Positions 1 to 64,000 of a DNA stretch of 64,000 bases are shown here, piece after piece; position 1 is the stretch's first letter; the number at the start of each line of letters is the position of its first letter. The position numbers and the translations under genes are program-made. The notes under the pieces are model-generated. The model was not told the DNA's origin. It saw only the letters and a program-made list of their open reading frames with translations, and did not search any database. The stretch covers positions 20,778-84,777 of IMG/VR virus record IMGVR_UViG_3300036806_000149. The stretch is one strand, 5' to 3'. The stretch comes from a virus.

Positions 1-168
1 GCTCGGCGCACCAGCTCTCACCAGCTTGACGTCGCGAAAGCCGGGAGCCGTGGGATGCCCGTGATACGCCTCCTCCGTCGCCAGCCAGCCCTGGTAGACC
101 GGATCGGGCGCGTCGGGATGACGCGGCATCAGCGGGTCGGTAGAGCTGAAGCGAAACGGGTTGGCCAT
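1..168 (-). CDS. Hypothetical protein, truncated by the window edge (MANPFRFSSTDPLMPRHPDAPDPVYQGW...)
   Basis: Manually translated; ATG at 168 lies 5 nt after the upstream stop; frame stays open to position 1. Confidence 0.6.
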   Translation of the reverse strand, partial: MANPFRFSSTDPLMPRHPDAPDPVYQGWLATEEAYHGHPTAPGFRDVKLVRAGAPS

Positions 169-173
169 CTAGA

Positions 174-686
174 TCACGTCACGTCGTCGCCCGGGGCCGG
201 AGCCTCAGCGGGGGTCTCTGCTCCCTCAGCCGGATTAGTGTCCGGAGCAGCACCCGTGTCAGGGGCGGCAGCCGGAGCGGTGTCTGGAGCCCCCGCGCCA
301 GGAGCGACGTCGCCACCGCCAGCGTCTGGAGCAGCGCCACCGGCGTCAGGTGGAGCCGCCTGGCCGCCGCCCGAGGCACTCTGGGTGGCCTCGACCAGCC
401 CGCTGGTCACCGCCTGGAGGTTGTTGTGCAGCTCTTCGAGCTGGTCGTCGGTCACCGCACTGGCTCCGGCGTCCTTGAGCTGGGCGACCTGATCAGCCAG
501 CGCCTCAAGCTCTGAGACCGCGCCTGACTCGGCGGCCTGAAGGTCAGCGATGTCCTGCTTGATCTGCTCTACGTCAGCCATGAGTCGCTCCAGTGTGTAG
601 GTGAGAAACCATCCATATCGCCTGCGGAACCGCATCCAGCCCTGAACGCCGCTGGGAACCTGCATCACGCTATCGGGTATCTGCAA
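174..686 (-). CDS. Acidic coiled-coil hypothetical protein with Ala/Pro/Gly-rich tail
   Basis: ORF track; GGGAGG RBS before the TTG start; heptad-like segment MADVEQIKQDIADLQAAE... Confidence 0.65.
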   Translation of the reverse strand: MQIPDSVMQVPSGVQGWMRFRRRYGWFLTYTLERLMADVEQIKQDIADLQAAESGAVSELEALADQVAQLKDAGASAVTDDQLEELHNNLQAVTSGLVEATQSASGGGQAAPPDAGGAAPDAGGGDVAPGAGAPDTAPAAAPDTGAAPDTNPAEGAETPAEAPAPGDDVT

Positions 687-698
687 GCGAGATCCTCC

Positions 699-974
699 CT
701 ATGCCGATGTACCGCCTCCGCCCTCAGCGGGCGCGGCCGGCGTAGTTGCGGGCGCAGCGGTCTCAGCGCCACCACTGGGGCCTGATCCAGTAGCGGAGGA
801 ATCGGCGGCTGTCGCCTGACTCTCAGCAGTTGCTTCGCCGCTGGGAGCCGTTATCACGCTGGGCGGCTTTCCCTCCGGAGCCTGATTGGGAATCATTCCG
901 GGGCGCGGGGCTCCGGGGTACTTCTTCTGCTCCTGCTGCTCCTCCTGCTGCTCTTGCTTCTGCTCTTCGGCCAT
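699..974 (-). CDS. Low-complexity acidic/Gln-rich small protein
   Basis: ORF track; TGATG overlap with the upstream gene. Confidence 0.6.
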   Translation of the reverse strand: MAEEQKQEQQEEQQEQKKYPGAPRPGMIPNQAPEGKPPSVITAPSGEATAESQATAADSSATGSGPSGGAETAAPATTPAAPAEGGGGTSA

Positions 975-1129
975 CACTTCTTCTTTCGAGTCGTGGATCG
1001 TCGCTTGGCGGTGCTCTTCGAGCCCGTCTTCTTCTTCTTGCGCCCCTTCCCAATCTCACCGCTTCGCATGCGCTCGATGTTCTTCTGAAAAGCAGGAGGC
1101 AAGGCCGCCTTCTTGCGCTTGCGGGCCAT
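974..1129 (-). CDS. Small Lys/Arg-rich basic protein (51 aa, MARKRKKAALPPAFQKNIERMRSG...)
   Basis: Manually translated; TGATG coupling at both ends. Confidence 0.65.
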   Translation of the reverse strand: MARKRKKAALPPAFQKNIERMRSGEIGKGRKKKKTGSKSTAKRRSTTRKKK

Positions 1130-1278
1130 CAGAACCGGTTGGGCAAATTGGTCGGCCCGTACGAGGCCGGCTTCCCGTAGAAGCTCTTGGGGGCTGACTT
1201 GGCGGGCTTCTTCGGAAACTTTCCGCCCTTGCGCGACGGCTTGAGCTTGGCCAGCGACGCCTTCTTGCGCCGGGCCAT
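1129..1278 (-). CDS. Small Lys-rich basic protein (49 aa, MARRKKASLAKLKPSRKGGKFPKK...)
   Basis: Manually translated; TGATG coupling at both ends. Confidence 0.65.
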   Translation of the reverse strand: MARRKKASLAKLKPSRKGGKFPKKPAKSAPKSFYGKPASYGPTNLPNRF

Positions 1279-1502
1279 CAGCGCCACCCCTTCTTCCCCG
1301 ATCGCAGACGATTGGTCCGCAGAAAGTTTCTCAGGCCCTTGCGACTGCCCGGCCGAGGTCCCATAGAGGGCATGGGCGTGGACCGAGGGGTGCGCGGGCC
1401 GCCTTTGGCCCTGACCGGCGTGACCTTCTTGTCGATGACGCCGGGCTTGAGTCGAGGGCCGAGACCAGTCGGAGTGACCGGGCTGGGGCGAGATGCGGCC
1501 AT
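1278..1502 (-). CDS. Small basic Pro/Arg-rich protein
   Basis: ORF track; AAGGAG RBS and TGATG coupling. Confidence 0.6.
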   Translation of the reverse strand: MAASRPSPVTPTGLGPRLKPGVIDKKVTPVRAKGGPRTPRSTPMPSMGPRPGSRKGLRNFLRTNRLRSGKKGWR

Positions 1503-1663
1503 CACTTTCTCCTTCGCTTAGGGGGCGTCGTGCCTTTCAGCTTCTTCCCGTGCTTCGCGTAGGCCGCCTTGCGTGTCCCCGCTGCCGATTTCTTGTGGTT
1601 GGTCCGGCGATGGCCCCGTTTCGCCGCGTCGGATTTGCGCTTACCGCGAACGAAGTTGGCCAC
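1502..1663 (-). CDS. Small basic protein (53 aa, MANFVRGKRKSDAAKRGHRRTNHKK...)
   Basis: Manually translated; GTG start 6 nt after a TAGGAT -10-like box; TGATG overlap downstream. Confidence 0.6.
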   Translation of the reverse strand: MANFVRGKRKSDAAKRGHRRTNHKKSAAGTRKAAYAKHGKKLKGTTPPKRRRK

Positions 1664-1683
1664 GATGAGATCCTACCTGAAGA

Positions 1684-1836
1684 TCAGCGCTTCTTTCGGC
1701 GTCTGGTGCGCTTGGTCCGGCGCACGTGCGCGTTGCTGATCCGGGCCGCTCGCTGCTTGGAATGGCCCTTGCGCCGCAGCGCCATATACATCCGAGGGTG
1801 CTTGATTCCCGCCTTGCGAAGTTTCCGAGCCGGCAT
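1684..1836 (-). CDS. Small basic protein (50 aa) with an IKHPRMYMALRRKGHSKQRAARISN motif
   Basis: Manually translated; resembles a small-protein motif (YEALRRKGxSKxKAARIxN) recalled from phages and actinobacteria; AGGAGG RBS. Confidence 0.7.
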   Translation of the reverse strand: MPARKLRKAGIKHPRMYMALRRKGHSKQRAARISNAHVRRTKRTRRRKKR

Positions 1837-2003
1837 CACTTCCTCCTTTTGGGCCGACGGCGGCGGTGCGCCTTGACCCGAATCTTTCTGCTCCCCCGCC
1901 GGCGTGTGTGACGCGAAACGCTCACCCCCGCCTCGCGCCGATCACGCGCCGACGCCTTGCCGCTAGCGATCTCCGCTCGATCCCTTGTTGACGCTCGTGC
2001 CAT
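1836..2003 (-). CDS. Small Arg-rich protein (55 aa, MARASTRDRAEIASGK...VSRHTRRRGSRKIRVKAHRRRRPKRRK)
   Basis: Manually translated; GGGAG RBS; TGATG overlap downstream. Confidence 0.6.
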   Translation of the reverse strand: MARASTRDRAEIASGKASARDRREAGVSVSRHTRRRGSRKIRVKAHRRRRPKRRK

Positions 2004-2015
2004 CACTCTCCCGCC

Positions 2016-2411
2016 TCACTTGTGAACCTTGAAATCACCACAGTGGATCGCGAACGCCTTGACGAGCATCGGCAGCGTGCGCTGGGTCCAGAAAGACACC
2101 TCGGCTCGATCGAAGGCGCGCACGGCTTCAGACACCTGCGGATCGGCAGCGCGCGCCCGACGCAACGCGATCTCCTTGCGAATGAAGTCCACGAATACGT
2201 TCGCCGTGCCCACCACGATGTTGCAGTCGCGCTGGATCAGCACCGTCGCAGTCTTGATGATCTGATTCTGGCTGTCCTTGATGTCCTGCTGCTGGGCGTA
2301 GTTGACCGCCAATCCGGCCACCACCACCGTCGCCAGAATGACGTACCCGATCAGCGCCAGCCGGAACCGACGTCGCACCGTCGTCGGCGGCAGATCGTCG
2401 ATCTCAGGCAT
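2016..2411 (-). CDS. Membrane-anchored protein (one N-terminal TM helix, two Cys), possible lysis accessory
   Basis: RRRFR followed by hydrophobic LALIGYVILATVVVAGLAV. Confidence 0.65.
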   Translation of the reverse strand: MPEIDDLPPTTVRRRFRLALIGYVILATVVVAGLAVNYAQQQDIKDSQNQIIKTATVLIQRDCNIVVGTANVFVDFIRKEIALRRARAADPQVSEAVRAFDRAEVSFWTQRTLPMLVKAFAIHCGDFKVHK

Positions 2412-2676
2412 CGACCGGGTCGGCCGCCGCGTGCAGCATGGGATTGAAGCCCACCATCGCGCCCCCCAAGGTCAGCGCGGCCGGATGAATGGGCGGAAAG
2501 AGCGAGTAGACGACGAGCCCTACGCCGACGGCAATCAGCACGTACGCCCGAACCAACCGGAGCGTCTGCTGGTGATGGCGATACCGAGCCTTGTCGTCCT
2601 GAGCCTCAGCAGAAATCTCCTTCTGAGACTTCACAGCGGTGCGCCGCCGAGCCAAAGGCTTCTCCTTCGCGACCAT
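2404..2676 (-). CDS. Small membrane protein with two hydrophobic segments (holin-like)
   Basis: AYVLIAVGVGLVVYSLF and AALTLGGAMVGF; overlaps the start of the next gene. Confidence 0.55.
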   Translation of the reverse strand: MVAKEKPLARRRTAVKSQKEISAEAQDDKARYRHHQQTLRLVRAYVLIAVGVGLVVYSLFPPIHPAALTLGGAMVGFNPMLHAAADPVDA

Positions 2677-2700
2677 CTGACTCTCTTTAGAATGAAATAC

Positions 2701-2730
2701 GGGGCGATGGTCCGCCACGACCATCGTCCC
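2701..2730 (-). terminator. Hairpin, possible intrinsic terminator
   Basis: GGGGCGATGGTC / GACCATCGTCCC inverted repeat; T-rich run follows on the minus strand. Confidence 0.4.
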
Positions 2731-2766
2731 GCAGCTTACGGCAAGGAGGCTCTCAGCGGGCCAAAT

Positions 2767-2925
2767 TCAGCGTGGTACACGCCGGCCGCCCCACGGCCTT
2801 CCATACCCAACGAGCCACACGATCAGCACTGCTGCCACCAGGATGAGCAGGAGCGGACTCCAAAATACTCCACCGAAGATGGCGGCAATGATGATCAGTA
2901 GCAAGATGATTGCTAGGAGATCCAT
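2767..2925 (-). CDS. Very hydrophobic 52-aa membrane peptide (MDLLAIILLLIIIAAIFGGVFWSPLLLILVAAVLIVWLVG...)
   Basis: Manually translated; helical-hairpin hydrophobicity with a basic C-terminal tail. Confidence 0.65.
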   Translation of the reverse strand: MDLLAIILLLIIIAAIFGGVFWSPLLLILVAAVLIVWLVGYGRPWGGRRVPR

Positions 2926-2950
2926 TTCCTGTATCTACCCCTTCTAATCC

Positions 2951-3298
2951 TCAGCGACCCTTCTTGCGCTTCCGAGAAGCAGGTTTGAGGACATTCAAGT
3001 AGAAGCTCGCCTGCCGTTTCGCCCGCGTCGAGCCATGCCTCATATCGTGTTGGGCTTGAGCGTGGACCGAGCGCTTCTTGCCGCTCTTGGCCCGCCGGGT
3101 CAGCGCTCCTGGACGCTTGATCGCCGAGGCGATGAACTTGCCCGAACCCTTCTTGCGAGTGCTCGTTCGCTTGCCAGCACTGCTCGTACTGCGCCGACGA
3201 GTCGATGACGACTTGCGACCGATCGGCGACTTTCGGCTGCGTGCGGCGGCCCGTCCACCCTTGCGTTGCGCCGCTTTGGACGGCTTTCTTCGCGCCAT
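2951..3298 (-). CDS. Highly basic histone/protamine-like protein (115 aa)
   Basis: K/R/S-rich; FIASAIKRPGAL...KRQASFYLNVLK core; GGAGG RBS. Confidence 0.75.
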   Translation of the reverse strand: MARRKPSKAAQRKGGRAAARSRKSPIGRKSSSTRRRSTSSAGKRTSTRKKGSGKFIASAIKRPGALTRRAKSGKKRSVHAQAQHDMRHGSTRAKRQASFYLNVLKPASRKRKKGR

Positions 3299-3328
3299 GG
3301 CTCACCTCCAGATGGGTTGTCCGAGAGC

Positions 3329-3760
3329 CTACTCGTGATCGTCACGAAGAATCTCCGGAATCTGGGCGCGAGCGCGTTTCTGTTCCGCTCGGGTGGGGGT
3401 CACATAGCGAGCATTCGGTGAACTGATGAGTCTCAGGAAATCTTCTCCTCTAAGAGTCACGAAAACCTCCTCGTTTTCGATGACTACGGCCAGGGCGGGC
3501 ACGATATCACCGCCCTTGCCGCCTGGTCCGTGGATCGCCTGCTCGACCTCGCGCATCAATTGCTTAGAAACGCGGAAAGATTCGGCCGAGGTCTCCTTGA
3601 GGGAGAAGAGGAACTGCACGTCGCCCACGTCCAGCGGAGCGGTCCACTGATTGCCAGAACCGCGAGTAGGCTCGACGCCGAAGAACTTGCTCCAGAACGA
3701 TTCGAACCGCCGGCCCTCCTGCTGGGGCGTGCTGCCCGGCCGGGGACGCTTGCGGAGCAC
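3329..3760 (-). CDS. PD-(D/E)XK-like nuclease, Holliday-junction-resolvase-like
   Basis: GRRFE...GSG...D...SLK pattern; GTG start overlapping the upstream TAG stop. Confidence 0.5.
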   Translation of the reverse strand: MLRKRPRPGSTPQQEGRRFESFWSKFFGVEPTRGSGNQWTAPLDVGDVQFLFSLKETSAESFRVSKQLMREVEQAIHGPGGKGGDIVPALAVVIENEEVFVTLRGEDFLRLISSPNARYVTPTRAEQKRARAQIPEILRDDHE

Positions 3761-4125
3761 TAGGACGGCAGCTCTGGCTCGCGGCCCTCTTTGAGCGCCG
3801 CCACGACCGCTCCGTGGCCCCGCAGGGCCTCTTCCTCGCTGGAGTAGCGCCAGCACCACTCGTCATAGGGAGCCGTGTGCGCATCATCGTCCCGAACAAA
3901 CACCATCGTCTCGAAGATCACCGGCTCCTCGGATTCGCCAAAGCTGTGATCAACCCCTAGCCATACTGTTGATACTTCATAGCAATCGACCTTCGTCTTG
4001 GCTACTTTCCTGTAGTCATAGTCCTTCAGCAGATCGTTGATACGACCCAAGGGCTCCAGCAGAATGTTTCCTGCGGCATCCCACGTCTCGATCGGCTCTC
4101 CGTCGCGGTCGTACCAGTAGGCCAT
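3760..4125 (-). CDS. Conserved phage hypothetical protein
   Basis: VSTVWLGVDH...PVIFETMVF motif recalled from phage proteins. Confidence 0.75.
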   Translation of the reverse strand: MAYWYDRDGEPIETWDAAGNILLEPLGRINDLLKDYDYRKVAKTKVDCYEVSTVWLGVDHSFGESEEPVIFETMVFVRDDDAHTAPYDEWCWRYSSEEEALRGHGAVVAALKEGREPELPS

Positions 4126-4481
4126 GCAAAGATCTTATCAACTACCCGACACCACGTGGACCACCAGCAGCATGATCGCCGCTATGAGACTCAGCAGAAA
4201 GATGATGACGATGAACAGATCATGCCTGCGCACCGACTGCTTGCACCGCAGAAACAGCTCGGGCTTGAGCGCAGGCGATGACGGAGGCAGCAGCTCGCTC
4301 TTGATGGTCTCCGGAGAAGACCATTCCGGCAGCTCTTGTATCTCCATCGAGAGTTAGCCCGCCCCCAATCAATCCAGTGCGGCCATCATCGTAGGTGATC
4401 GGAACCGCAACGGCCAGGCTCCCTCGCGAAATCGAGGAGTAGAAGCTGCTCGTTGCGGTCAAAGACATGGTCTCTTCTCTC

Positions 4482-5228
4482 TCATGCGGCGCGGCGTTTG
4501 CGCGCCTTGGCATCGACGAACTCACGCAACGAGGCGTGCTGGCGACGATCGTATTTGCCGAGATCCTCGGCCGACAGCTTGCCGCCGTCGCTGAACACCT
4601 GAAACCACTCGCCATCGGCGTTGGCGAAGCTCACGTAGCCCCCATCGGCGATCTCACGCGGCTGCTGGCAGGCTCCCGCGCGCGAGTAGGGATTGGTCCC
4701 GTACACCGCCCAGGTGCGATACCAGGTCGGCAGCAGGAAGTCAGACAGAGCCACCCCGCCGACCTCATAGCTGGTGTTCTCACACGGATCGCAGACTTCG
4801 AGCAGATAGTGGACGCGGCTGGAGATGCGCTTGAGGCCGAACTGTTTCCAGTCCAGATCGACGCCGTGAGGCAGCGCCGCCGAGTGCATCCGGTTGCCGA
4901 ACGGGTCGGCCAGCATCTCCAGCAGCTCGTGGCTGACCGAGACCGGCCAGTCATTGGTGTCCTCGACGTAGGAGACAGGTTGGTTGTGGGCGTCGGTGAG
5001 GTGGTAGCCGAGCGCGTCGGGTTCATCGAGCTTGGCCTGAATCACCACCTGCCAGGTGCCGGCGGGAACCTCGGCGTAGACCCCCACCGTGGCCCGCACG
5101 TGCCACACCGGAGCGAAGTCCGCTTGGACCTGCTCGTTGAGCGCACCGGCGACCTCCTGGAGCTGCGCCCAATCGATCCTCCCGGTCGCGTCCACCAGCG
5201 CGACATGTACTGGAATAGCAGAAGTCAT
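4482..5228 (-). CDS. Putative zinc-metallopeptidase-like protein
   Basis: ALGYH...SHELLEMLADP...EVCDPCE motifs. Confidence 0.6.
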   Translation of the reverse strand: MTSAIPVHVALVDATGRIDWAQLQEVAGALNEQVQADFAPVWHVRATVGVYAEVPAGTWQVVIQAKLDEPDALGYHLTDAHNQPVSYVEDTNDWPVSVSHELLEMLADPFGNRMHSAALPHGVDLDWKQFGLKRISSRVHYLLEVCDPCENTSYEVGGVALSDFLLPTWYRTWAVYGTNPYSRAGACQQPREIADGGYVSFANADGEWFQVFSDGGKLSAEDLGKYDRRQHASLREFVDAKARKRRAA

Positions 5229-5241
5229 AGCTACACTCCCC

Positions 5242-5964
5242 CTACGTCGGCCAGCTAGTCACGTACACGGTGGCGCGCGAAATATAAGAATCCACCCACT
5301 CGCGCGGGGTACGCAACCGGCCTCCCGAAGCGATCATGATCCACTGCTGGGGAAGCGCGTCCTGCGCCGGATCGCGGTAGATCGATCCCCGGAAGGCCAG
5401 GTTGTCGGCCGCGTAGGGCCAGTTGTGGTTGAGCGTGGCGAGCTGCCAGGCCAACTTATCGGTGGAAACTTTCGGGGCCTTGCGAAAGGCGTCCTTCTGC
5501 GTCCGCAGCGTCTTGCCGGCCTCGGTCGCCATCGTCTTGGCGTTATAGGCGTTGGCGTAGTTCTCCTCTGAGCGCAAGCGCGGCGGGAAGGCGTCCTGAT
5601 AGGGACCGATGTCAAAGCCACTGGGATCGGTGGGATGCCCCGTGTAGGCCGCCACCGCGTAGCCGGACTCGTTCTCACACAGCCCCTGGAGCAGCCCCTT
5701 GGGAAGCCGGGAGAACTTCTCGGGAGTCTGGGCCAGGAACAGGCACAGGCTCCGCTGGGTCATGATCCCGGCGATCCCATCGGCGACCAGCTTCTGCTTG
5801 ATCTGAAACGCCTTGACGGCAGCATCGGTAGCGGGTCCGAAGCTGCCGTCAGTGGTGATCGAGACGCCGGCCGCGCGCAAATTCAACTGCAACGCCCACA
5901 CGTCGGTGCCCGCCATCCCCCGCTTGAAGACGTAGCGATAGCGCGGAACTGGTTCCCAGCTCAT
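5242..5964 (-). CDS. Endolysin-like protein: peptidoglycan-binding domain plus lysozyme/transglycosylase-like domain
   Basis: DGSFGPATDAAVKAFQ...LVADGIAG PG-binding motif; ENESG catalytic-Glu-like motif; adjacent to the holin. Confidence 0.7.
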   Translation of the reverse strand: MSWEPVPRYRYVFKRGMAGTDVWALQLNLRAAGVSITTDGSFGPATDAAVKAFQIKQKLVADGIAGIMTQRSLCLFLAQTPEKFSRLPKGLLQGLCENESGYAVAAYTGHPTDPSGFDIGPYQDAFPPRLRSEENYANAYNAKTMATEAGKTLRTQKDAFRKAPKVSTDKLAWQLATLNHNWPYAADNLAFRGSIYRDPAQDALPQQWIMIASGGRLRTPREWVDSYISRATVYVTSWPT

Positions 5965-6413
5965 GGCCGCCGAGGCCGCTCTTCGCCGGTGGGCGGCACC
6001 GGGACGCCCGGTGGGATCGGCTGATCGGGTGGCTGTGAGACGTCGGGAAGCTCCGGCGGGACCTCAGCACCCGGCACCGGAGCAGAATCACCACCGGCCG
6101 TGGTCGGGTCATAGTCACCAGCGGGCAGCTCGTCGGGGTGAACGTCGGGACCGTTGGCCATCTCGCCGGCCACCTGGGTCTCGAACTGCTGCCAGCCGGT
6201 CAGCCACTTGTGATGGCCGGCCCACACCAGGATCGCGGTGAGCCCGAACACGATGCCCTGGGTGAGCATCGAGGAGATCGAGGACTTAGTGGTGTGAAAG
6301 ATCCCCAGGAAGTGGACGTGGACCAGCAGCCAGTCGGCCAACGCGCCGCTGATAATGGCGATGTAGGGACCGGCGAAGGCCACGACCCGGTTGATGGGGA
6401 TTTTGTTGCCCAT
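5961..6413 (-). CDS. Holin
   Basis: Two TM segments and an acidic tail; lies between two endolysins. Confidence 0.65.
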   Translation of the reverse strand: MGNKIPINRVVAFAGPYIAIISGALADWLLVHVHFLGIFHTTKSSISSMLTQGIVFGLTAILVWAGHHKWLTGWQQFETQVAGEMANGPDVHPDELPAGDYDPTTAGGDSAPVPGAEVPPELPDVSQPPDQPIPPGVPVPPTGEERPRRP

Positions 6414-6421
6414 GACGTCTC

Positions 6422-7063
6422 CTATTTGTGGTACCGACGTTTGAGCGCGGCCATCGTCTGCGGACCGACGACGCCATCGGCTTTGAGCTTGACGTGCTTC
6501 TGGAACGCCACCACCGCACCGTGTGTAGACCGGCCGAAGACTCCGTCGATCGTCGCAGGACGACCCGGCCTGGCCTTGTGCAGGTAGTTACCGCGCAGCA
6601 AGTAGATCTGAAGCGTCTTGACGTCGTCGCCGCGCATTCCGTAGCGCAGCACCGAGCGTGGTCCAGCCGGCGCAACACTGCCATGCCAAATACCGGGGTT
6701 GTACTTGATGTGCCACCACTCACTCTGAGCGTCTGACCATGCCTTGGCCCAACCGTAACTGCGTCCGATTTGATCGACCGCCCAGCGATCCCACTGACTC
6801 GCCAAGTCGATTGCCAGGCCCCAGCCATGATTTGAACTCCCGGGACGCGCCGCCAGATTGCCACGACCCGAGAGATAAAGATTCCAGAAGTACCACTGTT
6901 TGGCGATCGTCCGGTAAGACGATATGACGTGGATAGGACGACCCCACCGACTCTGCGCGGCAGCGGCCATGGCGTTGAAGGCAGCGGCAGCATCGCGCCG
7001 CAGGTAGTAGCCACCACCGATCGACGCTAGCTCGGAATTTGAGAGCTGACCGTTGGCACTCAC
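6422..7063 (-). CDS. Endolysin: M15 (VanY-like) Zn peptidase plus C-terminal PG-binding domain
   Basis: SSYRT...PGSSNHGWGLAID...EWWH; DGVFG...AFQ...DGVVGPQT. Confidence 0.88.
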   Translation of the reverse strand: MSANGQLSNSELASIGGGYYLRRDAAAAFNAMAAAAQSRWGRPIHVISSYRTIAKQWYFWNLYLSGRGNLAARPGSSNHGWGLAIDLASQWDRWAVDQIGRSYGWAKAWSDAQSEWWHIKYNPGIWHGSVAPAGPRSVLRYGMRGDDVKTLQIYLLRGNYLHKARPGRPATIDGVFGRSTHGAVVAFQKHVKLKADGVVGPQTMAALKRRYHK

Positions 7064-7090
7064 GCAGCTTCCTCCATACCATTAGGGCTC

Positions 7091-7267
7091 ATGAACGAAC
7101 AACTGCCAATTCCCGAAGGTGAGCGAGCCGCTGACGATGACTCGCTCGACACCCACGAGGACAACGAGGCTGAGCTAGACGCGGTATTCGGCGAGCCCGA
7201 CGAGATGGAGGGCGAGGACGAAGGCGACTCGGGAACCGATGAAGAACCCGCCGGAGAGCAATCGTGA
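7091..7267 (+). CDS. Very acidic 58-aa peptide
   Basis: Manually translated (MNEQLPIPEGERAADDDSLDTHEDNE...); GTGA overlap with the NlpC/P60 gene. Confidence 0.55.
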   Translation: MNEQLPIPEGERAADDDSLDTHEDNEAELDAVFGEPDEMEGEDEGDSGTDEEPAGEQS

Positions 7268-7761
7268 GCGTCTCGGGTCTGAGCGCCACCGACCAGGCGC
7301 GCGCTCGCGACCGTGCCGTCCAGGCCGCGATGGTCGGCTACGCCCACAAGACGGGCCTGCACTACACCACGGGAGCGCGACGCTGGCAGGGCATTCAACT
7401 GCGCCTGAACGCTCGCGCCGGCCACTTCCCAGACTGGGCCGACTGCTCCTCGTTTTGCTCGTGGTGTCTGTGGAGCGGGCTCGGGCTGGGCTTCAACCGT
7501 CCCGATAGCGTCAACGGCTGTAGCTGGCGAGCCGGCTTCACCGGCACCATGCTCACACACGGAGTCCCGGTTCGCTTTGCCTCCAATGCGCTTGCGGGCG
7601 ACTGTGTGATCTACGGATCTGGATATCCCGGACGTCATGCCGCAATCGTCGTCAAGTCTGGCAACACGCCAATGGTCATCTCTAACGGCTCCGAAGCCGG
7701 GCCGTTTTACCTGCCCTACAACTATCGCCGCGATTTGATGGGGATTCGCCGTTACATCTGA
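7264..7761 (+). CDS. NlpC/P60 family cysteine peptidase
   Basis: DCSSF catalytic Cys; GDCVIY...GRHAAIV catalytic His. Confidence 0.8.
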   Translation: MSVSGLSATDQARARDRAVQAAMVGYAHKTGLHYTTGARRWQGIQLRLNARAGHFPDWADCSSFCSWCLWSGLGLGFNRPDSVNGCSWRAGFTGTMLTHGVPVRFASNALAGDCVIYGSGYPGRHAAIVVKSGNTPMVISNGSEAGPFYLPYNYRRDLMGIRRYI

Positions 7762-7999
7762 GCACTAAGCGGGATTCCACGACACATCACGTCCCTGGAT
7801 GTGACGTGGAGATCCCTGGGACGTCTGGGGCGATTGGGCCGGACTCGCCTCCGGTGTGGGGGTGGGTGAAGACGAGCAGTCGCCCTCTGAACGTCATCGG
7901 GTGATCATAGTCCCAATTTCCGCGTAAATGCCGAGAAATCGGGTATTCCCCGGTAACTGGGACAACTTCCCGAGATGTCTAGGAAGTAGCTACAAAAGA

Positions 8000-8674
8000 T
8001 TATGAAACTGCTTCTTCCTCTACTACCTCTGACAGGAAGGTTAGATCTCCTTCCCATACATCAGATGCAGCAATCATGGCACGGTGTTGGTCAACTGCCG
8101 CATGATGCGCAGCAGGAATACGTGCTTTGAGGAACTTATCGACTTGCTGAGTGTCATGCCCCAGTGACTCTAGGCGATGTGCAACCTCTGCAATCTGTTC
8201 CGGCGTGGTGTTGTTGATCAGCTTGCGAAGGTATCCCCGGGGAGTGACGATTCGCACCCTCCGCCGGCCCGACTGGATCGAACCGCCTTGGCGAAGCTGA
8301 TGATCGAGGGCATCGACCAGATCGCTGAGGCGCTGTTCCTGCACGGCGGCCAGGAACTCCTGGGGGTTGACCGACTGAGGATTCTTGGCGTGGGCCTGGA
8401 TGAAGTCCTGGATGTCTGAGATCTGGGGGTTGTCGTACTCGCGCGAGGCCGTCCGCACCGCATCCATGAAGCGATGCCACTCCACTGGATCGACATTGGC
8501 CGGAGCCTTGGCACCCGTGGCCGCACGATGGCCGACACCGAACTTGCCCGAGCGGGTGTCATGGAGCGGGTTACCGCTCTTCTGGCCCGGCGCAGCTTGA
8601 GAGATCCCAGAGGGAGCGACGTCGGCCAACAGAACCGGGAAGCCATTGTCATCGACAAGCCTGACCTCAGCCAT
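8000..8674 (-). CDS. Hypothetical protein, possibly head-associated
   Basis: NPLHDTRSGKF motif of a type recalled from head-morphogenesis proteins; directly after the portal. Confidence 0.65.
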   Translation of the reverse strand: MAEVRLVDDNGFPVLLADVAPSGISQAAPGQKSGNPLHDTRSGKFGVGHRAATGAKAPANVDPVEWHRFMDAVRTASREYDNPQISDIQDFIQAHAKNPQSVNPQEFLAAVQEQRLSDLVDALDHQLRQGGSIQSGRRRVRIVTPRGYLRKLINNTTPEQIAEVAHRLESLGHDTQQVDKFLKARIPAAHHAAVDQHRAMIAASDVWEGDLTFLSEVVEEEAVS

Positions 8675-11258
8675 CGGCCACCAGGGCGTCGAGCACGGCT
8701 GAGATGTAATCCTTCTGACTGTCGGCAGGGAGATCGTTGGTCAGGAAGATCGTCTCTGTCAAGGGGTCATAGCGAGCTAACACGCCCTCGCTGATCTCCT
8801 CGACGTGCTCGATCGAGAGGTTGGTGGCCGGAATGATTCTCCAGGCCAGCGTCCCGTTGGGGTGCTCGCGCTCGCGCAGCGCCTCGGGGATCGAGAAGAG
8901 CTGGCCGTCGCGGTCCTCGCAGAACTTATCGGTCGGCCCGTGGCGGGCGTCGAGCGCCTGGAGCGTGGTCGCGCCGGCCGCCTGGGCGGTGAGCGCGGTG
9001 GCGGCGTTGTAGACGTCGCGGACCTCGGTCCGGACCAGCCGATCGGCCTTCCAGTCGGGGAAGTTGACGAAGTGCTCGCGCGCCCGCTGGATCAGATCGT
9101 CCTGCGAGATATTCGGGTTGTCGGCCAGCTCGGAGGCGACAAAGTCCCGCAGCTCGGTGCGCGTGGTGGAGGCCACCTCGGCCGCGAACTCGGCGATGTG
9201 GTCTGAGACCCAGCCCTCGATGTCATCAACACCGGGCCGGTCAGAAAGTTTCGCCTTGCCGCCCTCAATCTTCGAGGCCCGGTTGAGAATCTTCTGGAAG
9301 ATCTCCTTGGTCCGGGTGAGCGTCGCCGGCCAGCGCTTGGACTGCTGCCAGTCGGCGATCAGCTTGGTGGCCCGGTCCAGGAAATCTTTCGGGCTCGCCA
9401 GCTCGACGACGTCATCGGTGATCTCGCTGAAGTTGACCTGCCCCAGCGCCTTGAGCGCCGACTCGTACTCGTCGGCGTAGAGATCGTGGTAGAGCAGCCA
9501 GAGCTGACGGGCGAAGCCCTTGATCGTCTTGTCGGTGTAATGCGGCGTGTCGGGCAGGTTCTCGATGAACTGCGTGCCGTTGGTCGAGAAGATCACGATC
9601 GGCTCCGGGGGGCCGGCCACGTAGGAGAAGCCCGTCGAGGAGGGAACCACGCCGACGCCGCCGGGCTGTGGGGTGATCGCCGCCGGCGGGCCTTGCGCGG
9701 CCTGCTGCTGGGCGGCGATCTTCTGCTCGCGGCGATTCTGCTCGGCGAAGTCGGCGATCGGCACACCGGCCTCTTCGAGCACCTCCTGGAGATCGACGAG
9801 CTTGAGCAGCTCCTGCACGCCGGTGTCCTGCTGACCGATGAGCTGGATGACCTGCTGGGTGAAGGTCACATCGACGTCGGCGAACCCCTGCATGACGAAC
9901 TCGGCCACGCCCGCGTTCTGGAGGAAGTCGGGGTAGTTGACGGCCAGCCACTGGGGGATCAGCCATCTGTTGATCGACTCCACGATCTGGGCCGAGAGCA
10001 CCGCCTGGGACTCGGTGAAGCTCGACTGCATCTCGGCGGCCACGTTGCGCGAGGAGGTGCCGCCCTTGCCCTCGAAGAACGCCTGCTCGGGGATCGCCAG
10101 CGCCCGGAGCTTCTGCACGTCGAGGTACTCGAAGCTCTTGTCGAAGGGATCGAAGTTGGTGGCGTTCTCGGTGAAGCCGATCTCCCACTGGCGGGTCGTG
10201 CCCCGGCCGGTGGCGTCCTCGTAGACCTCGGAGGGCAGCGCCATCACGCCCCCGGAGCGCATCCGCTCGCCCATCGTCAGCGCATAGTCGGCGTAGTTGG
10301 TGGTGACCCCGGAGATCTCATCGACGAACTCGCCCTCGGGGTGGTAGACGAGCACGGAGGGGTCGGCCTTACGCTCGAACGCGCGGTCGGCGATCGCCCA
10401 CCGAAACCAGTAGCTCCACCAGTAGCGATAGGCGTAGCCCAGCCGGGGATAGCCGAAGATCGAGCCGAAGTTCTGCTCGCGCTCGTGGGTGACCCACAGC
10501 GAGTGGTAGAGATCGATCTTGTACGCGGTGCGGATACCCGACACGTTGGCCGGCGTGTAGGACTGCTTGGAGGGGTCGAAGTCGATCCCGTTGAACTGAC
10601 CCTGGCCGTCCCACGAGGGCTCGCACGCCTCGGGCTGCATCCCCACGAACGGCTTCCAGCGAATCGGCTGAATCCCACCCTGTGATCCCCAGATCGGCTG
10701 CTCGGACTGTTCGCCAGAATTCTGATCAGTCTGTATATATGTGCCTGCTGGAATTCCCAGCTCGAATCTTTTCGCCACCGGCTGAAAGCCGAAGTCCAGG
10801 GCGTTGCACCACTGGAACACGAACGCGGCGTAGATCCGGCGCAGATCGTGATCGAGATGGGCGGAGACCTGGGGATTGGGGCCGTTCTTGTCGCGGGCGC
10901 TGATCATCCACTTGGCCCGCACGTGGGGCGTCTTGATGAACGAGAGCCCGAACGCCAGCATCGGGTCGCGGCGCATCGCCCGCAACCGCGAGAGCGGGAT
11001 GTGCTCGACCTCGAACGGGGAACCGAGCTGGTCGGCGGCCTGTCGCCAGTTGGCGAAGATGGCCTGCTGCTGCTGGGAAGGAGCCTGTTCCTTGCCGGAG
11101 ACCGACGAGCGGATCTTGGCGGCTTCTTCGGGCGCGATGTCGCCCGGAACGACCTTGCCGCCGCCGTTGGCTCCTGACGTTCTAGTGATCTTCACCGGGG
11201 GAATGGGCTTACCTCTCGGGCGTGATTGGCCCGCCGAGCGACTTGCGCCACTGGTCAA
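8667..11258 (-). CDS. Portal protein fused to a C-terminal Mu gpF-like head-morphogenesis domain (true start probably at about 11204 or 11195)
   Basis: Follows the terminase; NFGSIFGYPRLGYAYRYW portal-like segment; RLVRTEV...C..RDG...EHPNGT gpF-like motif. Confidence 0.75.
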   Translation of the reverse strand: MTSGASRSAGQSRPRGKPIPPVKITRTSGANGGGKVVPGDIAPEEAAKIRSSVSGKEQAPSQQQQAIFANWRQAADQLGSPFEVEHIPLSRLRAMRRDPMLAFGLSFIKTPHVRAKWMISARDKNGPNPQVSAHLDHDLRRIYAAFVFQWCNALDFGFQPVAKRFELGIPAGTYIQTDQNSGEQSEQPIWGSQGGIQPIRWKPFVGMQPEACEPSWDGQGQFNGIDFDPSKQSYTPANVSGIRTAYKIDLYHSLWVTHEREQNFGSIFGYPRLGYAYRYWWSYWFRWAIADRAFERKADPSVLVYHPEGEFVDEISGVTTNYADYALTMGERMRSGGVMALPSEVYEDATGRGTTRQWEIGFTENATNFDPFDKSFEYLDVQKLRALAIPEQAFFEGKGGTSSRNVAAEMQSSFTESQAVLSAQIVESINRWLIPQWLAVNYPDFLQNAGVAEFVMQGFADVDVTFTQQVIQLIGQQDTGVQELLKLVDLQEVLEEAGVPIADFAEQNRREQKIAAQQQAAQGPPAAITPQPGGVGVVPSSTGFSYVAGPPEPIVIFSTNGTQFIENLPDTPHYTDKTIKGFARQLWLLYHDLYADEYESALKALGQVNFSEITDDVVELASPKDFLDRATKLIADWQQSKRWPATLTRTKEIFQKILNRASKIEGGKAKLSDRPGVDDIEGWVSDHIAEFAAEVASTTRTELRDFVASELADNPNISQDDLIQRAREHFVNFPDWKADRLVRTEVRDVYNAATALTAQAAGATTLQALDARHGPTDKFCEDRDGQLFSIPEALREREHPNGTLAWRIIPATNLSIEHVEEISEGVLARYDPLTETIFLTNDLPADSQKDYISAVLDALVADG

Positions 11259-13056
11259 ACTCGGTCTCGTCCTTGCTCCGGAAGCCTATCGGCCCCGTGG
11301 GCGGTCGCACAATCCTGACACTCACTGCGCGATCGATCGGTCGAGCCGAGGGCCGCGCGCCGGTGTTCAGCGCCTTGCGCTTGACCTTGCGGATGTTGGC
11401 CACGGCGTAGCGGAAGTTCGACATTGCGTGGTTGAACTCGTCGATCTGGTTGAGCGTCTTGGGGTCTCTGCGCCAGGCCACGGCCTCCCGGCAGAACATC
11501 GGGCAGCGAATCGCATCGACGTAGAAAAGATCCTCGGTGACCTGCTCCTTGACCAGTTTGATGTGCTCCTCGAACTCGCGCGTGGTGTGCCACTTGGTGT
11601 GCAGGTTGATGTCCTTCCAGTCCATCCGGGCCGACTTGCCCTGGGGGTCGGCGAATCGCTCATAGACCCGCCAGCCGGGAAAGATCTTCTTCCACTGCTG
11701 CTCGCGCTCCTTGACCAGTTTCCCCAGCGCGGCATTGCCGATCTCGGCCTTGTAGATCTCGTCGAAGCACACGATCGTGCCCTCGCGCAGCCGGCGCACT
11801 TCGCCCAGGAAAGTTTCGGCCTCGATCTCGTAGCGCAGGAGCTGGTACCAGTTGACCGCGTGGGGGTTGGTCCCGCCCCAGTCCACGGCCAGGAAGATCG
11901 GGCCGTTTCGGGGATCGGCCAGGTAGTTGCGCAAGCCGTGGCGGTTCTCTGAGAACGTCGGCAGGTAGTGATAGCGCGTCTCGGGTTTGGCGCAGAGCTG
12001 CTGGCACTCGAATGTTTCGGGGTCGTTCTCCTTGAACTGCTTGACCAGATCCTCATACGGCTGCCATCCCCGAGAGCGAAAGAAGTCGCCCTTGCAGATG
12101 TGAGTGAGCAGACGCGGCGTGTCGTCGTCCCACTCGCCCTTGCGGATCAGATGGCACTCGCACTTCTCGTTGGGATCGCGGCCCAGCTCCTTGAGACGGG
12201 CCTGGCGCATGAACGTGTTGGCCATCTGACAGTGAGCCTGCTGAGCAGCAGTCTCCTTGATACACCATATATACAACTTGCGCGGTGGCCGGAAGCCCTC
12301 GCGGATGGCCTTCTCGATCTCGTTGATCATCTCCTGGACACGCCCATTGGGTCCCTTGCGGGTGCTGGTGGCGATGTCCTGGGGCTTGATCAACCGGCCC
12401 TCTCGGGAGACCTTGGAGATCGTCATGTTGCGCGACTCAGACCACGTGCCGGCGTCCATCAGCTCGACCTCGTCGGCGTGCGCCTTCTGGGGGTGGGGGC
12501 CGTTGACGGCGGCCGGCGTGCCCGGGAGCACCTCGACCTTGGAGGTGTTGCGCCACACCGTCTCACGCATCAGCGAGGAGACGATCTCGGGGCGCTTCTC
12601 GCCGTCGTCGTCATAGATCCACCCCTTCAGGTGGGCGTAGCAGCGCAAGCTCTGGGCCTCGGTGGCCCCGAACGTGCAGCTCTCACACCCCGGCTTGAAC
12701 TTCGAGTTCAGCCAGTGCAGCAGCGCCACCATCATCGTCTTGGCCCCGCCCCGGTTGGCCACGCCCAGACCGGCGTCGATCCGCTCGAAGTACAGATCGG
12801 CCAGGAACTGGAAGGGCGGGTCGTGACCCTCGCACACGGCCACCCGGGGGATGTTGATCCCCAGCTCGGCCCGAATGCAGTCGTGCAGCTCGTCGTCGTC
12901 CTGCGGCCCCTGAATGGACAGGCGATGCTCCAACTCGGCCTGGGCCTTGAACATCTCCTGAAGCTCTTCGGTGGGGAGCTGCTTGAGCAGCTCCAGCATC
13001 GATTCAGGGGTGTCGGGGAGTCTAGGCGGAGACGTTGCCATCGATGACGTCCTCAT
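11209..13056 (-). CDS. terL: Terminase large subunit
   Basis: ANRGGAKT Walker A; ADEVE Walker B; ATST; AVDWG and D..NHAMSNFRY nuclease motifs. Confidence 0.88.
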   Translation of the reverse strand: MRTSSMATSPPRLPDTPESMLELLKQLPTEELQEMFKAQAELEHRLSIQGPQDDDELHDCIRAELGINIPRVAVCEGHDPPFQFLADLYFERIDAGLGVANRGGAKTMMVALLHWLNSKFKPGCESCTFGATEAQSLRCYAHLKGWIYDDDGEKRPEIVSSLMRETVWRNTSKVEVLPGTPAAVNGPHPQKAHADEVELMDAGTWSESRNMTISKVSREGRLIKPQDIATSTRKGPNGRVQEMINEIEKAIREGFRPPRKLYIWCIKETAAQQAHCQMANTFMRQARLKELGRDPNEKCECHLIRKGEWDDDTPRLLTHICKGDFFRSRGWQPYEDLVKQFKENDPETFECQQLCAKPETRYHYLPTFSENRHGLRNYLADPRNGPIFLAVDWGGTNPHAVNWYQLLRYEIEAETFLGEVRRLREGTIVCFDEIYKAEIGNAALGKLVKEREQQWKKIFPGWRVYERFADPQGKSARMDWKDINLHTKWHTTREFEEHIKLVKEQVTEDLFYVDAIRCPMFCREAVAWRRDPKTLNQIDEFNHAMSNFRYAVANIRKVKRKALNTGARPSARPIDRAVSVRIVRPPTGPIGFRSKDETEFDQWRKSLGGPITPER

Positions 13057-13537
13057 CGACCACCTCGACGTCCACCACGGCCTGCGCCTCTAGCTGACGG
13101 CGCAGAATCTGGGCGGCGGGTCCGGCGGTCAACTTGTCCGCGAGGATGGCGATTAGCTCATCGCGCGAGTGCTGCTTGGCCTCGGCCTCTTCTTCCTGGA
13201 GCTGAATCTTTCGCTCGGACTGCTCGACGTCGAGCCACTGCTGAGCCGCCTTGAGCCGAGTCCCCATCGGCTGATTGCGGGCGATCGCCTCCTGGAACAC
13301 GAGGGCGATCTCGGCGGCGTGAAGCTGAGCGGCCTCGGCCACGTAGTGCGCGGCGGTCTTCTTGCGCAGCCGGCGGCGCTCCTCGGCGTTGGCTCGCTGC
13401 GCGGCGTGCGCGGCGGCGATCTGCTCGGGCCTTCCCCACGTGCCCTCGGCGTGACGCTGCTTGGCCAGCTCGGACAACTTCTGTCGTCTCTCGGGTGAGA
13501 GATTCATCTTCCTCGTCATCCGAGGCACCTTGGCCAC
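13022..13537 (-). CDS. Probable terminase small subunit
   Basis: Helical protein immediately upstream of, and overlapping, terL. Confidence 0.5.
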   Translation of the reverse strand: MAKVPRMTRKMNLSPERRQKLSELAKQRHAEGTWGRPEQIAAAHAAQRANAEERRRLRKKTAAHYVAEAAQLHAAEIALVFQEAIARNQPMGTRLKAAQQWLDVEQSERKIQLQEEEAEAKQHSRDELIAILADKLTAGPAAQILRRQLEAQAVVDVEVVDEDVIDGNVSA

Positions 13538-13549
13538 GGACGGAGGATA

Positions 13550-14533
13550 CTATCCAGTGAGTGCCAGCAGGGGCTCTTCCGCTTGTAGCTGAAGCTCAGC
13601 TACATCGGCAAACAAGTGTGGGTACAGCTCCTGCAAGCTGGTAGAACCTTCGGCCTGCAAGCAGCTATCGACGAAGTCAGATCCCACCTCTGCCTGGGCA
13701 TCGCCGTCGATCCGGTACCGATACAGCGAGCGCTGATCGACGCCGCAGGCGGTAGCTAGGTTGCCCCAGGAACCGTGGTAGTCATCGATCCGATAGTCCA
13801 GCCACAGGGCGAACGAGAGCGCCGAGACCTGGACATCGGGACCGATATTGCGCTTGGCCAGCCGCTCCTCGTCGCGAGGAATTCCGGCCTCCCGGCGCTT
13901 GGCCTCGGTGTAGATGCGCTCGTACTCGCGCTTTTGCTCCAGCCACTGAGAATCTTTCTTGCGCTCGTGATATAGCTCACGCGCACGTTCGCGTTGTTGT
14001 TCGAGCGACAGCTTGGGCTGGCGTGTGCCGTAGGGCTTGCCCCGCCGTCTGAGCCCCTGGGTGTAGCGGGTGCGAATGCGCTGGCAGGTCTTGCAGATCG
14101 ACTGCCAGGCGATGACGTTGCCCTCACGGTCACGCTCGCGGGCGTGGAAGTCGATGATCAACCGCCAGCGGTCACAGACAGAGCAGAATCGTCGCCCGCA
14201 CACGACCGCTGGCATAGGCGAGGGATCACGAGGCTTGCGCCGGTCGCGATGACGCTTGCAGGTGCAGTTCGGCTTACAGAAATGAGCGTATCGGTGACGA
14301 CCACGCTGTCCCTTACGGGCCGTGAGCACATTCAGACGGGACTGCTGTTCATCGGTGAGTCGCAGATTGTTCCGGCGTAAGTACCTACGGAACGTCGTAT
14401 ATGCCACCTGATGCTTATTTGCTATCTGTCCCTGAGTGAGTCTTCCGTGTAGGTACTCACTTGCTGCAATCGCCAGCTTCTTATGTAGATACTCCGTAGC
14501 TAGAGATCCTGATGGTTGTCTCTGGCCATTCAC
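13550..14533 (-). CDS. Hypothetical DNA-binding protein (N-terminal HTH, CxxC pairs)
   Basis: LTQGQIANKHQVAYTTFRRYL HTH; CSVC...CKTC; second HTH-like segment near the C-terminus. Confidence 0.6.
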   Translation of the reverse strand: MNGQRQPSGSLATEYLHKKLAIAASEYLHGRLTQGQIANKHQVAYTTFRRYLRRNNLRLTDEQQSRLNVLTARKGQRGRHRYAHFCKPNCTCKRHRDRRKPRDPSPMPAVVCGRRFCSVCDRWRLIIDFHARERDREGNVIAWQSICKTCQRIRTRYTQGLRRRGKPYGTRQPKLSLEQQRERARELYHERKKDSQWLEQKREYERIYTEAKRREAGIPRDEERLAKRNIGPDVQVSALSFALWLDYRIDDYHGSWGNLATACGVDQRSLYRYRIDGDAQAEVGSDFVDSCLQAEGSTSLQELYPHLFADVAELQLQAEEPLLALTG

Positions 14534-14909
14534 CCCAAACTCGCTCTACGGTTGCTTTAGCTATGAGCACGTCATCTCTATAGGCCCTCGTGTTCAGTGC
14601 GTCACAAATCAGCTTCAAGGCGTTGTCCACGTCCGGCTTGCGATTCCGAGGAACAGGATGCCGCAAACCCTCAGCAGATAGCTCCCCGTTCTTACGAAAG
14701 TGACCACGGGGGCGCACTACGACAATCCTAATCACAATCGCGAGCGCCGTGTCGTCTTGTAGACGCGGCTCACCAGCTTCCCTCCAAACTGCGCGAACCT
14801 CGTTCTCCGAGATGATATTGCTGGGCGGCGTGTAAGCGCGCTTGGTCCGGGGATCGAAGCGCTGACGCTGCTTAGTCTCGGCCTTCCCGGCGACTCGAAG
14901 CTCGATCAG
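14481..14909 (-). CDS. rusA: RusA family Holliday-junction resolvase (start non-canonical or uncertain)
   Basis: KPDVDNALKLICDALNTRAYRDD signature; frame open upstream of the track start (IELRVAGKAETKQRQRF...YTP). Confidence 0.85.
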   Translation of the reverse strand: MIELRVAGKAETKQRQRFDPRTKRAYTPPSNIISENEVRAVWREAGEPRLQDDTALAIVIRIVVVRPRGHFRKNGELSAEGLRHPVPRNRKPDVDNALKLICDALNTRAYRDDVLIAKATVERVWGEWPETTIRISSYGVST

Positions 14910-15038
14910 AGAATCAGGTTCCAGCTCCAGAGGATCAGCTTGAGCAGCAGATGCAGCACCGCCGGGCCGAGGGCGCAGATGACGAGAAACTCGATCGCGA
15001 GAATGAGGAATTTGGTTCCTCCGCTGGGCGGCGGCGGG

Positions 15039-16412
15039 TCACTTGCCACCGGATCGACGCAAGATTCCTGACGGCTTACCGCCCGAGCGTTGCCATTCGT
15101 CCATCCGCATTGATTCATGACGGGAGAGCTGCTCCAGGAGCTTGTAGTAGGAATCGCGCTCAGATCGATGCGCCGAAGCGAAGATCTCGTGCCGGCGCTG
15201 GCGCTTGCGCCACGTCTTGACGTTCTCATCCTGCTCGATCTCGGCCTCCAGGATCGTGACCTTCACGTCCTTGCCGTGCGAAGACCCCACCAGCAGCGCC
15301 CGCGCCATCTCGTCGGCGGCGAGCTTGCACAGCAGGGAGATCCGCTGATCGCGCGCCCAGCGATAGTCCACGTAGTAGGCAAAGCCGGCGAACGTGCTGT
15401 AGAGGCGTTGCAGCTCCTGGTCAGAGAGCTTGGTCCAGTCCCAGGGCAGCTCGGGGGCGGCGTCGGCGGGCGGCTCGGGAGTGTGCATCCGCTGGCCCGC
15501 AATCTCCTGCTCGACGTCGAGGACCAGCTTTTGATACTCGTCGTCGGAGGGCTCTACCGGCTCTTCAACAGACCGCTCTGGACCAGCTTGCGCCACCGAT
15601 TCGGTTTCATCGGCTGGTTCTTGTGATACCGCCTCAGCAGCTTCTCCTCGCTGCTCAGGTTCGGCATCGGGTGCTTCTGGCCCTTGATCGGCATCCGGTA
15701 CTTCCTCGCCGTCGCCCTCGCCTCCCTCAGCGCTCGGCGCTGGTTCGGGCTCGGCCGGCTCGGCGGCAGGTGCATCCGCTCCCGCTTGCGCTGACGGTGG
15801 CTCTTCTTGGGTCGCACCGGTCTCCTTGATCTGGTCGTGAACGTCCACCAGGCCGTTGAGGATCGTCTGGCGGTTGCGGTGCGTGGACTCATAGGCCCAG
15901 ACGTTTCGGAGCAGCTCGTACAGCTCGCTCAGGTCATAGTCGTCGAGCGCCGCGTTGACGCCCTCGATCACGCCCTGGACCTTCTCGCGGTTATAGCCCT
16001 CCCAGGGTTCGAGCTTGGACAGCTCCTGAAGATCATCGGCGCGGAACGCCTCGGGGGCGTGCTCGACGATGTTGCGAGCGTCCTGGATCTGCTCCTCGGG
16101 CGGAATCTTTTCGGGCTCGCTCGTGGTTTCGGGAGAACTCTGCTCCTCTGGCTCGCTCGATGACGCCGGTGAACTCGTGTCGGTTGACTCGCTGGACTCC
16201 GCCCCGTTGCCGTCCTCGAACTGGGCGGCCATCCGCAGAATCTTTTCCACCTCCGGCCCGCGCACCTGCTGCTCCCAGGCGTCGGTGGCCAGCTCGATCA
16301 GGGCGTTGGCCTCGGCGATCAGCTTGGCGTCCTCGTCGGGGATCGGGCCTTCGAAGCTCCCATCCTGCTTGCCCTGGACGATCAGCTCTCTGGCTTGACT
16401 GGGTTTCATCAC
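15039..16412 (-). CDS. Acidic hypothetical protein with coiled-coil C-terminus
   Basis: ORF track; AGGAG RBS before GTG/ATG at 16412/16409; an in-frame ATG at 16613 is also possible. Confidence 0.65.
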   Translation of the reverse strand: MMKPSQARELIVQGKQDGSFEGPIPDEDAKLIAEANALIELATDAWEQQVRGPEVEKILRMAAQFEDGNGAESSESTDTSSPASSSEPEEQSSPETTSEPEKIPPEEQIQDARNIVEHAPEAFRADDLQELSKLEPWEGYNREKVQGVIEGVNAALDDYDLSELYELLRNVWAYESTHRNRQTILNGLVDVHDQIKETGATQEEPPSAQAGADAPAAEPAEPEPAPSAEGGEGDGEEVPDADQGPEAPDAEPEQRGEAAEAVSQEPADETESVAQAGPERSVEEPVEPSDDEYQKLVLDVEQEIAGQRMHTPEPPADAAPELPWDWTKLSDQELQRLYSTFAGFAYYVDYRWARDQRISLLCKLAADEMARALLVGSSHGKDVKVTILEAEIEQDENVKTWRKRQRRHEIFASAHRSERDSYYKLLEQLSRHESMRMDEWQRSGGKPSGILRRSGGK

Positions 16413-16593
16413 TTGTCTCCTGTCACGACCCCAAATGAAATCTCCGATGAACTCCACGCCCGCCGCACCGGCCACGCGATACGCGCTCTCATCGGCCTCT
16501 CCCATGCAGATTGCTGAAAGTGCATCCTCTACCAGTACCTCTGGATCGCCATCTACACCGTAGCTAGAAGCAACTTCGCTGACCGCAACCTGC

Positions 16594-17646
16594 TCACGCG
16601 GCGAGAGAATCATCGGCGGTCGATGAGATCTTAGCATCCTCCTCCCACTCATCGAGCACGCGCTGACGAGCGGTCTGGTAGTCGTAATCCGGGCGCACCA
16701 GCTTGGCCCGCTCGATACCCACGGAATCCGCGAGCAGCGCCACGCCCTCCTTGAAATCGAGCTGGCACGTCTTCTTGTAGTCACAGAACTGACACGGCGG
16801 ATAGGACCACCGCCAGCCGAAGGGGTGACGCTTCGAAGGATTTTCTTCGGGCAAAACACCGTCGATGAAAAACTTCCGCCACTGCTTGAGCCGCTCGACT
16901 CCCATCTCGAAAAACTTCTCGTCGTAATCGACACGGAACTCGGCCGTGTTGGCCGGATTGTCCCGCGACATGTAGAAGATGATGCCGTGCGTGACTGGTT
17001 GGAGCCCCGGCCACAGCTCGTCTTGAAAATGACGCACGAGCGCGATCTGGACCTTGTTCTGCGAGATGTGAGCCGGATCGGGGCCTCTGAGACCGAGCTG
17101 CATCTTCTCGATGTCCTTGGACTCCTTGGTCTTGATCTCGACCGGGAGCGGCTTCTGCCAGTTGGGCGGCTGGATCACCGAATCGACGGAGGAGGTGAGC
17201 CAGGCGTCTGACCAGGTGAAGCCGGTCTGCACCGCCTCCTCGGGCGACGCCGACAGCAAGATGCCCGCTTCGTGCCACGTCCTGACCAGCTCCACCTCAG
17301 CGTCCTTGCCGGCCTGCATGACGACTCGCGACCGCCGCGAGAAGGGCTCGGCGCTGGGCAGATCCATCATCCGATACAGGGCCTGCCGGCTGCACGCCAT
17401 CGGGTTGTCGCCGGGGAACTGAGAGCCGTGGAAGGACACATGCCAAGCTCGCCCGTGGGGGGAGTCGTCGTCCTGGGAGCGCCAGCGCACGTCCTCGACC
17501 TGGCGATAGGCACTGCGCGTGATCGGGTCCACGGTGCGGATGATCTGGAGCCGGCTGAGAAGTTCCTGGCGCGTGAGCTTGCGCAGTCCGAGCGCCGAGC
17601 GCAGCTTCAGACCGGCCAGCGTGCCCTTGTCGTAGATGTACCTCAT
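16594..17646 (-). CDS. Cas4-like PD-(D/E)XK exonuclease with Fe-S cysteines
   Basis: C.RQ..Y; VD...VEIKT; Q; CQFCDYKKTC; lies in a recombination module next to RecA. Confidence 0.8.
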   Translation of the reverse strand: MRYIYDKGTLAGLKLRSALGLRKLTRQELLSRLQIIRTVDPITRSAYRQVEDVRWRSQDDDSPHGRAWHVSFHGSQFPGDNPMACSRQALYRMMDLPSAEPFSRRSRVVMQAGKDAEVELVRTWHEAGILLSASPEEAVQTGFTWSDAWLTSSVDSVIQPPNWQKPLPVEIKTKESKDIEKMQLGLRGPDPAHISQNKVQIALVRHFQDELWPGLQPVTHGIIFYMSRDNPANTAEFRVDYDEKFFEMGVERLKQWRKFFIDGVLPEENPSKRHPFGWRWSYPPCQFCDYKKTCQLDFKEGVALLADSVGIERAKLVRPDYDYQTARQRVLDEWEEDAKISSTADDSLAA

Positions 17647-17660
17647 GCCGGGACGACAGC

Positions 17661-17945
17661 CTAGTTCTTCTGTGCCTGCGCGGCCAGGTATAGCTCGGTG
17701 CCATCGCGGGCGCGCTTGATGAGGTCTTGGATCTGCGCGTCCGAGTTGTTCTCCTCGACCCAATAGATTCGTTCATCCAGCTTGCCGTCAACGCGCAACA
17801 TCTCGTGGATCAGAACGCCGCCGTGCTCGTTCTTGATGCGCTGGCCCACGGACGAATCCTCCGCGCTCCAGATGTCGCCCAGGTTGGTGCCATACGGGCC
17901 ACGCTCGGGGTAGCTCATCCAGCTCCCCTGAAGATACTCGTTCAT
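17661..17945 (-). CDS. Hypothetical protein
   Basis: ORF track; ATGA coupling. Confidence 0.6.
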   Translation of the reverse strand: MNEYLQGSWMSYPERGPYGTNLGDIWSAEDSSVGQRIKNEHGGVLIHEMLRVDGKLDERIYWVEENNSDAQIQDLIKRARDGTELYLAAQAQKN

Positions 17946-18133
17946 CTCGATCCTTTCATCTTCTTGTAGTGGCCCACGACTTGGTTGGCTTTCATATGGA
18001 AGTGATTGATCTGCTTCGAGTGCGGCATGATTCTCAGCTCTCCCTTGCCGCGCTCCTCAACTGTGGCGAAAAAGCGTATTCCTCTGATGTCGCAGTCCAC
18101 TATGTCGCCTGCACTGACACTGGTGAGATTCAT
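17942..18133 (-). CDS. Small SH3-like beta-barrel hypothetical protein
   Basis: AGDIVDCDIRGIRFFATVEE pattern. Confidence 0.55.
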   Translation of the reverse strand: MNLTSVSAGDIVDCDIRGIRFFATVEERGKGELRIMPHSKQINHFHMKANQVVGHYKKMKGSR

Positions 18134-18179
18134 ATGACCCTTTCTCGCGGAAAGGACCATTGTACCACAAACTATGATC

Positions 18180-19196
18180 TTACCGTCGCGACGCAGCCAG
18201 TGCAGTGTCCTGAATCTTGATCCTCAGATCGAGATCTTCGACAATCAGATCGCGCAGTGCCTGCTGACCATGCAGCTTGCGCTCACCATAGGCATACCGC
18301 CCCTTGGACGTCGTCTCGATGATCCCGTAGTGGCGGGCGGCCTTGATCAGCTCGAAGAGGTCATCGAACCGCATCGAGTCCAGATCGAGGCGCAGCGTGG
18401 CCGTGCGGAACGGACGGCACACGCGAGACTTCTCCACCCGGACCTTGATCTCCATCCCGTTGGGCTCGATCTGCCCCGACATCCCCTTGACCTGGTTGGC
18501 CTTCTCGTCGAGATCGCCCTCGGCGTTGCGCCACAGCCAACTGCCCTTCTTGAACACCACGCTCATCGAGGACTGGTGATCGAGGATGCGCCCGCCGGCG
18601 GGGTCCTCGCCGCCGGTCCGGAAGTTGACCCGGACCTGGTCGATCAGGATCACCGTATTGGCGCTCTGATCAAATCTTTCATTGAGGCGACGGAAAACTT
18701 TCCCCCAGGCACGAGCGTTGATCCCCGGCCGCCAGTCGCGCACGTCGGCGTTCAGCTCATCCTCGGAGACGGCGATCGAGCACGAGTCGATGATGTGGAA
18801 GTGGACCACGCCGAACAGCGCCTCCATCTTCTCCCCGATCTCCTCCACCGTGGTCCCCTCGACCAGCGTCAGCTCGTCGGTATCGAGCCCGATCATCTCC
18901 TTGGCGAACACCGGGTCATACTGCTTCTCGACGTTGTAGTAGGCGCACGTGAAGCCGAGCTTCTGAGCCTCACGGGCGCAGATCAGCGAGCGCAGCGTCT
19001 TGGTCGATGAGTAGCCCCCGTAGAAGCGCGTCCAGCGTCCCACCGGGATACCCCCGCCCATGGCCACGTCCAGCTCCAGCGAGCCGGTGGAGATCCGCGA
19101 GGGATGCTCCATGTCGTTGCCGCGCCGGATGCTGTCGGCGTACTTGCGGTTGATCCGGTTGACGATCTCCTGATACTCATCAGGATGCACGGGCAA
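18180..19196 (-). CDS. recA: RecA-like recombinase
   Basis: STGSLELDVAMGGGIPVGR; GGYSSTKT; IIDS; IDQVR; GGRILDH; KSRV. Confidence 0.92.
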   Translation of the reverse strand: MPVHPDEYQEIVNRINRKYADSIRRGNDMEHPSRISTGSLELDVAMGGGIPVGRWTRFYGGYSSTKTLRSLICAREAQKLGFTCAYYNVEKQYDPVFAKEMIGLDTDELTLVEGTTVEEIGEKMEALFGVVHFHIIDSCSIAVSEDELNADVRDWRPGINARAWGKVFRRLNERFDQSANTVILIDQVRVNFRTGGEDPAGGRILDHQSSMSVVFKKGSWLWRNAEGDLDEKANQVKGMSGQIEPNGMEIKVRVEKSRVCRPFRTATLRLDLDSMRFDDLFELIKAARHYGIIETTSKGRYAYGERKLHGQQALRDLIVEDLDLRIKIQDTALAASRR

Positions 19197-22100
19197 GCGC
19201 TTCCTCCTCTCGGGCCAGCTCTTCCATCAACGTCTCGATGCCGATCAGATCCGTGACCACGATCTGGACGTAGCCTTTCCACTCATCCTTCTTGCCGGCC
19301 ACGGAGATGATCTTGCCCACCTGGATGAGATCCTCGAACATCAGCAGCTCGTGCTCCCAGAGCTTGAGGTTGTACGAGTTGGTCCCGAACACGATCGTCA
19401 CGTTGGCAAACGGCGTCTTGCGCTTGGTCTGCTTGCGGACCAGCTTGGTGATCTCGCCGCCCACCGTGACCTCCTCGCCGTTGGCGGCCAGCTCGATCTC
19501 CTCGGAGCTGTAGCTATTATGTAGGATGAACTCCTGCTGTTCATCAGTCATAGACAAGGTGGACACGGGCAGGTTGAGCAGCGCGGCCTGACCTTGCATC
19601 AGCGCCAGCGGCGCGGGCTCGCCGGTGACCTCGGGGATCTCGCGCTGCTTCTTGATCTTCGTGTTGTGCTTGAGGTGCTCCCACACGGTCCACGAGACCG
19701 CCCTCTTGGAGCCCACCTTGGGCACCGTGGAGAGCATGTAGGCGCGCTCAGCCAGCTCGTCACAGGCTCCGGATTCGATCAGCGGCTTGTGCGGGATCGC
19801 CACCGCCATCACCTCCTCGATCGAGTGAAACGGCCGCAGCTTGAGAATCTTTTCGGCCGCCTGGCCGCCGACGCCCTTGATCGCCATCAGCCCCAGCACG
19901 AGCCGGCCCTCATCGTCCACCGTATAGCCCGCATCAGAAGCGTTGATGTCGGGCATCACGATCTCGATCCCCAGCAGCTTGGCCTCGCGCAGCGCCGACT
20001 TGCACTTCTCGTCGTCGTCCTCGTAGGTGAGAAACGCGGCGTAGAACTCGGCCGGGTAGTTGGCCTTGAGGTACATGTCCTGGTACGCCTGGAGCGCGTA
20101 GCAGGCCGAGTGGGACTTATTGAAGCCGTACTGCCCGAACCCCAGCAGCTTGTCCCAGATCTCCTGGGCCAGCGGCCGGGGGATGTCTCGCGCGTCGGTG
20201 CCGGCGAACCACTTGGCCTCATAGCGGCGCATGAAGTCCTGGGCCACCGTGCCGCCCCGGATGCGGTACAGCTTGCCCATCGCCTTGCGCATGTCGTCGG
20301 CCTCGCCCCCGGAGAAGCCCCCGAGCTGCTTGGCCACCTCCATCACCTGCTCCTGGTAGGCGATCAGACCGTGAGTCTCAGACAGCACCGGCTCGACCAG
20401 CGGGTGCCAGTACTCGAAGTCCTGATGGCCGTGCTTGCGCTTGGCGTAGTCCCAGGTCACCCCGCCCTTCATCGCGCCGGGGCGATACAGCGCGTTGGCG
20501 GCGGTCAGATCGAGCGCGTAGGAGGGGTGGATCTCGCGGAGGAGGTTGGTGATCCCGCGCGAGCCGAACTGAAAGATTCCGGTCGTGTAGCCGTCACAGA
20601 AGCGCTCCATCACGACGGCCTCGACGGCCTCGGGGTCGCGCAGGGCATCGAGCTTGTTGAGATCGATCCACTCACCGGTGCGCTCCAGGATGAGCTGGCA
20701 GGCGTACTCGTGCTTGGACAGCCCGGTGATCCCCAGACAGTCGAGCTTGACGAAGCCGTGATCCGAGACGGCGGGGAAGTCGGCGGCGTCAGACCACGAG
20801 GTGACCAGATCGCCCTTCTTACCCCGCTCCAGGGCCATGTACTCGTTGACCGGACCGGGGGTGATGATGATCCCGGCGGCGTGCTTGCCAGCGTTGGCCA
20901 CGAGCCCTTCGAGCGCCAGGGCGTGCTTCCACAGCTCGGGATAGGCGTCGCGGAAGGCCGTCAGCGTGTCGTTGATCGGGATCAGCTCCTCCAGCTTGGT
21001 GGCCTCGGAGTCCTGGCGAATGTCGATCGTGTCGGTGACCTCCTTGGCGTCCATCCAAGGAACGTCGAACACCCGGCACAGATCCTGGATCACCTTGCGT
21101 GGCTGGAAGGTGGAGTGGGTGATGATGTCGGCGACGTGATCCTGCCCATAGCGTTTCGCCAAGTACGCCTTCACCTCGGCTCGGCGCTCGGAATCGAAGT
21201 CGAGATCGATATCTGGGAGCCCCTTACGGGTGGGGTTGAGGAAGCGCTCGAACAACAATCCGTAGCTGATCGGGTCAATGGCGGTGATCCCTATCAAATA
21301 GGAGATCAGACAGCCGGCGGCTGAACCCCGCCCCAAGCCCACACGGATGCCCTGAGACTTGGCCCAGCGGCATACATCGCCTACCATCACGAAGTAGTCG
21401 ATCACGCCCTTGGCCAGGAGCATTTCCCACTCGGAATTGGCGCGCTCGACGTAGAGATCGTACGACCACTTCTCCCAGTGCTCGGGCGGATATTCTTCAC
21501 GCAGCCGCTTCAGGCCCTCAGAAATCCAGGTCTGGAGCGTGGTTGCGCTCTCCTGTGGGGACTCAGAAACTTTCGGCAGCTTGTTCGAGCGATCGAGCAG
21601 AAACGGCGACGTGCGCTGGACGAACACCGTGGTGTTGGCGATCGCCTCATCGACGACGCCGAGCGAAATTCTCGGATGGTGCTTCTCGAACCACAGGCGC
21701 ATCTCCTCCTCGTGGGCGAGGTAGAGCGTCGGCGTCAGCTCGGCTAGATAGCCGGCCTTGCCACACTCGATGTCCTTGGCGACCTGCTTGAGCGAGGAGT
21801 TCTCGCCCATGATCTTGGCGATTCGCTGAGTCTCAGCAAGTTCTCGGATCGGGAAGTGGGCGTCGTTGGTGGCCAGCAGCGGGATCGAGCGCTCCTGCGC
21901 GATCGACACCAGCTCGACGTTGAGCGTGCGCTGGTCATCGAAGTCATGCGGCATCAGCTCGACCCAGAAGTCGTCGCCGAAAAGATTCAGCATCCGCGAG
22001 ACGTAGTCCTTGACCGCGACGCTATCGCCGCCCTTGACCAGATGCGCGAGCCACGAGGAGAAACAGGCCGAGGAAGCCACCAGCCCGTCCCGATGGCGCT

Positions 22101-22485
22101 CCAGCAGCTCGTCATCGACGCACGGATACTGGTAGAAGCCGCCGCCGTCCTCGACCTCGGCGAAGGCTTCGGAGACGAGCCGAAGCAGGCTGTGCCAGCC
22201 CTTCAAGTTCCTGGCGTAGAGACACAGATGCCACGCCCGGCGATCCTTGAAGCGCTTGGCCAGCTTCCGGTTGGGCCTGTAGTAAGCCTCCACACCGACT
22301 ATAGGAAGGATGTGTACGTCTCTACACGCCTTGATGTGGTGAAGCGCACCAGACATGGTGCCATGGTCGGTGAGTGCCAGCGCACCCTGACCAAGCTGGG
22401 CGGCCCTGTCGGCGTACTGCTTGGCTGTACCTATGCCATCCAGGCGACTGTACTCAGAGTGGCGATGCAGATGTACGAAGCTCAT
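19180..22485 (-). CDS. dnaE: DNA polymerase III alpha subunit
   Basis: HLHRHSEYS PHP domain; GRGSAAG; FERFLNP; PDIDLDF; GKHAAG; KLDCLG; YGFNKSHS; C-terminal OB fold. Confidence 0.97.
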   Translation of the reverse strand: MSFVHLHRHSEYSRLDGIGTAKQYADRAAQLGQGALALTDHGTMSGALHHIKACRDVHILPIVGVEAYYRPNRKLAKRFKDRRAWHLCLYARNLKGWHSLLRLVSEAFAEVEDGGGFYQYPCVDDELLERHRDGLVASSACFSSWLAHLVKGGDSVAVKDYVSRMLNLFGDDFWVELMPHDFDDQRTLNVELVSIAQERSIPLLATNDAHFPIRELAETQRIAKIMGENSSLKQVAKDIECGKAGYLAELTPTLYLAHEEEMRLWFEKHHPRISLGVVDEAIANTTVFVQRTSPFLLDRSNKLPKVSESPQESATTLQTWISEGLKRLREEYPPEHWEKWSYDLYVERANSEWEMLLAKGVIDYFVMVGDVCRWAKSQGIRVGLGRGSAAGCLISYLIGITAIDPISYGLLFERFLNPTRKGLPDIDLDFDSERRAEVKAYLAKRYGQDHVADIITHSTFQPRKVIQDLCRVFDVPWMDAKEVTDTIDIRQDSEATKLEELIPINDTLTAFRDAYPELWKHALALEGLVANAGKHAAGIIITPGPVNEYMALERGKKGDLVTSWSDAADFPAVSDHGFVKLDCLGITGLSKHEYACQLILERTGEWIDLNKLDALRDPEAVEAVVMERFCDGYTTGIFQFGSRGITNLLREIHPSYALDLTAANALYRPGAMKGGVTWDYAKRKHGHQDFEYWHPLVEPVLSETHGLIAYQEQVMEVAKQLGGFSGGEADDMRKAMGKLYRIRGGTVAQDFMRRYEAKWFAGTDARDIPRPLAQEIWDKLLGFGQYGFNKSHSACYALQAYQDMYLKANYPAEFYAAFLTYEDDDEKCKSALREAKLLGIEIVMPDINASDAGYTVDDEGRLVLGLMAIKGVGGQAAEKILKLRPFHSIEEVMAVAIPHKPLIESGACDELAERAYMLSTVPKVGSKRAVSWTVWEHLKHNTKIKKQREIPEVTGEPAPLALMQGQAALLNLPVSTLSMTDEQQEFILHNSYSSEEIELAANGEEVTVGGEITKLVRKQTKRKTPFANVTIVFGTNSYNLKLWEHELLMFEDLIQVGKIISVAGKKDEWKGYVQIVVTDLIGIETLMEELAREEEALARAS

Positions 22486-22670
22486 CTGCCGCGACCACCT
22501 CTATCCGCATCGTCATCCAGGATCGTCACCATCCGCGCAGCGATCGGCTCCAACACCTTGGCCAGCGCGATCAGCCCGTAGCCCACGGCCTGGCCGGCCT
22601 TGACTTCAGCCGACTGCACTGAGCCGCCGAGCTGGTCGATCTTTTGCTCCATCTCATCGAGCAGGTTCAT
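22482..22670 (-). CDS. Small hypothetical protein
   Basis: ORF track; ATGA overlap with dnaE. Confidence 0.55.
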   Translation of the reverse strand: MNLLDEMEQKIDQLGGSVQSAEVKAGQAVGYGLIALAKVLEPIAARMVTILDDDADRGGRGR

Positions 22671-22782
22671 TGCCCGTCCGTCTTCTGAGAGTCAGAAAAT
22701 GACCGAATGTGGTGAATCATGCCCGGGCATCATCGCAGACACCGCACCCCAGAGATAGAGCGCGGTGTCATGCGAGATCGGC

Positions 22783-23148
22783 TCAGGCGGCGGAGAGCTT
22801 GACCTTGGTCTTGGTCTGGATGTCCGCCGTGACGCGCGCCAGGTTGCGGTTGGGAACCACGACGAAGGTGATTCCCTGAGCGTCATAAGTTCCGTGCTGC
22901 TCGCGCATGTCCTCGATGTACGCCTCGATCGCCTCGCTGGCGTTACGACCTTCGTACTTGCCCAGAATCTTCAGCGTGCCATCTTCGTCCTCGTTGAAGA
23001 CGTGGTAGAGCGCCTTGCCTCGCCCGTTGGTTGCCGGCTGCTGACGAGCCGGCGTACCCCGAGCGTTCTTTCGAGTGGGACGCTTGCGCGTCGAAGCGGT
23101 TGCCGTGTTGGCCATTGATCTGTCCTGTTCTAGAGAAGTTGAACTCAT
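22783..23148 (-). CDS. Hypothetical protein
   Basis: ORF track. Confidence 0.6.
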   Translation of the reverse strand: MSSTSLEQDRSMANTATASTRKRPTRKNARGTPARQQPATNGRGKALYHVFNEDEDGTLKILGKYEGRNASEAIEAYIEDMREQHGTYDAQGITFVVVPNRNLARVTADIQTKTKVKLSAA

Positions 23149-23879
23149 GTTCGGTTACGCATGAAGGGATTGACCCGCTGCGTAGGTTGGGAATTTCCAC
23201 CCTGGCCGTGGCCGGCGTCATTGCCGCCAACGGCATGACCGAGATCTTTGAGGAAGTCCTCATAGGAACCGGGCGTGACCTGCGGAGTCAGGTCGTTCTT
23301 CTCCGCCGCCAGCTTTTCTTCCTCCTCGGTCATCTCCTGCGCGCCGGAATCAACGTCCTCCGGTGCGATGTGGTACTTGGTGTCCAACTTCTCACCCTTG
23401 CGCTTGATCTTGAAGCGCCGCGAGCGCAGCCCCCGATAGTTGACGTTGATCTCATCCAGCTCCTCGAAGAGCCGAATGCCAGACACCCAGACGGCCACCT
23501 GGGGCTTGCGGGAGATGATGACCGGGTCTCCCACCCGGTCCTTCACGATCCGGTTGTTCGAGTCGCGCTTGAATACCGGGGCGTCGAACCAGATGAGGTT
23601 GATGAAGCCCTGGAAGCGACGGGGTAGATCGCGCTCGCAGCCGGGGCACGGTGTCCCGTCGCGCTCCTGATCGAGACACGGGACGTTGCGGCCGAACTGC
23701 CGGCCCTCCACCGGAATCTCGTGCATCTGAGCCCAGTGAATATCGTCGTCCTGCTCTAAGAAGCGAACGATGGCCTCGTCTCCGGAACGGATCTGAAAGC
23801 GGAGATATCCTCCGCCTTGCGCGCGCCGAGCCTCTACTTCAGCCGACGCTTCGCGTACTCCAGCGAACCCTCTTGGCAT
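23145..23879 (-). CDS. Single-stranded DNA-binding protein (gp32-like, Zn-binding)
   Basis: IVRFL...H...CL...CPGC; FKIKRKGEKLDTKY; next to the primase. Confidence 0.75.
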   Translation of the reverse strand: MPRGFAGVREASAEVEARRAQGGGYLRFQIRSGDEAIVRFLEQDDDIHWAQMHEIPVEGRQFGRNVPCLDQERDGTPCPGCERDLPRRFQGFINLIWFDAPVFKRDSNNRIVKDRVGDPVIISRKPQVAVWVSGIRLFEELDEINVNYRGLRSRRFKIKRKGEKLDTKYHIAPEDVDSGAQEMTEEEEKLAAEKNDLTPQVTPGSYEDFLKDLGHAVGGNDAGHGQGGNSQPTQRVNPFMRNRT

Positions 23880-23936
23880 CTCGGTCTCCTTGGGTGTTGT
23901 TTGGGCTGGGGTTGTTTTGGGTGATTTATTGAGATC

Positions 23937-25022
23937 TTAGGATCGCACCCTGATCTTAGCTTCACTCTGCGCCAAAGTCCAGGGCTTTGCACGACCAATG
24001 ATGTCTTCCAGCTCGAATGTGTCGAGATCCATGGCGTCGCTCTCATGTTCACCAACGACGTGGACTGAGACAAACGGCTTGAGCTGATCGACCGCACCGC
24101 GATGTTTCCGGTTCTGAGCATCGATCCATCCCCAAGTCGCCATCTCACCAGCTTTATCTGAGTCCAACATGAGAATCGCCCGCTCGGTCAGCTCCCGAAT
24201 GATTCTGGCGTGATGTTCGGTGAAGTTCGAACCGTTGATGGCCACCGCCGGAGATTTGAGCTTGGTGACGACGGCGATCGCGTTCCACTCGCCCTCGACG
24301 ACGATCAGCTCCTTGATCGACGACTCGATGCGATGCGCCCCATAGACCACGCGGCTGTTGAAGTAGCAGGGCCAGCCGTAGCGGTGGCCTCGACCCGGAG
24401 AGTCTCCCAGCACGAGGTACTTGGGCCGCCGGCCATCGACCGACCGCGCCTTGAAGCCCACCAGACGGCCTCGCTCGTCGCGTACGGCGAAGGTAATCCG
24501 GTCACTGAGCGAATCCCAACCGAACTCCCAGTTCGCCAGCGTCTCGGGCGCAAAGCCGCGCTCGAACACGTAGTCACACGCGGGATCGCTCTCCCACCCC
24601 GGCGTCTGCCAGGCCATCCACGCCTCGGGCCAGTTGACCGCAAACCGTTCGAGCGCCGACTCGTCGAGCAGCGGCTGGGCCGGCACGAAGACCGGCTCTC
24701 GCTCCAGAATCTTTCTTACCTCGGCCACCGTGTTGCGCGCGTCGGGGTTGATGAAGCCCGGCTGATAGCGCTCCTTGAGCATGCGGGTCGCTTCCAGTGG
24801 CGAGATCTGAAGCAGATGCGCGGTGAAATCTGAAGCTGTACCAGCAGCCTTGCACTTATAGCAGAAGAATGCAGTGGTGTCGGTGTTCATCGAGAGCGTG
24901 TTGTTGTCGCCATCGTGAAACGGACACGGCATGCGAATCTCGTCGCCGCGAGCCATCTCGAAGTCGAGATCCAGGCAGTCGAGCATGTCCTCGACATCTA
25001 CATGGGAGATCCACTCAGTCAC
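23937..25022 (-). CDS. dnaG: DNA primase (CHC2 zinc finger plus Toprim)
   Basis: CPFH...CYKC; GFKAR...PKY; VEGEWN; LDSDKAG. Confidence 0.9.
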   Translation of the reverse strand: MTEWISHVDVEDMLDCLDLDFEMARGDEIRMPCPFHDGDNNTLSMNTDTTAFFCYKCKAAGTASDFTAHLLQISPLEATRMLKERYQPGFINPDARNTVAEVRKILEREPVFVPAQPLLDESALERFAVNWPEAWMAWQTPGWESDPACDYVFERGFAPETLANWEFGWDSLSDRITFAVRDERGRLVGFKARSVDGRRPKYLVLGDSPGRGHRYGWPCYFNSRVVYGAHRIESSIKELIVVEGEWNAIAVVTKLKSPAVAINGSNFTEHHARIIRELTERAILMLDSDKAGEMATWGWIDAQNRKHRGAVDQLKPFVSVHVVGEHESDAMDLDTFELEDIIGRAKPWTLAQSEAKIRVRS

Positions 25023-26263
25023 TACTCGCCACTGACGCGCTTGAACCGATCACCCATGATCTCTTCGCGGAAGTGCTGTTTGTCGTGATCCCAGACGGCA
25101 TAGAACCGACCCAGCTTCCCGTCGCGATTCTTGTTCAGGCGGATCTCCATCCGCTTGGCCTTGTGCATCTCCTCATCGGCGTGCAACCCGATCACGATGT
25201 CGGGGTCCTGAATTGCTGAGATCGAGTAGGCGATGTTGTCCAGCTCCGCGCCCTCCTTGGACGCGGAGCGGTTGGTCTGAGCGGCGGCGATGATCGGGAT
25301 CTTCAGAGTGCGAGCGTTCTGCTTGAGATCCTGGGTGATCTCACCCAGCGTCTGCCACAGCTTGCTGCCTCGGGCCGCCCGGGCAGATCTCATGAGACTT
25401 AGATAATCGATGAAGACCACGTCGGGTTTGTGTCTGATCATCTCGGAGAAGATGTGATCAGCCGTGCAGCCCCGCAGCGAGTCGATCACGGTGATGTCGC
25501 AAGGCTTATGAGTGATCTGGTCAGCCGCCACCCGCCAGTCAGCCAGCGAAACTTCTTCCAGTTCGAGGTGTTTGAGCTTCCAGTAGTCGATCCCGGTGGC
25601 CATCGCATCCCAGCGCCGCATAATCACCCGACGCTCCATCTCCAAGGAGATGAACAGCGGGTTGAAGCCCCTCATCCACATGTTGTAGGCCATCACCATC
25701 AGCAGGGTGCTCTTGCCCAGGCCCGAGAAGCCGGCCACGGTGGCGAACTCGTGGGGCTGAATGCCGCCGGTCCAGTCGTCCAGCGAGCGAAATCCGAAGG
25801 GCACGCCCAACTTGCGGCCCTCCTGCTTGGTCTGTTCGTACTCGACAATCCGCGAACCCATGTCCTTGAAGCGAGCCACCTCGGACGTCGGCACCTGCAT
25901 CGCGAGCTGCCGAACCAGTTCGAACACCTCTAGAACGATCGTCTCCCCGGAGTCGAGGTCGTCGGCGCGCTCGGCGATCTGCACGGCAAAGTCCTGGGTG
26001 TAGCGCCGGTTGACCACGCCCACGAACTTGTCGAGCAAGTACTCCAGGGGCTCCTCGGGATACAGGAACTCCCACTGCGGCCGATCGGCCTTGATCACCT
26101 CTTTGGTGGGCGGATCGTTGTAGCGCCGCCAGTAGGTGAGCAGGTAGTCGTACATCTCCCGGCACGACTCGTCAGCGAAGTGCGCGAGGTCGATGCGCGA
26201 GACGGCCTCCTCCAGCCTCCCGGTAGAGATCAGCTTCGAGATCAAGCTGCGCTCAATGTCCAT
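25022..26263 (-). CDS. dnaB: DnaB-like replicative helicase
   Basis: GFSGLGKS; SLEM; IDYL; AAAQTNR; KNRDG. Confidence 0.92.
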   Translation of the reverse strand: MDIERSLISKLISTGRLEEAVSRIDLAHFADESCREMYDYLLTYWRRYNDPPTKEVIKADRPQWEFLYPEEPLEYLLDKFVGVVNRRYTQDFAVQIAERADDLDSGETIVLEVFELVRQLAMQVPTSEVARFKDMGSRIVEYEQTKQEGRKLGVPFGFRSLDDWTGGIQPHEFATVAGFSGLGKSTLLMVMAYNMWMRGFNPLFISLEMERRVIMRRWDAMATGIDYWKLKHLELEEVSLADWRVAADQITHKPCDITVIDSLRGCTADHIFSEMIRHKPDVVFIDYLSLMRSARAARGSKLWQTLGEITQDLKQNARTLKIPIIAAAQTNRSASKEGAELDNIAYSISAIQDPDIVIGLHADEEMHKAKRMEIRLNKNRDGKLGRFYAVWDHDKQHFREEIMGDRFKRVSGE

Positions 26264-26264
26264 C

Positions 26265-26495
26265 TCAGTCCTCGACGGTCATCGCGTACTGGCGATCGCG
26301 GCCCTTGACGGTGAGCCGGTGGCCCACCAGCAGACGCCGGGGAACATCGAGCCGGTTGCCGCTCTCGGGCAGGTACATCTCGCCGTCGATGATCACCATC
26401 CCCAGCACGATCTGCTCGCGGGCGACGGACTGAGACATGCCGAATTCCTCGGCCAGCAGAGCTGGGAGATAGATGGACTCATCGGGCTCGGGCAT
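26265..26495 (-). CDS. Stand-alone S4-like RNA-binding domain protein
   Basis: LPALLAEEFGMSQSVAREQIVLGMVIIDGE fits the S4 alpha-L pattern (S.S.AR..I..G.V..DG). Confidence 0.6.
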   Translation of the reverse strand: MPEPDESIYLPALLAEEFGMSQSVAREQIVLGMVIIDGEMYLPESGNRLDVPRRLLVGHRLTVKGRDRQYAMTVED

Positions 26496-26527
26496 ACCTA
26501 TCTCCTGAATCTCAGAAAGTTTCTGGT

Positions 26528-26998
26528 CTAGCCTCCGTTGGGGGCGAGCTGATCCTGGATCGACTCCATGACCAGATTCCGCTGCACCGAGACGACGTCG
26601 CCTTCGACGATCTCGGCGAGCTGATTCAGCGCCGCTGCCATGTTCTCACGTTGGACGTCGGTGAAAGGAGCCGGCGCATCGGGGTCGATGTAGGTGATGA
26701 TCTGGCAGGGGCCGACGCTCACGTTGGCGTACTGGCCGGTGGGGATCAGTTCGGACGCCGTCATCGTGATCCGGACCATCGGCCGGCCGTCGCTGGTCCG
26801 GGGCCAGCCGTCGCTCACCGTCTCCTGCTGCTTCTCGGCCTGCTTGGCGGCAGTTTCAGCTTTGCCCCGGCTCTGCGTGTCCTGATTGCCGATGGACTTG
26901 GCCTGACGCGGGTTGGCGCGGGCGGGCTTGCTAGCAGCGGGCTCCTCTGCTGCCTTGGGCTTGGCCTTGGAACCGGGACGCTGTCGGGCTGCTGGCAT
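26528..26998 (-). CDS. Hypothetical protein
   Basis: ORF track; GGAG RBS. Confidence 0.65.
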   Translation of the reverse strand: MPAARQRPGSKAKPKAAEEPAASKPARANPRQAKSIGNQDTQSRGKAETAAKQAEKQQETVSDGWPRTSDGRPMVRITMTASELIPTGQYANVSVGPCQIITYIDPDAPAPFTDVQRENMAAALNQLAEIVEGDVVSVQRNLVMESIQDQLAPNGG

Positions 26999-27015
26999 GG
27001 TTGGCTATCTCCCCA

Positions 27016-27486
27016 TCAGAATCGAGACGACTTCGAGTACTTGGGCTTGACCGGCTTACGCGAGGAACGATCTACGCGCGAGCGCGCGTCATCGGGATTG
27101 CGAGGACGAGCGGCAGTGCCACCACGCCCGGTGATCGGCTTGGGCGAGTTGTGGCCGGTCTTCTTGTTCTCACGCGGCTTGCGCATGTTCTCAACGGCCT
27201 CAATGACCTTGGCATCGGTCGGGTTGTAGTAGGGAAGCCCCTTACCCGGCCAGCGCTCGGTCTCCTTGAGCCACTCCTTGAGACCCTCTACCTGAGATTC
27301 AGTCCAATACCGCCATCCCCGATGGCCGCGCTGAGGACGGAGATTCACGGGCAACACGCCGAGCTGCTCCCACTTGCGCAGCGTGGCCATCCGCCGGTCG
27401 AGGATCTCGGCGACCTCGCGGATGTAGATGTGCTGCTCCTCCTCCGGAGCTTCCTCGGGGGCGGGTTTCGGCCGTTTCGGGGACAT
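27016..27486 (-). CDS. MerR-family HTH DNA-binding protein
   Basis: YIREVAEILDRRMATLRKWEQLGVLP...RGWRYWT. Confidence 0.8.
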   Translation of the reverse strand: MSPKRPKPAPEEAPEEEQHIYIREVAEILDRRMATLRKWEQLGVLPVNLRPQRGHRGWRYWTESQVEGLKEWLKETERWPGKGLPYYNPTDAKVIEAVENMRKPRENKKTGHNSPKPITGRGGTAARPRNPDDARSRVDRSSRKPVKPKYSKSSRF

Positions 27487-27504
27487 GATGAGATCTTACC
27501 TCAA

Positions 27505-28171
27505 GCGGAAGATCGGAAAGCCCGACCGCCTCGATATCACCGCCAGGGAAGAACGATGAACCGGCCGCAGACGATCGGGCTTTCGCCGCGCGAGCCCCCG
27601 CACCGGAGAGAGTGGCGTGAAGGAGCCGAGAGTCTACAGCTCCCCAGAAAGACGAAACCCCGACTCGATCAGCAGGTCCGAGACGGGGCTTCGCTATGGG
27701 GTGACGTCTTCAAGCCCGACAACGCACGCGGGGGCGTGATAGGCTGCCGGTCGTTAGCCAAGAAGACGTGAGGATTGTAGCAAATCCTCGTGCAGATTGG
27801 AGTTGCTCTGTAGCAACACAACGCTCAATCTCTGAACGATCAGCAGGCACCGCATCATGGGACGCGCTGGCGTAGAGGCGGTGACGTGACTCGGAAGCGA
27901 ATGGGACAGGCGGGCAAGCCGACAGCCGCCAGGTCGCGGAGAGAGCGTTGGGGCTTGGGAGGGCGAGAGAGAGCTTATATACGCTGTAGCTACAACCCTC
28001 TCCAGGGACAGGCGGGATCTGCCCGGAAGCGAAGCCTATGGCGAGAGGGCTAAAAGATCTCAAACCCATGAAACTCAGGTGATAAGGTGCCTGCCACTCT
28101 AATAATCAGGAGCGGCAGACGCCATGGCGACACCGCTCCCAGGCCACAGGAGGCGCTACTCCCATGACCTC
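27505..28171 (-). ncRNA. Candidate long structured non-coding RNA (alternatively a replication origin)
   Basis: Gap with no convincing ORF and many stems; upstream TATAAT box on the minus strand; G-U wobbles favour the minus strand. Confidence 0.35.
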
Positions 28172-28189
28172 CAAGGGATTATACCCTTG
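28172..28189 (-). promoter_or_regulatory. Consensus -10 box TATAAT (minus strand) enclosed by an inverted repeat
   Basis: Plus strand reads CAAGGG-ATTATA-CCCTTG. Confidence 0.5.
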
Positions 28190-28223
28190 CATTTTTGTGC
28201 ATTGCATCACGTAACTACGTGCA

Positions 28224-30293
28224 ATGTCTGCTCGCATCTTTGCTCTACGTGAGCATAACTCTCTGTTTCTCCGCTCCGGTGGCCGATGTCAATCATGTGG
28301 ATCTGAGCTGATTCGTGGTTGGCACGCCGACCACGTAATCCCCTGGTCGGCTGGAGGAAGAACGGTACTTTCAAATGGGCAAGCGCTTTGCGCTGTCTGC
28401 AATCTTCAGAAGGGTAACTCGATGTCTTCGACCAAAACTCGTAATGCACCAGAACTTCGTCCATTTCGCGCACGTGACTTTCAGCGGCGGTTGGATGAGA
28501 CTGTCCACCAGCGTTGGGATGAACCAGACAAGAGGACGATCGCGTGGGTAGAGACCGGCAGCGGTAAAACCAAGGCGTGGATCGCCTTGGCTGATCATCT
28601 GATCATAAAGGGACTAATCGACTACGTTATGGTTTATACGCCTCGGTTGAACCTATGCGAACAGGCCGATCTCGACAGCCAGGAGTTCAAGCGCGAGCAC
28701 GGAGCAGCTTTTAGAGTGATTGGCCACAAGGCCAATAAAATGCCTCTGCGCTCCTCCGAGGAAGACGGCTTTATCTCAACCTTCCAGGCTGCGGTGATGG
28801 CGGAGAATACCGCCATTGCCAAAAGTGAAGAGAACATTCACGTCGTTCAAGCGCGAAAGGATCAGAGCCGCTTCTTGTTGGTCATCGACGAGGCGCAGTT
28901 CTGTGGCCTAGACAAAGATGGAGGTGGCACTAAAGCAGCACAAGTCATGCAGCGTTTGATGGAGCTTGCAGCTCATACGTTGATCATGACAGGCACACCT
29001 TACCGCGCTGATGGTCAGCGCGTGATCGGATGCGAGTACAGCATCAATCACGATAATCCCAAGTTCGAGCGGCTGATCTGGCACGTTCGCGCGACGCTCA
29101 AGGAAGGTCTAGCCAACGATTATCTCCGGCCACCTGAGTTCTACCTTCACCCCGGTCTTGCCAAGTGGGAGTCATCCGATGGATTGATCAAACGCAACAT
29201 CGACATCACCCAGGCTGAAGACAAGCTAAAGCCCATTCTGGCGAGTGAAGACGTGTTTAGCCCCCTTGTTGATGACACCATCGAGAAGTACCGCGAGCGC
29301 GTCAAGCTCGATCGACGTTATTGCGGCCTGATCACGTGCGGGACTCAGTCTCAGGCGCGGGCCGTTCTCCGGTATGCCAAGGCCAACTACCCAGATATCG
29401 ATTACGTCTGCGTGTTATCGGACCCGTCCGAAGATGATGGCGTTCACGCGGGGGCTCAAGCACACAGCATGTTGCGTGCTTTCCGGAAGCGGAAAGACGG
29501 TGGCATTCTCATCACAGTCCGTATGGTGTTTATCGGGTTTGACCATAAGCCGATTACAGTCATCTGTGTGTTGACGCACTACCGTCATGAAGGACACTTA
29601 CGTCAGATTCTTGGTCGCGGTCTGCGTATGTGGATCGCAAAAGAGGGTGAACTACCAGCACCACCTATCGACGAACAATGGTGTTTCATAATCGGTCCAG
29701 ATGATCCCAGATTCGCAAAGTTCGCCGAAAAGATTCGCAAGGAACGCGATGACGGACTTCACATCCGTAATACGCGCATTAGCAATGGAGGTAGTGGAAG
29801 TGGCACCATAGATGAGGGAGTCGTCACCGATGCGGACATGGGCGATCCGCGCGCAGCAAGCATCGATACTGACCTCGATGCTGACGACTTGAAGTTGATC
29901 GAGGACTTCCGACAAGAGCATAGTTTGCATACGCCTCCTACAGAGATCCGTAAAATCATCGACAATTTCTCAGACTGGAAGCGGAATCGAGGAGATACGT
30001 ATCAGTCTTCTCGCGAACACACCAATCATCGGACTCGCAAAGAGGATCTCGAAGCACAGCGAGCGACTTGTCAAGATTGGGCCAAGAAGATCGCCGGCTT
30101 GCGATTGAATCGTCAGCCTGGTCGGAACTGGTCGGAACTCATGCGTGAAATCATCGGCGAGGCTCACAACGGACCCTTCGGAGATCAGCTCGGGTTTATC
30201 AAGAATGGAGATCTCTCCACGATGGAGGATCTCAAGACTCGCGAGGATACTTTGAGGAAGATGTATTCCAATGAGCGCAAATCACAACATTAG
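28224..30293 (+). CDS. HNH endonuclease fused to an SF2 (ResIII-like) helicase/ATPase
   Basis: CQSC...HADHVIPWSAGG...N...LCAVCN..KGN; ETGSGKT; DEAQ; MTGTPYRAD; QILGRGLR. Confidence 0.85.
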   Translation: MSARIFALREHNSLFLRSGGRCQSCGSELIRGWHADHVIPWSAGGRTVLSNGQALCAVCNLQKGNSMSSTKTRNAPELRPFRARDFQRRLDETVHQRWDEPDKRTIAWVETGSGKTKAWIALADHLIIKGLIDYVMVYTPRLNLCEQADLDSQEFKREHGAAFRVIGHKANKMPLRSSEEDGFISTFQAAVMAENTAIAKSEENIHVVQARKDQSRFLLVIDEAQFCGLDKDGGGTKAAQVMQRLMELAAHTLIMTGTPYRADGQRVIGCEYSINHDNPKFERLIWHVRATLKEGLANDYLRPPEFYLHPGLAKWESSDGLIKRNIDITQAEDKLKPILASEDVFSPLVDDTIEKYRERVKLDRRYCGLITCGTQSQARAVLRYAKANYPDIDYVCVLSDPSEDDGVHAGAQAHSMLRAFRKRKDGGILITVRMVFIGFDHKPITVICVLTHYRHEGHLRQILGRGLRMWIAKEGELPAPPIDEQWCFIIGPDDPRFAKFAEKIRKERDDGLHIRNTRISNGGSGSGTIDEGVVTDADMGDPRAASIDTDLDADDLKLIEDFRQEHSLHTPPTEIRKIIDNFSDWKRNRGDTYQSSREHTNHRTRKEDLEAQRATCQDWAKKIAGLRLNRQPGRNWSELMREIIGEAHNGPFGDQLGFIKNGDLSTMEDLKTREDTLRKMYSNERKSQH

Positions 30294-30933
30294 TCACCGG
30301 ACCGTAACAGTACGTCTCTCTGACGAAGAACGCCACCTCGAACTGCTACGTGAAGCTGCCACGAGTAGTGGTGTGAATCCGCGTGGTTTCATCCTGGTGC
30401 TCTCGCGTGTGATCGAGCGAAGGATGTGGGAGACCTTTCCAGGTGGCTCGATCACATTTCATGAGTTCATTGAGCGCGTCGGGCTGACTCCTGATGCGCT
30501 CGAATCGATCTTGGAGATACCGGCGGAGCTTGAGGACCGCTCTGGAGAGCATGAGCGCTTTGAGGAAACTCGCGAAGAAGCCCGGAAACTGCTCGGCATC
30601 CAGAGGAAGGTTCGAGAACTGCTCACTCCGGAGGTCAATCAGCATGGCACGAATCAGCATGCCGAAGGAGGTTCTATTAGAACCTCCTCTCGCGGCACGA
30701 CGGAGAACTACACCATGCGAGTCCTCCACCGAGATCACCCTAAGCTCTATCGGCGCGTGCTTGACGGCGAGCTATCAGCTCATGCCGCAGCGATCGAAGC
30801 TCGTATTCGTAAACCCACTGCCACGGTCCCAGTGGACTCCGCAGAGAAGGCCATCAAAGCTCTCTCTCGCCGCTTCACAATTGAAGAGCTTCGAGAAGCC
30901 CTGGATCACTTGTCAACCTCGCGGCAGAGTTGA
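30271..30933 (+). CDS. Hypothetical DNA-binding protein
   Basis: RGTTENY..RVL.RDHPKLY..V..GELSAHAAAIEA C-terminal motif; overlaps the end of the helicase gene. Confidence 0.65.
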   Translation: MSANHNISHRTVTVRLSDEERHLELLREAATSSGVNPRGFILVLSRVIERRMWETFPGGSITFHEFIERVGLTPDALESILEIPAELEDRSGEHERFEETREEARKLLGIQRKVRELLTPEVNQHGTNQHAEGGSIRTSSRGTTENYTMRVLHRDHPKLYRRVLDGELSAHAAAIEARIRKPTATVPVDSAEKAIKALSRRFTIEELREALDHLSTSRQS

Positions 30934-31289
30934 TCCGGCCGTTTCGTCTGCTCTCTAGGTACCCATTGTATAGATACTGTAGCTAGACGAGTCCCCAGCT
31001 CTATCGTCTGAGCCACGATCGGGATCAGATGCTCAGCCGAGACCTGGTAGACGCCCAGCAGGTGGTTCACCGGCGTCTGGGAGTCGTTGACGATCTCCAG
31101 ATCGGTCACGCCGTGCTTCAGCGCCAGCTCGATCGCGAGCTGGATCGAGAGATGCTCGGCGACGATGTTGGTACAGGGAGAAAGTTTCTCGGCCCGCTCG
31201 ACGACCCGGCCGTCCTCCAGCGTTAGCACCACGGCGCGGGCTCCGGTGCCGGCGTTGCCGCGCCCGTCAGTGATCGCCGTGGCTCTCAT
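30906..31289 (-). CDS. Ribonuclease HI family protein
   Basis: TDG...TNIVAEH...NDSQ...WVPREQTKRPD (D-E-D-D catalytic set). Confidence 0.88.
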   Translation of the reverse strand: MRATAITDGRGNAGTGARAVVLTLEDGRVVERAEKLSPCTNIVAEHLSIQLAIELALKHGVTDLEIVNDSQTPVNHLLGVYQVSAEHLIPIVAQTIELGTRLATVSIQWVPREQTKRPDQLCREVDK

Positions 31290-31690
31290 CCAGGGAACCG
31301 GTATGCCTTCTGCCGACGGTTGGACTTGGGATTGCGCTTCCAGCCCACGTGCTCGATGCGCCCCATATTGCATAGCTCCGAGAGCCGCTGATGGCCGCCG
31401 TTGCCCTCTCCCCCACGTCGGCTGCGGATCTCATCAACCTCGAAGCCAGCCATGATGCCTCCGAACTCATCCTGGTGATCTCGTACGCAGATCTCCACTT
31501 CCTGCTGAGATTCATTGAGGTTCTCGAAGGTCTTGATCGCCGACTCGTGAGCAGTAGACGGATGCCCTGAGCGTGCGAGCTGTTTCGGATGACTCACCGG
31601 CTGCTTGGTCTTCGTCTTCTCAACTCTTCCTGTTCGCCTCTTGACTCGCGCGAGCACGTCCGACATCGGCGCTTCATTCCAATCAGTCAT
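31286..31690 (-). CDS. Winged-helix-like hypothetical protein
   Basis: HQRLSELCNMGRIEHVGWKRN...QKAY motif. Confidence 0.55.
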   Translation of the reverse strand: MTDWNEAPMSDVLARVKRRTGRVEKTKTKQPVSHPKQLARSGHPSTAHESAIKTFENLNESQQEVEICVRDHQDEFGGIMAGFEVDEIRSRRGGEGNGGHQRLSELCNMGRIEHVGWKRNPKSNRRQKAYRFPG

Positions 31691-31842
31691 CGCTTCTTGC
31701 GGCGCTTCTTCTTGCGGGTCGCCGGTGGCACCTTAGAGCCTCGCTTGCGGCCTTCCTCGCTCTCGGTCCAGTAGGAGCGCGTGAACGGGTTGTAGCCATC
31801 GGCCTGGTTGACTCCGGTGCGCTTCTGGGCCTTGCGGGTCAT
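31687..31842 (-). CDS. Small basic protein (51 aa)
   Basis: Manually translated (MTRKAQKRTGVNQADGYNPFTRSYW...); ATGA overlap. Confidence 0.5.
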   Translation of the reverse strand: MTRKAQKRTGVNQADGYNPFTRSYWTESEEGRKRGSKVPPATRKKKRRKKR

Positions 31843-31877
31843 CGCTTCATGCTTGTTTCACCGGGGTGTTTCACGTT

Positions 31878-32132
31878 TCACAGCTCCACCGGCAGCTTGT
31901 CGCCGATCTCCTCCACGCGGCGCTCGCGCATCAGCTCGGGCTCGCGGATGTAGATCACCATCGGCAGCTCGCACTCCGGGCAGAGCGTACGCTCGCCGGC
32001 CTCCAGCGGCATGTAGAACTCGTGGAGATGATCGCCGGCGCACAGCCCGATGAAGGGTGGAGGGTGCTCGCGCGGTTTCCTCCAGCCCATCAGCGCCCGT
32101 TGACTCTCGCCAGGTACGTAGCTCGGTGCCAT
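31878..32132 (-). CDS. Small Zn-ribbon protein
   Basis: C...H...CPEC. Confidence 0.5.
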   Translation of the reverse strand: MAPSYVPGESQRALMGWRKPREHPPPFIGLCAGDHLHEFYMPLEAGERTLCPECELPMVIYIREPELMRERRVEEIGDKLPVEL

Positions 32133-32512
32133 TCGCGCCGGAACATGTGCTGAGCCCCTTCCGGAGCCAGCCGCTGGTGGTTGGCCATCTCGCGGAGCAT
32201 CAACAGCATCTCCTCGGGCTTGGAGTTCTCCACGGCGCGCATCTGCGACGTCTTAGCCGAGCCGAAGGCCATCACCTGGCCCAGCTCGGTGAGAAACCAT
32301 TCGGCCGGCGAGCGCTCGGGATCTCTCTGCACCAAGCCACGCATCTGCGGCCGGCCCAGGCGAGCGCCTACCGACTGGGCGCGGCTCTTCTCGCGCATGC
32401 CCAGCGCGTTGGCGATCTCCAGGCTGGGAGCCTGGCCCCCGTGTTCCTGGGCGATCTCGTGAACTCGGATCAGCAGTTCGCGATCCGAGAAGTCAAGCAA
32501 CCGCAAGGGCAT
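32090..32512 (-). CDS. Winged-helix DNA-binding protein
   Basis: SLEIANALGM...SVGARL...RGLVQR...WFLTELG. Confidence 0.65.
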   Translation of the reverse strand: MPLRLLDFSDRELLIRVHEIAQEHGGQAPSLEIANALGMREKSRAQSVGARLGRPQMRGLVQRDPERSPAEWFLTELGQVMAFGSAKTSQMRAVENSKPEEMLLMLREMANHQRLAPEGAQHMFRREWHRATYLARVNGR

Positions 32513-32942
32513 CGTCCGTCTCCTTGAGTCCGGTGGTGGGCATTGAGGTGTAAATGCTCGCTACGCCGCGCTTGCCGTAGAGGCGAATCAGCTCGTGTTG
32601 CTTTAGGTAGCGCACCACGGAATCGATGTGCGAGTGCGAGCGCCCCGTGGCCGCCTCGATCTCCTTGAGCGTCATCGGCTCGCTCGACTCCGAAAGCGTC
32701 GTCATGACCGCCTGAATGGATTCCGGCGAGGGACTCCAGCCGTCGGAGCTGGCGGGTCGTCCCCGTCGCTTCCTCGATGTCGTTGGCTTCTCCCCACTCA
32801 GATTCTGCTTGGCTTGCGTCAGGCGCTTGACGCGCTCGCGCGAGAGGGCCAAGCGCTCTTCGATCCCGTCGAGGATCTGCTGCTCATCGGTGAGCTGCTG
32901 TTCGATGTCGGCCAGAATCTTTTCAAAGCCCGTGTCACTCAT
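32493..32942 (-). CDS. Coiled-coil plus winged-helix protein
   Basis: MTLKEIEAATGRSHSHIDSVVRYL HTH; start at ATG 32942 with GGAGG RBS. Confidence 0.65.
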   Translation of the reverse strand: MSDTGFEKILADIEQQLTDEQQILDGIEERLALSRERVKRLTQAKQNLSGEKPTTSRKRRGRPASSDGWSPSPESIQAVMTTLSESSEPMTLKEIEAATGRSHSHIDSVVRYLKQHELIRLYGKRGVASIYTSMPTTGLKETDDALAVA

Positions 32943-34375
32943 ACCGGTTGTGCCCTCCTTGTCGTGACTCGGTAGCCACGACGCTTGTAGACCTCCAGAT
33001 GCCGCACCCTCCATTGCGCTTCGAGCGGTCCCACGTTGTCTGTGTAGTCGAAGATGACCGCCGCCGCAGCCTCGCCGTCGCATTTCTTGTCGGGATGTTT
33101 TCTCTCTATCCGGCCGACCTGCTGCGTGACAAGCCCTGCGTTGCGCTGAGGGAAGGGCAGATGCAGACGGTCGAGCCGAGGAATGTCCATCGCTTCGTCA
33201 GCCAGCGTCGAGAGCAACACACAAGGCGATGTCTCCGCCAGCGCCTTGGCCTCTTGGCGTGCCTCGTTGCTGTCCTGGCCGGTGATCGTGACGATCGGGT
33301 CGGCGAAGCCCTCATCGATCAGCATGCTGTGCAGGATGTCCAGATGCTCCAGGCGCTTTGAGACCACGAGTTGGTGATGGCCCGCGTTCTCGACGATCGT
33401 ATTGACGATGATCTGGTTGCGCTCTTGGTTGGAAACCAGAGCCTGGATTAGCTGGGGCCAGTTGGAGGGCGTGTAGCGCCCACGCCGACCCTGGAAGCCA
33501 AACCGGAACTTGGTGGGAATCCGGACGACCTCGGGCTTCTGGAGCGTGTCCACCGCGTCGGACTTGGTCTCGTGGATGATCGGGCCGAGCACATTGACGG
33601 CCAGGGCAAACGCGCCTGTCTTCTCGGGCGTGGCAGAAACACCCAGCCGGTAGCGAGCCGAGAAACGATCGAGTAGCCGGCGGTAGGTATCCGCCTGGGC
33701 GTGGTGGCACTCGTCCAGGCAGACCAAAGAAAACTGATCGAAGAAGCCTTCGGCTTCCAGCGCATCAAACCTGCTACTCAATGTCTGTGCTGTAGCTACA
33801 GTCAAGTATGAAGAGACGTCGAAGATTTGATCACCAATCTGACTGACTGGGTAATGCTCACCGAGATGCTCGATTGCCCGTGCGCGCCACTGCCACGCCA
33901 CATCGAGTGCGGATATGATGATCAGACTCTTACAGGCTAGCTGCTGTATGAGTGCTAGAACGGCAACGGTCTTTCCACTCCCGGCTGGTGCTTTGTAGAT
34001 ACCCTGTTGCAATTCTTTCATGACCTGCACGGCGGAGATCTGCCACGGGTGGAGGTTGGGCTTCTGGCCGATCCGGAACTTGGCTTCGAACTGCCGGCGA
34101 TCGGTCCAGGTGATCTCCAGCCCCATGTCGCGCATGCCCTGCGCGTAGTCCGCAGCGAAGCCCCGGGGCATGACCAGATACTCGCCCTCGATCTCGTATA
34201 GCTCGATCGTATCTGGCATCCGCTCCGCGCCCCAGACGAACTGGTCGAGAGCTTTCTGCTTGGCCAGGTTGGGGATCGAGAGCGCTTCCATGATGTGCTC
34301 GGCCACGCCCGGGGGCAGTTCGCTAAGCCTCACGCGCAAGCGGTAATCGATGATGGTTGTGATTTGTTCCGGCAT
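32939..34375 (-). CDS. SF2 DNA helicase (UvsW/A18-like)
   Basis: APAGSGKT; DECHH; SAT; QQVGRIER. Confidence 0.9.
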   Translation of the reverse strand: MPEQITTIIDYRLRVRLSELPPGVAEHIMEALSIPNLAKQKALDQFVWGAERMPDTIELYEIEGEYLVMPRGFAADYAQGMRDMGLEITWTDRRQFEAKFRIGQKPNLHPWQISAVQVMKELQQGIYKAPAGSGKTVAVLALIQQLACKSLIIISALDVAWQWRARAIEHLGEHYPVSQIGDQIFDVSSYLTVATAQTLSSRFDALEAEGFFDQFSLVCLDECHHAQADTYRRLLDRFSARYRLGVSATPEKTGAFALAVNVLGPIIHETKSDAVDTLQKPEVVRIPTKFRFGFQGRRGRYTPSNWPQLIQALVSNQERNQIIVNTIVENAGHHQLVVSKRLEHLDILHSMLIDEGFADPIVTITGQDSNEARQEAKALAETSPCVLLSTLADEAMDIPRLDRLHLPFPQRNAGLVTQQVGRIERKHPDKKCDGEAAAAVIFDYTDNVGPLEAQWRVRHLEVYKRRGYRVTTRRAQPV

Positions 34376-34408
34376 ATCGATAAGATCATACTACCGCGCA
34401 AGGCGGAT

Positions 34409-35116
34409 CTATAAGAGCCTTGCATCTTGGCATTGACTCAGAAGTTCTTCCTTGTATCGAGACCAGGAGCCAAATCGTCTCGTTACGGTCGATGGTGCAG
34501 GAATTAGCTTATTGCCATAACTTTCGTGAAGAAATTCTCGCCGAGTGGGTAAGTGACTATTTATGCTGACAAAGTTCTTACCAGCGGCCAAACAACTTCC
34601 TTGATCCCAATAAACCAATCTCGTTTGAAAGCCTCCACGTCCGCTGCATCTGTACCGACACTTGTAACACATCCCATATCCAGCAGAAGTTCTGTATGAA
34701 CGTTCAGTACATACAGTACATTTCCTAAATCCAGATCCTCCTGGTTCCCACTCCTCTTTTTGGCGAAGATGATGATAATGAGAATGACATAGCCCTCGAC
34801 TTTTTGTTTTCCTTCCACAACCATCAGCTACACAAGTTTTGGGCATTTGACCTAAAGGAAATGTTAGTGATGATTTCCGCAGATGATATGTATTCGGATC
34901 TCCGTTGACGAGCCAGCGACGATAGTGTTTATCACACCATCCACGTGCAGACGCAGGTTGCGAGCAATTTTCAACCGAACAAATAGATCCGTTGTGATGC
35001 GGATGCAAGACTGTATTTGGATCACCATACGTGCGCCATCTCCAATAGTGGTTCGCGCACCAACCACGAGCATTCACTGGCTTCAGACATCTCTCGATAG
35101 AGCACTTCTTTTCCAT
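34409..35116 (-). CDS. Lower-GC zinc-finger repeat protein with a homing-endonuclease-associated C-terminal motif
   Basis: Three C-x4-C-x6-RG(W/L)C-x2-HY repeats; PAPSTVTRRFGSWS. Confidence 0.7.
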   Translation of the reverse strand: MEKKCSIERCLKPVNARGWCANHYWRWRTYGDPNTVLHPHHNGSICSVENCSQPASARGWCDKHYRRWLVNGDPNTYHLRKSSLTFPLGQMPKTCVADGCGRKTKSRGLCHSHYHHLRQKEEWEPGGSGFRKCTVCTERSYRTSAGYGMCYKCRYRCSGRGGFQTRLVYWDQGSCLAAGKNFVSINSHLPTRREFLHESYGNKLIPAPSTVTRRFGSWSRYKEELLSQCQDARLL

Positions 35117-35145
35117 GAGTGATCCTTTCTGTTCTGACTGATCGA

Positions 35146-35169
35146 GCCGGGGCCTGAAATAGCCCCGGC
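35146..35169. terminator. GC-rich hairpin, putative terminator
   Basis: GCCGGGGC / GCCCCGGC in an intergenic gap. Confidence 0.45.
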
Positions 35170-35184
35170 CTCAAATCAGTTGTC

Positions 35185-35871
35185 CTACGCGGCCTCGCTC
35201 AAACGAGGAGTAATGACTTCCAGAGCGCTCACCAGCATCCGAGCCTCCTGCATGGCCACTACCAGATCGCCGGAGTCCCACTCCGCACCCTCGGAGTCCA
35301 GACGAGCAACCGCCTTCCGGTATGCAGCCGCCTCCTCGGCGAGCAGGGCTAGAAGATCCTCGGCCTTGCTGAGCGGCCAGCCGGCGATCTTCTCGGCGTG
35401 CTGACGCCGCTTGCTGCGCTCGCGTCCATCCACGCGGTGACGCTTCTGCTCAGCCTGGATCTCTTCGACCGAGCGCGAGTCCTGGGTGTTGCGCTTGAAG
35501 ACGATCGCCTTCATACGCCCCACGGTCATCCCCGGCTTGACGACATCGAGCAGATCGGAAAGATTCCGCCCCTCGATGAGTACCGAAGTAGTGACGCCGC
35601 GATCGAAGTCGCCCTTGACCGCCTGGTAGGTCTCCGCCAGTTGGACGAGGTAGGTGAGCTGATACGGGCACGGACGACCGCTCTCCCAGCAACGCTCACG
35701 CAGGTCGGCGAGCAGCCAGCGCCAATCGGCGTGTTGATCGCCATTGACGGCCTCAGCCGCAATCTCGGCCCAGCCTTGGATGGCCGTCTCGGTGCTGACC
35801 GCAACGGCATCGATTTTCGGAACCAGCGCTTCCCAGCGCTGATCCCCCAGCTTTGGCTTGTTGGGGTTCAT
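35185..35871 (-). CDS. Hypothetical protein
   Basis: ORF track; AGGGGG RBS. Confidence 0.65.
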   Translation of the reverse strand: MNPNKPKLGDQRWEALVPKIDAVAVSTETAIQGWAEIAAEAVNGDQHADWRWLLADLRERCWESGRPCPYQLTYLVQLAETYQAVKGDFDRGVTTSVLIEGRNLSDLLDVVKPGMTVGRMKAIVFKRNTQDSRSVEEIQAEQKRHRVDGRERSKRRQHAEKIAGWPLSKAEDLLALLAEEAAAYRKAVARLDSEGAEWDSGDLVVAMQEARMLVSALEVITPRLSEAA

Positions 35872-35973
35872 TGTTGCCCCCTTTCTGCGGCGGGTTTCCT
35901 TGCCGCCACTTGATTACGTTCAGGAACTTACAGGAACACATTCAGAACGTCAATAGCGTTCCATAATAGTTTC

Positions 35974-36016
35974 ATAAGATCTTATCATCTTACGGCCGAT
36001 TGGCATTTGGTAAGAT
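35974..36016. promoter_or_regulatory. Divergent promoter region: palindrome ATAAGATCTTAT plus a plus-strand TAAGAT
   Basis: AT-rich gap between divergent genes with -10-like boxes on both strands. Confidence 0.5.
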
Positions 36017-36041
36017 CCTAGTACGACTGAGGAACAGCTCG

Positions 36042-36311
36042 ATGACGCTCGCACACAGCTACTACCACCATGCTCCGCCCGACCAGTGCGGCACGCCTGA
36101 CTGCGACAAGCCGCGCGTCGAAGGCCGGTACGTGTGCGCCGAGCACGCCCCGCGCATGGATCGCATTCGTACTGAGTTTCAGGAGGCCGCTCACAAGAAG
36201 ATCCACTACTCCAAGCGTCCGCCCACGTGCTGCTTTCCCGGCTGCTACGAGCTGCGTCCGCGCAACTCGGCGTTCTGCTTCAAGCACTCCGATCAAGTCG
36301 AGGAGACGTGA
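36042..36311 (+). CDS. Small Cys/His zinc-finger protein
   Basis: Two C-x4-C...C-x2-H units. Confidence 0.6.
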   Translation: MTLAHSYYHHAPPDQCGTPDCDKPRVEGRYVCAEHAPRMDRIRTEFQEAAHKKIHYSKRPPTCCFPGCYELRPRNSAFCFKHSDQVEET

Positions 36312-36320
36312 GGACTCGCT

Positions 36321-36671
36321 TCAGGAAGCGAGGATCGAGCCCTGGATGTTGAACGTCACAGTCGGCGCTCCCGCCGGCAGGTTGACCACGAACTCGGTCG
36401 AGTTGGCGCTCATCGCGCGCACCGCCCACGTCGGCACGGCGGTCCCACTGGCGATCTGGAGAAAGGCCGAGATCGTGTAGCCGTTGACCGGCAGGTTGAG
36501 GTTGTGGGTCCAGGTGAAGGCGAGCTGCTGGCCGGCGGCGATTGACTGACTGCCAGTCGTATACGGCCCGTAGCGGCGCTGGGAGGAGGAACGAGCCTCC
36601 AGCTTGCTCAACCGCTTGCTGTGGCTGCGGTGCTCGCGCATCAGGTCGGGAAGGAAGACGGGCTTGGTCAC
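36321..36671 (-). CDS. Minor tail protein
   Basis: GTGA overlap with the upstream tail gene; RLSKLE coiled segment followed by a beta-rich domain. Confidence 0.6.
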   Translation of the reverse strand: MTKPVFLPDLMREHRSHSKRLSKLEARSSSQRRYGPYTTGSQSIAAGQQLAFTWTHNLNLPVNGYTISAFLQIASGTAVPTWAVRAMSANSTEFVVNLPAGAPTVTFNIQGSILAS

Positions 36672-37759
36672 GGGGCCACCTGCAAGGGACCGAGAGTCTC
36701 GTTGCCGTTGTCGTCGATCGTGATGTCCATCCCGAACACGCGCACGGCCTGATTCTGGATCGAGACGCGCGGTGGGTAGTACGCGGTCAGGTAGATCTGA
36801 TCGCCGATCCCATAGTCGAACAGGGGGTCCGGAGCGCGCCTGGACGACGTCGCCGGAAAGGGCGTGATCGAGTAGATCACCCGAGGGGTTCGGCGCAGCG
36901 TGATCTCGGCCGCTCCGAAGGCCGTCAGCACGTTGACATCGGCGATGTCCGACAGCGCCACCTGCTCCTCGAAGATTCCGTAGGCGGTGATCGAGGCGGA
37001 GTCGATCCCCGGCCCGTAGGTGGCGTTCTTGCCCGACACGAAGATCGTGTTCATGATCTGCGAGGCGTCGATGTTGCGCCCGAATGAGGCGACGTTGTCC
37101 GGCCCCCAGCGATAGCCGAAGACCACGTCGGTGCGGTCGTGCCATAGCGGCGTGGGGCTGTTCGGGCCACCCAGCGTGGGGCTCGGCCAGAACGACATGA
37201 CCCGCGTGATCGGATCGATCGTGAAGTCAAAGCCGTTCTCGATCTCCGTCAGCTCGGTGATCGCTGCGCCCAGGTTCTGCCAGCGCGTGTAGTCGCGCGA
37301 GCGCGTCTGGGTGTCGTGAACCTGGGTGGCGTCGGAGGTGACCCGGGTGGCTCCGATTCCGTTGATGATGTTCAAAAGATTCAGAGCTATCGTTCCACCT
37401 ACAGTGTTGCTATAGCTGACGGCGTCGCGGAGGATGCGATTGTTGAGCAGTTCAAACCAGCCCACCGCGTTGACGCTCATCGACCCTTCCGGGAGCTTCT
37501 CGTCGATCGTCCACACCGGCCCCGACCACACCGGCTGGGCGTGCTTGTAGGCGATGATGCACGTGGTGATCGGCGCGATCACCGCCGCCATCCGCCGGCG
37601 CATCGACATATCGAAGGAGAAGCTCCCGGATTTGTTGAGCGCCAGCGTCAGATGCTTGTTATGCGCCCCGAACAGCTCGCCGAGCAGCGTCGGCGGCGAG
37701 GTGGTGGCGTCGGCCAGGATGAACTTCCAGGGCGGGATGCGCGGTTGAACGAACGACAC
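36668..37759 (-). CDS. Minor tail/baseplate hub protein (ReqiPepy6 Gp37-like)
   Basis: LNKSGSFSF...WSGPVW...GFDF...DYGIGD; follows the Dit gene. Confidence 0.75.
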   Translation of the reverse strand: MSFVQPRIPPWKFILADATTSPPTLLGELFGAHNKHLTLALNKSGSFSFDMSMRRRMAAVIAPITTCIIAYKHAQPVWSGPVWTIDEKLPEGSMSVNAVGWFELLNNRILRDAVSYSNTVGGTIALNLLNIINGIGATRVTSDATQVHDTQTRSRDYTRWQNLGAAITELTEIENGFDFTIDPITRVMSFWPSPTLGGPNSPTPLWHDRTDVVFGYRWGPDNVASFGRNIDASQIMNTIFVSGKNATYGPGIDSASITAYGIFEEQVALSDIADVNVLTAFGAAEITLRRTPRVIYSITPFPATSSRRAPDPLFDYGIGDQIYLTAYYPPRVSIQNQAVRVFGMDITIDDNGNETLGPLQVAP

Positions 37760-38692
37760 TCAAATCCACGTATCGCTGTAGGTGAAGATCACCTGAGAGG
37801 TGCCCGACGTCATTCCGGTGGCCGTCAGATGGATGTCGTTCTGCCCCGGATAGATCTGGAACAGACTGGAGTCCACCGAGAGCATGCTGAATCGATTCGT
37901 GCCACTTTGGTCGAGAAATGTTTTCGCGGCGGTATCCATGATGTATGTACTTCCACCGGGGATAGTCCCCACCAGCTTGATGAACTCTCCAGAGCGCGTG
38001 TTAGTGAGAGTTGGATTGGTTATTGGCCCGATGAACTTCATCTGCGGCTGGGCTCCGTAATTGCCGGCATTGGGGGACGAGAAGACCGAAACATCAGTGA
38101 TTGATGCCCCCGTAGCTGTGAACTGCGTGATGTGTGGCAAGTACGCGAGGAAGCGCGGATTCGATGCCCGCAGCGTGATCAGGAAATCGCGGAAGAAGCG
38201 GAAATCATTCTGCTCCTCGGTCATCGTGATCGGTTGGTTCTTGCGGCAGTTGATCAGCGACGTGCGCGCCAAGCTCGGAGCCTTGATTCCCGATACGGGG
38301 TCATACCCGGCCCCGTGGAAGATCAGCGGGTACTCCGTCTGCACGGTGGCGAACGCCTGGCGGAGCTGCTGCTGCATGTCTCTGAGCTTCTCCAGCCCGT
38401 ACGCCTCGATCCGGCCGGTGATGGCGATGGTGCGCCCGCCGTAGTAGGCGTCGAGCGGCGTCTCGCCGTCGGAGGAGGGATTTTCCTCCCGAACATCGCG
38501 GATGTCGGCGTCGCCGAGCCCGTCGAGCTTGGTCACCCGGATCTTGTCGATCAGATGGCGCAGATTGAAGACGAAGCCGTTGTATTCCATGGGAGCTTCG
38601 ATCCCGATCGGAACGGCCGTCCCCGAACCGGGCAGCGCCTCGGTCGAGCTGCCGTACTGCGCTATCGAGGGAAGTTCGAGGATCGGCGACAT
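37760..38692 (-). CDS. Distal tail protein (Dit)
   Basis: DGE...YYGGRTI...A.NP...GPITNP...PGQN motifs. Confidence 0.8.
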   Translation of the reverse strand: MSPILELPSIAQYGSSTEALPGSGTAVPIGIEAPMEYNGFVFNLRHLIDKIRVTKLDGLGDADIRDVREENPSSDGETPLDAYYGGRTIAITGRIEAYGLEKLRDMQQQLRQAFATVQTEYPLIFHGAGYDPVSGIKAPSLARTSLINCRKNQPITMTEEQNDFRFFRDFLITLRASNPRFLAYLPHITQFTATGASITDVSVFSSPNAGNYGAQPQMKFIGPITNPTLTNTRSGEFIKLVGTIPGGSTYIMDTAAKTFLDQSGTNRFSMLSVDSSLFQIYPGQNDIHLTATGMTSGTSQVIFTYSDTWI

Positions 38693-38695
38693 CGG

Positions 38696-39634
38696 CTAGG
38701 TCCCGTCGCGGATGATGTAGTTGAGCGTCAGGTAGGGCTGCATGTTGTTGTGCCCACCGCTTCCGCCCTGCGCGCCGATGCCGAGCGCGGGAACCGCGTG
38801 CGCGTGACGAGCGGTGGCCCCGCCGGTCGCACCGAAGTTCTTCAAGGTTCCGCCTGTCACGCTTGGAACGCTCACGTTCGTGACTCCGCCGCCCGCAATC
38901 AGATAGATTGTGGACCCAGCGGGTGGTGCGTGCGTGTGGTCGGGAGAGTCAGTGCCGGTAGTGCCGCCCCCGGTAGCGCCGCCGTGATTGTGCGAGGGCA
39001 TCTCGGCCACGCTGATGCTGTGCAACTCCTCCCCTCCAGCGGTGGCCATAGCGTGGCCTCCTCCCACGCCGAGCGGAATCTTTCCTCCCAGGTTGGGCAG
39101 GCTGAAGTTGGTGGCGTCTTCCCCGAAGGGATAAGCGCCAGCGCCCTTGAGCCGGTTGTAGAGCGCGGTAAAGCTGGCCTTTACGAGCGACTGGCCATTG
39201 GCGAACTTGAAGCCCACCGGCTCGGTGGGACCGGCGTAGGGGAATACCGAACCCACCGGGATCAGGAAGTTGACGATCGAGGCGTCGAGCTTGGCCAGAT
39301 TGAGCGTTCCGTCGGCGATGATCGACGCCGGATTAGCCCCCGGTGAGGCTCCCAGTGCGTTCCAGGAAATCGTCTGATCGGCGATCCGCTTGGGCACCTG
39401 AGAGTCGCTGTAGGCCACGTCATAGGGGCCGGGATCGACCCAAAAGCGAGCAATCCCGTTGACCGCCTCAAACGGGTTGGCGATTTGGGTGGTGCCGGTG
39501 CGTCCGCTGTAAAGCGTCGCCTTGGTGGTGGTCCCCGCCAGATAGACGGTCACGAGTACACCCGCCATCAGCACCGTGGGTGCGCCACCTGCCGTAGCGG
39601 AGATGATCGTTTCGTTGTAGGCATCTCTATCCAT
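38696..39634 (-). CDS. Tail fiber/tail-collar domain protein
   Basis: IPVGSVFPYAG...ANGQ...FSLPNL; HNNMQPYLTLNYII. Confidence 0.85.
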   Translation of the reverse strand: MDRDAYNETIISATAGGAPTVLMAGVLVTVYLAGTTTKATLYSGRTGTTQIANPFEAVNGIARFWVDPGPYDVAYSDSQVPKRIADQTISWNALGASPGANPASIIADGTLNLAKLDASIVNFLIPVGSVFPYAGPTEPVGFKFANGQSLVKASFTALYNRLKGAGAYPFGEDATNFSLPNLGGKIPLGVGGGHAMATAGGEELHSISVAEMPSHNHGGATGGGTTGTDSPDHTHAPPAGSTIYLIAGGGVTNVSVPSVTGGTLKNFGATGGATARHAHAVPALGIGAQGGSGGHNNMQPYLTLNYIIRDGT

Positions 39635-39650
39635 TATCTATACACACCTC

Positions 39651-42600
39651 CTATGTGCTCGGTACTCGCGAAGCAAACGCGATTCGATTGGCTAGATACG
39701 TGTAGTCGGTCTCCGGACCAGACTCATGCACGGTGATGTGGTTGGTGATTCCGCCGGGGCTCTGACCGCGCGCCGGATTGACCACGAACTCGCCTGCCTC
39801 CAGGTTGAAGATCCCGCTCTTGCGCACGAAGCCGCCGGTCTGCATCGAGGGGATCTGGTACTGGGGCAGCAGTCCGCCGGCACCGGTGAACACGGCCATC
39901 CGATACCACTGCCAGGCCGTCGAGGAGAAGCTCTGGGCCTTGCCCAGGTTGCCGTTTAGCTCGTTGATCTGGCTGGTGTTGGACTCGATCGCGTTCTGAG
40001 AATCGATCAGAGCCTGGATGAGCGACTCAAACTGGCCCTTCTGAGCCTGAGTCATCCCAGCTTCGATCCGGTCGAAGTTCAGCCCGGAGACCGTGCGGGC
40101 GAAGCCCAATCCGCTGAGACCCGTCAGGTTGACGCCGTAGCCTCCGAGGAGCTGCTGAGCGAGCCCGGAAGCCTGCTGCTGGAGCGCAGCGGCGTTCTGA
40201 GCCAGGAACTGGAGCTGTTGCTGGGAGGTATCAGTGGTGAGGTTGGTGGCGATCGTCTGGGCGAGCTGGCCGAGCCCGCCGAAGATGCCCGTCTGGAACT
40301 GGGCGCGGCTCTGAATCAGGTCGATCGAGGATTGCCGGATGGCCACGATCTGATCGGAGATCGCCGCCGTGTTCTCGGCGATCTGGACCCCGAGATCGGC
40401 GATTTGATCGTGGAGGGCTTCCATCTGGCCGGTGTTCTTCTGGAGCGTGGCCGTCTGAAGTGCCCGTGCGAGGGCGTCGCGCTGTTGGACGAGACTGGCT
40501 CCGGTACCGCGCAGCACCGCCAGCCGCGTCTGCCCGGCCGCTACCGCGCCGCCCGCTCGCTCCTGAAGGTCAGCGATGCGGTTGAACAGGTCCAGCCCAG
40601 TCTGCCGGCGCTGTGCGCGCTGGTTGATCTGATCGACGGTGTTCTGGAGCTGCTGGGCCTGGGTCTCGACGATCGTGGCGACGGTGTCCTGGAGCTGGGT
40701 GTTGAGGTCATCGACGGTCTGCTGCCAGCGGGGATCGTGCTTGGCCTTGGCCTGGGCCTCCTTGAGCTTTCGCTCGATGACTTTGCGCCGGGCCTTGAGA
40801 TCTTCGAGCTGCCCGGTGGTGGCGGCGTTGATCAAATCGGTGCGCCCCAGCGCCTGTCCGATGCGGCTGACCGTGTCAGGCGACAGCGCCTTGCCGATCA
40901 TGTTCGTCGCCACTTTGCCGAGAACCCCAGCGACCTTGCCCCGAATATTGCTGGGGAACCGCACGTTGATGTCGGCTTGGCGAAGCTGGGCGTTCAGTTG
41001 ATCGGTGAACTTCGTCTGAGTCTTCTCGAAGCGGTCCTGACGGGCGGCGGCGATCTTTGCGTCGGTGTCATCCATGTCTTGCAACAGCTTGTTGCGCGCG
41101 GCCAGCAACCGTTCGTAGATCTTCTTCTCATCCGAGGTGATCCCGCCCTTGCGTAACCCAGCCAGTTGCCGGTTGGTGGCGATCAAGTCGGTGCGCAGAC
41201 GGTTTCGCTCTTTACCCAACTCGTTGATCAGCACGTTGGTGTCTCGGATGTCCTGAGTGATGTCCTGGATCTCGGTGAGCGGCCGGCGTCTCACCAGACG
41301 GGTAGCGTCTCTGGCTCCTCGGGGGCCTCTGCGCTCTCTCAATCCGGTCTGGGCCAACTGCAACCGGGTCTGAAGCTGGGTGGTGCGCTCGTCGATGACC
41401 TGAGCTAGCCGCGCGAAGTAGCCGTCGTCACCGGTCAGCGTCTCGATCCCCTTGGTGAACCGCTCGACCTGAGTGATTGCGTTCTCGGTCTTGGTCGCGT
41501 TGCGATCGAAGCCCTGGCCGATGAATTTGAACGCCGTATTGACGCGACGGATCAGTCTGAGGGTGGCATTGACGCCCCCGGGCACGATCTGACCCACCAG
41601 ATCAACGTTGACACTGAGCATCGCGTCGAGCAGATCCTCATGCTGCTTTTGCAGTTCGTCGTAGCGCTTCTTCTCGTCCTTGGTATCGAGACCAGTTCTG
41701 GCGAGCGCTCGTAGTTGCCGCTCAAGCCCTCTCAGTGCAACAGATACGCGATGAGTGCTGGCAATCGAGATGTTGAAATCGACCGACTTGACGAATCTTT
41801 CTAGAGCGTCATGTAGCTCTTTCTCGCCCTCTTTGACCCCGCCCTTTTCGAGCTTCTTGATCTCGTCTTCGAAAGATTTCTGAATGCCAAACAGAGACAG
41901 GATCGGAATCCGACCGAGTCCCTTTATGTCCGCTTCTACCTCGCGCAGCGAGATCTCGCCCCCGCCAGCGAAGCTCGTCGGCCCGCCGGTGAACCCCAGC
42001 GCGCCCTTCAAGCGATTGCGAGATGTCCCGATCCAGTTGGCAACCTTCTGCTGCTGGGTCTGGTTGAGCACCCACTCACGAGCGTGGGCCAGGATCGGGA
42101 TGGGCTGGCCCGCGCTCCCAGGGATCTCTCCGCCCACGGCGTACTCACCACCGGAAGGTGTCGGAGGCTTATCGCCGACCCAACCGCCCTGAGCGTATCC
42201 GGCCCGGAACGCCGTTGCTGCTCCGCCGCGACGCACGTCCTCGCGCGGGACCCCGGGGCGCTCGAACGTGTTCATGAAGTAGGACGCGGCGTCGCCCGGG
42301 TCCTTCATGGCGTTCATCGTGCCCTTCAGGCTCGGATAGTCCCGAGCCAGAATTGAGACGAGAAATGCGGTCTGTACGCCGGGATCATTCCAAGGTTTTT
42401 TCATTCGGGCAGCGAACGCCCGCACGTCAGACAGCGCCACCGGGTGCGCGGTGAAGCCCCACAGACCGCCGTTATCGGTGCCGGGCTCCATCGCCGATGG
42501 ATTCAGCCCCGATTCGGCGTAAGCGTTGCCGATGATCCCCGCCGCTGCGATCTTGTTGTACCCGGCTCTGGTCAATACCTGGAAGATCTGGTGACCGGTC

Positions 42601-45600
42601 GGCCCGCTTAGATTCCCGATCCCAACCGTTCCATCAGTAGACGTGCCAGCTTTATCCTCACCATATTTGTTGGCAGCTTCGGTGACCTTCTTGATCGCTG
42701 CCTCAGCCAGATCCTTGAGTGCGCCAGTGCCATGGACCACGAGATCCTTGATCTTGTCCCAGGTGGCGACGCTAATGGCACCACCGAATTGTCCTCCACC
42801 AGTTAGCTTTCCGTGCGCAAGACCGAAGATGAAGTTGGTGAAATCCTTTCCGGCTGCCGTCTGCTCCCCCTCGGTGTATCCAGTCGTTGCCGAGGCGAGT
42901 GTCGTACCGCGAGCGTCCGCTGCCCATCCCATTTCGAGAAATGCGAACTGGTTATGACCTTGAGCAAATACCTCGCCAGCCTTGAGCTTTGCACCAGCGC
43001 TCAAACCTGTCTTCGGCGTAACGTTCTCGGCGAGATAGATATATTTGCCTTTGAACGGTCCGCTTTCTAGCCGATAGACGATCATCGCACCCACTCCGTC
43101 ACCAGCGGAGTGAAGAGGCCAACCAGTATGGCTACCCGGTGGATCGACACGAGTGAAGGTTGCATCGCCGACGACTGCAATCGGACCCTGACCAGTCATG
43201 TCGAGACCCATATCCGTACGGCCTCTGCCGAATCCCGATCCGAATGGGTAGACATAGCCACCGGCTGCATAACGAGGGCGATAACCACCCTCTACATGCG
43301 TCGGTTGACCATTCCTGCCATGTTCGCCTCGGACTCGGTGAAACATTTCATCGAGACCAAACCCATAAACCTCGCGAAGCGCGGGATCGACGTATCGTTG
43401 ATGTGCCCAATTCAGAACCGCTTCACCGCGACCAACCAGAATGTTGACCGCGTCCCGGCCGCGCTCGCCCGCGCGACCGACAAACCCGCCGCCTGCCTTC
43501 CCTGCGAAGCCTCCCTGAGCCAAACCAGGGGGCTTATCGACACTGATGTCCACTGGCTTAGCGTTGAATGTCTTCAGGCCCTTGTTGGTGGCCTGAGCGA
43601 CATAGTTTATGCCTTTCCACACAGCGTTGTCGAGATTCTGGAAGGAACCCTTGACGCTATTGAACAACTGATTGGCGGCGTTCTTAGCCGCATCGCGTGT
43701 CCAGTACATCTGGAACGAGACATGCTTGGCGAGTTGATCTGTGATCTTGTTCGCCGAGTCGCGCATGTCGTCGAATGAATTGGTGACTGCTTTGGACATT
43801 GCTCGAATGGCCGAGCGAATGCCAGTGGTCATGTCGTGAACCACGTTCTGCACGCGGTGTTGACCGGCGTTGGTTATGTTGCTGATCGCCTGCCACATAT
43901 CACCCCACAAGTTGGTGAAGATCGAGACGAACCGTTTGATCTCCTTGGTGATGGAGCTGAAGTCGATGTTGGACGCGCCGACGACTGACGCCCCCGCCGC
44001 GCCTCCGCCCTGGAACCGCCCGCCGCGAGACTGAGTGCCGCCGCCCAGTGCGCGCCGGAAGGCAAAGATCACGTCGTGCCCGCCGGCCGCTTGGACCTCC
44101 TCCTTGGTGAGCACGTGCTCGCCCTCTTCGAGCAGCGCGGGAATCCGGTCGCCGCCGCCGTAGCCCTTGCCGATCGGGCCACCTTCCTGGATGAGGCTGA
44201 AGATCTTGGTGACGATCCCCGCGCCCGGGATGCTCTTGGCCGCGTCCTTGATCGTGTCCCAGGCCAGCTTGGGCAGCTTCTTGATCCCCTGGACGACCGT
44301 GTTCATGGCCGTATCGAGGAGATCTCCCAGCTTGCCGGGCAGCTTGGTGGTGATCCACTTGAAGATGTCGCCGAAAGCCCCGGTGATCTTGTCGAAGAGC
44401 TTTCCGCCCAGTCCTCCGAGACCGCTCAGCAGCCCACTGATGATGTGCAGACCCCAGGGGATGAAGTGATCGGGTCTGAGGAAGTTTGCGGCGACCGCAA
44501 GCGCGCGCGCAATGACGCCCCCGAATCGATCCGCCAGACCCTTCAGACCGTTCAGCAGTCCACTGATGATGTGCAGTCCCCAAGGAATGAAGTGGACTGG
44601 GTTGAAGAATTTCAGGACTGCGACAATCACATGCGCAATGAGGTTCTCGAAGCGGTTTTGCAGGTTTGCCAAGCCTCTGAAGAAACCATTGATGATGTGT
44701 AGCCCCCAAGGTATGAAGTGCAGGGGGTTCATGAACTTCGCGATAGCAGTTACGACACTCACGAAGATATGGAGTGCTTTGCCCGGAAGGTCACCAAGGA
44801 TGGCCAGGAAACCCTTGATGCCAGCGGTTGCTATCTGTGCCAGTCCACCAAAAACTTTCTTGACACCGTTCCAGATCTTGCCGAAGTTCAGGGTCAGTAT
44901 CCCGGTGAGGATCTCAACGATTCCGCCGAGGACCTTGAACGCCCCGCCGAGAACGTTGCCGATGTATGTCGCAGCACCCTTGATCGCCCTGATGAAGATG
45001 CCGGTGAAGAACGTCACGATCGGCCGTACGATGACCATGACGCCTTTTCCCTTCTCGAAGGCGCTGAACAGATCTTTGACCTGATTGATCAGGTTTCGGA
45101 ACGGCGGACCTGCGACCTTGATGATGTCGTGGAAGCCGTCACTCAGCGCCTTGAGCACCGGCTTTAGGTTCCCCGTCACCGCGAGCAAGCCGACGATTGC
45201 GCCCGTCGCTGCTAGCACTGCTGCCACCGGAATCGCCGCTGCTGCCAACCCCGCTGCCCCCGCGCCCTCAGCTCCGACAGCCGCCGCGCCCTCAGCTCCA
45301 GCGGCGGCTGCGCCCTCAGCTCCAGCGGCGGCTCCACCTGCCGCCTTGGCTGCCTGGGCCGTCTCGGCCGCATCCTTGGCCTTCTTCATCTCACGGTACT
45401 TGCCAATAATTTTGTCCAAGCCGGTGGCGAGAGGTGACAACGGAGCCACCAACAGTCCTGCTGCCTTGCTGGCAATCCCTATTGCTAGCGAGATACCTAT
45501 GAAATCTTTGGCGAGTCCGGCAAGTTGCGGATGTTTGTCAATGAACTTTCCGATTTGGGTAACCATTCCGCCGACTTGCCGAATGAATTGCCCTATTGCC

Positions 45601-48494
45601 GGGATAACGATCGTGGCCAGGATCGAGGCGAAAGCTTTTACAGAGTCAACGCCTTTCTCCGAGAATGTCTTACCCAACTCGGTGCCGATCGCGACTATCA
45701 CTGGCTTGAGCGCACTCAGCACCTCGCCGGTGATTCGGAAGAGCTGATGGAAGAACTGAGCCGCCTTGCCGCCTCGGTTGATCGAGTCGGCGAGCTTGTT
45801 GATCGGCTCAGTGGCCCCCTTGATGAGGTCGATCCCGGTCCGGGCTCCGCCACCCGGTCCGGCGATGGCCAGGAACAGCTTGGCGATCGCGCCACCCAAA
45901 CGCAGGAATGCCAGCAGCGCGTCGGTACCCTCATGGAAGAACTGCCTGAGCGGATTCTTGTCGCCCTTCTGCTTGTTGGCGTCACCAGTGAATTTCAACC
46001 AGCTCGTCGTGACCTGATCGAAAAATTTCAGGAGACGACTGAGCGAGGGAGCCGCCGCCCGCCCGATGTCCAGAAAGATCTTGCCCAGGTTGATGAGGAT
46101 GTCGGTCAGTGGCCGCAGGTTCTTCTGAGCCTCACGAATGAACTCAAAGAAGATGTTGATCGACTTCTTGTCAGTGAAGGCATTGAAAAAGCGCAGCCCC
46201 TGCTTGGCCATCTCTCCGGCCAGATCCTGCATCGCCTTTTTGACGTCGGGTCGTTGCAAGATCTGAATGACCTGGTTCATCGCCGTGCCGAAGGCGTTGA
46301 TCAGTGGCTCAGTAATCGTCTGTGAGGCAACCCGGAAGACGTCCTGGAAGCGCTTGACGATGTCCAGCAGCCTCCGCTCAGCGCCCGAGAGCCGGCCGGT
46401 CAGGAAGTCGAGTTTGCCGCCGGCAGCGGTGATCTTGCTGCCCGCCAGATCGGCTTGCTGAGCGGCCTGGTTAGCCGCAATCCCCGCTTGGGTGATCCCG
46501 CGACGCGCTTGCTCAGCCGCGCGCTGGGCTCGGGTCACGGCTCGTTCGGCGTCGCCCACTCCGCGCTTGGCCTGATCGAGCTGCTGCTGGGCCGAGACGA
46601 CGCCGGGGGCACCCGCGATACCTTGACGCTGAGACGCCGCCAGATCGCTCGACGTGCGTGAGACCTGCTGATGGGCTCGGGCCGCCTGGAGGTTGGACTC
46701 CTGGACCTGAAGCTGAGCGCCGGCGACGTCGCCACCGGTGGAGATCGCGTGGGCCAGCGCGGCTCGCGCATCCTTCTGGGCCAGCGCCGCGCTCTTGGCC
46801 TGTAGCTCGGCCTCCTTCTCGGTCAGGATCATGTCCTGGAGATCGCGCCGGGCCTGCTGGCGAGACTTGGAAAGATTCTGCTCGGCCGTGTTTACGCCCT
46901 GATGGGCCTTGGTCAGATTCTCTTCGGCGGTTCTGACCCCGTCGGTGGCGTTGGACAACGAGTTCTGAGAATTCTTGAGCGTGTTGACCGCTCGCCCGTG
47001 CGCCGTCGTCGCCCCGGCGGCTCTGGTATGAGCCGCTGCCCCCCGATAGCTCGCTTGTTGATCGACTAACTGTGCCTGTTTGGCCGCGCCGAACACGGCG
47101 GTGAGCCGCGACACGAGCATCGCGAACACGCCCAGGACGGGGAGTGCCTGAGCGATTCCGGCGATGAACGTCCCCCCGAGGGCTCCACCGGCATAGAGCG
47201 CCGCCGAGCCCAGCGCCACCAGGGCTCCACCGGCGGCCCCGGCGACCGTGATCAACGGCTGGAGGAAGCCCACGATCGCGAATGTGGCCAGCCCTCGTAG
47301 CACGTTGTCGAACCCGGCGATGTTCTGCTCGGCGTTCTGGAGGCTGCTCGTGATCGTGCTGATACCACTGCTAATCGCCGAGCCCATGCCGCCGCCGCTG
47401 TTGGAGACCGATCGCTCCGCTACCTCCAAAGCTCCCAGACTCGCTATAGCCCTGCCCGTGTCAGCTTCGATGTTGATGTGACGTGTTCTGGTCGCCACAT
47501 CCATAATCCCTCTGAACTCAGCGAGATGTGCTTCAGCCCCCGCAGTGTTGAGGTCGATATCAAACTTCTTGTCACGGAAGCGATTTAGCTCAGCTTCCAG
47601 CACTTTCGCCTGCACAAGCGCATGCTTGAGATCCAGCTCAACACGCATTTTCTCGACGCCACCGAGTTTCTCGTTCTTCAGCTTCTGCTTCATTTCGGTG
47701 ACACGTTGGACGTCGCGCTCGTACTGCCGCAACGCTTGCGCTCCACGTCGGAGATCGTTGATCTCCTGATCTGCACGTCTCGCACTCTGACGAGCCGAAT
47801 CGGATTCAGCCGCTTGTTCGCGTTTGATGTCAGCTAATGTTTCGCGAGCACGCTGGGCATTTCGCTTGGCGAGGTTTTCGCGAATCCGATCGACGGTGCT
47901 GGCGTTCTGTTGCGATCGCTTGGCGGCTCGCTCATCTTCATCCGCCACTTCCTGTATCGATCGCTTGCGCCGCTGGTTGAGTGCAATCGCCTCATTGGCA
48001 TTACGTGTGCTTGCCGCGTGACGAGTAGCCGATGAAATGAGGTACTTCTTCTCTTCATCGTCGAGATCCTTGATGTCTTTGATCTGATCTCTCAACGCCT
48101 TAGACAGACGCTTCTGTGCAGATTCGGCCGCCTTCTCGGCAATCGCCTGTTGGGCCAATGAGTGAGTACGGCGATCCTGCGCATCGACCGCCGTCTTGGT
48201 CGTACGCTCGACATCGCTATAGGCCCGAGCGAGATCCTTGGTGAGCTTGATGTTCTCGGCCAGCTCGGGCCGAGTCTTGGCGAATGATCCGCGCAGATCA
48301 TCGAAGGTGACCTTCTGGCGCTCGACCCCGCTGCCCAAGCTCCGGTAGGACTCTTCGAGATTCTTGTTCTCGCGCTCCAGATCCTTGGCCATCTCCTTCT
48401 GGAGGCCCATCGCGGCCGTCACCGAGGCGAAGGCCGCCGCCGTCTCGTCGCGGGCCTTCAGAATTATTTCAATGACGTTACGTTCATCGGCCAC
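39651..48494 (-). CDS. Tape measure protein with embedded M23-like and phage-lysozyme-like domains
   Basis: 2947 aa, coiled-coil and Ala/Gly-rich; follows the chaperone genes; AAAGIIGNAYAESGLNP...FERPG; RTDMGLDM; three HFIPWGLHII repeats. Confidence 0.92.
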   Translation of the reverse strand: MADERNVIEIILKARDETAAAFASVTAAMGLQKEMAKDLERENKNLEESYRSLGSGVERQKVTFDDLRGSFAKTRPELAENIKLTKDLARAYSDVERTTKTAVDAQDRRTHSLAQQAIAEKAAESAQKRLSKALRDQIKDIKDLDDEEKKYLISSATRHAASTRNANEAIALNQRRKRSIQEVADEDERAAKRSQQNASTVDRIRENLAKRNAQRARETLADIKREQAAESDSARQSARRADQEINDLRRGAQALRQYERDVQRVTEMKQKLKNEKLGGVEKMRVELDLKHALVQAKVLEAELNRFRDKKFDIDLNTAGAEAHLAEFRGIMDVATRTRHINIEADTGRAIASLGALEVAERSVSNSGGGMGSAISSGISTITSSLQNAEQNIAGFDNVLRGLATFAIVGFLQPLITVAGAAGGALVALGSAALYAGGALGGTFIAGIAQALPVLGVFAMLVSRLTAVFGAAKQAQLVDQQASYRGAAAHTRAAGATTAHGRAVNTLKNSQNSLSNATDGVRTAEENLTKAHQGVNTAEQNLSKSRQQARRDLQDMILTEKEAELQAKSAALAQKDARAALAHAISTGGDVAGAQLQVQESNLQAARAHQQVSRTSSDLAASQRQGIAGAPGVVSAQQQLDQAKRGVGDAERAVTRAQRAAEQARRGITQAGIAANQAAQQADLAGSKITAAGGKLDFLTGRLSGAERRLLDIVKRFQDVFRVASQTITEPLINAFGTAMNQVIQILQRPDVKKAMQDLAGEMAKQGLRFFNAFTDKKSINIFFEFIREAQKNLRPLTDILINLGKIFLDIGRAAAPSLSRLLKFFDQVTTSWLKFTGDANKQKGDKNPLRQFFHEGTDALLAFLRLGGAIAKLFLAIAGPGGGARTGIDLIKGATEPINKLADSINRGGKAAQFFHQLFRITGEVLSALKPVIVAIGTELGKTFSEKGVDSVKAFASILATIVIPAIGQFIRQVGGMVTQIGKFIDKHPQLAGLAKDFIGISLAIGIASKAAGLLVAPLSPLATGLDKIIGKYREMKKAKDAAETAQAAKAAGGAAAGAEGAAAAGAEGAAAVGAEGAGAAGLAAAAIPVAAVLAATGAIVGLLAVTGNLKPVLKALSDGFHDIIKVAGPPFRNLINQVKDLFSAFEKGKGVMVIVRPIVTFFTGIFIRAIKGAATYIGNVLGGAFKVLGGIVEILTGILTLNFGKIWNGVKKVFGGLAQIATAGIKGFLAILGDLPGKALHIFVSVVTAIAKFMNPLHFIPWGLHIINGFFRGLANLQNRFENLIAHVIVAVLKFFNPVHFIPWGLHIISGLLNGLKGLADRFGGVIARALAVAANFLRPDHFIPWGLHIISGLLSGLGGLGGKLFDKITGAFGDIFKWITTKLPGKLGDLLDTAMNTVVQGIKKLPKLAWDTIKDAAKSIPGAGIVTKIFSLIQEGGPIGKGYGGGDRIPALLEEGEHVLTKEEVQAAGGHDVIFAFRRALGGGTQSRGGRFQGGGAAGASVVGASNIDFSSITKEIKRFVSIFTNLWGDMWQAISNITNAGQHRVQNVVHDMTTGIRSAIRAMSKAVTNSFDDMRDSANKITDQLAKHVSFQMYWTRDAAKNAANQLFNSVKGSFQNLDNAVWKGINYVAQATNKGLKTFNAKPVDISVDKPPGLAQGGFAGKAGGGFVGRAGERGRDAVNILVGRGEAVLNWAHQRYVDPALREVYGFGLDEMFHRVRGEHGRNGQPTHVEGGYRPRYAAGGYVYPFGSGFGRGRTDMGLDMTGQGPIAVVGDATFTRVDPPGSHTGWPLHSAGDGVGAMIVYRLESGPFKGKYIYLAENVTPKTGLSAGAKLKAGEVFAQGHNQFAFLEMGWAADARGTTLASATTGYTEGEQTAAGKDFTNFIFGLAHGKLTGGGQFGGAISVATWDKIKDLVVHGTGALKDLAEAAIKKVTEAANKYGEDKAGTSTDGTVGIGNLSGPTGHQIFQVLTRAGYNKIAAAGIIGNAYAESGLNPSAMEPGTDNGGLWGFTAHPVALSDVRAFAARMKKPWNDPGVQTAFLVSILARDYPSLKGTMNAMKDPGDAASYFMNTFERPGVPREDVRRGGAATAFRAGYAQGGWVGDKPPTPSGGEYAVGGEIPGSAGQPIPILAHAREWVLNQTQQQKVANWIGTSRNRLKGALGFTGGPTSFAGGGEISLREVEADIKGLGRIPILSLFGIQKSFEDEIKKLEKGGVKEGEKELHDALERFVKSVDFNISIASTHRVSVALRGLERQLRALARTGLDTKDEKKRYDELQKQHEDLLDAMLSVNVDLVGQIVPGGVNATLRLIRRVNTAFKFIGQGFDRNATKTENAITQVERFTKGIETLTGDDGYFARLAQVIDERTTQLQTRLQLAQTGLRERRGPRGARDATRLVRRRPLTEIQDITQDIRDTNVLINELGKERNRLRTDLIATNRQLAGLRKGGITSDEKKIYERLLAARNKLLQDMDDTDAKIAAARQDRFEKTQTKFTDQLNAQLRQADINVRFPSNIRGKVAGVLGKVATNMIGKALSPDTVSRIGQALGRTDLINAATTGQLEDLKARRKVIERKLKEAQAKAKHDPRWQQTVDDLNTQLQDTVATIVETQAQQLQNTVDQINQRAQRRQTGLDLFNRIADLQERAGGAVAAGQTRLAVLRGTGASLVQQRDALARALQTATLQKNTGQMEALHDQIADLGVQIAENTAAISDQIVAIRQSSIDLIQSRAQFQTGIFGGLGQLAQTIATNLTTDTSQQQLQFLAQNAAALQQQASGLAQQLLGGYGVNLTGLSGLGFARTVSGLNFDRIEAGMTQAQKGQFESLIQALIDSQNAIESNTSQINELNGNLGKAQSFSSTAWQWYRMAVFTGAGGLLPQYQIPSMQTGGFVRKSGIFNLEAGEFVVNPARGQSPGGITNHITVHESGPETDYTYLANRIAFASRVPST

Positions 48495-48504
48495 GCGCGC
48501 TCAC

Positions 48505-49011
48505 CTACTGATCGATCTCCATCTCTGCGTACGGGTCTTCATCTTCATTGACTGCCTCTTCGACAGTGCCTTCGGTTTTAGGAGGTGGCGCGATCTTGGC
48601 CAAACCGCGCTCCGCTGCGGCAAAGAACGGGTTGTCTGTGTCAATGTCCTCTTCGGGCGCTTCCTTGCTGGTAATCGTCACCACTGCATCCTCAAAGTTG
48701 GACTCCAACTCTTCGATCGCGTCTCGGCGAGCATCCGCGCCCTTCTGACCCTCAAACCCCGAGTTAGCCCATAGCGCGGCAATCATCATTTCCTTACGCC
48801 GCTCCAGTGTCTCGATCAGCTTCCGGCGCATGAACGCGGCGTAGAAAGCATCGAATCTTTTCCAGGGCCATTCGAAGATCTCGTCTACGGTTTCGGGATG
48901 ATGAGCGGTGTAGACCTCTAGCGCTTCGATCGGTGAGACGCCGCTTCTTTCGCTGTCTTCTGGCGAGCCTCCACCCGACGACGAAGCTCCACCAGCCGAA
49001 CGCGAAAAAAA
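48505..49011 (-). CDS. Tail assembly chaperone, frameshifted C-terminal (G-T) part
   Basis: The -1 frame is open from the T7 run at 49005-49011 to the stop at 48505 (...PIEALEVYTAHHPETVDEIFEWPWKRFDAFYAAFMRRK...). Confidence 0.75.
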   Translation of the reverse strand, partial: FFSRSAGGASSSGGGSPEDSERSGVSPIEALEVYTAHHPETVDEIFEWPWKRFDAFYAAFMRRKLIETLERRKEMMIAALWANSGFEGQKGADARRDAIEELESNFEDAVVTITSKEAPEEDIDTDNPFFAAAERGLAKIAPPPKTEGTVEEAVNEDEDPYAEMEIDQ

Positions 49012-49589
49012 TCGTCAAGCGCGTCGTAGTTCTGATCGATGAAGATCTCGACGATCTCGATCCCGTCCCGGTCAGAGAGCCCACCGTCCTCTTCGGGCAG
49101 CGACAGGATCTGCTTGGCCAGCGGGCGCTCGTGATCGGGCACGGTCAACCAGATCACGTAGGAGTCCAGCAGGAAGTCCGGGGCGAAGGAGAGCAGCTTG
49201 CCCAGCGCCTGGATGAAGGTGTCGGCGTCGCGGAAGTCAGACAGCGTGAGCTGCCCGGCCCGGCCGCCACCGGGGGCCATGAACAGGCTGTTCATGCTCA
49301 TCGCGCTCGGCCCCGACAGCGCCTTGTCGAGCACGTCGCCCACCAGTGAGAACCACTGCATCTTGGCGATGAAGCTCAGCGGACGCTGGACATAGGTCCG
49401 CTGGAAATCGCCCTCGCCGATCGTCCACGTCTTGGGATCGGTCTTGGGCTTGAGCGTGTCGAGGATCTCCTGCGCTTCCTCGCGCTTGTCCTCGGTGGTG
49501 GGAGCCTTCTCGGGGGCGACGACTTCGGGCTCCTCTTCGGCCACGGCCTGGTCGAATGCGATCTCCTGCTCTTGAATCTCTGTAGTCAC
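48918..49589 (-). CDS. Tail assembly chaperone (G)
   Basis: Between the major tail and tape measure genes; slippery GAT TTT TTT site. Confidence 0.75.
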   Translation of the reverse strand: MTTEIQEQEIAFDQAVAEEEPEVVAPEKAPTTEDKREEAQEILDTLKPKTDPKTWTIGEGDFQRTYVQRPLSFIAKMQWFSLVGDVLDKALSGPSAMSMNSLFMAPGGGRAGQLTLSDFRDADTFIQALGKLLSFAPDFLLDSYVIWLTVPDHERPLAKQILSLPEEDGGLSDRDGIEIVEIFIDQNYDALDDFFRVRLVELRRRVEARQKTAKEAASHRSKR

Positions 49590-49613
49590 TGGTGGCTCCT
49601 TCGTGTCGTGCGG

Positions 49614-50156
49614 TTAGAGGTAACGCTTGTGACCGATCTCGGCCGCTTTGGCTTCGACGATGGCCTGCGCCGCCGCCTGAGCCCCTACGATCCAGAAGGT
49701 CTGAGCTTGCTGGCCGGCCACCGACTTCTTGCGGATCAGATGCCCCATTCCCTTGGGACGGAAGATCATGTACTTGTCCCCTGTGGTGACCCGCCATTCG
49801 GGCCGGATCTTGAACCGGATGTTTCCGTTCGACGCGGTGATGGGATGGCCATGAGAGCCCCAGATGCCCGAGCCCTCCAGCACCACGTTGACGTAGGGCA
49901 CGCCCTCGCCGGCGGTGATATCGGCCTCATAGAAACCCCCGCCTCCCGGACCGCCGGGGGAATAGCGGACCGGACCCTGGCGGATCGAGCCGGCCAGCCG
50001 CCCCCTGTCGCGGGGCACCCAGGTGACCATGTGCCGATGCGCGGCTTCGGAGCCCTGGGCGACGGCATCCTTGATGTCCTCGCGCATGGACTCCTGAATC
50101 GCGCGCATGCGAATCAGCATCAAATCGAGCCCTCGGACGTCGGTCTCGATCTCCAT
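49614..50156 (-). CDS. Neck/tail completion protein (HK97 gp10-like)
   Basis: VPRDRGRLAGSI...YVNVVLEGSG motif. Confidence 0.65.
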   Translation of the reverse strand: MEIETDVRGLDLMLIRMRAIQESMREDIKDAVAQGSEAAHRHMVTWVPRDRGRLAGSIRQGPVRYSPGGPGGGGFYEADITAGEGVPYVNVVLEGSGIWGSHGHPITASNGNIRFKIRPEWRVTTGDKYMIFRPKGMGHLIRKKSVAGQQAQTFWIVGAQAAAQAIVEAKAAEIGHKRYL

Positions 50157-50303
50157 CACACGGTCCTCGAACACCAAGAAGCCCACCGAGGTAGACGGCG
50201 GGCTTCCTGGAATCTTTCTGACGGCGGCACGGCTCCTTGATCTCCCTTGGTAGACCGGTAGCCCGAGACCGCCTTACGTATCCCGGCGAGGTGTAGCCAG
50301 AGT

Positions 50304-50945
50304 TTACGGGCCAGCCACCGCCTGGTCACGGATGATGAAAAACCTCTTGCGCACGTCGGCGATCGACGTATCCGGCAGCGCCCGGAAGCGCACCGGGATC
50401 GAGATCTGCTCGCCGGTCTTGGCGTGCGTGACGCTCGACTCCTGGGGCTGGCGCTGAGTGACGTGGAACAGGTAGGCCCGGATCAGTCCGGTGGGCCGCT
50501 GGAACAGCACGGCCAGCCGGCGCTGCGTGTAGAACGAGGGCTCGCCCACGCCGAACTCTTCCTCGGCGTCTGCACCCGTACCGTCCGTGGTGACTTCCGA
50601 GCCCTCCCAAGCGATCTGCATCCGCTCCGGAGTCATCTCCGCGAGCTGCGTGCCCACCGAGCACTCCCAGCTCGTCGGGGCCGACGAGATGTCGCCGAGC
50701 ACCTGGTCGATGTCGAACGCTTCCTCGGCGTTGTTGATCGTGATCTGGCAGCCGGTCTTGGTCGCGCCGAGATCAATCCAGGGGTCTACGGCGTCGTATT
50801 GCTGGCCGGTGGTCGGGGCGTCGTCGGTCACGATTACGTCGGCGATCGCGGCAGGCCGGGGAGTTTCGATCGGCGCGATCAAGAGGCGAGCAGCGCCCCT
50901 GATGAAGCTCCGGTCATTGACGAATGTCCTGTGAAAATCAGGCAT
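50304..50945 (-). CDS. Major tail protein
   Basis: WIDLGATKTG...IDQ...QLAEMTPE...IPVRFRAL; position in the tail module. Confidence 0.8.
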   Translation of the reverse strand: MPDFHRTFVNDRSFIRGAARLLIAPIETPRPAAIADVIVTDDAPTTGQQYDAVDPWIDLGATKTGCQITINNAEEAFDIDQVLGDISSAPTSWECSVGTQLAEMTPERMQIAWEGSEVTTDGTGADAEEEFGVGEPSFYTQRRLAVLFQRPTGLIRAYLFHVTQRQPQESSVTHAKTGEQISIPVRFRALPDTSIADVRKRFFIIRDQAVAGP

Positions 50946-51025
50946 TCTCTTAGCTCACCTCCTTCTTTCGGGTCGGGTTTGCCTGAATAGGGGGATTCAG
51001 GTCCATGGTTATCTCCGGTTCCTCC

Positions 51026-51661
51026 TCATGTTTGATCGATCTCGAAGGCCGGAAGAGTTGCTTCAGTTGCTGACGGACGCGATGCCTCCTTGCGGATTGC
51101 GTACTCCAGTCGCGCACCCTGCCAGTACCACTCCGGCCCATAGGAAGTCCTCTCCTTGCGCACAAAGAGATCGCCGATCACCACTACTGGCGGGGCGTCG
51201 AACGAAGCAACTGCGCCGCCTAGCGTCTGATCCTTCATCAGCGCGACATTCACCGCTTCGGCCGTGCGTTGTACGCGGCGATTCGTTGTTCCTTCGTTCT
51301 CGTACGACTTGACCATGATTTCGACGGCTAGCACGCAGCGGTACGCATCTGCTTGATCGATGAGATCTGGGACACCGGGCGTGGCTTGGTTAGCCATCAC
51401 TGCGCAGTTGGGATATTTCTCGATCGGCGCGTTGATCAGCGAAGGCCGATGGCCCTCGTAGAAGTTCTCCACCACGATGGGCTCGACCGATGTGGGCTCG
51501 TAGGGGATGCCGGTGAGCGCCGCGATCTGCTCGTCGCTGCTGGTCATGTAAAGCGACATCTGCGCGAGCGCCGGGTTGAGATCGGCGAAGAGCTGCACGA
51601 ATGCCGCACGCTGAATGGCTTCGATGCCGATGGTCGGAAGATTGAGAACCGTGGTGGTCAT
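51026..51661 (-). CDS. Tail terminator/completion protein
   Basis: Position upstream of the major tail gene; D.TLGG motif. Confidence 0.6.
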   Translation of the reverse strand: MTTTVLNLPTIGIEAIQRAAFVQLFADLNPALAQMSLYMTSSDEQIAALTGIPYEPTSVEPIVVENFYEGHRPSLINAPIEKYPNCAVMANQATPGVPDLIDQADAYRCVLAVEIMVKSYENEGTTNRRVQRTAEAVNVALMKDQTLGGAVASFDAPPVVVIGDLFVRKERTSYGPEWYWQGARLEYAIRKEASRPSATEATLPAFEIDQT

Positions 51662-52155
51662 GACAGCGGTGTCTGGGTGTAAGGCCGGGGGAACTCCTGC
51701 GGCGACGGCGTCAGCAGTACGTCGTTGATCGTGTTCAGACGCGGCCGAGCGGCCACCGGCTTGTGGTAGCCGACGAGCGCCGCGATGTCGTCGGCGTTAG
51801 CGCGCGTCTCGGCAAGAAGATCCTGGAGGAGTGATCGCAGCATGGCCGCGCGATCGGTGTAGGTCTCGGTCTCGTTGGTCCCACTGGTGGCGACCGCGAT
51901 GGTCTGCGACATCCAGTAGTCGATGCCGGCCGGAATGATTTCGATCACCGCGATCTTGGCCACGTAATCGACGACCAACAGCGGCAGTGCGTCCTCTTCT
52001 ACGTCGGTGGGCTGCTCGCCCAGCACCGCTTCCCGAGCGATGGCCAGAGCCATTGCCAGGAGCCCTTCGCCGTAGCGATCGTCGGTCGCGAGCGCGTCCC
52101 ACGTGAGTGGGAGCACCCCCCGCGTACGGTCGGCGATGGGTCCTGGCAATGGCAT
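51658..52155 (-). CDS. Head-tail adaptor
   Basis: Position after the capsid genes; helical, about 165 aa. Confidence 0.55.
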   Translation of the reverse strand: MPLPGPIADRTRGVLPLTWDALATDDRYGEGLLAMALAIAREAVLGEQPTDVEEDALPLLVVDYVAKIAVIEIIPAGIDYWMSQTIAVATSGTNETETYTDRAAMLRSLLQDLLAETRANADDIAALVGYHKPVAARPRLNTINDVLLTPSPQEFPRPYTQTPLS

Positions 52156-52170
52156 GGCCGCTGGCTGGTC

Positions 52171-52827
52171 CTACTTCTCGGGCGTCTCGGAGCGCTCGGA
52201 ACGTTGCCGCGCCCGAGACGGCTGGTGAGCACTGGTGGGATCGGTTCCCGGTTGCTGCGCCCCGACTGGGGTCTTGGCGGAGGACTGAGGGCGAGCCCGC
52301 TTGCCGCTGCGCTTGCTGCCACCTTGGGCCTCGGCCTTAGCCGGCCCTACCAGAACTCCCGGAGGCATCTCGGCCGGCACCTGTTCCTCGTCTACTTCCT
52401 CCTCGGGCAGACCGGGGAGATTGCGCTTGTCGGCGTCGTCCTCCTTGGCCTCCTCGATGCGCTGTGAGACCTCTTCAGCGCCGGCCGAGGCCAGCTCGAC
52501 GACCTGCTCGCGCGGGACTACCGTGTGGCCGTACTGATCGAGAACGAATGCCTCGGCCGAGTGCTGGGCGATGAACGTCCCGTAGCCCACACCCTTGGCT
52601 GCTTCCTCGGCCTCCTCGCGGCTGACCGACTCCAGGAAGTCGTCCAGCTCCCCGTTGTCGAGCCGGTTCTTGACCGCCGAGGAGATGTCCTCTTCGAGCA
52701 CGTAATCGCCGACACCATAGGTGCGGCCCTCGGTCTCTTCGACCTTGGTGCCGTCTGGCAGCTCTGACTCGCGCACGGGGCGAGGAATGGAGATGTCCTG
52801 CTTGACCTTGTATGCACCTTCTGCCAT
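52171..52827 (-). CDS. Acidic hypothetical protein in the head module
   Basis: GGAGG RBS; directly after the major capsid gene. Confidence 0.65.
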   Translation of the reverse strand: MAEGAYKVKQDISIPRPVRESELPDGTKVEETEGRTYGVGDYVLEEDISSAVKNRLDNGELDDFLESVSREEAEEAAKGVGYGTFIAQHSAEAFVLDQYGHTVVPREQVVELASAGAEEVSQRIEEAKEDDADKRNLPGLPEEEVDEEQVPAEMPPGVLVGPAKAEAQGGSKRSGKRARPQSSAKTPVGAQQPGTDPTSAHQPSRARQRSERSETPEK

Positions 52828-52843
52828 GTCGTTCACCTCCCTC

Positions 52844-53899
52844 CTATGCCACCGTGGCCGACAGGAAGCACTCCGGATGGATGATCCGGGGGATGCGTGC
52901 TGACGCCTCGCGGAGATAGCGGTTCTTGGTCATGTGATCGAGGATTACCTCGCTCGATGGCCCCTGCTGGATGTTGGTGTCGTTGAACGCGGCGGAGATC
53001 TCGACCTGTCCGTTGAGCAGGTCGGCGATCTGGTCACCCTCGATCGAGTACTCGGTGGTCATGAGTACCTTGTTGTTGGGCAGGTAGCGGGTGTGCGCCG
53101 CATCCGTCCGCGACGCGCCCGAGGCCATCGGCCTGAAGCCGGCGTCGTGGATCACGAACTGGGTGCCGTCCGCCAGCAAGCTCGCAACCTGCTCCAGCGT
53201 GGCCCGGAACGGCTGCCCGACCGGGACGTTGAAGTACTGCTTGAGCTTGACGTTGTTGATGATGTTCTTGGCGCACTGGGACGTGAGGTGAATCCGCAGA
53301 CCCAGATGACCGGAGTCATCGGAGAGGAGCTGCTGCCAGCCCTCGATGTCGCCCACCGGATCTGAGGTGGCCGTGTCTGACCACATCACGCCCGCCGTGG
53401 GCTTGTGCCCCGCCAGCCACCCGTAGTCGATGAGAAGCTGGGAGTTGGTACGCGGGTAGGTGATCGTCAGTGTTCCGTTGATGAACACCTGCCAGCGTGA
53501 CCACTCGGTCAGCCGCTCCATGCGCCGCCGGAGGATCTGGCCTCGTTCCACGACGTCGAGACCCTCAGTGGCCCGGATCAGCTCGTCTGAGCTGTTGAGC
53601 CTGATCCACTGCTCGGAGTTGATGCGGTGCATCTCTTCGAGCTGGACCATCTCGATCAGCGCTTCCTTGCGCTCCACGGTCGGCATCTCAGTCAGCGCCG
53701 GCATCGCGTTCGGGGCCTTGAACTGCCCGATCCCGAACGAGTATGTCCGACCCACGTCCATGCGGGCCATGCGCGAGTTGATGCTGTTGGTGGGGGCGAT
53801 CGACTCGCCCAGGTAGGGAGCGGACTCCAGGGCGGTGTCCACCGGCTCGTTCACCAGCTCGGTGAGAACGGCCTGGTCGTAGATGTCAAACGTCGGCAT
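52844..53899 (-). CDS. Major capsid protein (lambda gpE-like family)
   Basis: ERLTEWSRWQVFING.L...IDYG...WSD...SDPVGDI motifs; 351 aa; follows the decoration gene. Confidence 0.88.
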   Translation of the reverse strand: MPTFDIYDQAVLTELVNEPVDTALESAPYLGESIAPTNSINSRMARMDVGRTYSFGIGQFKAPNAMPALTEMPTVERKEALIEMVQLEEMHRINSEQWIRLNSSDELIRATEGLDVVERGQILRRRMERLTEWSRWQVFINGTLTITYPRTNSQLLIDYGWLAGHKPTAGVMWSDTATSDPVGDIEGWQQLLSDDSGHLGLRIHLTSQCAKNIINNVKLKQYFNVPVGQPFRATLEQVASLLADGTQFVIHDAGFRPMASGASRTDAAHTRYLPNNKVLMTTEYSIEGDQIADLLNGQVEISAAFNDTNIQQGPSSEVILDHMTKNRYLREASARIPRIIHPECFLSATVA

Positions 53900-53913
53900 T
53901 TGCTCTCACCTCC

Positions 53914-54315
53914 TTAGACGAACTCGCAGGTTGGTAGTCCCGTAGCCAGATCCGCTGTGTAGGTCGCGAAGTCCACGATCTTCAACTTGTCGAAGCTGAC
54001 ATTGCGCCGGAGGATGGCCACTGGTTCGTCACTGGCGTCAGTGCCGTCAGCGAACTCCACGGTGTCGAACAGGATCGCCGCAGCCGTCTGGCCAGCCGTC
54101 TTGGTGAAACGCTCGTACTGGGAGTCGCCCCGCTTGGAGAGGATCGTCCCTGAGAGCAGGTACCGGCGTCCGATGTACGGACCGCTCGCGTCCGCCACAA
54201 CCCCGGTCGCGTTGATCACGGCCGAGTCGATGACGGTGGTTTCGAGCGGGTACTGGAGAATCTCCGGCTTCGGGAGCGCCAGACGCTGGAATTGCTTCTG
54301 TACGCCGAAGGGCAT
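53914..54315 (-). CDS. Head decoration protein
   Basis: LLSGTIL...AAILF motif; immediately upstream of the major capsid gene. Confidence 0.7.
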   Translation of the reverse strand: MPFGVQKQFQRLALPKPEILQYPLETTVIDSAVINATGVVADASGPYIGRRYLLSGTILSKRGDSQYERFTKTAGQTAAAILFDTVEFADGTDASDEPVAILRRNVSFDKLKIVDFATYTADLATGLPTCEFV

Positions 54316-54333
54316 TTAGGTCGCGCCTCCTTT

Positions 54334-56103
54334 CTACTTCTTGAGCCCGAGCGCCAGCTTGGCGTCGGCCACTCGATTTTCGAGCGGCTTCTCGTCCTCA
54401 CCCTCGGCGTTGTTGGGCGGCTTGATGTCGTTACCCGAGACGAGGGCCTGGTCTGAGAGGACCACCTTCCCGTCCGAGCCCTTCACGGCCTCGATGAACC
54501 GATCGAGGATGTCGAGCGCGGTGAGGCGCTCCTTCTCCCGGCCATCGTCGGCGAGCAGCACGATGGCCGCGCCGCCGTCGTCAGACAGGAAGACCTGGCG
54601 GTAGAGCTTGAGTGCCCCAGGACGCTCATTGAGGCCCAACTCGCTCAACTCGGTGACGCGCTGGTCAGCCTTGGTGACGCGATTGTCCTTCTTGAGCGTG
54701 GCGTTCTCGTCGAGCACGGATTGAATGGCAGCGCGCTGCTCGTCTGACAGCTCGACGCCATCCAGCGAGAGCTGGGTCATTGGTGAACCTCCCTCGTTCG
54801 GTTGGAATGGCTGCTGCGAGAGACGAAGCTCGCGCAGTTGCTGGACACGTTGCAGCTCGGAGAGCTGCGCAGGGGCTGGTCCAGCCTCGATTTGCCCCTC
54901 TTGCACCACCCAGTCAGTGACCTGGGCAATCGAAAGATTCTGGCCGTCCACCGTGAAGGGAACCAGCCAATGCACGTCGGCCGCTCGGTTGTGGATCAGA
55001 ACCGAGGTGCCCTGGATATCGACGATCTCATAGTCGCGGCCGAGGCCCTGGGCTACCAGCGCGCGCTGAATGAGATCGCGTTGCTGGTTGTGGCTCAGCG
55101 GCTCTTCGGTCGCTTCGGCTTCGGGCGGCTCCTCGGTCTCTTCGGTCTCGGTCTCTTCGGCCGGCGGCGTCTGTTCCTCTTCGACCTCGGTCTCGGTGTC
55201 CGAAGGTGCCTCGGCGATGGCTCCGAAGTGCGCGATCTGAACCTCGACGTGCTCGTTGCCATCAGACAACGCCAGGAACGGTCCCAAGCCATCGATGAAC
55301 GGCTTGTTGGTGATGCAGACGTGCTCCAGACAGGCCCCGGACTCGCGCCCTCGGACCTTGAGGTTCCACGGGATGCCGCACGAGACGTCGTCGTAGGTGC
55401 CTCGGAGAGCCTTGTCCTTGATCTCGGGCTCGGTGAACTCGATCTTGGCCACGAGCTTGCTCTGCTCGCCCTCGTCGGCGATCCACAGATCGCGGACGAA
55501 GCCGGTGTTGAGCCGCGTGGTGTTCTTGTGGTCGTTGCTGCTCTCATCGGAGAGCGGGACCTGGACCCGGTGCGGAATGCCAGCCCGGAAGTTGGTCACC
55601 AGCTCGCTCAGCGCGATGACCCCGTCGTTCTTGGAGGACATCCCGTCACGAATGATTCGAAGCGGCTTCTTCATGAGGCCGGCCCCCGTGGGGATCACCG
55701 GCCACTCACCGGTGCGCAGAACCTCCTTGACCACGAACCCGTCCTTCTCCTCGACCGCGCCGGTGGCGAAGTGGATCTCAGACATCATCGGCTCGTCTGG
55801 ACCCATGCCCATGTCCCACACCTCGCGCCCGTGGTGATCGAACGTCGGCACGTCGGACGCGAAGCGATCGCAGATCATCCAGCCGTTGACGTTGGCCTCC
55901 CACTGGTGGCAATAACCCACGGGGAGGCCGGCTTCGTTCTCGGGGTCGGGCTTGAGCCCTTCGAGCGTGAACTTGGAGCAGAACGCGCACGCGATGCCGG
56001 CGACGTCAGCCTCGCGGTAGTTGGCGATGTCGGGCGGCGAGTCAAACGGCGCGGCCTGGGGGTTGACGTCGCGCAAGATCTCCATTGGATCGACAGCCAT
56101 CAC
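54334..56103 (-). CDS. Prohead protease/scaffold protein
   Basis: VLRTGEW...DH...GFV...YDDVS...LEHVCITNKPFIDGL (Mu I-like protease) plus acidic coiled-coil C-terminus. Confidence 0.78.
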   Translation of the reverse strand: MMAVDPMEILRDVNPQAAPFDSPPDIANYREADVAGIACAFCSKFTLEGLKPDPENEAGLPVGYCHQWEANVNGWMICDRFASDVPTFDHHGREVWDMGMGPDEPMMSEIHFATGAVEEKDGFVVKEVLRTGEWPVIPTGAGLMKKPLRIIRDGMSSKNDGVIALSELVTNFRAGIPHRVQVPLSDESSNDHKNTTRLNTGFVRDLWIADEGEQSKLVAKIEFTEPEIKDKALRGTYDDVSCGIPWNLKVRGRESGACLEHVCITNKPFIDGLGPFLALSDGNEHVEVQIAHFGAIAEAPSDTETEVEEEQTPPAEETETEETEEPPEAEATEEPLSHNQQRDLIQRALVAQGLGRDYEIVDIQGTSVLIHNRAADVHWLVPFTVDGQNLSIAQVTDWVVQEGQIEAGPAPAQLSELQRVQQLRELRLSQQPFQPNEGGSPMTQLSLDGVELSDEQRAAIQSVLDENATLKKDNRVTKADQRVTELSELGLNERPGALKLYRQVFLSDDGGAAIVLLADDGREKERLTALDILDRFIEAVKGSDGKVVLSDQALVSGNDIKPPNNAEGEDEKPLENRVADAKLALGLKK

Positions 56104-56558
56104 GCCACCTCTCGCTGTTGGGCCGCCAGGCAGAAAGATTCGAGGCGCTCGGAGGGGATCGAGAGGAGCAGCATCTCGGTTTCCTCGTCGATCGGCGGAG
56201 CGTCAGAAGCGGCGATCGCTCCGGGAGCGCCATGGTCCAGCTCGGGATGACCGCGCCACTTGGTCGTGCCCCTGATGATGTCCTTGACCACGGCGCAGAC
56301 CCGCTCGGTTCTGCCCGGTCCGAACCGCTTCATGTTGTCGTGCATGCACGCGGTGAACGGGTGGGGGTCCTTGGCGTAGTGCCGAAGAATCCCCCGCAGC
56401 TTGTGGCGCGCGTCGGGGCCGACCGTGGACGCCTCGGAGACGCCTGGCGCAGCACCTAGATGCGACTGGAGGAGAACGTCTATCTGTTCGTCCAGCCAGT
56501 CGTCCAGAAGAAGATCCTCGCGGGCTCGCTGCGCCGCGAGTAGCTGAGAGTCAGTCAC
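56100..56558 (-). CDS. Hypothetical head-module protein
   Basis: HPFTACM...ERVCA...GTTKWRG; ATGA coupling. Confidence 0.6.
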   Translation of the reverse strand: MTDSQLLAAQRAREDLLLDDWLDEQIDVLLQSHLGAAPGVSEASTVGPDARHKLRGILRHYAKDPHPFTACMHDNMKRFGPGRTERVCAVVKDIIRGTTKWRGHPELDHGAPGAIAASDAPPIDEETEMLLLSIPSERLESFCLAAQQREVA

Positions 56559-56790
56559 CAGTCAGTCCCTCATCAAAGATGGGCTGGATGTCATCGAAGA
56601 CGACCGGTGAGAAGATCCAACGACAGGAGGGGCATTTGTAGATGGGGTTTGTCTCTTCGACGAACTCCTCTACCTGCCCCATGGGTACATACCGTAGTAT
56701 GTCTTGTAGCTCTTTACATCGTGGACACCTCATACAGCGTCCTTCGATGAGAGTTTGTCGCTGTCGCTTTGCGTCCGCGATGAGAGTCAT
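56551..56790 (-). CDS. Zn-ribbon protein
   Basis: CPRC...CPSC. Confidence 0.6.
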   Translation of the reverse strand: MTLIADAKRQRQTLIEGRCMRCPRCKELQDILRYVPMGQVEEFVEETNPIYKCPSCRWIFSPVVFDDIQPIFDEGLTGD

Positions 56791-56910
56791 TAGATCGCGG
56801 CCTTTTGTATCAACGTATGAATGGTCTATGGAAGGGGTATAAGTACATACTTGACAGAAGATCGGCTTTTCTCCACACTGCGGGAGCTAAGATCACAGGA
56901 GCCAAAGCCG

Positions 56911-57180
56911 ATGCCTGCACGTGTTTTCAAGGACAGCTCGCCCTTTGAAGGCCAGCTCAATGTCGTCGCCACGCTCGCCGGCGACGTCATTCAGGCATCG
57001 ATCAGCGAGCTGCGTCAGCGCGACAAGCTGACGATCGCGCTCCGTTCTGCGCTCCGAATGGGCGTTTCGATCGATGAGCTGTCGGACTCCAGCGGCCTCA
57101 CGGTGGCCGAAATCCGCCGCCGGATTGCCTCCGAGCTGATGATCGAAGACGACACCGACGAGCTAGCCGGGATTCGATAA
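56911..57180 (+). CDS. Small HTH protein
   Basis: ALRMGVSIDELSDSSGLTVAEIRRRI; AGGAG RBS; TAAGAT box upstream. Confidence 0.7.
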   Translation: MPARVFKDSSPFEGQLNVVATLAGDVIQASISELRQRDKLTIALRSALRMGVSIDELSDSSGLTVAEIRRRIASELMIEDDTDELAGIR

Positions 57181-57364
57181 GATCTCGTCAACGATCCGCT
57201 CCTCCATAGGGGCGGATCGCTCGTTTAGACCCGCCGCGCGCCCCGAAAGGAGGACTCCGCCTGGCCAACACCAGCGTGGCCTGAAAGAAGAGGCGAAGTC
57301 ACGTAGCCGTAGACGCTTTCAAGCCCGCCTGCTGGACAAGGACATCACAACGCAAGGAGTCGAG

Positions 57365-57985
57365 TTGAAGAAGTTGATCCTTGCGGCGGGCTTGGTGCTC
57401 GCCGCTTTGACGTTCCCGACCGGTGCCTTGGCGGATTCCCCGATCTGCCACAACGGAGTCCTCTCCGACGACGCCGGGCAAGGCTGTACAAACGATGCCG
57501 CCTACGGCGGCGCTCCCGCCTCATCAGCAACATCAGGATGGAGCGACGGGGCGATCTGCCATGACGGCAGCCTGTCCGACGACGCCGGGCAGAATTGCGC
57601 GGACGGCCTGTACGAGAAGGTGTATGGATCATCTGGGTCCGGGTCTTCGTCCTCGGGCAGTGGAATCTGCCATGACGGCATCCTGTCTGATGACGTTGGT
57701 CAGGGCTGCGCGGACAGTCCATCCTCGTCATCGAGTTCATCGACCGTGAGCAGCGCCCCAGCGGTCTCATCCAGTAGCAGCTACTCCGATATACCAGGCG
57801 TGCCGAGTTCGTTCGCGGCGTGCGTGGCTGAACGCGAGTCCTCCAATGGTGCCGGCTCAAGCAACATCTACGGCATCATCGCCGACCCGCGTGGCAATGG
57901 CAGCCTCGCCGAGCAGAAGCAGGCGTTCAGCGAGCTGTATGCGGCCAGCGGTACCCAGCCCTGGGCTCCGTACGACGGCTGCTGA
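57365..57985 (+). CDS. Secreted Rpf/transglycosylase-like protein with three Cys-bracketed repeats
   Basis: Signal peptide; CVAERES...EQ..AF..LY...GTQPW..C resembles a compact Rpf domain; AAGGAG RBS. Confidence 0.7.
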   Translation: MKKLILAAGLVLAALTFPTGALADSPICHNGVLSDDAGQGCTNDAAYGGAPASSATSGWSDGAICHDGSLSDDAGQNCADGLYEKVYGSSGSGSSSSGSGICHDGILSDDVGQGCADSPSSSSSSSTVSSAPAVSSSSSYSDIPGVPSSFAACVAERESSNGAGSSNIYGIIADPRGNGSLAEQKQAFSELYAASGTQPWAPYDGC

Positions 57986-57989
57986 GTAA

Positions 57990-58520
57990 GTGACAGCACT
58001 AGTGGTGGCGGCGACTCTGTTCGCCGCCACGGCTACCCACCACGTACCGGCGGACTGTCAGAAGACGTTCACGGCACCGATGATCACGCGCGCAGTCGAT
58101 GCGGCGTACAGCGGCACCGGCGACGTCTCGCGGGCCGACCGGCATCACCTGCGCCACTACATCCACTGCGCTCGGCGGCACGTCAGCCGGGCGAAGATGC
58201 GCCACTACCTGCACAAAGCGTGGGTGGCGTGGAAGGAGCGACGCAATCCGCCGATGTCCAGCGCGATCGCGTCCTGGTACGACACCGAGGGCGTCGGGGC
58301 TTGCGGATACGGGACCGTGCAGACCGGCTACCGGTTCGCGAGTCTGATCTTGCCTTGCGGCGCGACGGCTCGCTTCTGTCACGGAGCCGTCTGCATCGTC
58401 GGCGAGATGGCCGACCACGGCCCGTACGTCGCCGGCAGGACGTTCGACTTCAACGTCAACATGAAGAACGCGCTCGGCTGCGGCGGAGTCTGCTCAATCA
58501 CGTGGAGGCGTCTGAGCTAA
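57990..58520 (+). CDS. Secreted RlpA-like (DPBB) lytic transglycosylase
   Basis: ASWY...ACG...ASLILPCG...DHGPYVAGRTFD. Confidence 0.78.
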   Translation: MTALVVAATLFAATATHHVPADCQKTFTAPMITRAVDAAYSGTGDVSRADRHHLRHYIHCARRHVSRAKMRHYLHKAWVAWKERRNPPMSSAIASWYDTEGVGACGYGTVQTGYRFASLILPCGATARFCHGAVCIVGEMADHGPYVAGRTFDFNVNMKNALGCGGVCSITWRRLS

Positions 58521-58525
58521 ACGAG

Positions 58526-58561
58526 GTGTCCCCGGCCTCAAGTTGCTGGGACCGGGGACAC
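58526..58561. terminator. Hairpin between convergent genes, likely a bidirectional terminator
   Basis: GTGTCCCCGG / CCGGGGACAC. Confidence 0.6.
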
Positions 58562-58830
58562 TACTCAGCGACGACCCCTTCAGCCTGAATGGGCTTGAAA
58601 CCCGTGCCGTTGCGCACGATCAGGCCGTGCTCGACACACAGCACGCAGAGATGAGTCAGCGACCGTGCTCCTACCCGGTCGCGAGCGATCGTCAGCCGAT
58701 TCTGAACGCTGCGATAGGACATGAACTTGCGCTCGGCGATGTCGCGCAGCTCGACACCACTCGCGTAGAGCGCAATCAGCTCTAGCTGGCGAGGCGTGAT
58801 TGCTTCCGCCGGATCGACGGTGATCGTCAT
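58561..58830 (-). CDS. LuxR-type HTH regulator
   Basis: ITPRQLELIALYASG...IAERKFMSYRSVQNRL...RVGA. Confidence 0.8.
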   Translation of the reverse strand: MTITVDPAEAITPRQLELIALYASGVELRDIAERKFMSYRSVQNRLTIARDRVGARSLTHLCVLCVEHGLIVRNGTGFKPIQAEGVVAE

Positions 58831-59060
58831 TGAGTTCTCCGCCGAATCATTTGGTTGCGCCGTCTCAATAGCTTCTGCCGAGCCCGATGCTCGCTGGATG
58901 TCACTGACTTGACGACGACCTCGGTTCGACAGGCTCGACAGATGATGAACGTCTCGATCTTACCATCGACTACCCGACGCTTCGGTGCAAACACCTGAAG
59001 ACTGTTGCAAGTAGGACAGTTTGTGGCTAGTGATCGTATCTCTACACTACTGATATGCAA
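58827..59060 (-). CDS. Zn-ribbon protein
   Basis: CPTC...CRAC. Confidence 0.55.
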   Translation of the reverse strand: MHISSVEIRSLATNCPTCNSLQVFAPKRRVVDGKIETFIICRACRTEVVVKSVTSSEHRARQKLLRRRNQMIRRRTQ

Positions 59061-59490
59061 GCAATGGAGTATCGATGATCTTCTCTATGAAGCCATCTAT
59101 GGTGTGACAAGACTCCGGGAACTTCTCGACCCACTTATTGCGAGCGCGAACCACTTGATCCACCGTGAAGCACGATTGGTAGATTCGGCGAACGTCTGAG
59201 TGGTTGTCGTTCTCACAGAAGCCGGCGAATTCACCCGCCTCGCCGCACGTCGGGCACAGCCACATCCCGATCTTGGTCACGATCGTCGGAGGCTCGGGCG
59301 AGGGATGGACGGCCAAAAGATTCCAGCGCACCTTGTGCGTCACCAACGGCGTCTCGATCTCGCCCCACACCATCCCGAAGTCGCTGCGGTCAATGGACTT
59401 GCAAACGCCGATCTCGCCTTGGCCGAAGCCTTCGATGATCCGATACTCGCGGCCCTCGACCAGCTCGCGCTCGTTTGCCAACCGACTCAT
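59047..59490 (-). CDS. Hypothetical protein (SH3-like N-terminus, CxxC)
   Basis: ORF track; ATGA coupling. Confidence 0.6.
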   Translation of the reverse strand: MSRLANERELVEGREYRIIEGFGQGEIGVCKSIDRSDFGMVWGEIETPLVTHKVRWNLLAVHPSPEPPTIVTKIGMWLCPTCGEAGEFAGFCENDNHSDVRRIYQSCFTVDQVVRARNKWVEKFPESCHTIDGFIEKIIDTPLLAYQ

Positions 59491-60044
59491 TGTGGACCTT
59501 CTAGGTCTACAAGAGAGACACATTCCATCTCGTGTTTCTCAAGTAGCCTGCTGGGGTCAATACTATACATAGTCATCGCGGAGCCAAAATGTGCCTTGGC
59601 CACGATCTCATTTTCATCCCACCAGGGTACGTCGTCTGGTCCAAGCTCGCGTGGACCGTCTGGAGTGAGCACCCCCAGGTGCTCATGCCATAGATGCAGT
59701 GTCGAGCCACACCGCTTGCAACGCTGGATCACCTGTTCGGCGTACTCGCAGTGCTCGCACGTCTCGAATTGCTTCTCGCCCGCGAGATGGACCATCACCG
59801 GGACCGTCCAGATAGCGGAGCGGATCGTGTCGATCACGCTCTCGACGTCGTAAGCGGCCTCGATCGCCGCGACGCTCTGCTTGATGTTGACCGGCGAGCG
59901 GATCAACGAGTCGGTTGCCAGGCGATGCCGCACAACCGCGTCTCGCAGATCTTTCGCCATCTTCGGGGTGAGCTTCTCGTAGTTGAAGAATGGCTCGAAG
60001 CTAGACATGGACCGCCTCGGGATATATGGGGGTGCTGTGGCCAA
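59487..60044 (-). CDS. Hypothetical Zn-binding protein
   Basis: CEHC and CKRC. Confidence 0.6.
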   Translation of the reverse strand: MATAPPYIPRRSMSSFEPFFNYEKLTPKMAKDLRDAVVRHRLATDSLIRSPVNIKQSVAAIEAAYDVESVIDTIRSAIWTVPVMVHLAGEKQFETCEHCEYAEQVIQRCKRCGSTLHLWHEHLGVLTPDGPRELGPDDVPWWDENEIVAKAHFGSAMTMYSIDPSRLLEKHEMECVSLVDLEGPQ

Positions 60045-60057
60045 GTCTAGGTGACGC

Positions 60058-62493
60058 TCAGGCGATTTTGCGAGTCTTCACGATCATCGGCTTGTCTTCC
60101 GGTCCCACCCAGTGCGGTGAGATCCAAATCTTTCTACAGCCGTGAGGGCAAGTCAGCTCGCCGGTCTTGACGTCGATGCGTACGCAGGATTTGACCTTGT
60201 CCGGATCGAGACCAGTGTCGTTGCAGCGCGGACAGACCAGATCTTTGGCGATCTTGCCGTTGCAGACGATGCAAGCGACGAACGAGCCCCTCGTGTAGTG
60301 GTTGTAGTGGCCGATGCGCTCGAACTGATGCGAGAAGTCACGCGGCTGACCGTTGCCGTTGGTGGCGTGGTTATAGGTCCGCCGGCTGGGCCGATCGACC
60401 CGGACCACCAGGGGGATCTTCCAGCCTCGCTTCTCCTGGCGCTTGCGGTCGCGCCGGCCCAGCTCGCGCGGAACCATCTCCACGTTGGCGGCTTCGAGCA
60501 GGTACAGCGCCCCGATCACGCGCTCGACGGCGATCCGAATGATCCGCTCGTATTCCAGGACGACGTCTGGATGCTTTTTGAGTACGTCCGAGTTGGCCAC
60601 CAGCGTCATCGCCGGCTTGGTGAAGCGCTCGGTGGCTCCCAGCACATAGGCGAACTCGTAGTTGACGACGTCCGACTTGTTGACCGCGTAGGTGCCGAGC
60701 GCGATCGCCATAAGCGAGGCGTGAGGATTGCCGTAGTAGAAGATCGGCGTGATGAACAGGACGTTCGGATCGGGATCGGAGTTGATCATCGCGCCGAGCA
60801 GTTTGACCTCCCCCTCATCGGACAGCCGACTCTCAATCGCGGGCAGGCTCTGATCGCCGGTGAAATCGATGAACAGCGGATCGAAGGCCAGCGGCGTCTC
60901 CTGGGCGAAGAGGAGCTGCTCGGTCTCAGAAAGATTCGGGAGCGCCTTGACCTGGGCCGAGTCCATCACCAGCACGTGAGCGAGATACATGGAGTGGCCG
61001 AGGTGGAGATGCAGGTAGGTGAGCTGGTCGGTGCGGTCGATGCCGAGCTGTTTGGCCGAGTGCGCCCGCTGACGAACCTGTTCCATGGTCTTGGCGAAGC
61101 CCTTGGCCGAGGCCCACACCGGCGGCGGCTTGCGCAGCAGCTCCATGAACGCGCCCTCAAAGCGCCCGAAGTCCACCATCGACTTGAAGAAGGCCATGGC
61201 CGGCGAGATCTCCTCGATCGGGATCTCGATCCCCATATCGCCGAGCAACCGATGAGCGGCCTGGAGACGACCATCGGCGGTCGCCAGATCGAGCCCTTCG
61301 AAGATCATGGGGAGCGGCAGGTCGCCGGCGCGCGTATCGCGCTGCCACTCCCACTCGCCATCCTCGCGCTCCCGGCCCCACAGCCAATGCAGATCTGACT
61401 GGAGGATGCTGTGCAAATGCTGCTCGACGCGGGCGGGCTCCATGTCGATGCTGTCGGCCACTTCCCTGGTCGTCCGCGCCCGGTCAGAGATGATGGCGTT
61501 GTGGAGCGCCATCGTCGTGAACACGCTCTGCGCGGCAGCCAGCGGACGCTTGGCCTCGGCGAGAGCGCTCTTCAGTTGCTCCGGATCTGAGCCACCGTAG
61601 GAGCGCCAGTTCTGCATCCACTCCGGATCGGTCTCCTGAGCGATGTCGAGCCGGTGAGCGATATCGCGCAGGGTGCGCTTCTGCATGTTCGGGTTGCGCG
61701 CGTCCATGATCTCGATCATCTTCATCACCTGATCGCCGGTCGAGATCGAGAGCGCCAGCATGCCCTCGCCCGAGCCCACGTGGTGGGCATACTCGCCACC
61801 GCCCTCGGGCATCGGATGCGTTCCGCCCTCCCACTCGCCGACGCGAACCAGCAGCCAGCCCATGGTGCCGGCCACGAGCAGCGCATCGCGATCGACGGGA
61901 TACTCGAAGCAGATCACGCCACGCGAGCCGGTGATGACGCGCTCGCCGCTGGGATCTTTCTCGTTCTCGACGACCTCCAGGACGATCTTGGCCTTGGGAC
62001 CGTGATCGACCAGCGTCCAGCGCGACCAGTTGTCGCGCTCGCTGAGATCCTGCGAGCGAGTGGCGATCTCCATGCCGTACTCGCTCTTCTCATCAATCTC
62101 CACGTAGCCGGCGAGCTGACGATCGAGATCGACGCCCTCGTCACCCTGGTTGGTGAGCACCGTGACCCCCGACGCGAGCGCGGGGATCGATTCGAGCAGC
62201 AACGCAGCGGCCATCTCGTTATCCATGCGGCGATCGAGAGGGTTCTCGATGACCGTGTACTGGCCCAGAGCACAGTCGTCGGCGTGCTCGACGAGCAGCG
62301 GCAGCACGATGCCCTTCTCAAAAGCGTCCAGGAAGACCTGATCTTCGGGGTCCCAGAAGGTGCCGTCAGCGGCGCGAGTGGAGATCTCGATCTTCGCCGG
62401 CTGACACGTGCATCCCTGCTCGCGAAGATGCCTCATCGCGATGCGATGGGCTTTTGAGCCAGGTTTCAACTCCATCTTGTCTTCGGGGTTCAT
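60058..62493 (-). CDS. Large hypothetical protein (811 aa)
   Basis: ORF track; C-terminal RIGH...CIVC...CPRC...WISPHWVGP. Confidence 0.75.
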   Translation of the reverse strand: MNPEDKMELKPGSKAHRIAMRHLREQGCTCQPAKIEISTRAADGTFWDPEDQVFLDAFEKGIVLPLLVEHADDCALGQYTVIENPLDRRMDNEMAAALLLESIPALASGVTVLTNQGDEGVDLDRQLAGYVEIDEKSEYGMEIATRSQDLSERDNWSRWTLVDHGPKAKIVLEVVENEKDPSGERVITGSRGVICFEYPVDRDALLVAGTMGWLLVRVGEWEGGTHPMPEGGGEYAHHVGSGEGMLALSISTGDQVMKMIEIMDARNPNMQKRTLRDIAHRLDIAQETDPEWMQNWRSYGGSDPEQLKSALAEAKRPLAAAQSVFTTMALHNAIISDRARTTREVADSIDMEPARVEQHLHSILQSDLHWLWGREREDGEWEWQRDTRAGDLPLPMIFEGLDLATADGRLQAAHRLLGDMGIEIPIEEISPAMAFFKSMVDFGRFEGAFMELLRKPPPVWASAKGFAKTMEQVRQRAHSAKQLGIDRTDQLTYLHLHLGHSMYLAHVLVMDSAQVKALPNLSETEQLLFAQETPLAFDPLFIDFTGDQSLPAIESRLSDEGEVKLLGAMINSDPDPNVLFITPIFYYGNPHASLMAIALGTYAVNKSDVVNYEFAYVLGATERFTKPAMTLVANSDVLKKHPDVVLEYERIIRIAVERVIGALYLLEAANVEMVPRELGRRDRKRQEKRGWKIPLVVRVDRPSRRTYNHATNGNGQPRDFSHQFERIGHYNHYTRGSFVACIVCNGKIAKDLVCPRCNDTGLDPDKVKSCVRIDVKTGELTCPHGCRKIWISPHWVGPEDKPMIVKTRKIA

Positions 62494-62553
62494 AACTAAT
62501 ATCTTACCATCGGTGTCAAACGGACTCGAACTTCGGGTAACAACTTCTGAGTA

Positions 62554-63030
62554 TTAGCCGAAGGTTGGTGAGTGACTTATGTGGTCGTCGCCGAGACGTT
62601 CCATCTCAGCGTCGCTGCCGCCGGCGTTCTCCGAGACGATCACGCCGCCCTCATCGTCCTGACTGATCCGGCTACCGCTGACGATCGTGGGCTGGGCCTC
62701 GGGGTCCAGCTCGGGCTCGGGCTCTTCCTCGGTCTGCGCCTTCTCGGTGAAAGGATTGCGCCGAGGGGCCGTGGTCGTCTGTTCGTCGCGAGTCATCGTG
62801 ACGGACGCGCTGTCGCCGTAGACCTCGTGGACCAGTGCCATCACGTCCTCGCGGCGAGCCTCGTTGCGCCGGTCGATCGCGGTGCGGAGATTGACAAGCT
62901 GATCGTCGTAGTCGCCTCTGAGGATCGCGTTGATGATCGCGTCGATCCGGGGCCGATGAGCTTTTCGCGACTTGGCCGGCGGCGTGGGTGTAGCAGGTTT
63001 GGTTGTAGCAGATTTCTTGCTATTCGGCAT
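62554..63030 (-). CDS. Hypothetical protein
   Basis: ORF track; GGGAG RBS. Confidence 0.65.
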   Translation of the reverse strand: MPNSKKSATTKPATPTPPAKSRKAHRPRIDAIINAILRGDYDDQLVNLRTAIDRRNEARREDVMALVHEVYGDSASVTMTRDEQTTTAPRRNPFTEKAQTEEEPEPELDPEAQPTIVSGSRISQDDEGGVIVSENAGGSDAEMERLGDDHISHSPTFG

Positions 63031-63223
63031 CTACAGACTCCCTCGGAGATGGACATTCTACTGGAGGGTCAAACTCGATCCGGACCTTCAGCTCGTGAGT
63101 ACCGTAGCCCTCGATTGCCACTGAGCGCTCCAGCGATTCGATCGTGGCTCGATCGTGAGGCACCGTCTCTGAGTGAGCCTCGACGTCGTCTATGAAGAAG
63201 CGCATCGTGATCAATCCAGACAT
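63020..63223 (-). CDS. Small hypothetical protein immediately downstream of the array
   Basis: ORF track. Confidence 0.45.
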   Translation of the reverse strand: MSGLITMRFFIDDVEAHSETVPHDRATIESLERSVAIEGYGTHELKVRIEFDPPVECPSPRESVDAE

Positions 63224-63243
63224 CGCTCAGGAACTCATGAGAA

Positions 63244-63574
63244 TTCTCGCTCAGGTCCATTGGGTAGCTCCCATAACGATGGCTCGCTCACGTAGGGCGG
63301 GTAACTCATACTTCACGGCTCGCTTCGATCATCGGGTAACTAAGACCATACGGCTCGCACATGCACGACGGATAGCACAAGGATGACGGCTCGCTGGTGG
63401 CAGGCGGGAATCTTCCGGGTTCGGGCTCGCTCTAGCTGCTTGGGTAACTCATCTGGAACGGCTCGCACAAACAACCCCGGGCACTTCGCTATTCACGACT
63501 CGCTCAGGCCGTCTCGGGTAATTTCTGCTACACGGCTCGCTCATCGAGGGCGGGTAATTCGTGTACTACGGCTT
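63244..63574 (-). ncRNA. TIGR-like tandem interspaced guide RNA array, 9 units of 35-37 nt
   Basis: Alternating repeats WGCGAGCCG and AGTTACCCG separated by unique 8-10 nt segments; plus-strand unit starts at 63244, 63281, 63317, 63352, 63388, 63424, 63460, 63497, 63534, 63570. Confidence 0.88.
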
Positions 63575-64000
63575 GGGCATCGGGATCGGAGAACCCTCGA
63601 TGTCCACGTGGCCGAGGTGCTCCTTGACGTAGGGATTGGGCGGCTCGGTCCCGTAGTGCAGCCACCAGGCGGCCTCGAAGTAGTGGGCCAGGAATCTTTT
63701 CACCGCGTACCGGCGAGCCCGCATGTCCAGCCGGCCATCGGGAAGGTGCCCGCTCAGGTAGGTGTTGCGCGTCTCCTTGTCGCGGATGTCCTTCTCCGAC
63801 AGCGTCTTGGCGGCGGCCTCGGCGTTGCCCCCGACGTACCAGTTGCCGGCGATCTCCACGGCCTTGACGTTGACGTGGTCGATCTCGTACCAGCCCTCCT
63901 GGGGGACCTGCTCGACGCGCTGCTCGCGCTGTATCTCGAAATGTTTCCGTTCCCGGTAGAGGTGGCCGTAGTAGCAGCTCTCCCGGCCCGACTGCTTGAC
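63566..64000 (-). CDS. Nop-domain RNA-guided protein (Tas/IS110-related), C-terminal 144 aa; 5' end outside the window
   Basis: Frame open to the window edge: VKQSGRESCYYGHLYRERK...GHLPDGRLDMRARRYAVKRFLAHYFE.W...EPPNPY..HLGH, a Nop/IS110-type C-terminus, abutting the array. Confidence 0.8.
   Translation of the reverse strand, partial: VKQSGRESCYYGHLYRERKHFEIQREQRVEQVPQEGWYEIDHVNVKAVEIAGNWYVGGNAEAAAKTLSEKDIRDKETRNTYLSGHLPDGRLDMRARRYAVKRFLAHYFEAAWWLHYGTEPPNPYVKEHLGHVDIEGSPIPMPKP

Follow-up and report, generated by a model that had tools for sequence, protein, structure and literature searches.

Could a gene that runs off the end of an uncultured phage contig, together with the short alternating repeats that follow it, form an RNA-guided system, and would its effector cut the DNA that it recognizes or only bind it? 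TIGR-Tas systems were described in 2025. In the founding paper, a TIGR array is defined by two alternating repeats of 8–12 nt, spacers of ~9 nt, and a unit of ~36 nt (PMC12045711). Just such a repeated stretch lies close to the end of the DNA analyzed here (hereafter, the window), which comprises the last 64 kb of one 84,777-bp virus record and whose end is also the end of the contig.

The carrier is an uncultured tailed soil phage. Phage-type genes of the record include those for a tape measure protein, a major head protein, a portal, and a DnaE-like polymerase, and replication and recombination are represented by a DnaB helicase, a primase, and a UvsX-like recombinase. The GC content of the record is 62.2%, and no tRNA genes were found in it. 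When the protein fragment encoded at the contig end was compared by tblastn with cultured phage records, no match was obtained; the major head protein gave one weak match to a Bacillus phage, and the polymerase was at most 33.5% identical to its cultured counterparts. As judged from these three comparisons, the phage appears to have no close cultured relative. Two other features of the record may be mentioned here. The tape measure gene (39651-48494, minus strand) is very long; its product of 2,947 aa implies a tail of unusual length for a phage of 85 kb or more. Separately, the ORF at 28224-30293 (plus strand) encodes a helicase-family protein whose N-terminal segment (residues 13-66) resembles an HNH endonuclease, so that the two seem to be fused.

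The locus at the contig end consists of the following elements, and tas, the array, and the next three ORFs all lie on the minus strand:

63566..64000, minus strand: 3' part of the tas gene, i.e., its last 144 codons with the stop at 63566-63568, encoding the C-terminal half of the Nop domain
63246..63577, minus strand: dual-repeat TIGR array of nine units, located by coordinate parse and pattern scan
63577, 63541, 63504, 63467, 63431, 63395, 63359, 63324, 63288, minus strand: starts of the nine array units
63020..63223, minus strand: next gene in the ORF list, 67 aa, starting 22 nt past the array

The array begins within the last three codons of tas, on the same strand. Its first edge repeat is truncated at the 5' end and overlaps the final codons of the gene (CCC AAG CCG TAG), and its closing edge repeat is truncated at the 3' end (AGCGAG, 63251-63246). 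The eight full edge repeats differ from AGCGAGCCG by 0–1 mismatch and the nine loop repeats from AGTTACCCG by 0–3 mismatches, the general forms being (G)WGCGAGCCG and (G)AGTTACCCG, respectively. Both repeat types thus read (G)AG...CCG and have in common a box D-like start and a box C-like end. Successive units measure 36, 37, 37, 36, 36, 36, 35, 36, and 37 nt, and parsing of the array gives spacers of 8–10 nt separated by edge and loop repeats of 9–10 nt. The published dual-repeat anatomy is therefore present in all its parts: alternating repeats, a 36-nt period, truncated outer edge repeats, and direct contact with the gene.

An earlier, first-pass annotation had listed nine units with their paired A and B segments, periods of 35–37 nt, and an array placed directly behind a gene ending in AAG CCG TAG. 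All nine pairs were reproduced by the minus-strand read and the coordinate parse, the parse returned the same range of periods, and the ORF at 63566-64000 indeed stops at that point. The edge and loop repeats of that annotation were recovered as well, but its 9-nt boundaries are open to refinement. Six of the nine A segments and seven of the nine B segments end in G, and related arrays typically have 10-nt GAG...CCN repeats with 8-nt spacers, so that a 9/9/9/9 split is probably one base off and a division of 10/8/10/8 is likelier.

Could an array of this kind arise by chance? The edge-plus-loop pattern, with at most one mismatch allowed, was searched in the 64-kb window and in 100 shuffles of it. 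The window contained 11 matches, seven of them inside the array, while the shuffles had a mean of 1.76 and a maximum of 6, and none of the 100 reached 11. The array was missed by Tandem Repeats Finder, which is expected because half of each unit varies. Similarly, the array RNA folded no better than shuffled sequences (z +1.70), as is expected for dual-repeat units, and it matched no Rfam family.

The protein was then considered through its homologues. Its reading frame is open at the window end, and the contig stops before the 5' part of the gene is reached. The visible fragment is identical to residues 160-303 of its nearest homologue, P0001, at 129 of 144 positions (89.6%) without gaps, and P0001 is complete at 303 aa. 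A search for longer proteins gave 48 homologues above 252 aa, of which 45 measure 266–368 aa and three 443–453 aa. A family profile was built from 37 of them, leaving out P0012, P0015, P0028, P0034, P0036, P0040, P0042, and P0045-P0048. Against the PDB, this profile matched the TasR entry 9MTY, which is the TaTasR structure of the founding paper (PMC12045711), with an E value of 5.3e-28 and TasH with 3.7e-18. The fragment alone matched 9MTY with an E value of only 0.22 and no Pfam family, but all 14 of the family-invariant residues in the part that it covers are kept. Furthermore, when an AlphaFold2 model of P0001 (pLDDT 94.0, pTM 0.89) was compared with the PDB by Foldseek, the ten top-ranking matches were all TasH or TasR chains (E 3.6e-9 to 4.0e-7). 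These results indicate that the fragment belongs, by the family profile and by the modeled fold of its full-length homologue, to the Tas family. The first-pass annotation had called the gene product a Nop-domain protein, and the profile and structure comparisons agree, the Nop fold being present in the family.

Side by side with this, the same Nop domain contains an insertion of ~30 residues in the phage (63838-63927; fragment residues 25-54, P0001 187-216), which is modeled in P0001 as short beta strands. It is found in the phage's fragment and in 8 of the 37 homologues, most of the others having three residues at this place.

The gene might instead belong to an insertion sequence of the IS110 family, or to a remnant of one, with the repeats being unrelated tandem DNA. 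Some labels point that way: the closest homologue is listed in one source as an IS116/IS110/IS902 transposase, the fragment matches phrog_4285 (E 1.6e-6), which is labelled transposase, PF02371 was found in 32 of the 37 profile members, and the profile matches the IS621 recombinase at 1.4e-5. However, the Tas structures match far better than IS621 does, both by profile (5.3e-28) and by Foldseek (3.6e-9 against 4.0e-3), and among the Foldseek matches, the IS110-family recombinases come only after the Tas chains, at 2.8e-3 and weaker. The names themselves are an old annotation of Tas proteins, and even the 9MTY entry carries an IS110-style name. In addition, no DEDD catalytic domain was detected in the 37 members, in which Pfam returned only PF02371 and one stray ST7. 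The related loci described below, with an array beside nearly every gene, weigh in the same direction, and we regard an insertion sequence as extremely unlikely.

Is the pairing of gene and array a property of this contig only? We examined 441 candidate stretches of IMG/VR contigs; 420 of them proved to code for relatives, and 80 loci were kept. Phased arrays of ~36 nt, recognized as at least four copies of one 6-mer beside the gene with spacings of 33–40 nt or double that distance, accompany it in 78 of the 80 viral loci, L010 and L079 having none. A stricter test, which demands consecutive spacings of 35–37 nt, was passed by 74 of the 80 (L001, L010, L023, L045, L055, and L079 failed). The pairing of the gene with the array is thus conserved in related phages. 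The edge core GAGCGAGCC is common to many of these arrays, and among them, edge and loop repeats covary in their final base: the ends are CCA/CCA in L029, L033, and L050, CCG/CCG in L074 and L078, and CCC/CCC in L065, L068, and L069. The phage's own array has CCG/CCG. The founding paper gives it as a rule for the symmetric dimer that the edge and loop ends change together (PMC12045711). The closest locus found in metagenome contigs was a single truncated match, whose array was not usable.

Does the phage protein carry a nuclease? Two types of effector are known to cut, TasR with a RuvC domain and TasH with an HNH domain, and the unseen beginning of the gene could in principle hold either domain, in which case the targets would be cut. 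The first-pass annotation had noted that the window does not reveal the nuclease class, and this is right, as the ORF runs off the contig end before the N-terminus. Three of the 48 homologues (443–453 aa) are also long enough to hold an added domain. On the other hand, the complete P0001 has no room for one at 303 aa, 45 of the 48 homologues measure 266–368 aa, and the three long ones are the most distant matches of all (E 2e-12 to 7e-10). Pfam detected no nuclease domain in the 37 profile members, nor in seven of the 11 homologues that the profile excludes, each of these seven longer than 340 aa; in total, no Pfam nuclease family was found in the 44 homologues scanned. A nuclease as effector is consequently improbable.

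The alignments are consistent with this outcome. TasR residue 122 pairs with profile position 37, and TasH residue 88 with position 46. The homologues have ~36 residues ahead of the Nop/coiled-coil core, and the P0001 model starts with coiled-coil helices. The homologue family is, by its predicted domain content, TasA, and the phage's own protein is most likely a nuclease-free TasA as well, judging from homologues that reach 90% identity over the visible half. Joining the two contig ends in a circle was also tried as a source of the N-terminus and was rejected: the extension is in frame but looks antisense. As an observation apart from these, a public run (X1) contains a contig of 20,130 nt that covers the window end (64000) with its positions 14446-15946 and extends for another 4,184 nt beyond the point at which tas breaks off, so that the N-terminus lacking here exists in public data.

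The fragment also appears to contain the residues that would process the array. They correspond to the following codons, in fragment numbering:

63629..63631, minus strand: Tyr124 codon, aligning with SpTasH Y289 in the profile alignment
63608..63610, minus strand: His131 codon, aligning with SpTasH H296 in the profile alignment

Both sit in the motif P-Y-V-x-E-x-L-G-H, on the Y and the last H. His131 is invariant (37/37 homologues), and the Tyr124 column holds Y in 25 homologues, W in 11, and F in one. In SpTasH, Y289 and H296 are reported to carry out a metal-independent cleavage of the pre-tigRNA, and their loop, which is C-terminal, is kept in dual-repeat systems and absent from stem-loop systems according to the same sources (PMC13421893; preprint 10.64898/2026.09.09.750476). 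By alignment, the Tyr/His pre-tigRNA processing pair is present in the phage's fragment.

Every defining feature of a dual-repeat TIGR-Tas system that lends itself to testing was found at this locus except a terminator, which is not obligatory. The array anatomy, the family profile, and the fold of the homologues all back the identification as TIGR-Tas made in the first-pass annotation. Taken together, the locus very probably provides this uncultured tailed soil phage with a dual-repeat TIGR-Tas system, most likely one of the nuclease-free TasA type. It is a fresh example of a published system, and nothing in it is new in kind. Two peptides searched for in three supplementary files of the founding paper (PMC12045711) were absent from them. 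A published catalogue of tas loci, as presented in a preprint, holds 20,096 loci and 6,685 arrays, with TasA the commonest effector and phages the commonest carriers (preprint 10.64898/2026.09.09.750476).

How does the locus compare with the systems that have been characterized? The nearest are the dual-repeat TIGR-TasA systems, such as FpTIGR of Flavonifractor plautii and MbTasA (PMC12045711; 10.64898/2026.09.09.750476), which likewise have a Nop protein alone (in the phage, by its homologues), the same 36-nt array adjoining the gene with truncated outer edge repeats and box-like ends, the same Y/H pair, and the same kind of carrier, a phage. The phage locus differs from these in four respects: its array has no detected terminator and leads straight into further genes; its loop variant GAGTTNNCC is not a consensus in any of the 74 related arrays (of 80 loci); its insertion of ~30 residues recurs in only a minority of the homologues; and two units of its repeats recur within another gene at a distance of 47 kb.

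SpTIGR-TasH of the Salicola phage CGphi29 (PDB 9W03, 9W04, 21KL; PMC13421893) gave the best structural matches and is also phage-borne with a dual-repeat array; it has 8-nt spacers and 16 nt of specificity, which probably applies to the phage locus too. TasH, however, has an N-terminal HNH domain of ~85 residues and cuts DNA, and the phage's homologue family has no counterpart of this domain. TaTIGR-TasR of a Thermoproteota archaeon (PDB 9MTY) is the best profile match and has the same Nop core and coiled-coil dimer by fold, but it carries an N-terminal RuvC domain of ~120 residues, after which the phage's homologues start, and its repeats read UG...CCA with 9-nt spacers, in contrast to GAG...CCG in the phage. 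More remote are the bridge-RNA recombinases of the IS110 family (IS621, PDB 8WT6; ISCro4, 9T56), which have the PF02371 RNA-binding domain in common with the homologues and match them distantly by profile and fold. They differ in the DEDD domain, not seen in the homologues, and in using one bridge RNA rather than an array of short guides; furthermore, no transposon ends flank the gene in the related loci examined.

How might the phage locus work? By analogy with the characterized systems, tas and the array would be transcribed together, and the transcript would probably run on into the next genes. A TasA dimer would then bind each unit through its GAG (box D-like) and CCG (box C-like) ends, and the Tyr124/His131 loop would cut within the edge repeats to release about nine tigRNAs of 36 nt. 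Being free of a nuclease, TasA would block transcription or replication at the target instead of cutting it. For FpTasA and MbTasA, RNA-guided binding and repression without cleavage have been demonstrated, as reported in a preprint (10.64898/2026.09.09.750476), and the phage TasA locus would work as these two do.

The surroundings of the array bear on the first of these steps. No rho-independent terminator was found in 62400-64000, and the fold of 63150-63260 contained no hairpin followed by a T run, which suggests that the array lies within a longer transcript. The 67-aa next gene, which matched no Pfam or PHROG family above threshold, is probably on the same transcript. In the founding paper, a predicted rho-independent terminator after the array is described as typical but not obligatory (PMC12045711).

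Could the locus nevertheless be decayed or orphaned, a relic that is neither expressed nor processed and has no present function? No promoter consensus was found in 62400-64000 and, as noted, no terminator; several repeats are degenerate, with up to three mismatches in the loop repeats; and no target was found in the phage contig (see below). Against decay, the frame is intact over 144 codons, in which the 14 invariant residues and the Y/H pair have all been kept, and the box-like ends of the repeats have been retained.

The second occurrence of this DNA is also relevant. The stretch is present in two soil-metagenome runs from different studies, one of which may be the source of this DNA, and no RNA run was listed for it. 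In the run from the second soil sample (X2), a contig of 225 nt with a depth of 4.8 matches 63281-63468, i.e., units 4-8, with one difference in 188 nt, and then goes on for 37 letters that differ from the window where unit 9 (63252-63288) would be. On the array strand, these letters read as a spacer, a GAG...CCA loop-like repeat, and a spacer, so a different unit takes the place of unit 9. The same run does not cover 63469-63775 and 62602-62652, gaps from which we conclude nothing. This single contig of low depth is only a hint that the two samples differ at the far end of the array, where units may be gained or lost. How arrays change is an open question in the field, on which the difference at unit 9 bears. 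An array that is changing in this manner suggests one that is maintained, and with the conserved residues and repeat ends, it makes decay of the locus very unlikely.

What would such a system target? The contig of 84.8 kb is large enough to test the idea that TasA regulates the phage itself. We searched it for 18-19-mers made of both spacer halves in both orders and found no site with up to 3 mismatches (30 shuffles gave 0–4); at 4 mismatches, there were six matches, one of which is the array itself. Similarly, 16-mers with gaps of 0–2, including the guides of the intragenic mini-array described below, gave no site with up to 1 mismatch (20 shuffles, 0–1) and four matches at 2 mismatches, for which 20 shuffles gave 1–7. 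The first-pass annotation had proposed looking for paired A and B sites in both orders, and in the 84.8 kb of phage DNA, this search returned nothing beyond what shuffled spacers give. The outcome is thus negative, and self-regulation through the nine guides is not supported for the phage DNA available.

With no target detected in the phage's 84.8 kb, the guides are likely directed at host genes or at competing mobile elements. The first-pass annotation had suggested that they might act against other mobile elements or in gene regulation. According to the literature, the natural targets of tigRNAs are generally unknown, and the short spacers lead to many false matches (e.g., 10.64898/2026.09.09.750476). 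An exact 18-mer is expected ~17 times by chance in 596 billion bases on both strands, so a match on that scale would carry no weight.

Are the units beside tas the only ones in the phage? A scan of the whole contig located a second site:

16113..16194, minus strand: two-unit TIGR-like mini-array, edge-8-loop-8-edge-8-loop-8-edge with a 36-nt period, from the whole-contig scan

When position weights were derived from the main array (edge, loop, and next edge), its two units scored 28.7 and 30.5 bits, within the range of the main-array units (27.3–45.5), and the best other site on either strand of the contig reached 11.4. The mini-array lies 47 kb from tas, in frame and in the sense direction, within a Ser/Glu/Pro/Thr-rich linker of the ORF at 15039-16934, which is upstream of the terminase-portal block and has no family match. 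Its spacer parts do not resemble one another, and no repeat was called at this site by Tandem Repeats Finder. Furthermore, its loop repeats begin with GAGTT like the loop consensus of this phage, a beginning found in none of the 74 related-array consensuses.

Could the peptide alone account for these units? When the mini-array peptide was recoded synonymously with the codon usage of the phage, 10 of 3000 versions scored as high. Several observations weigh against a functional mini-array. In L082, the linker of a homologue of the gene contains just one edge-like motif, which encodes Glu-Ser-Glu-Pro, and lacks the unit structure, so that the peptide by itself can give rise to the motif. A strict edge-pair pattern gave 66 matches in five related records; 65 of them are adjacent to tas, and the remaining one has no loop motif; in two complete relatives, 27/27 and 50/52 of the high-scoring units lie beside tas. 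A search for tas in the records of two relatives of the mini-array gene, L082 and L083, gave no match, these records being fragments that are only 22% and 7% complete. The link of the mini-array to the TIGR-Tas system is one that we infer. That it serves as a working intragenic source of guides, in which TasA would cut the mRNA at the edge repeats, release two more tigRNAs, and tie the gene product to TasA, is a tentative idea that we think has perhaps one chance in a few of being correct.

If that idea were true, it would extend to an unrelated gene the case of tigRNAs encoded inside the tas reading frame, in disordered regions, which a preprint describes (10.64898/2026.09.09.750476). Since a unit of 36 nt equals 12 codons, units could then spread into disordered linkers with the frame left intact. 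An in-frame mini-array that is distant from tas and carries the phage's private loop variant would in this way give a hint on two questions that are open in the field, the natural targets of tigRNAs and the way in which their arrays change.
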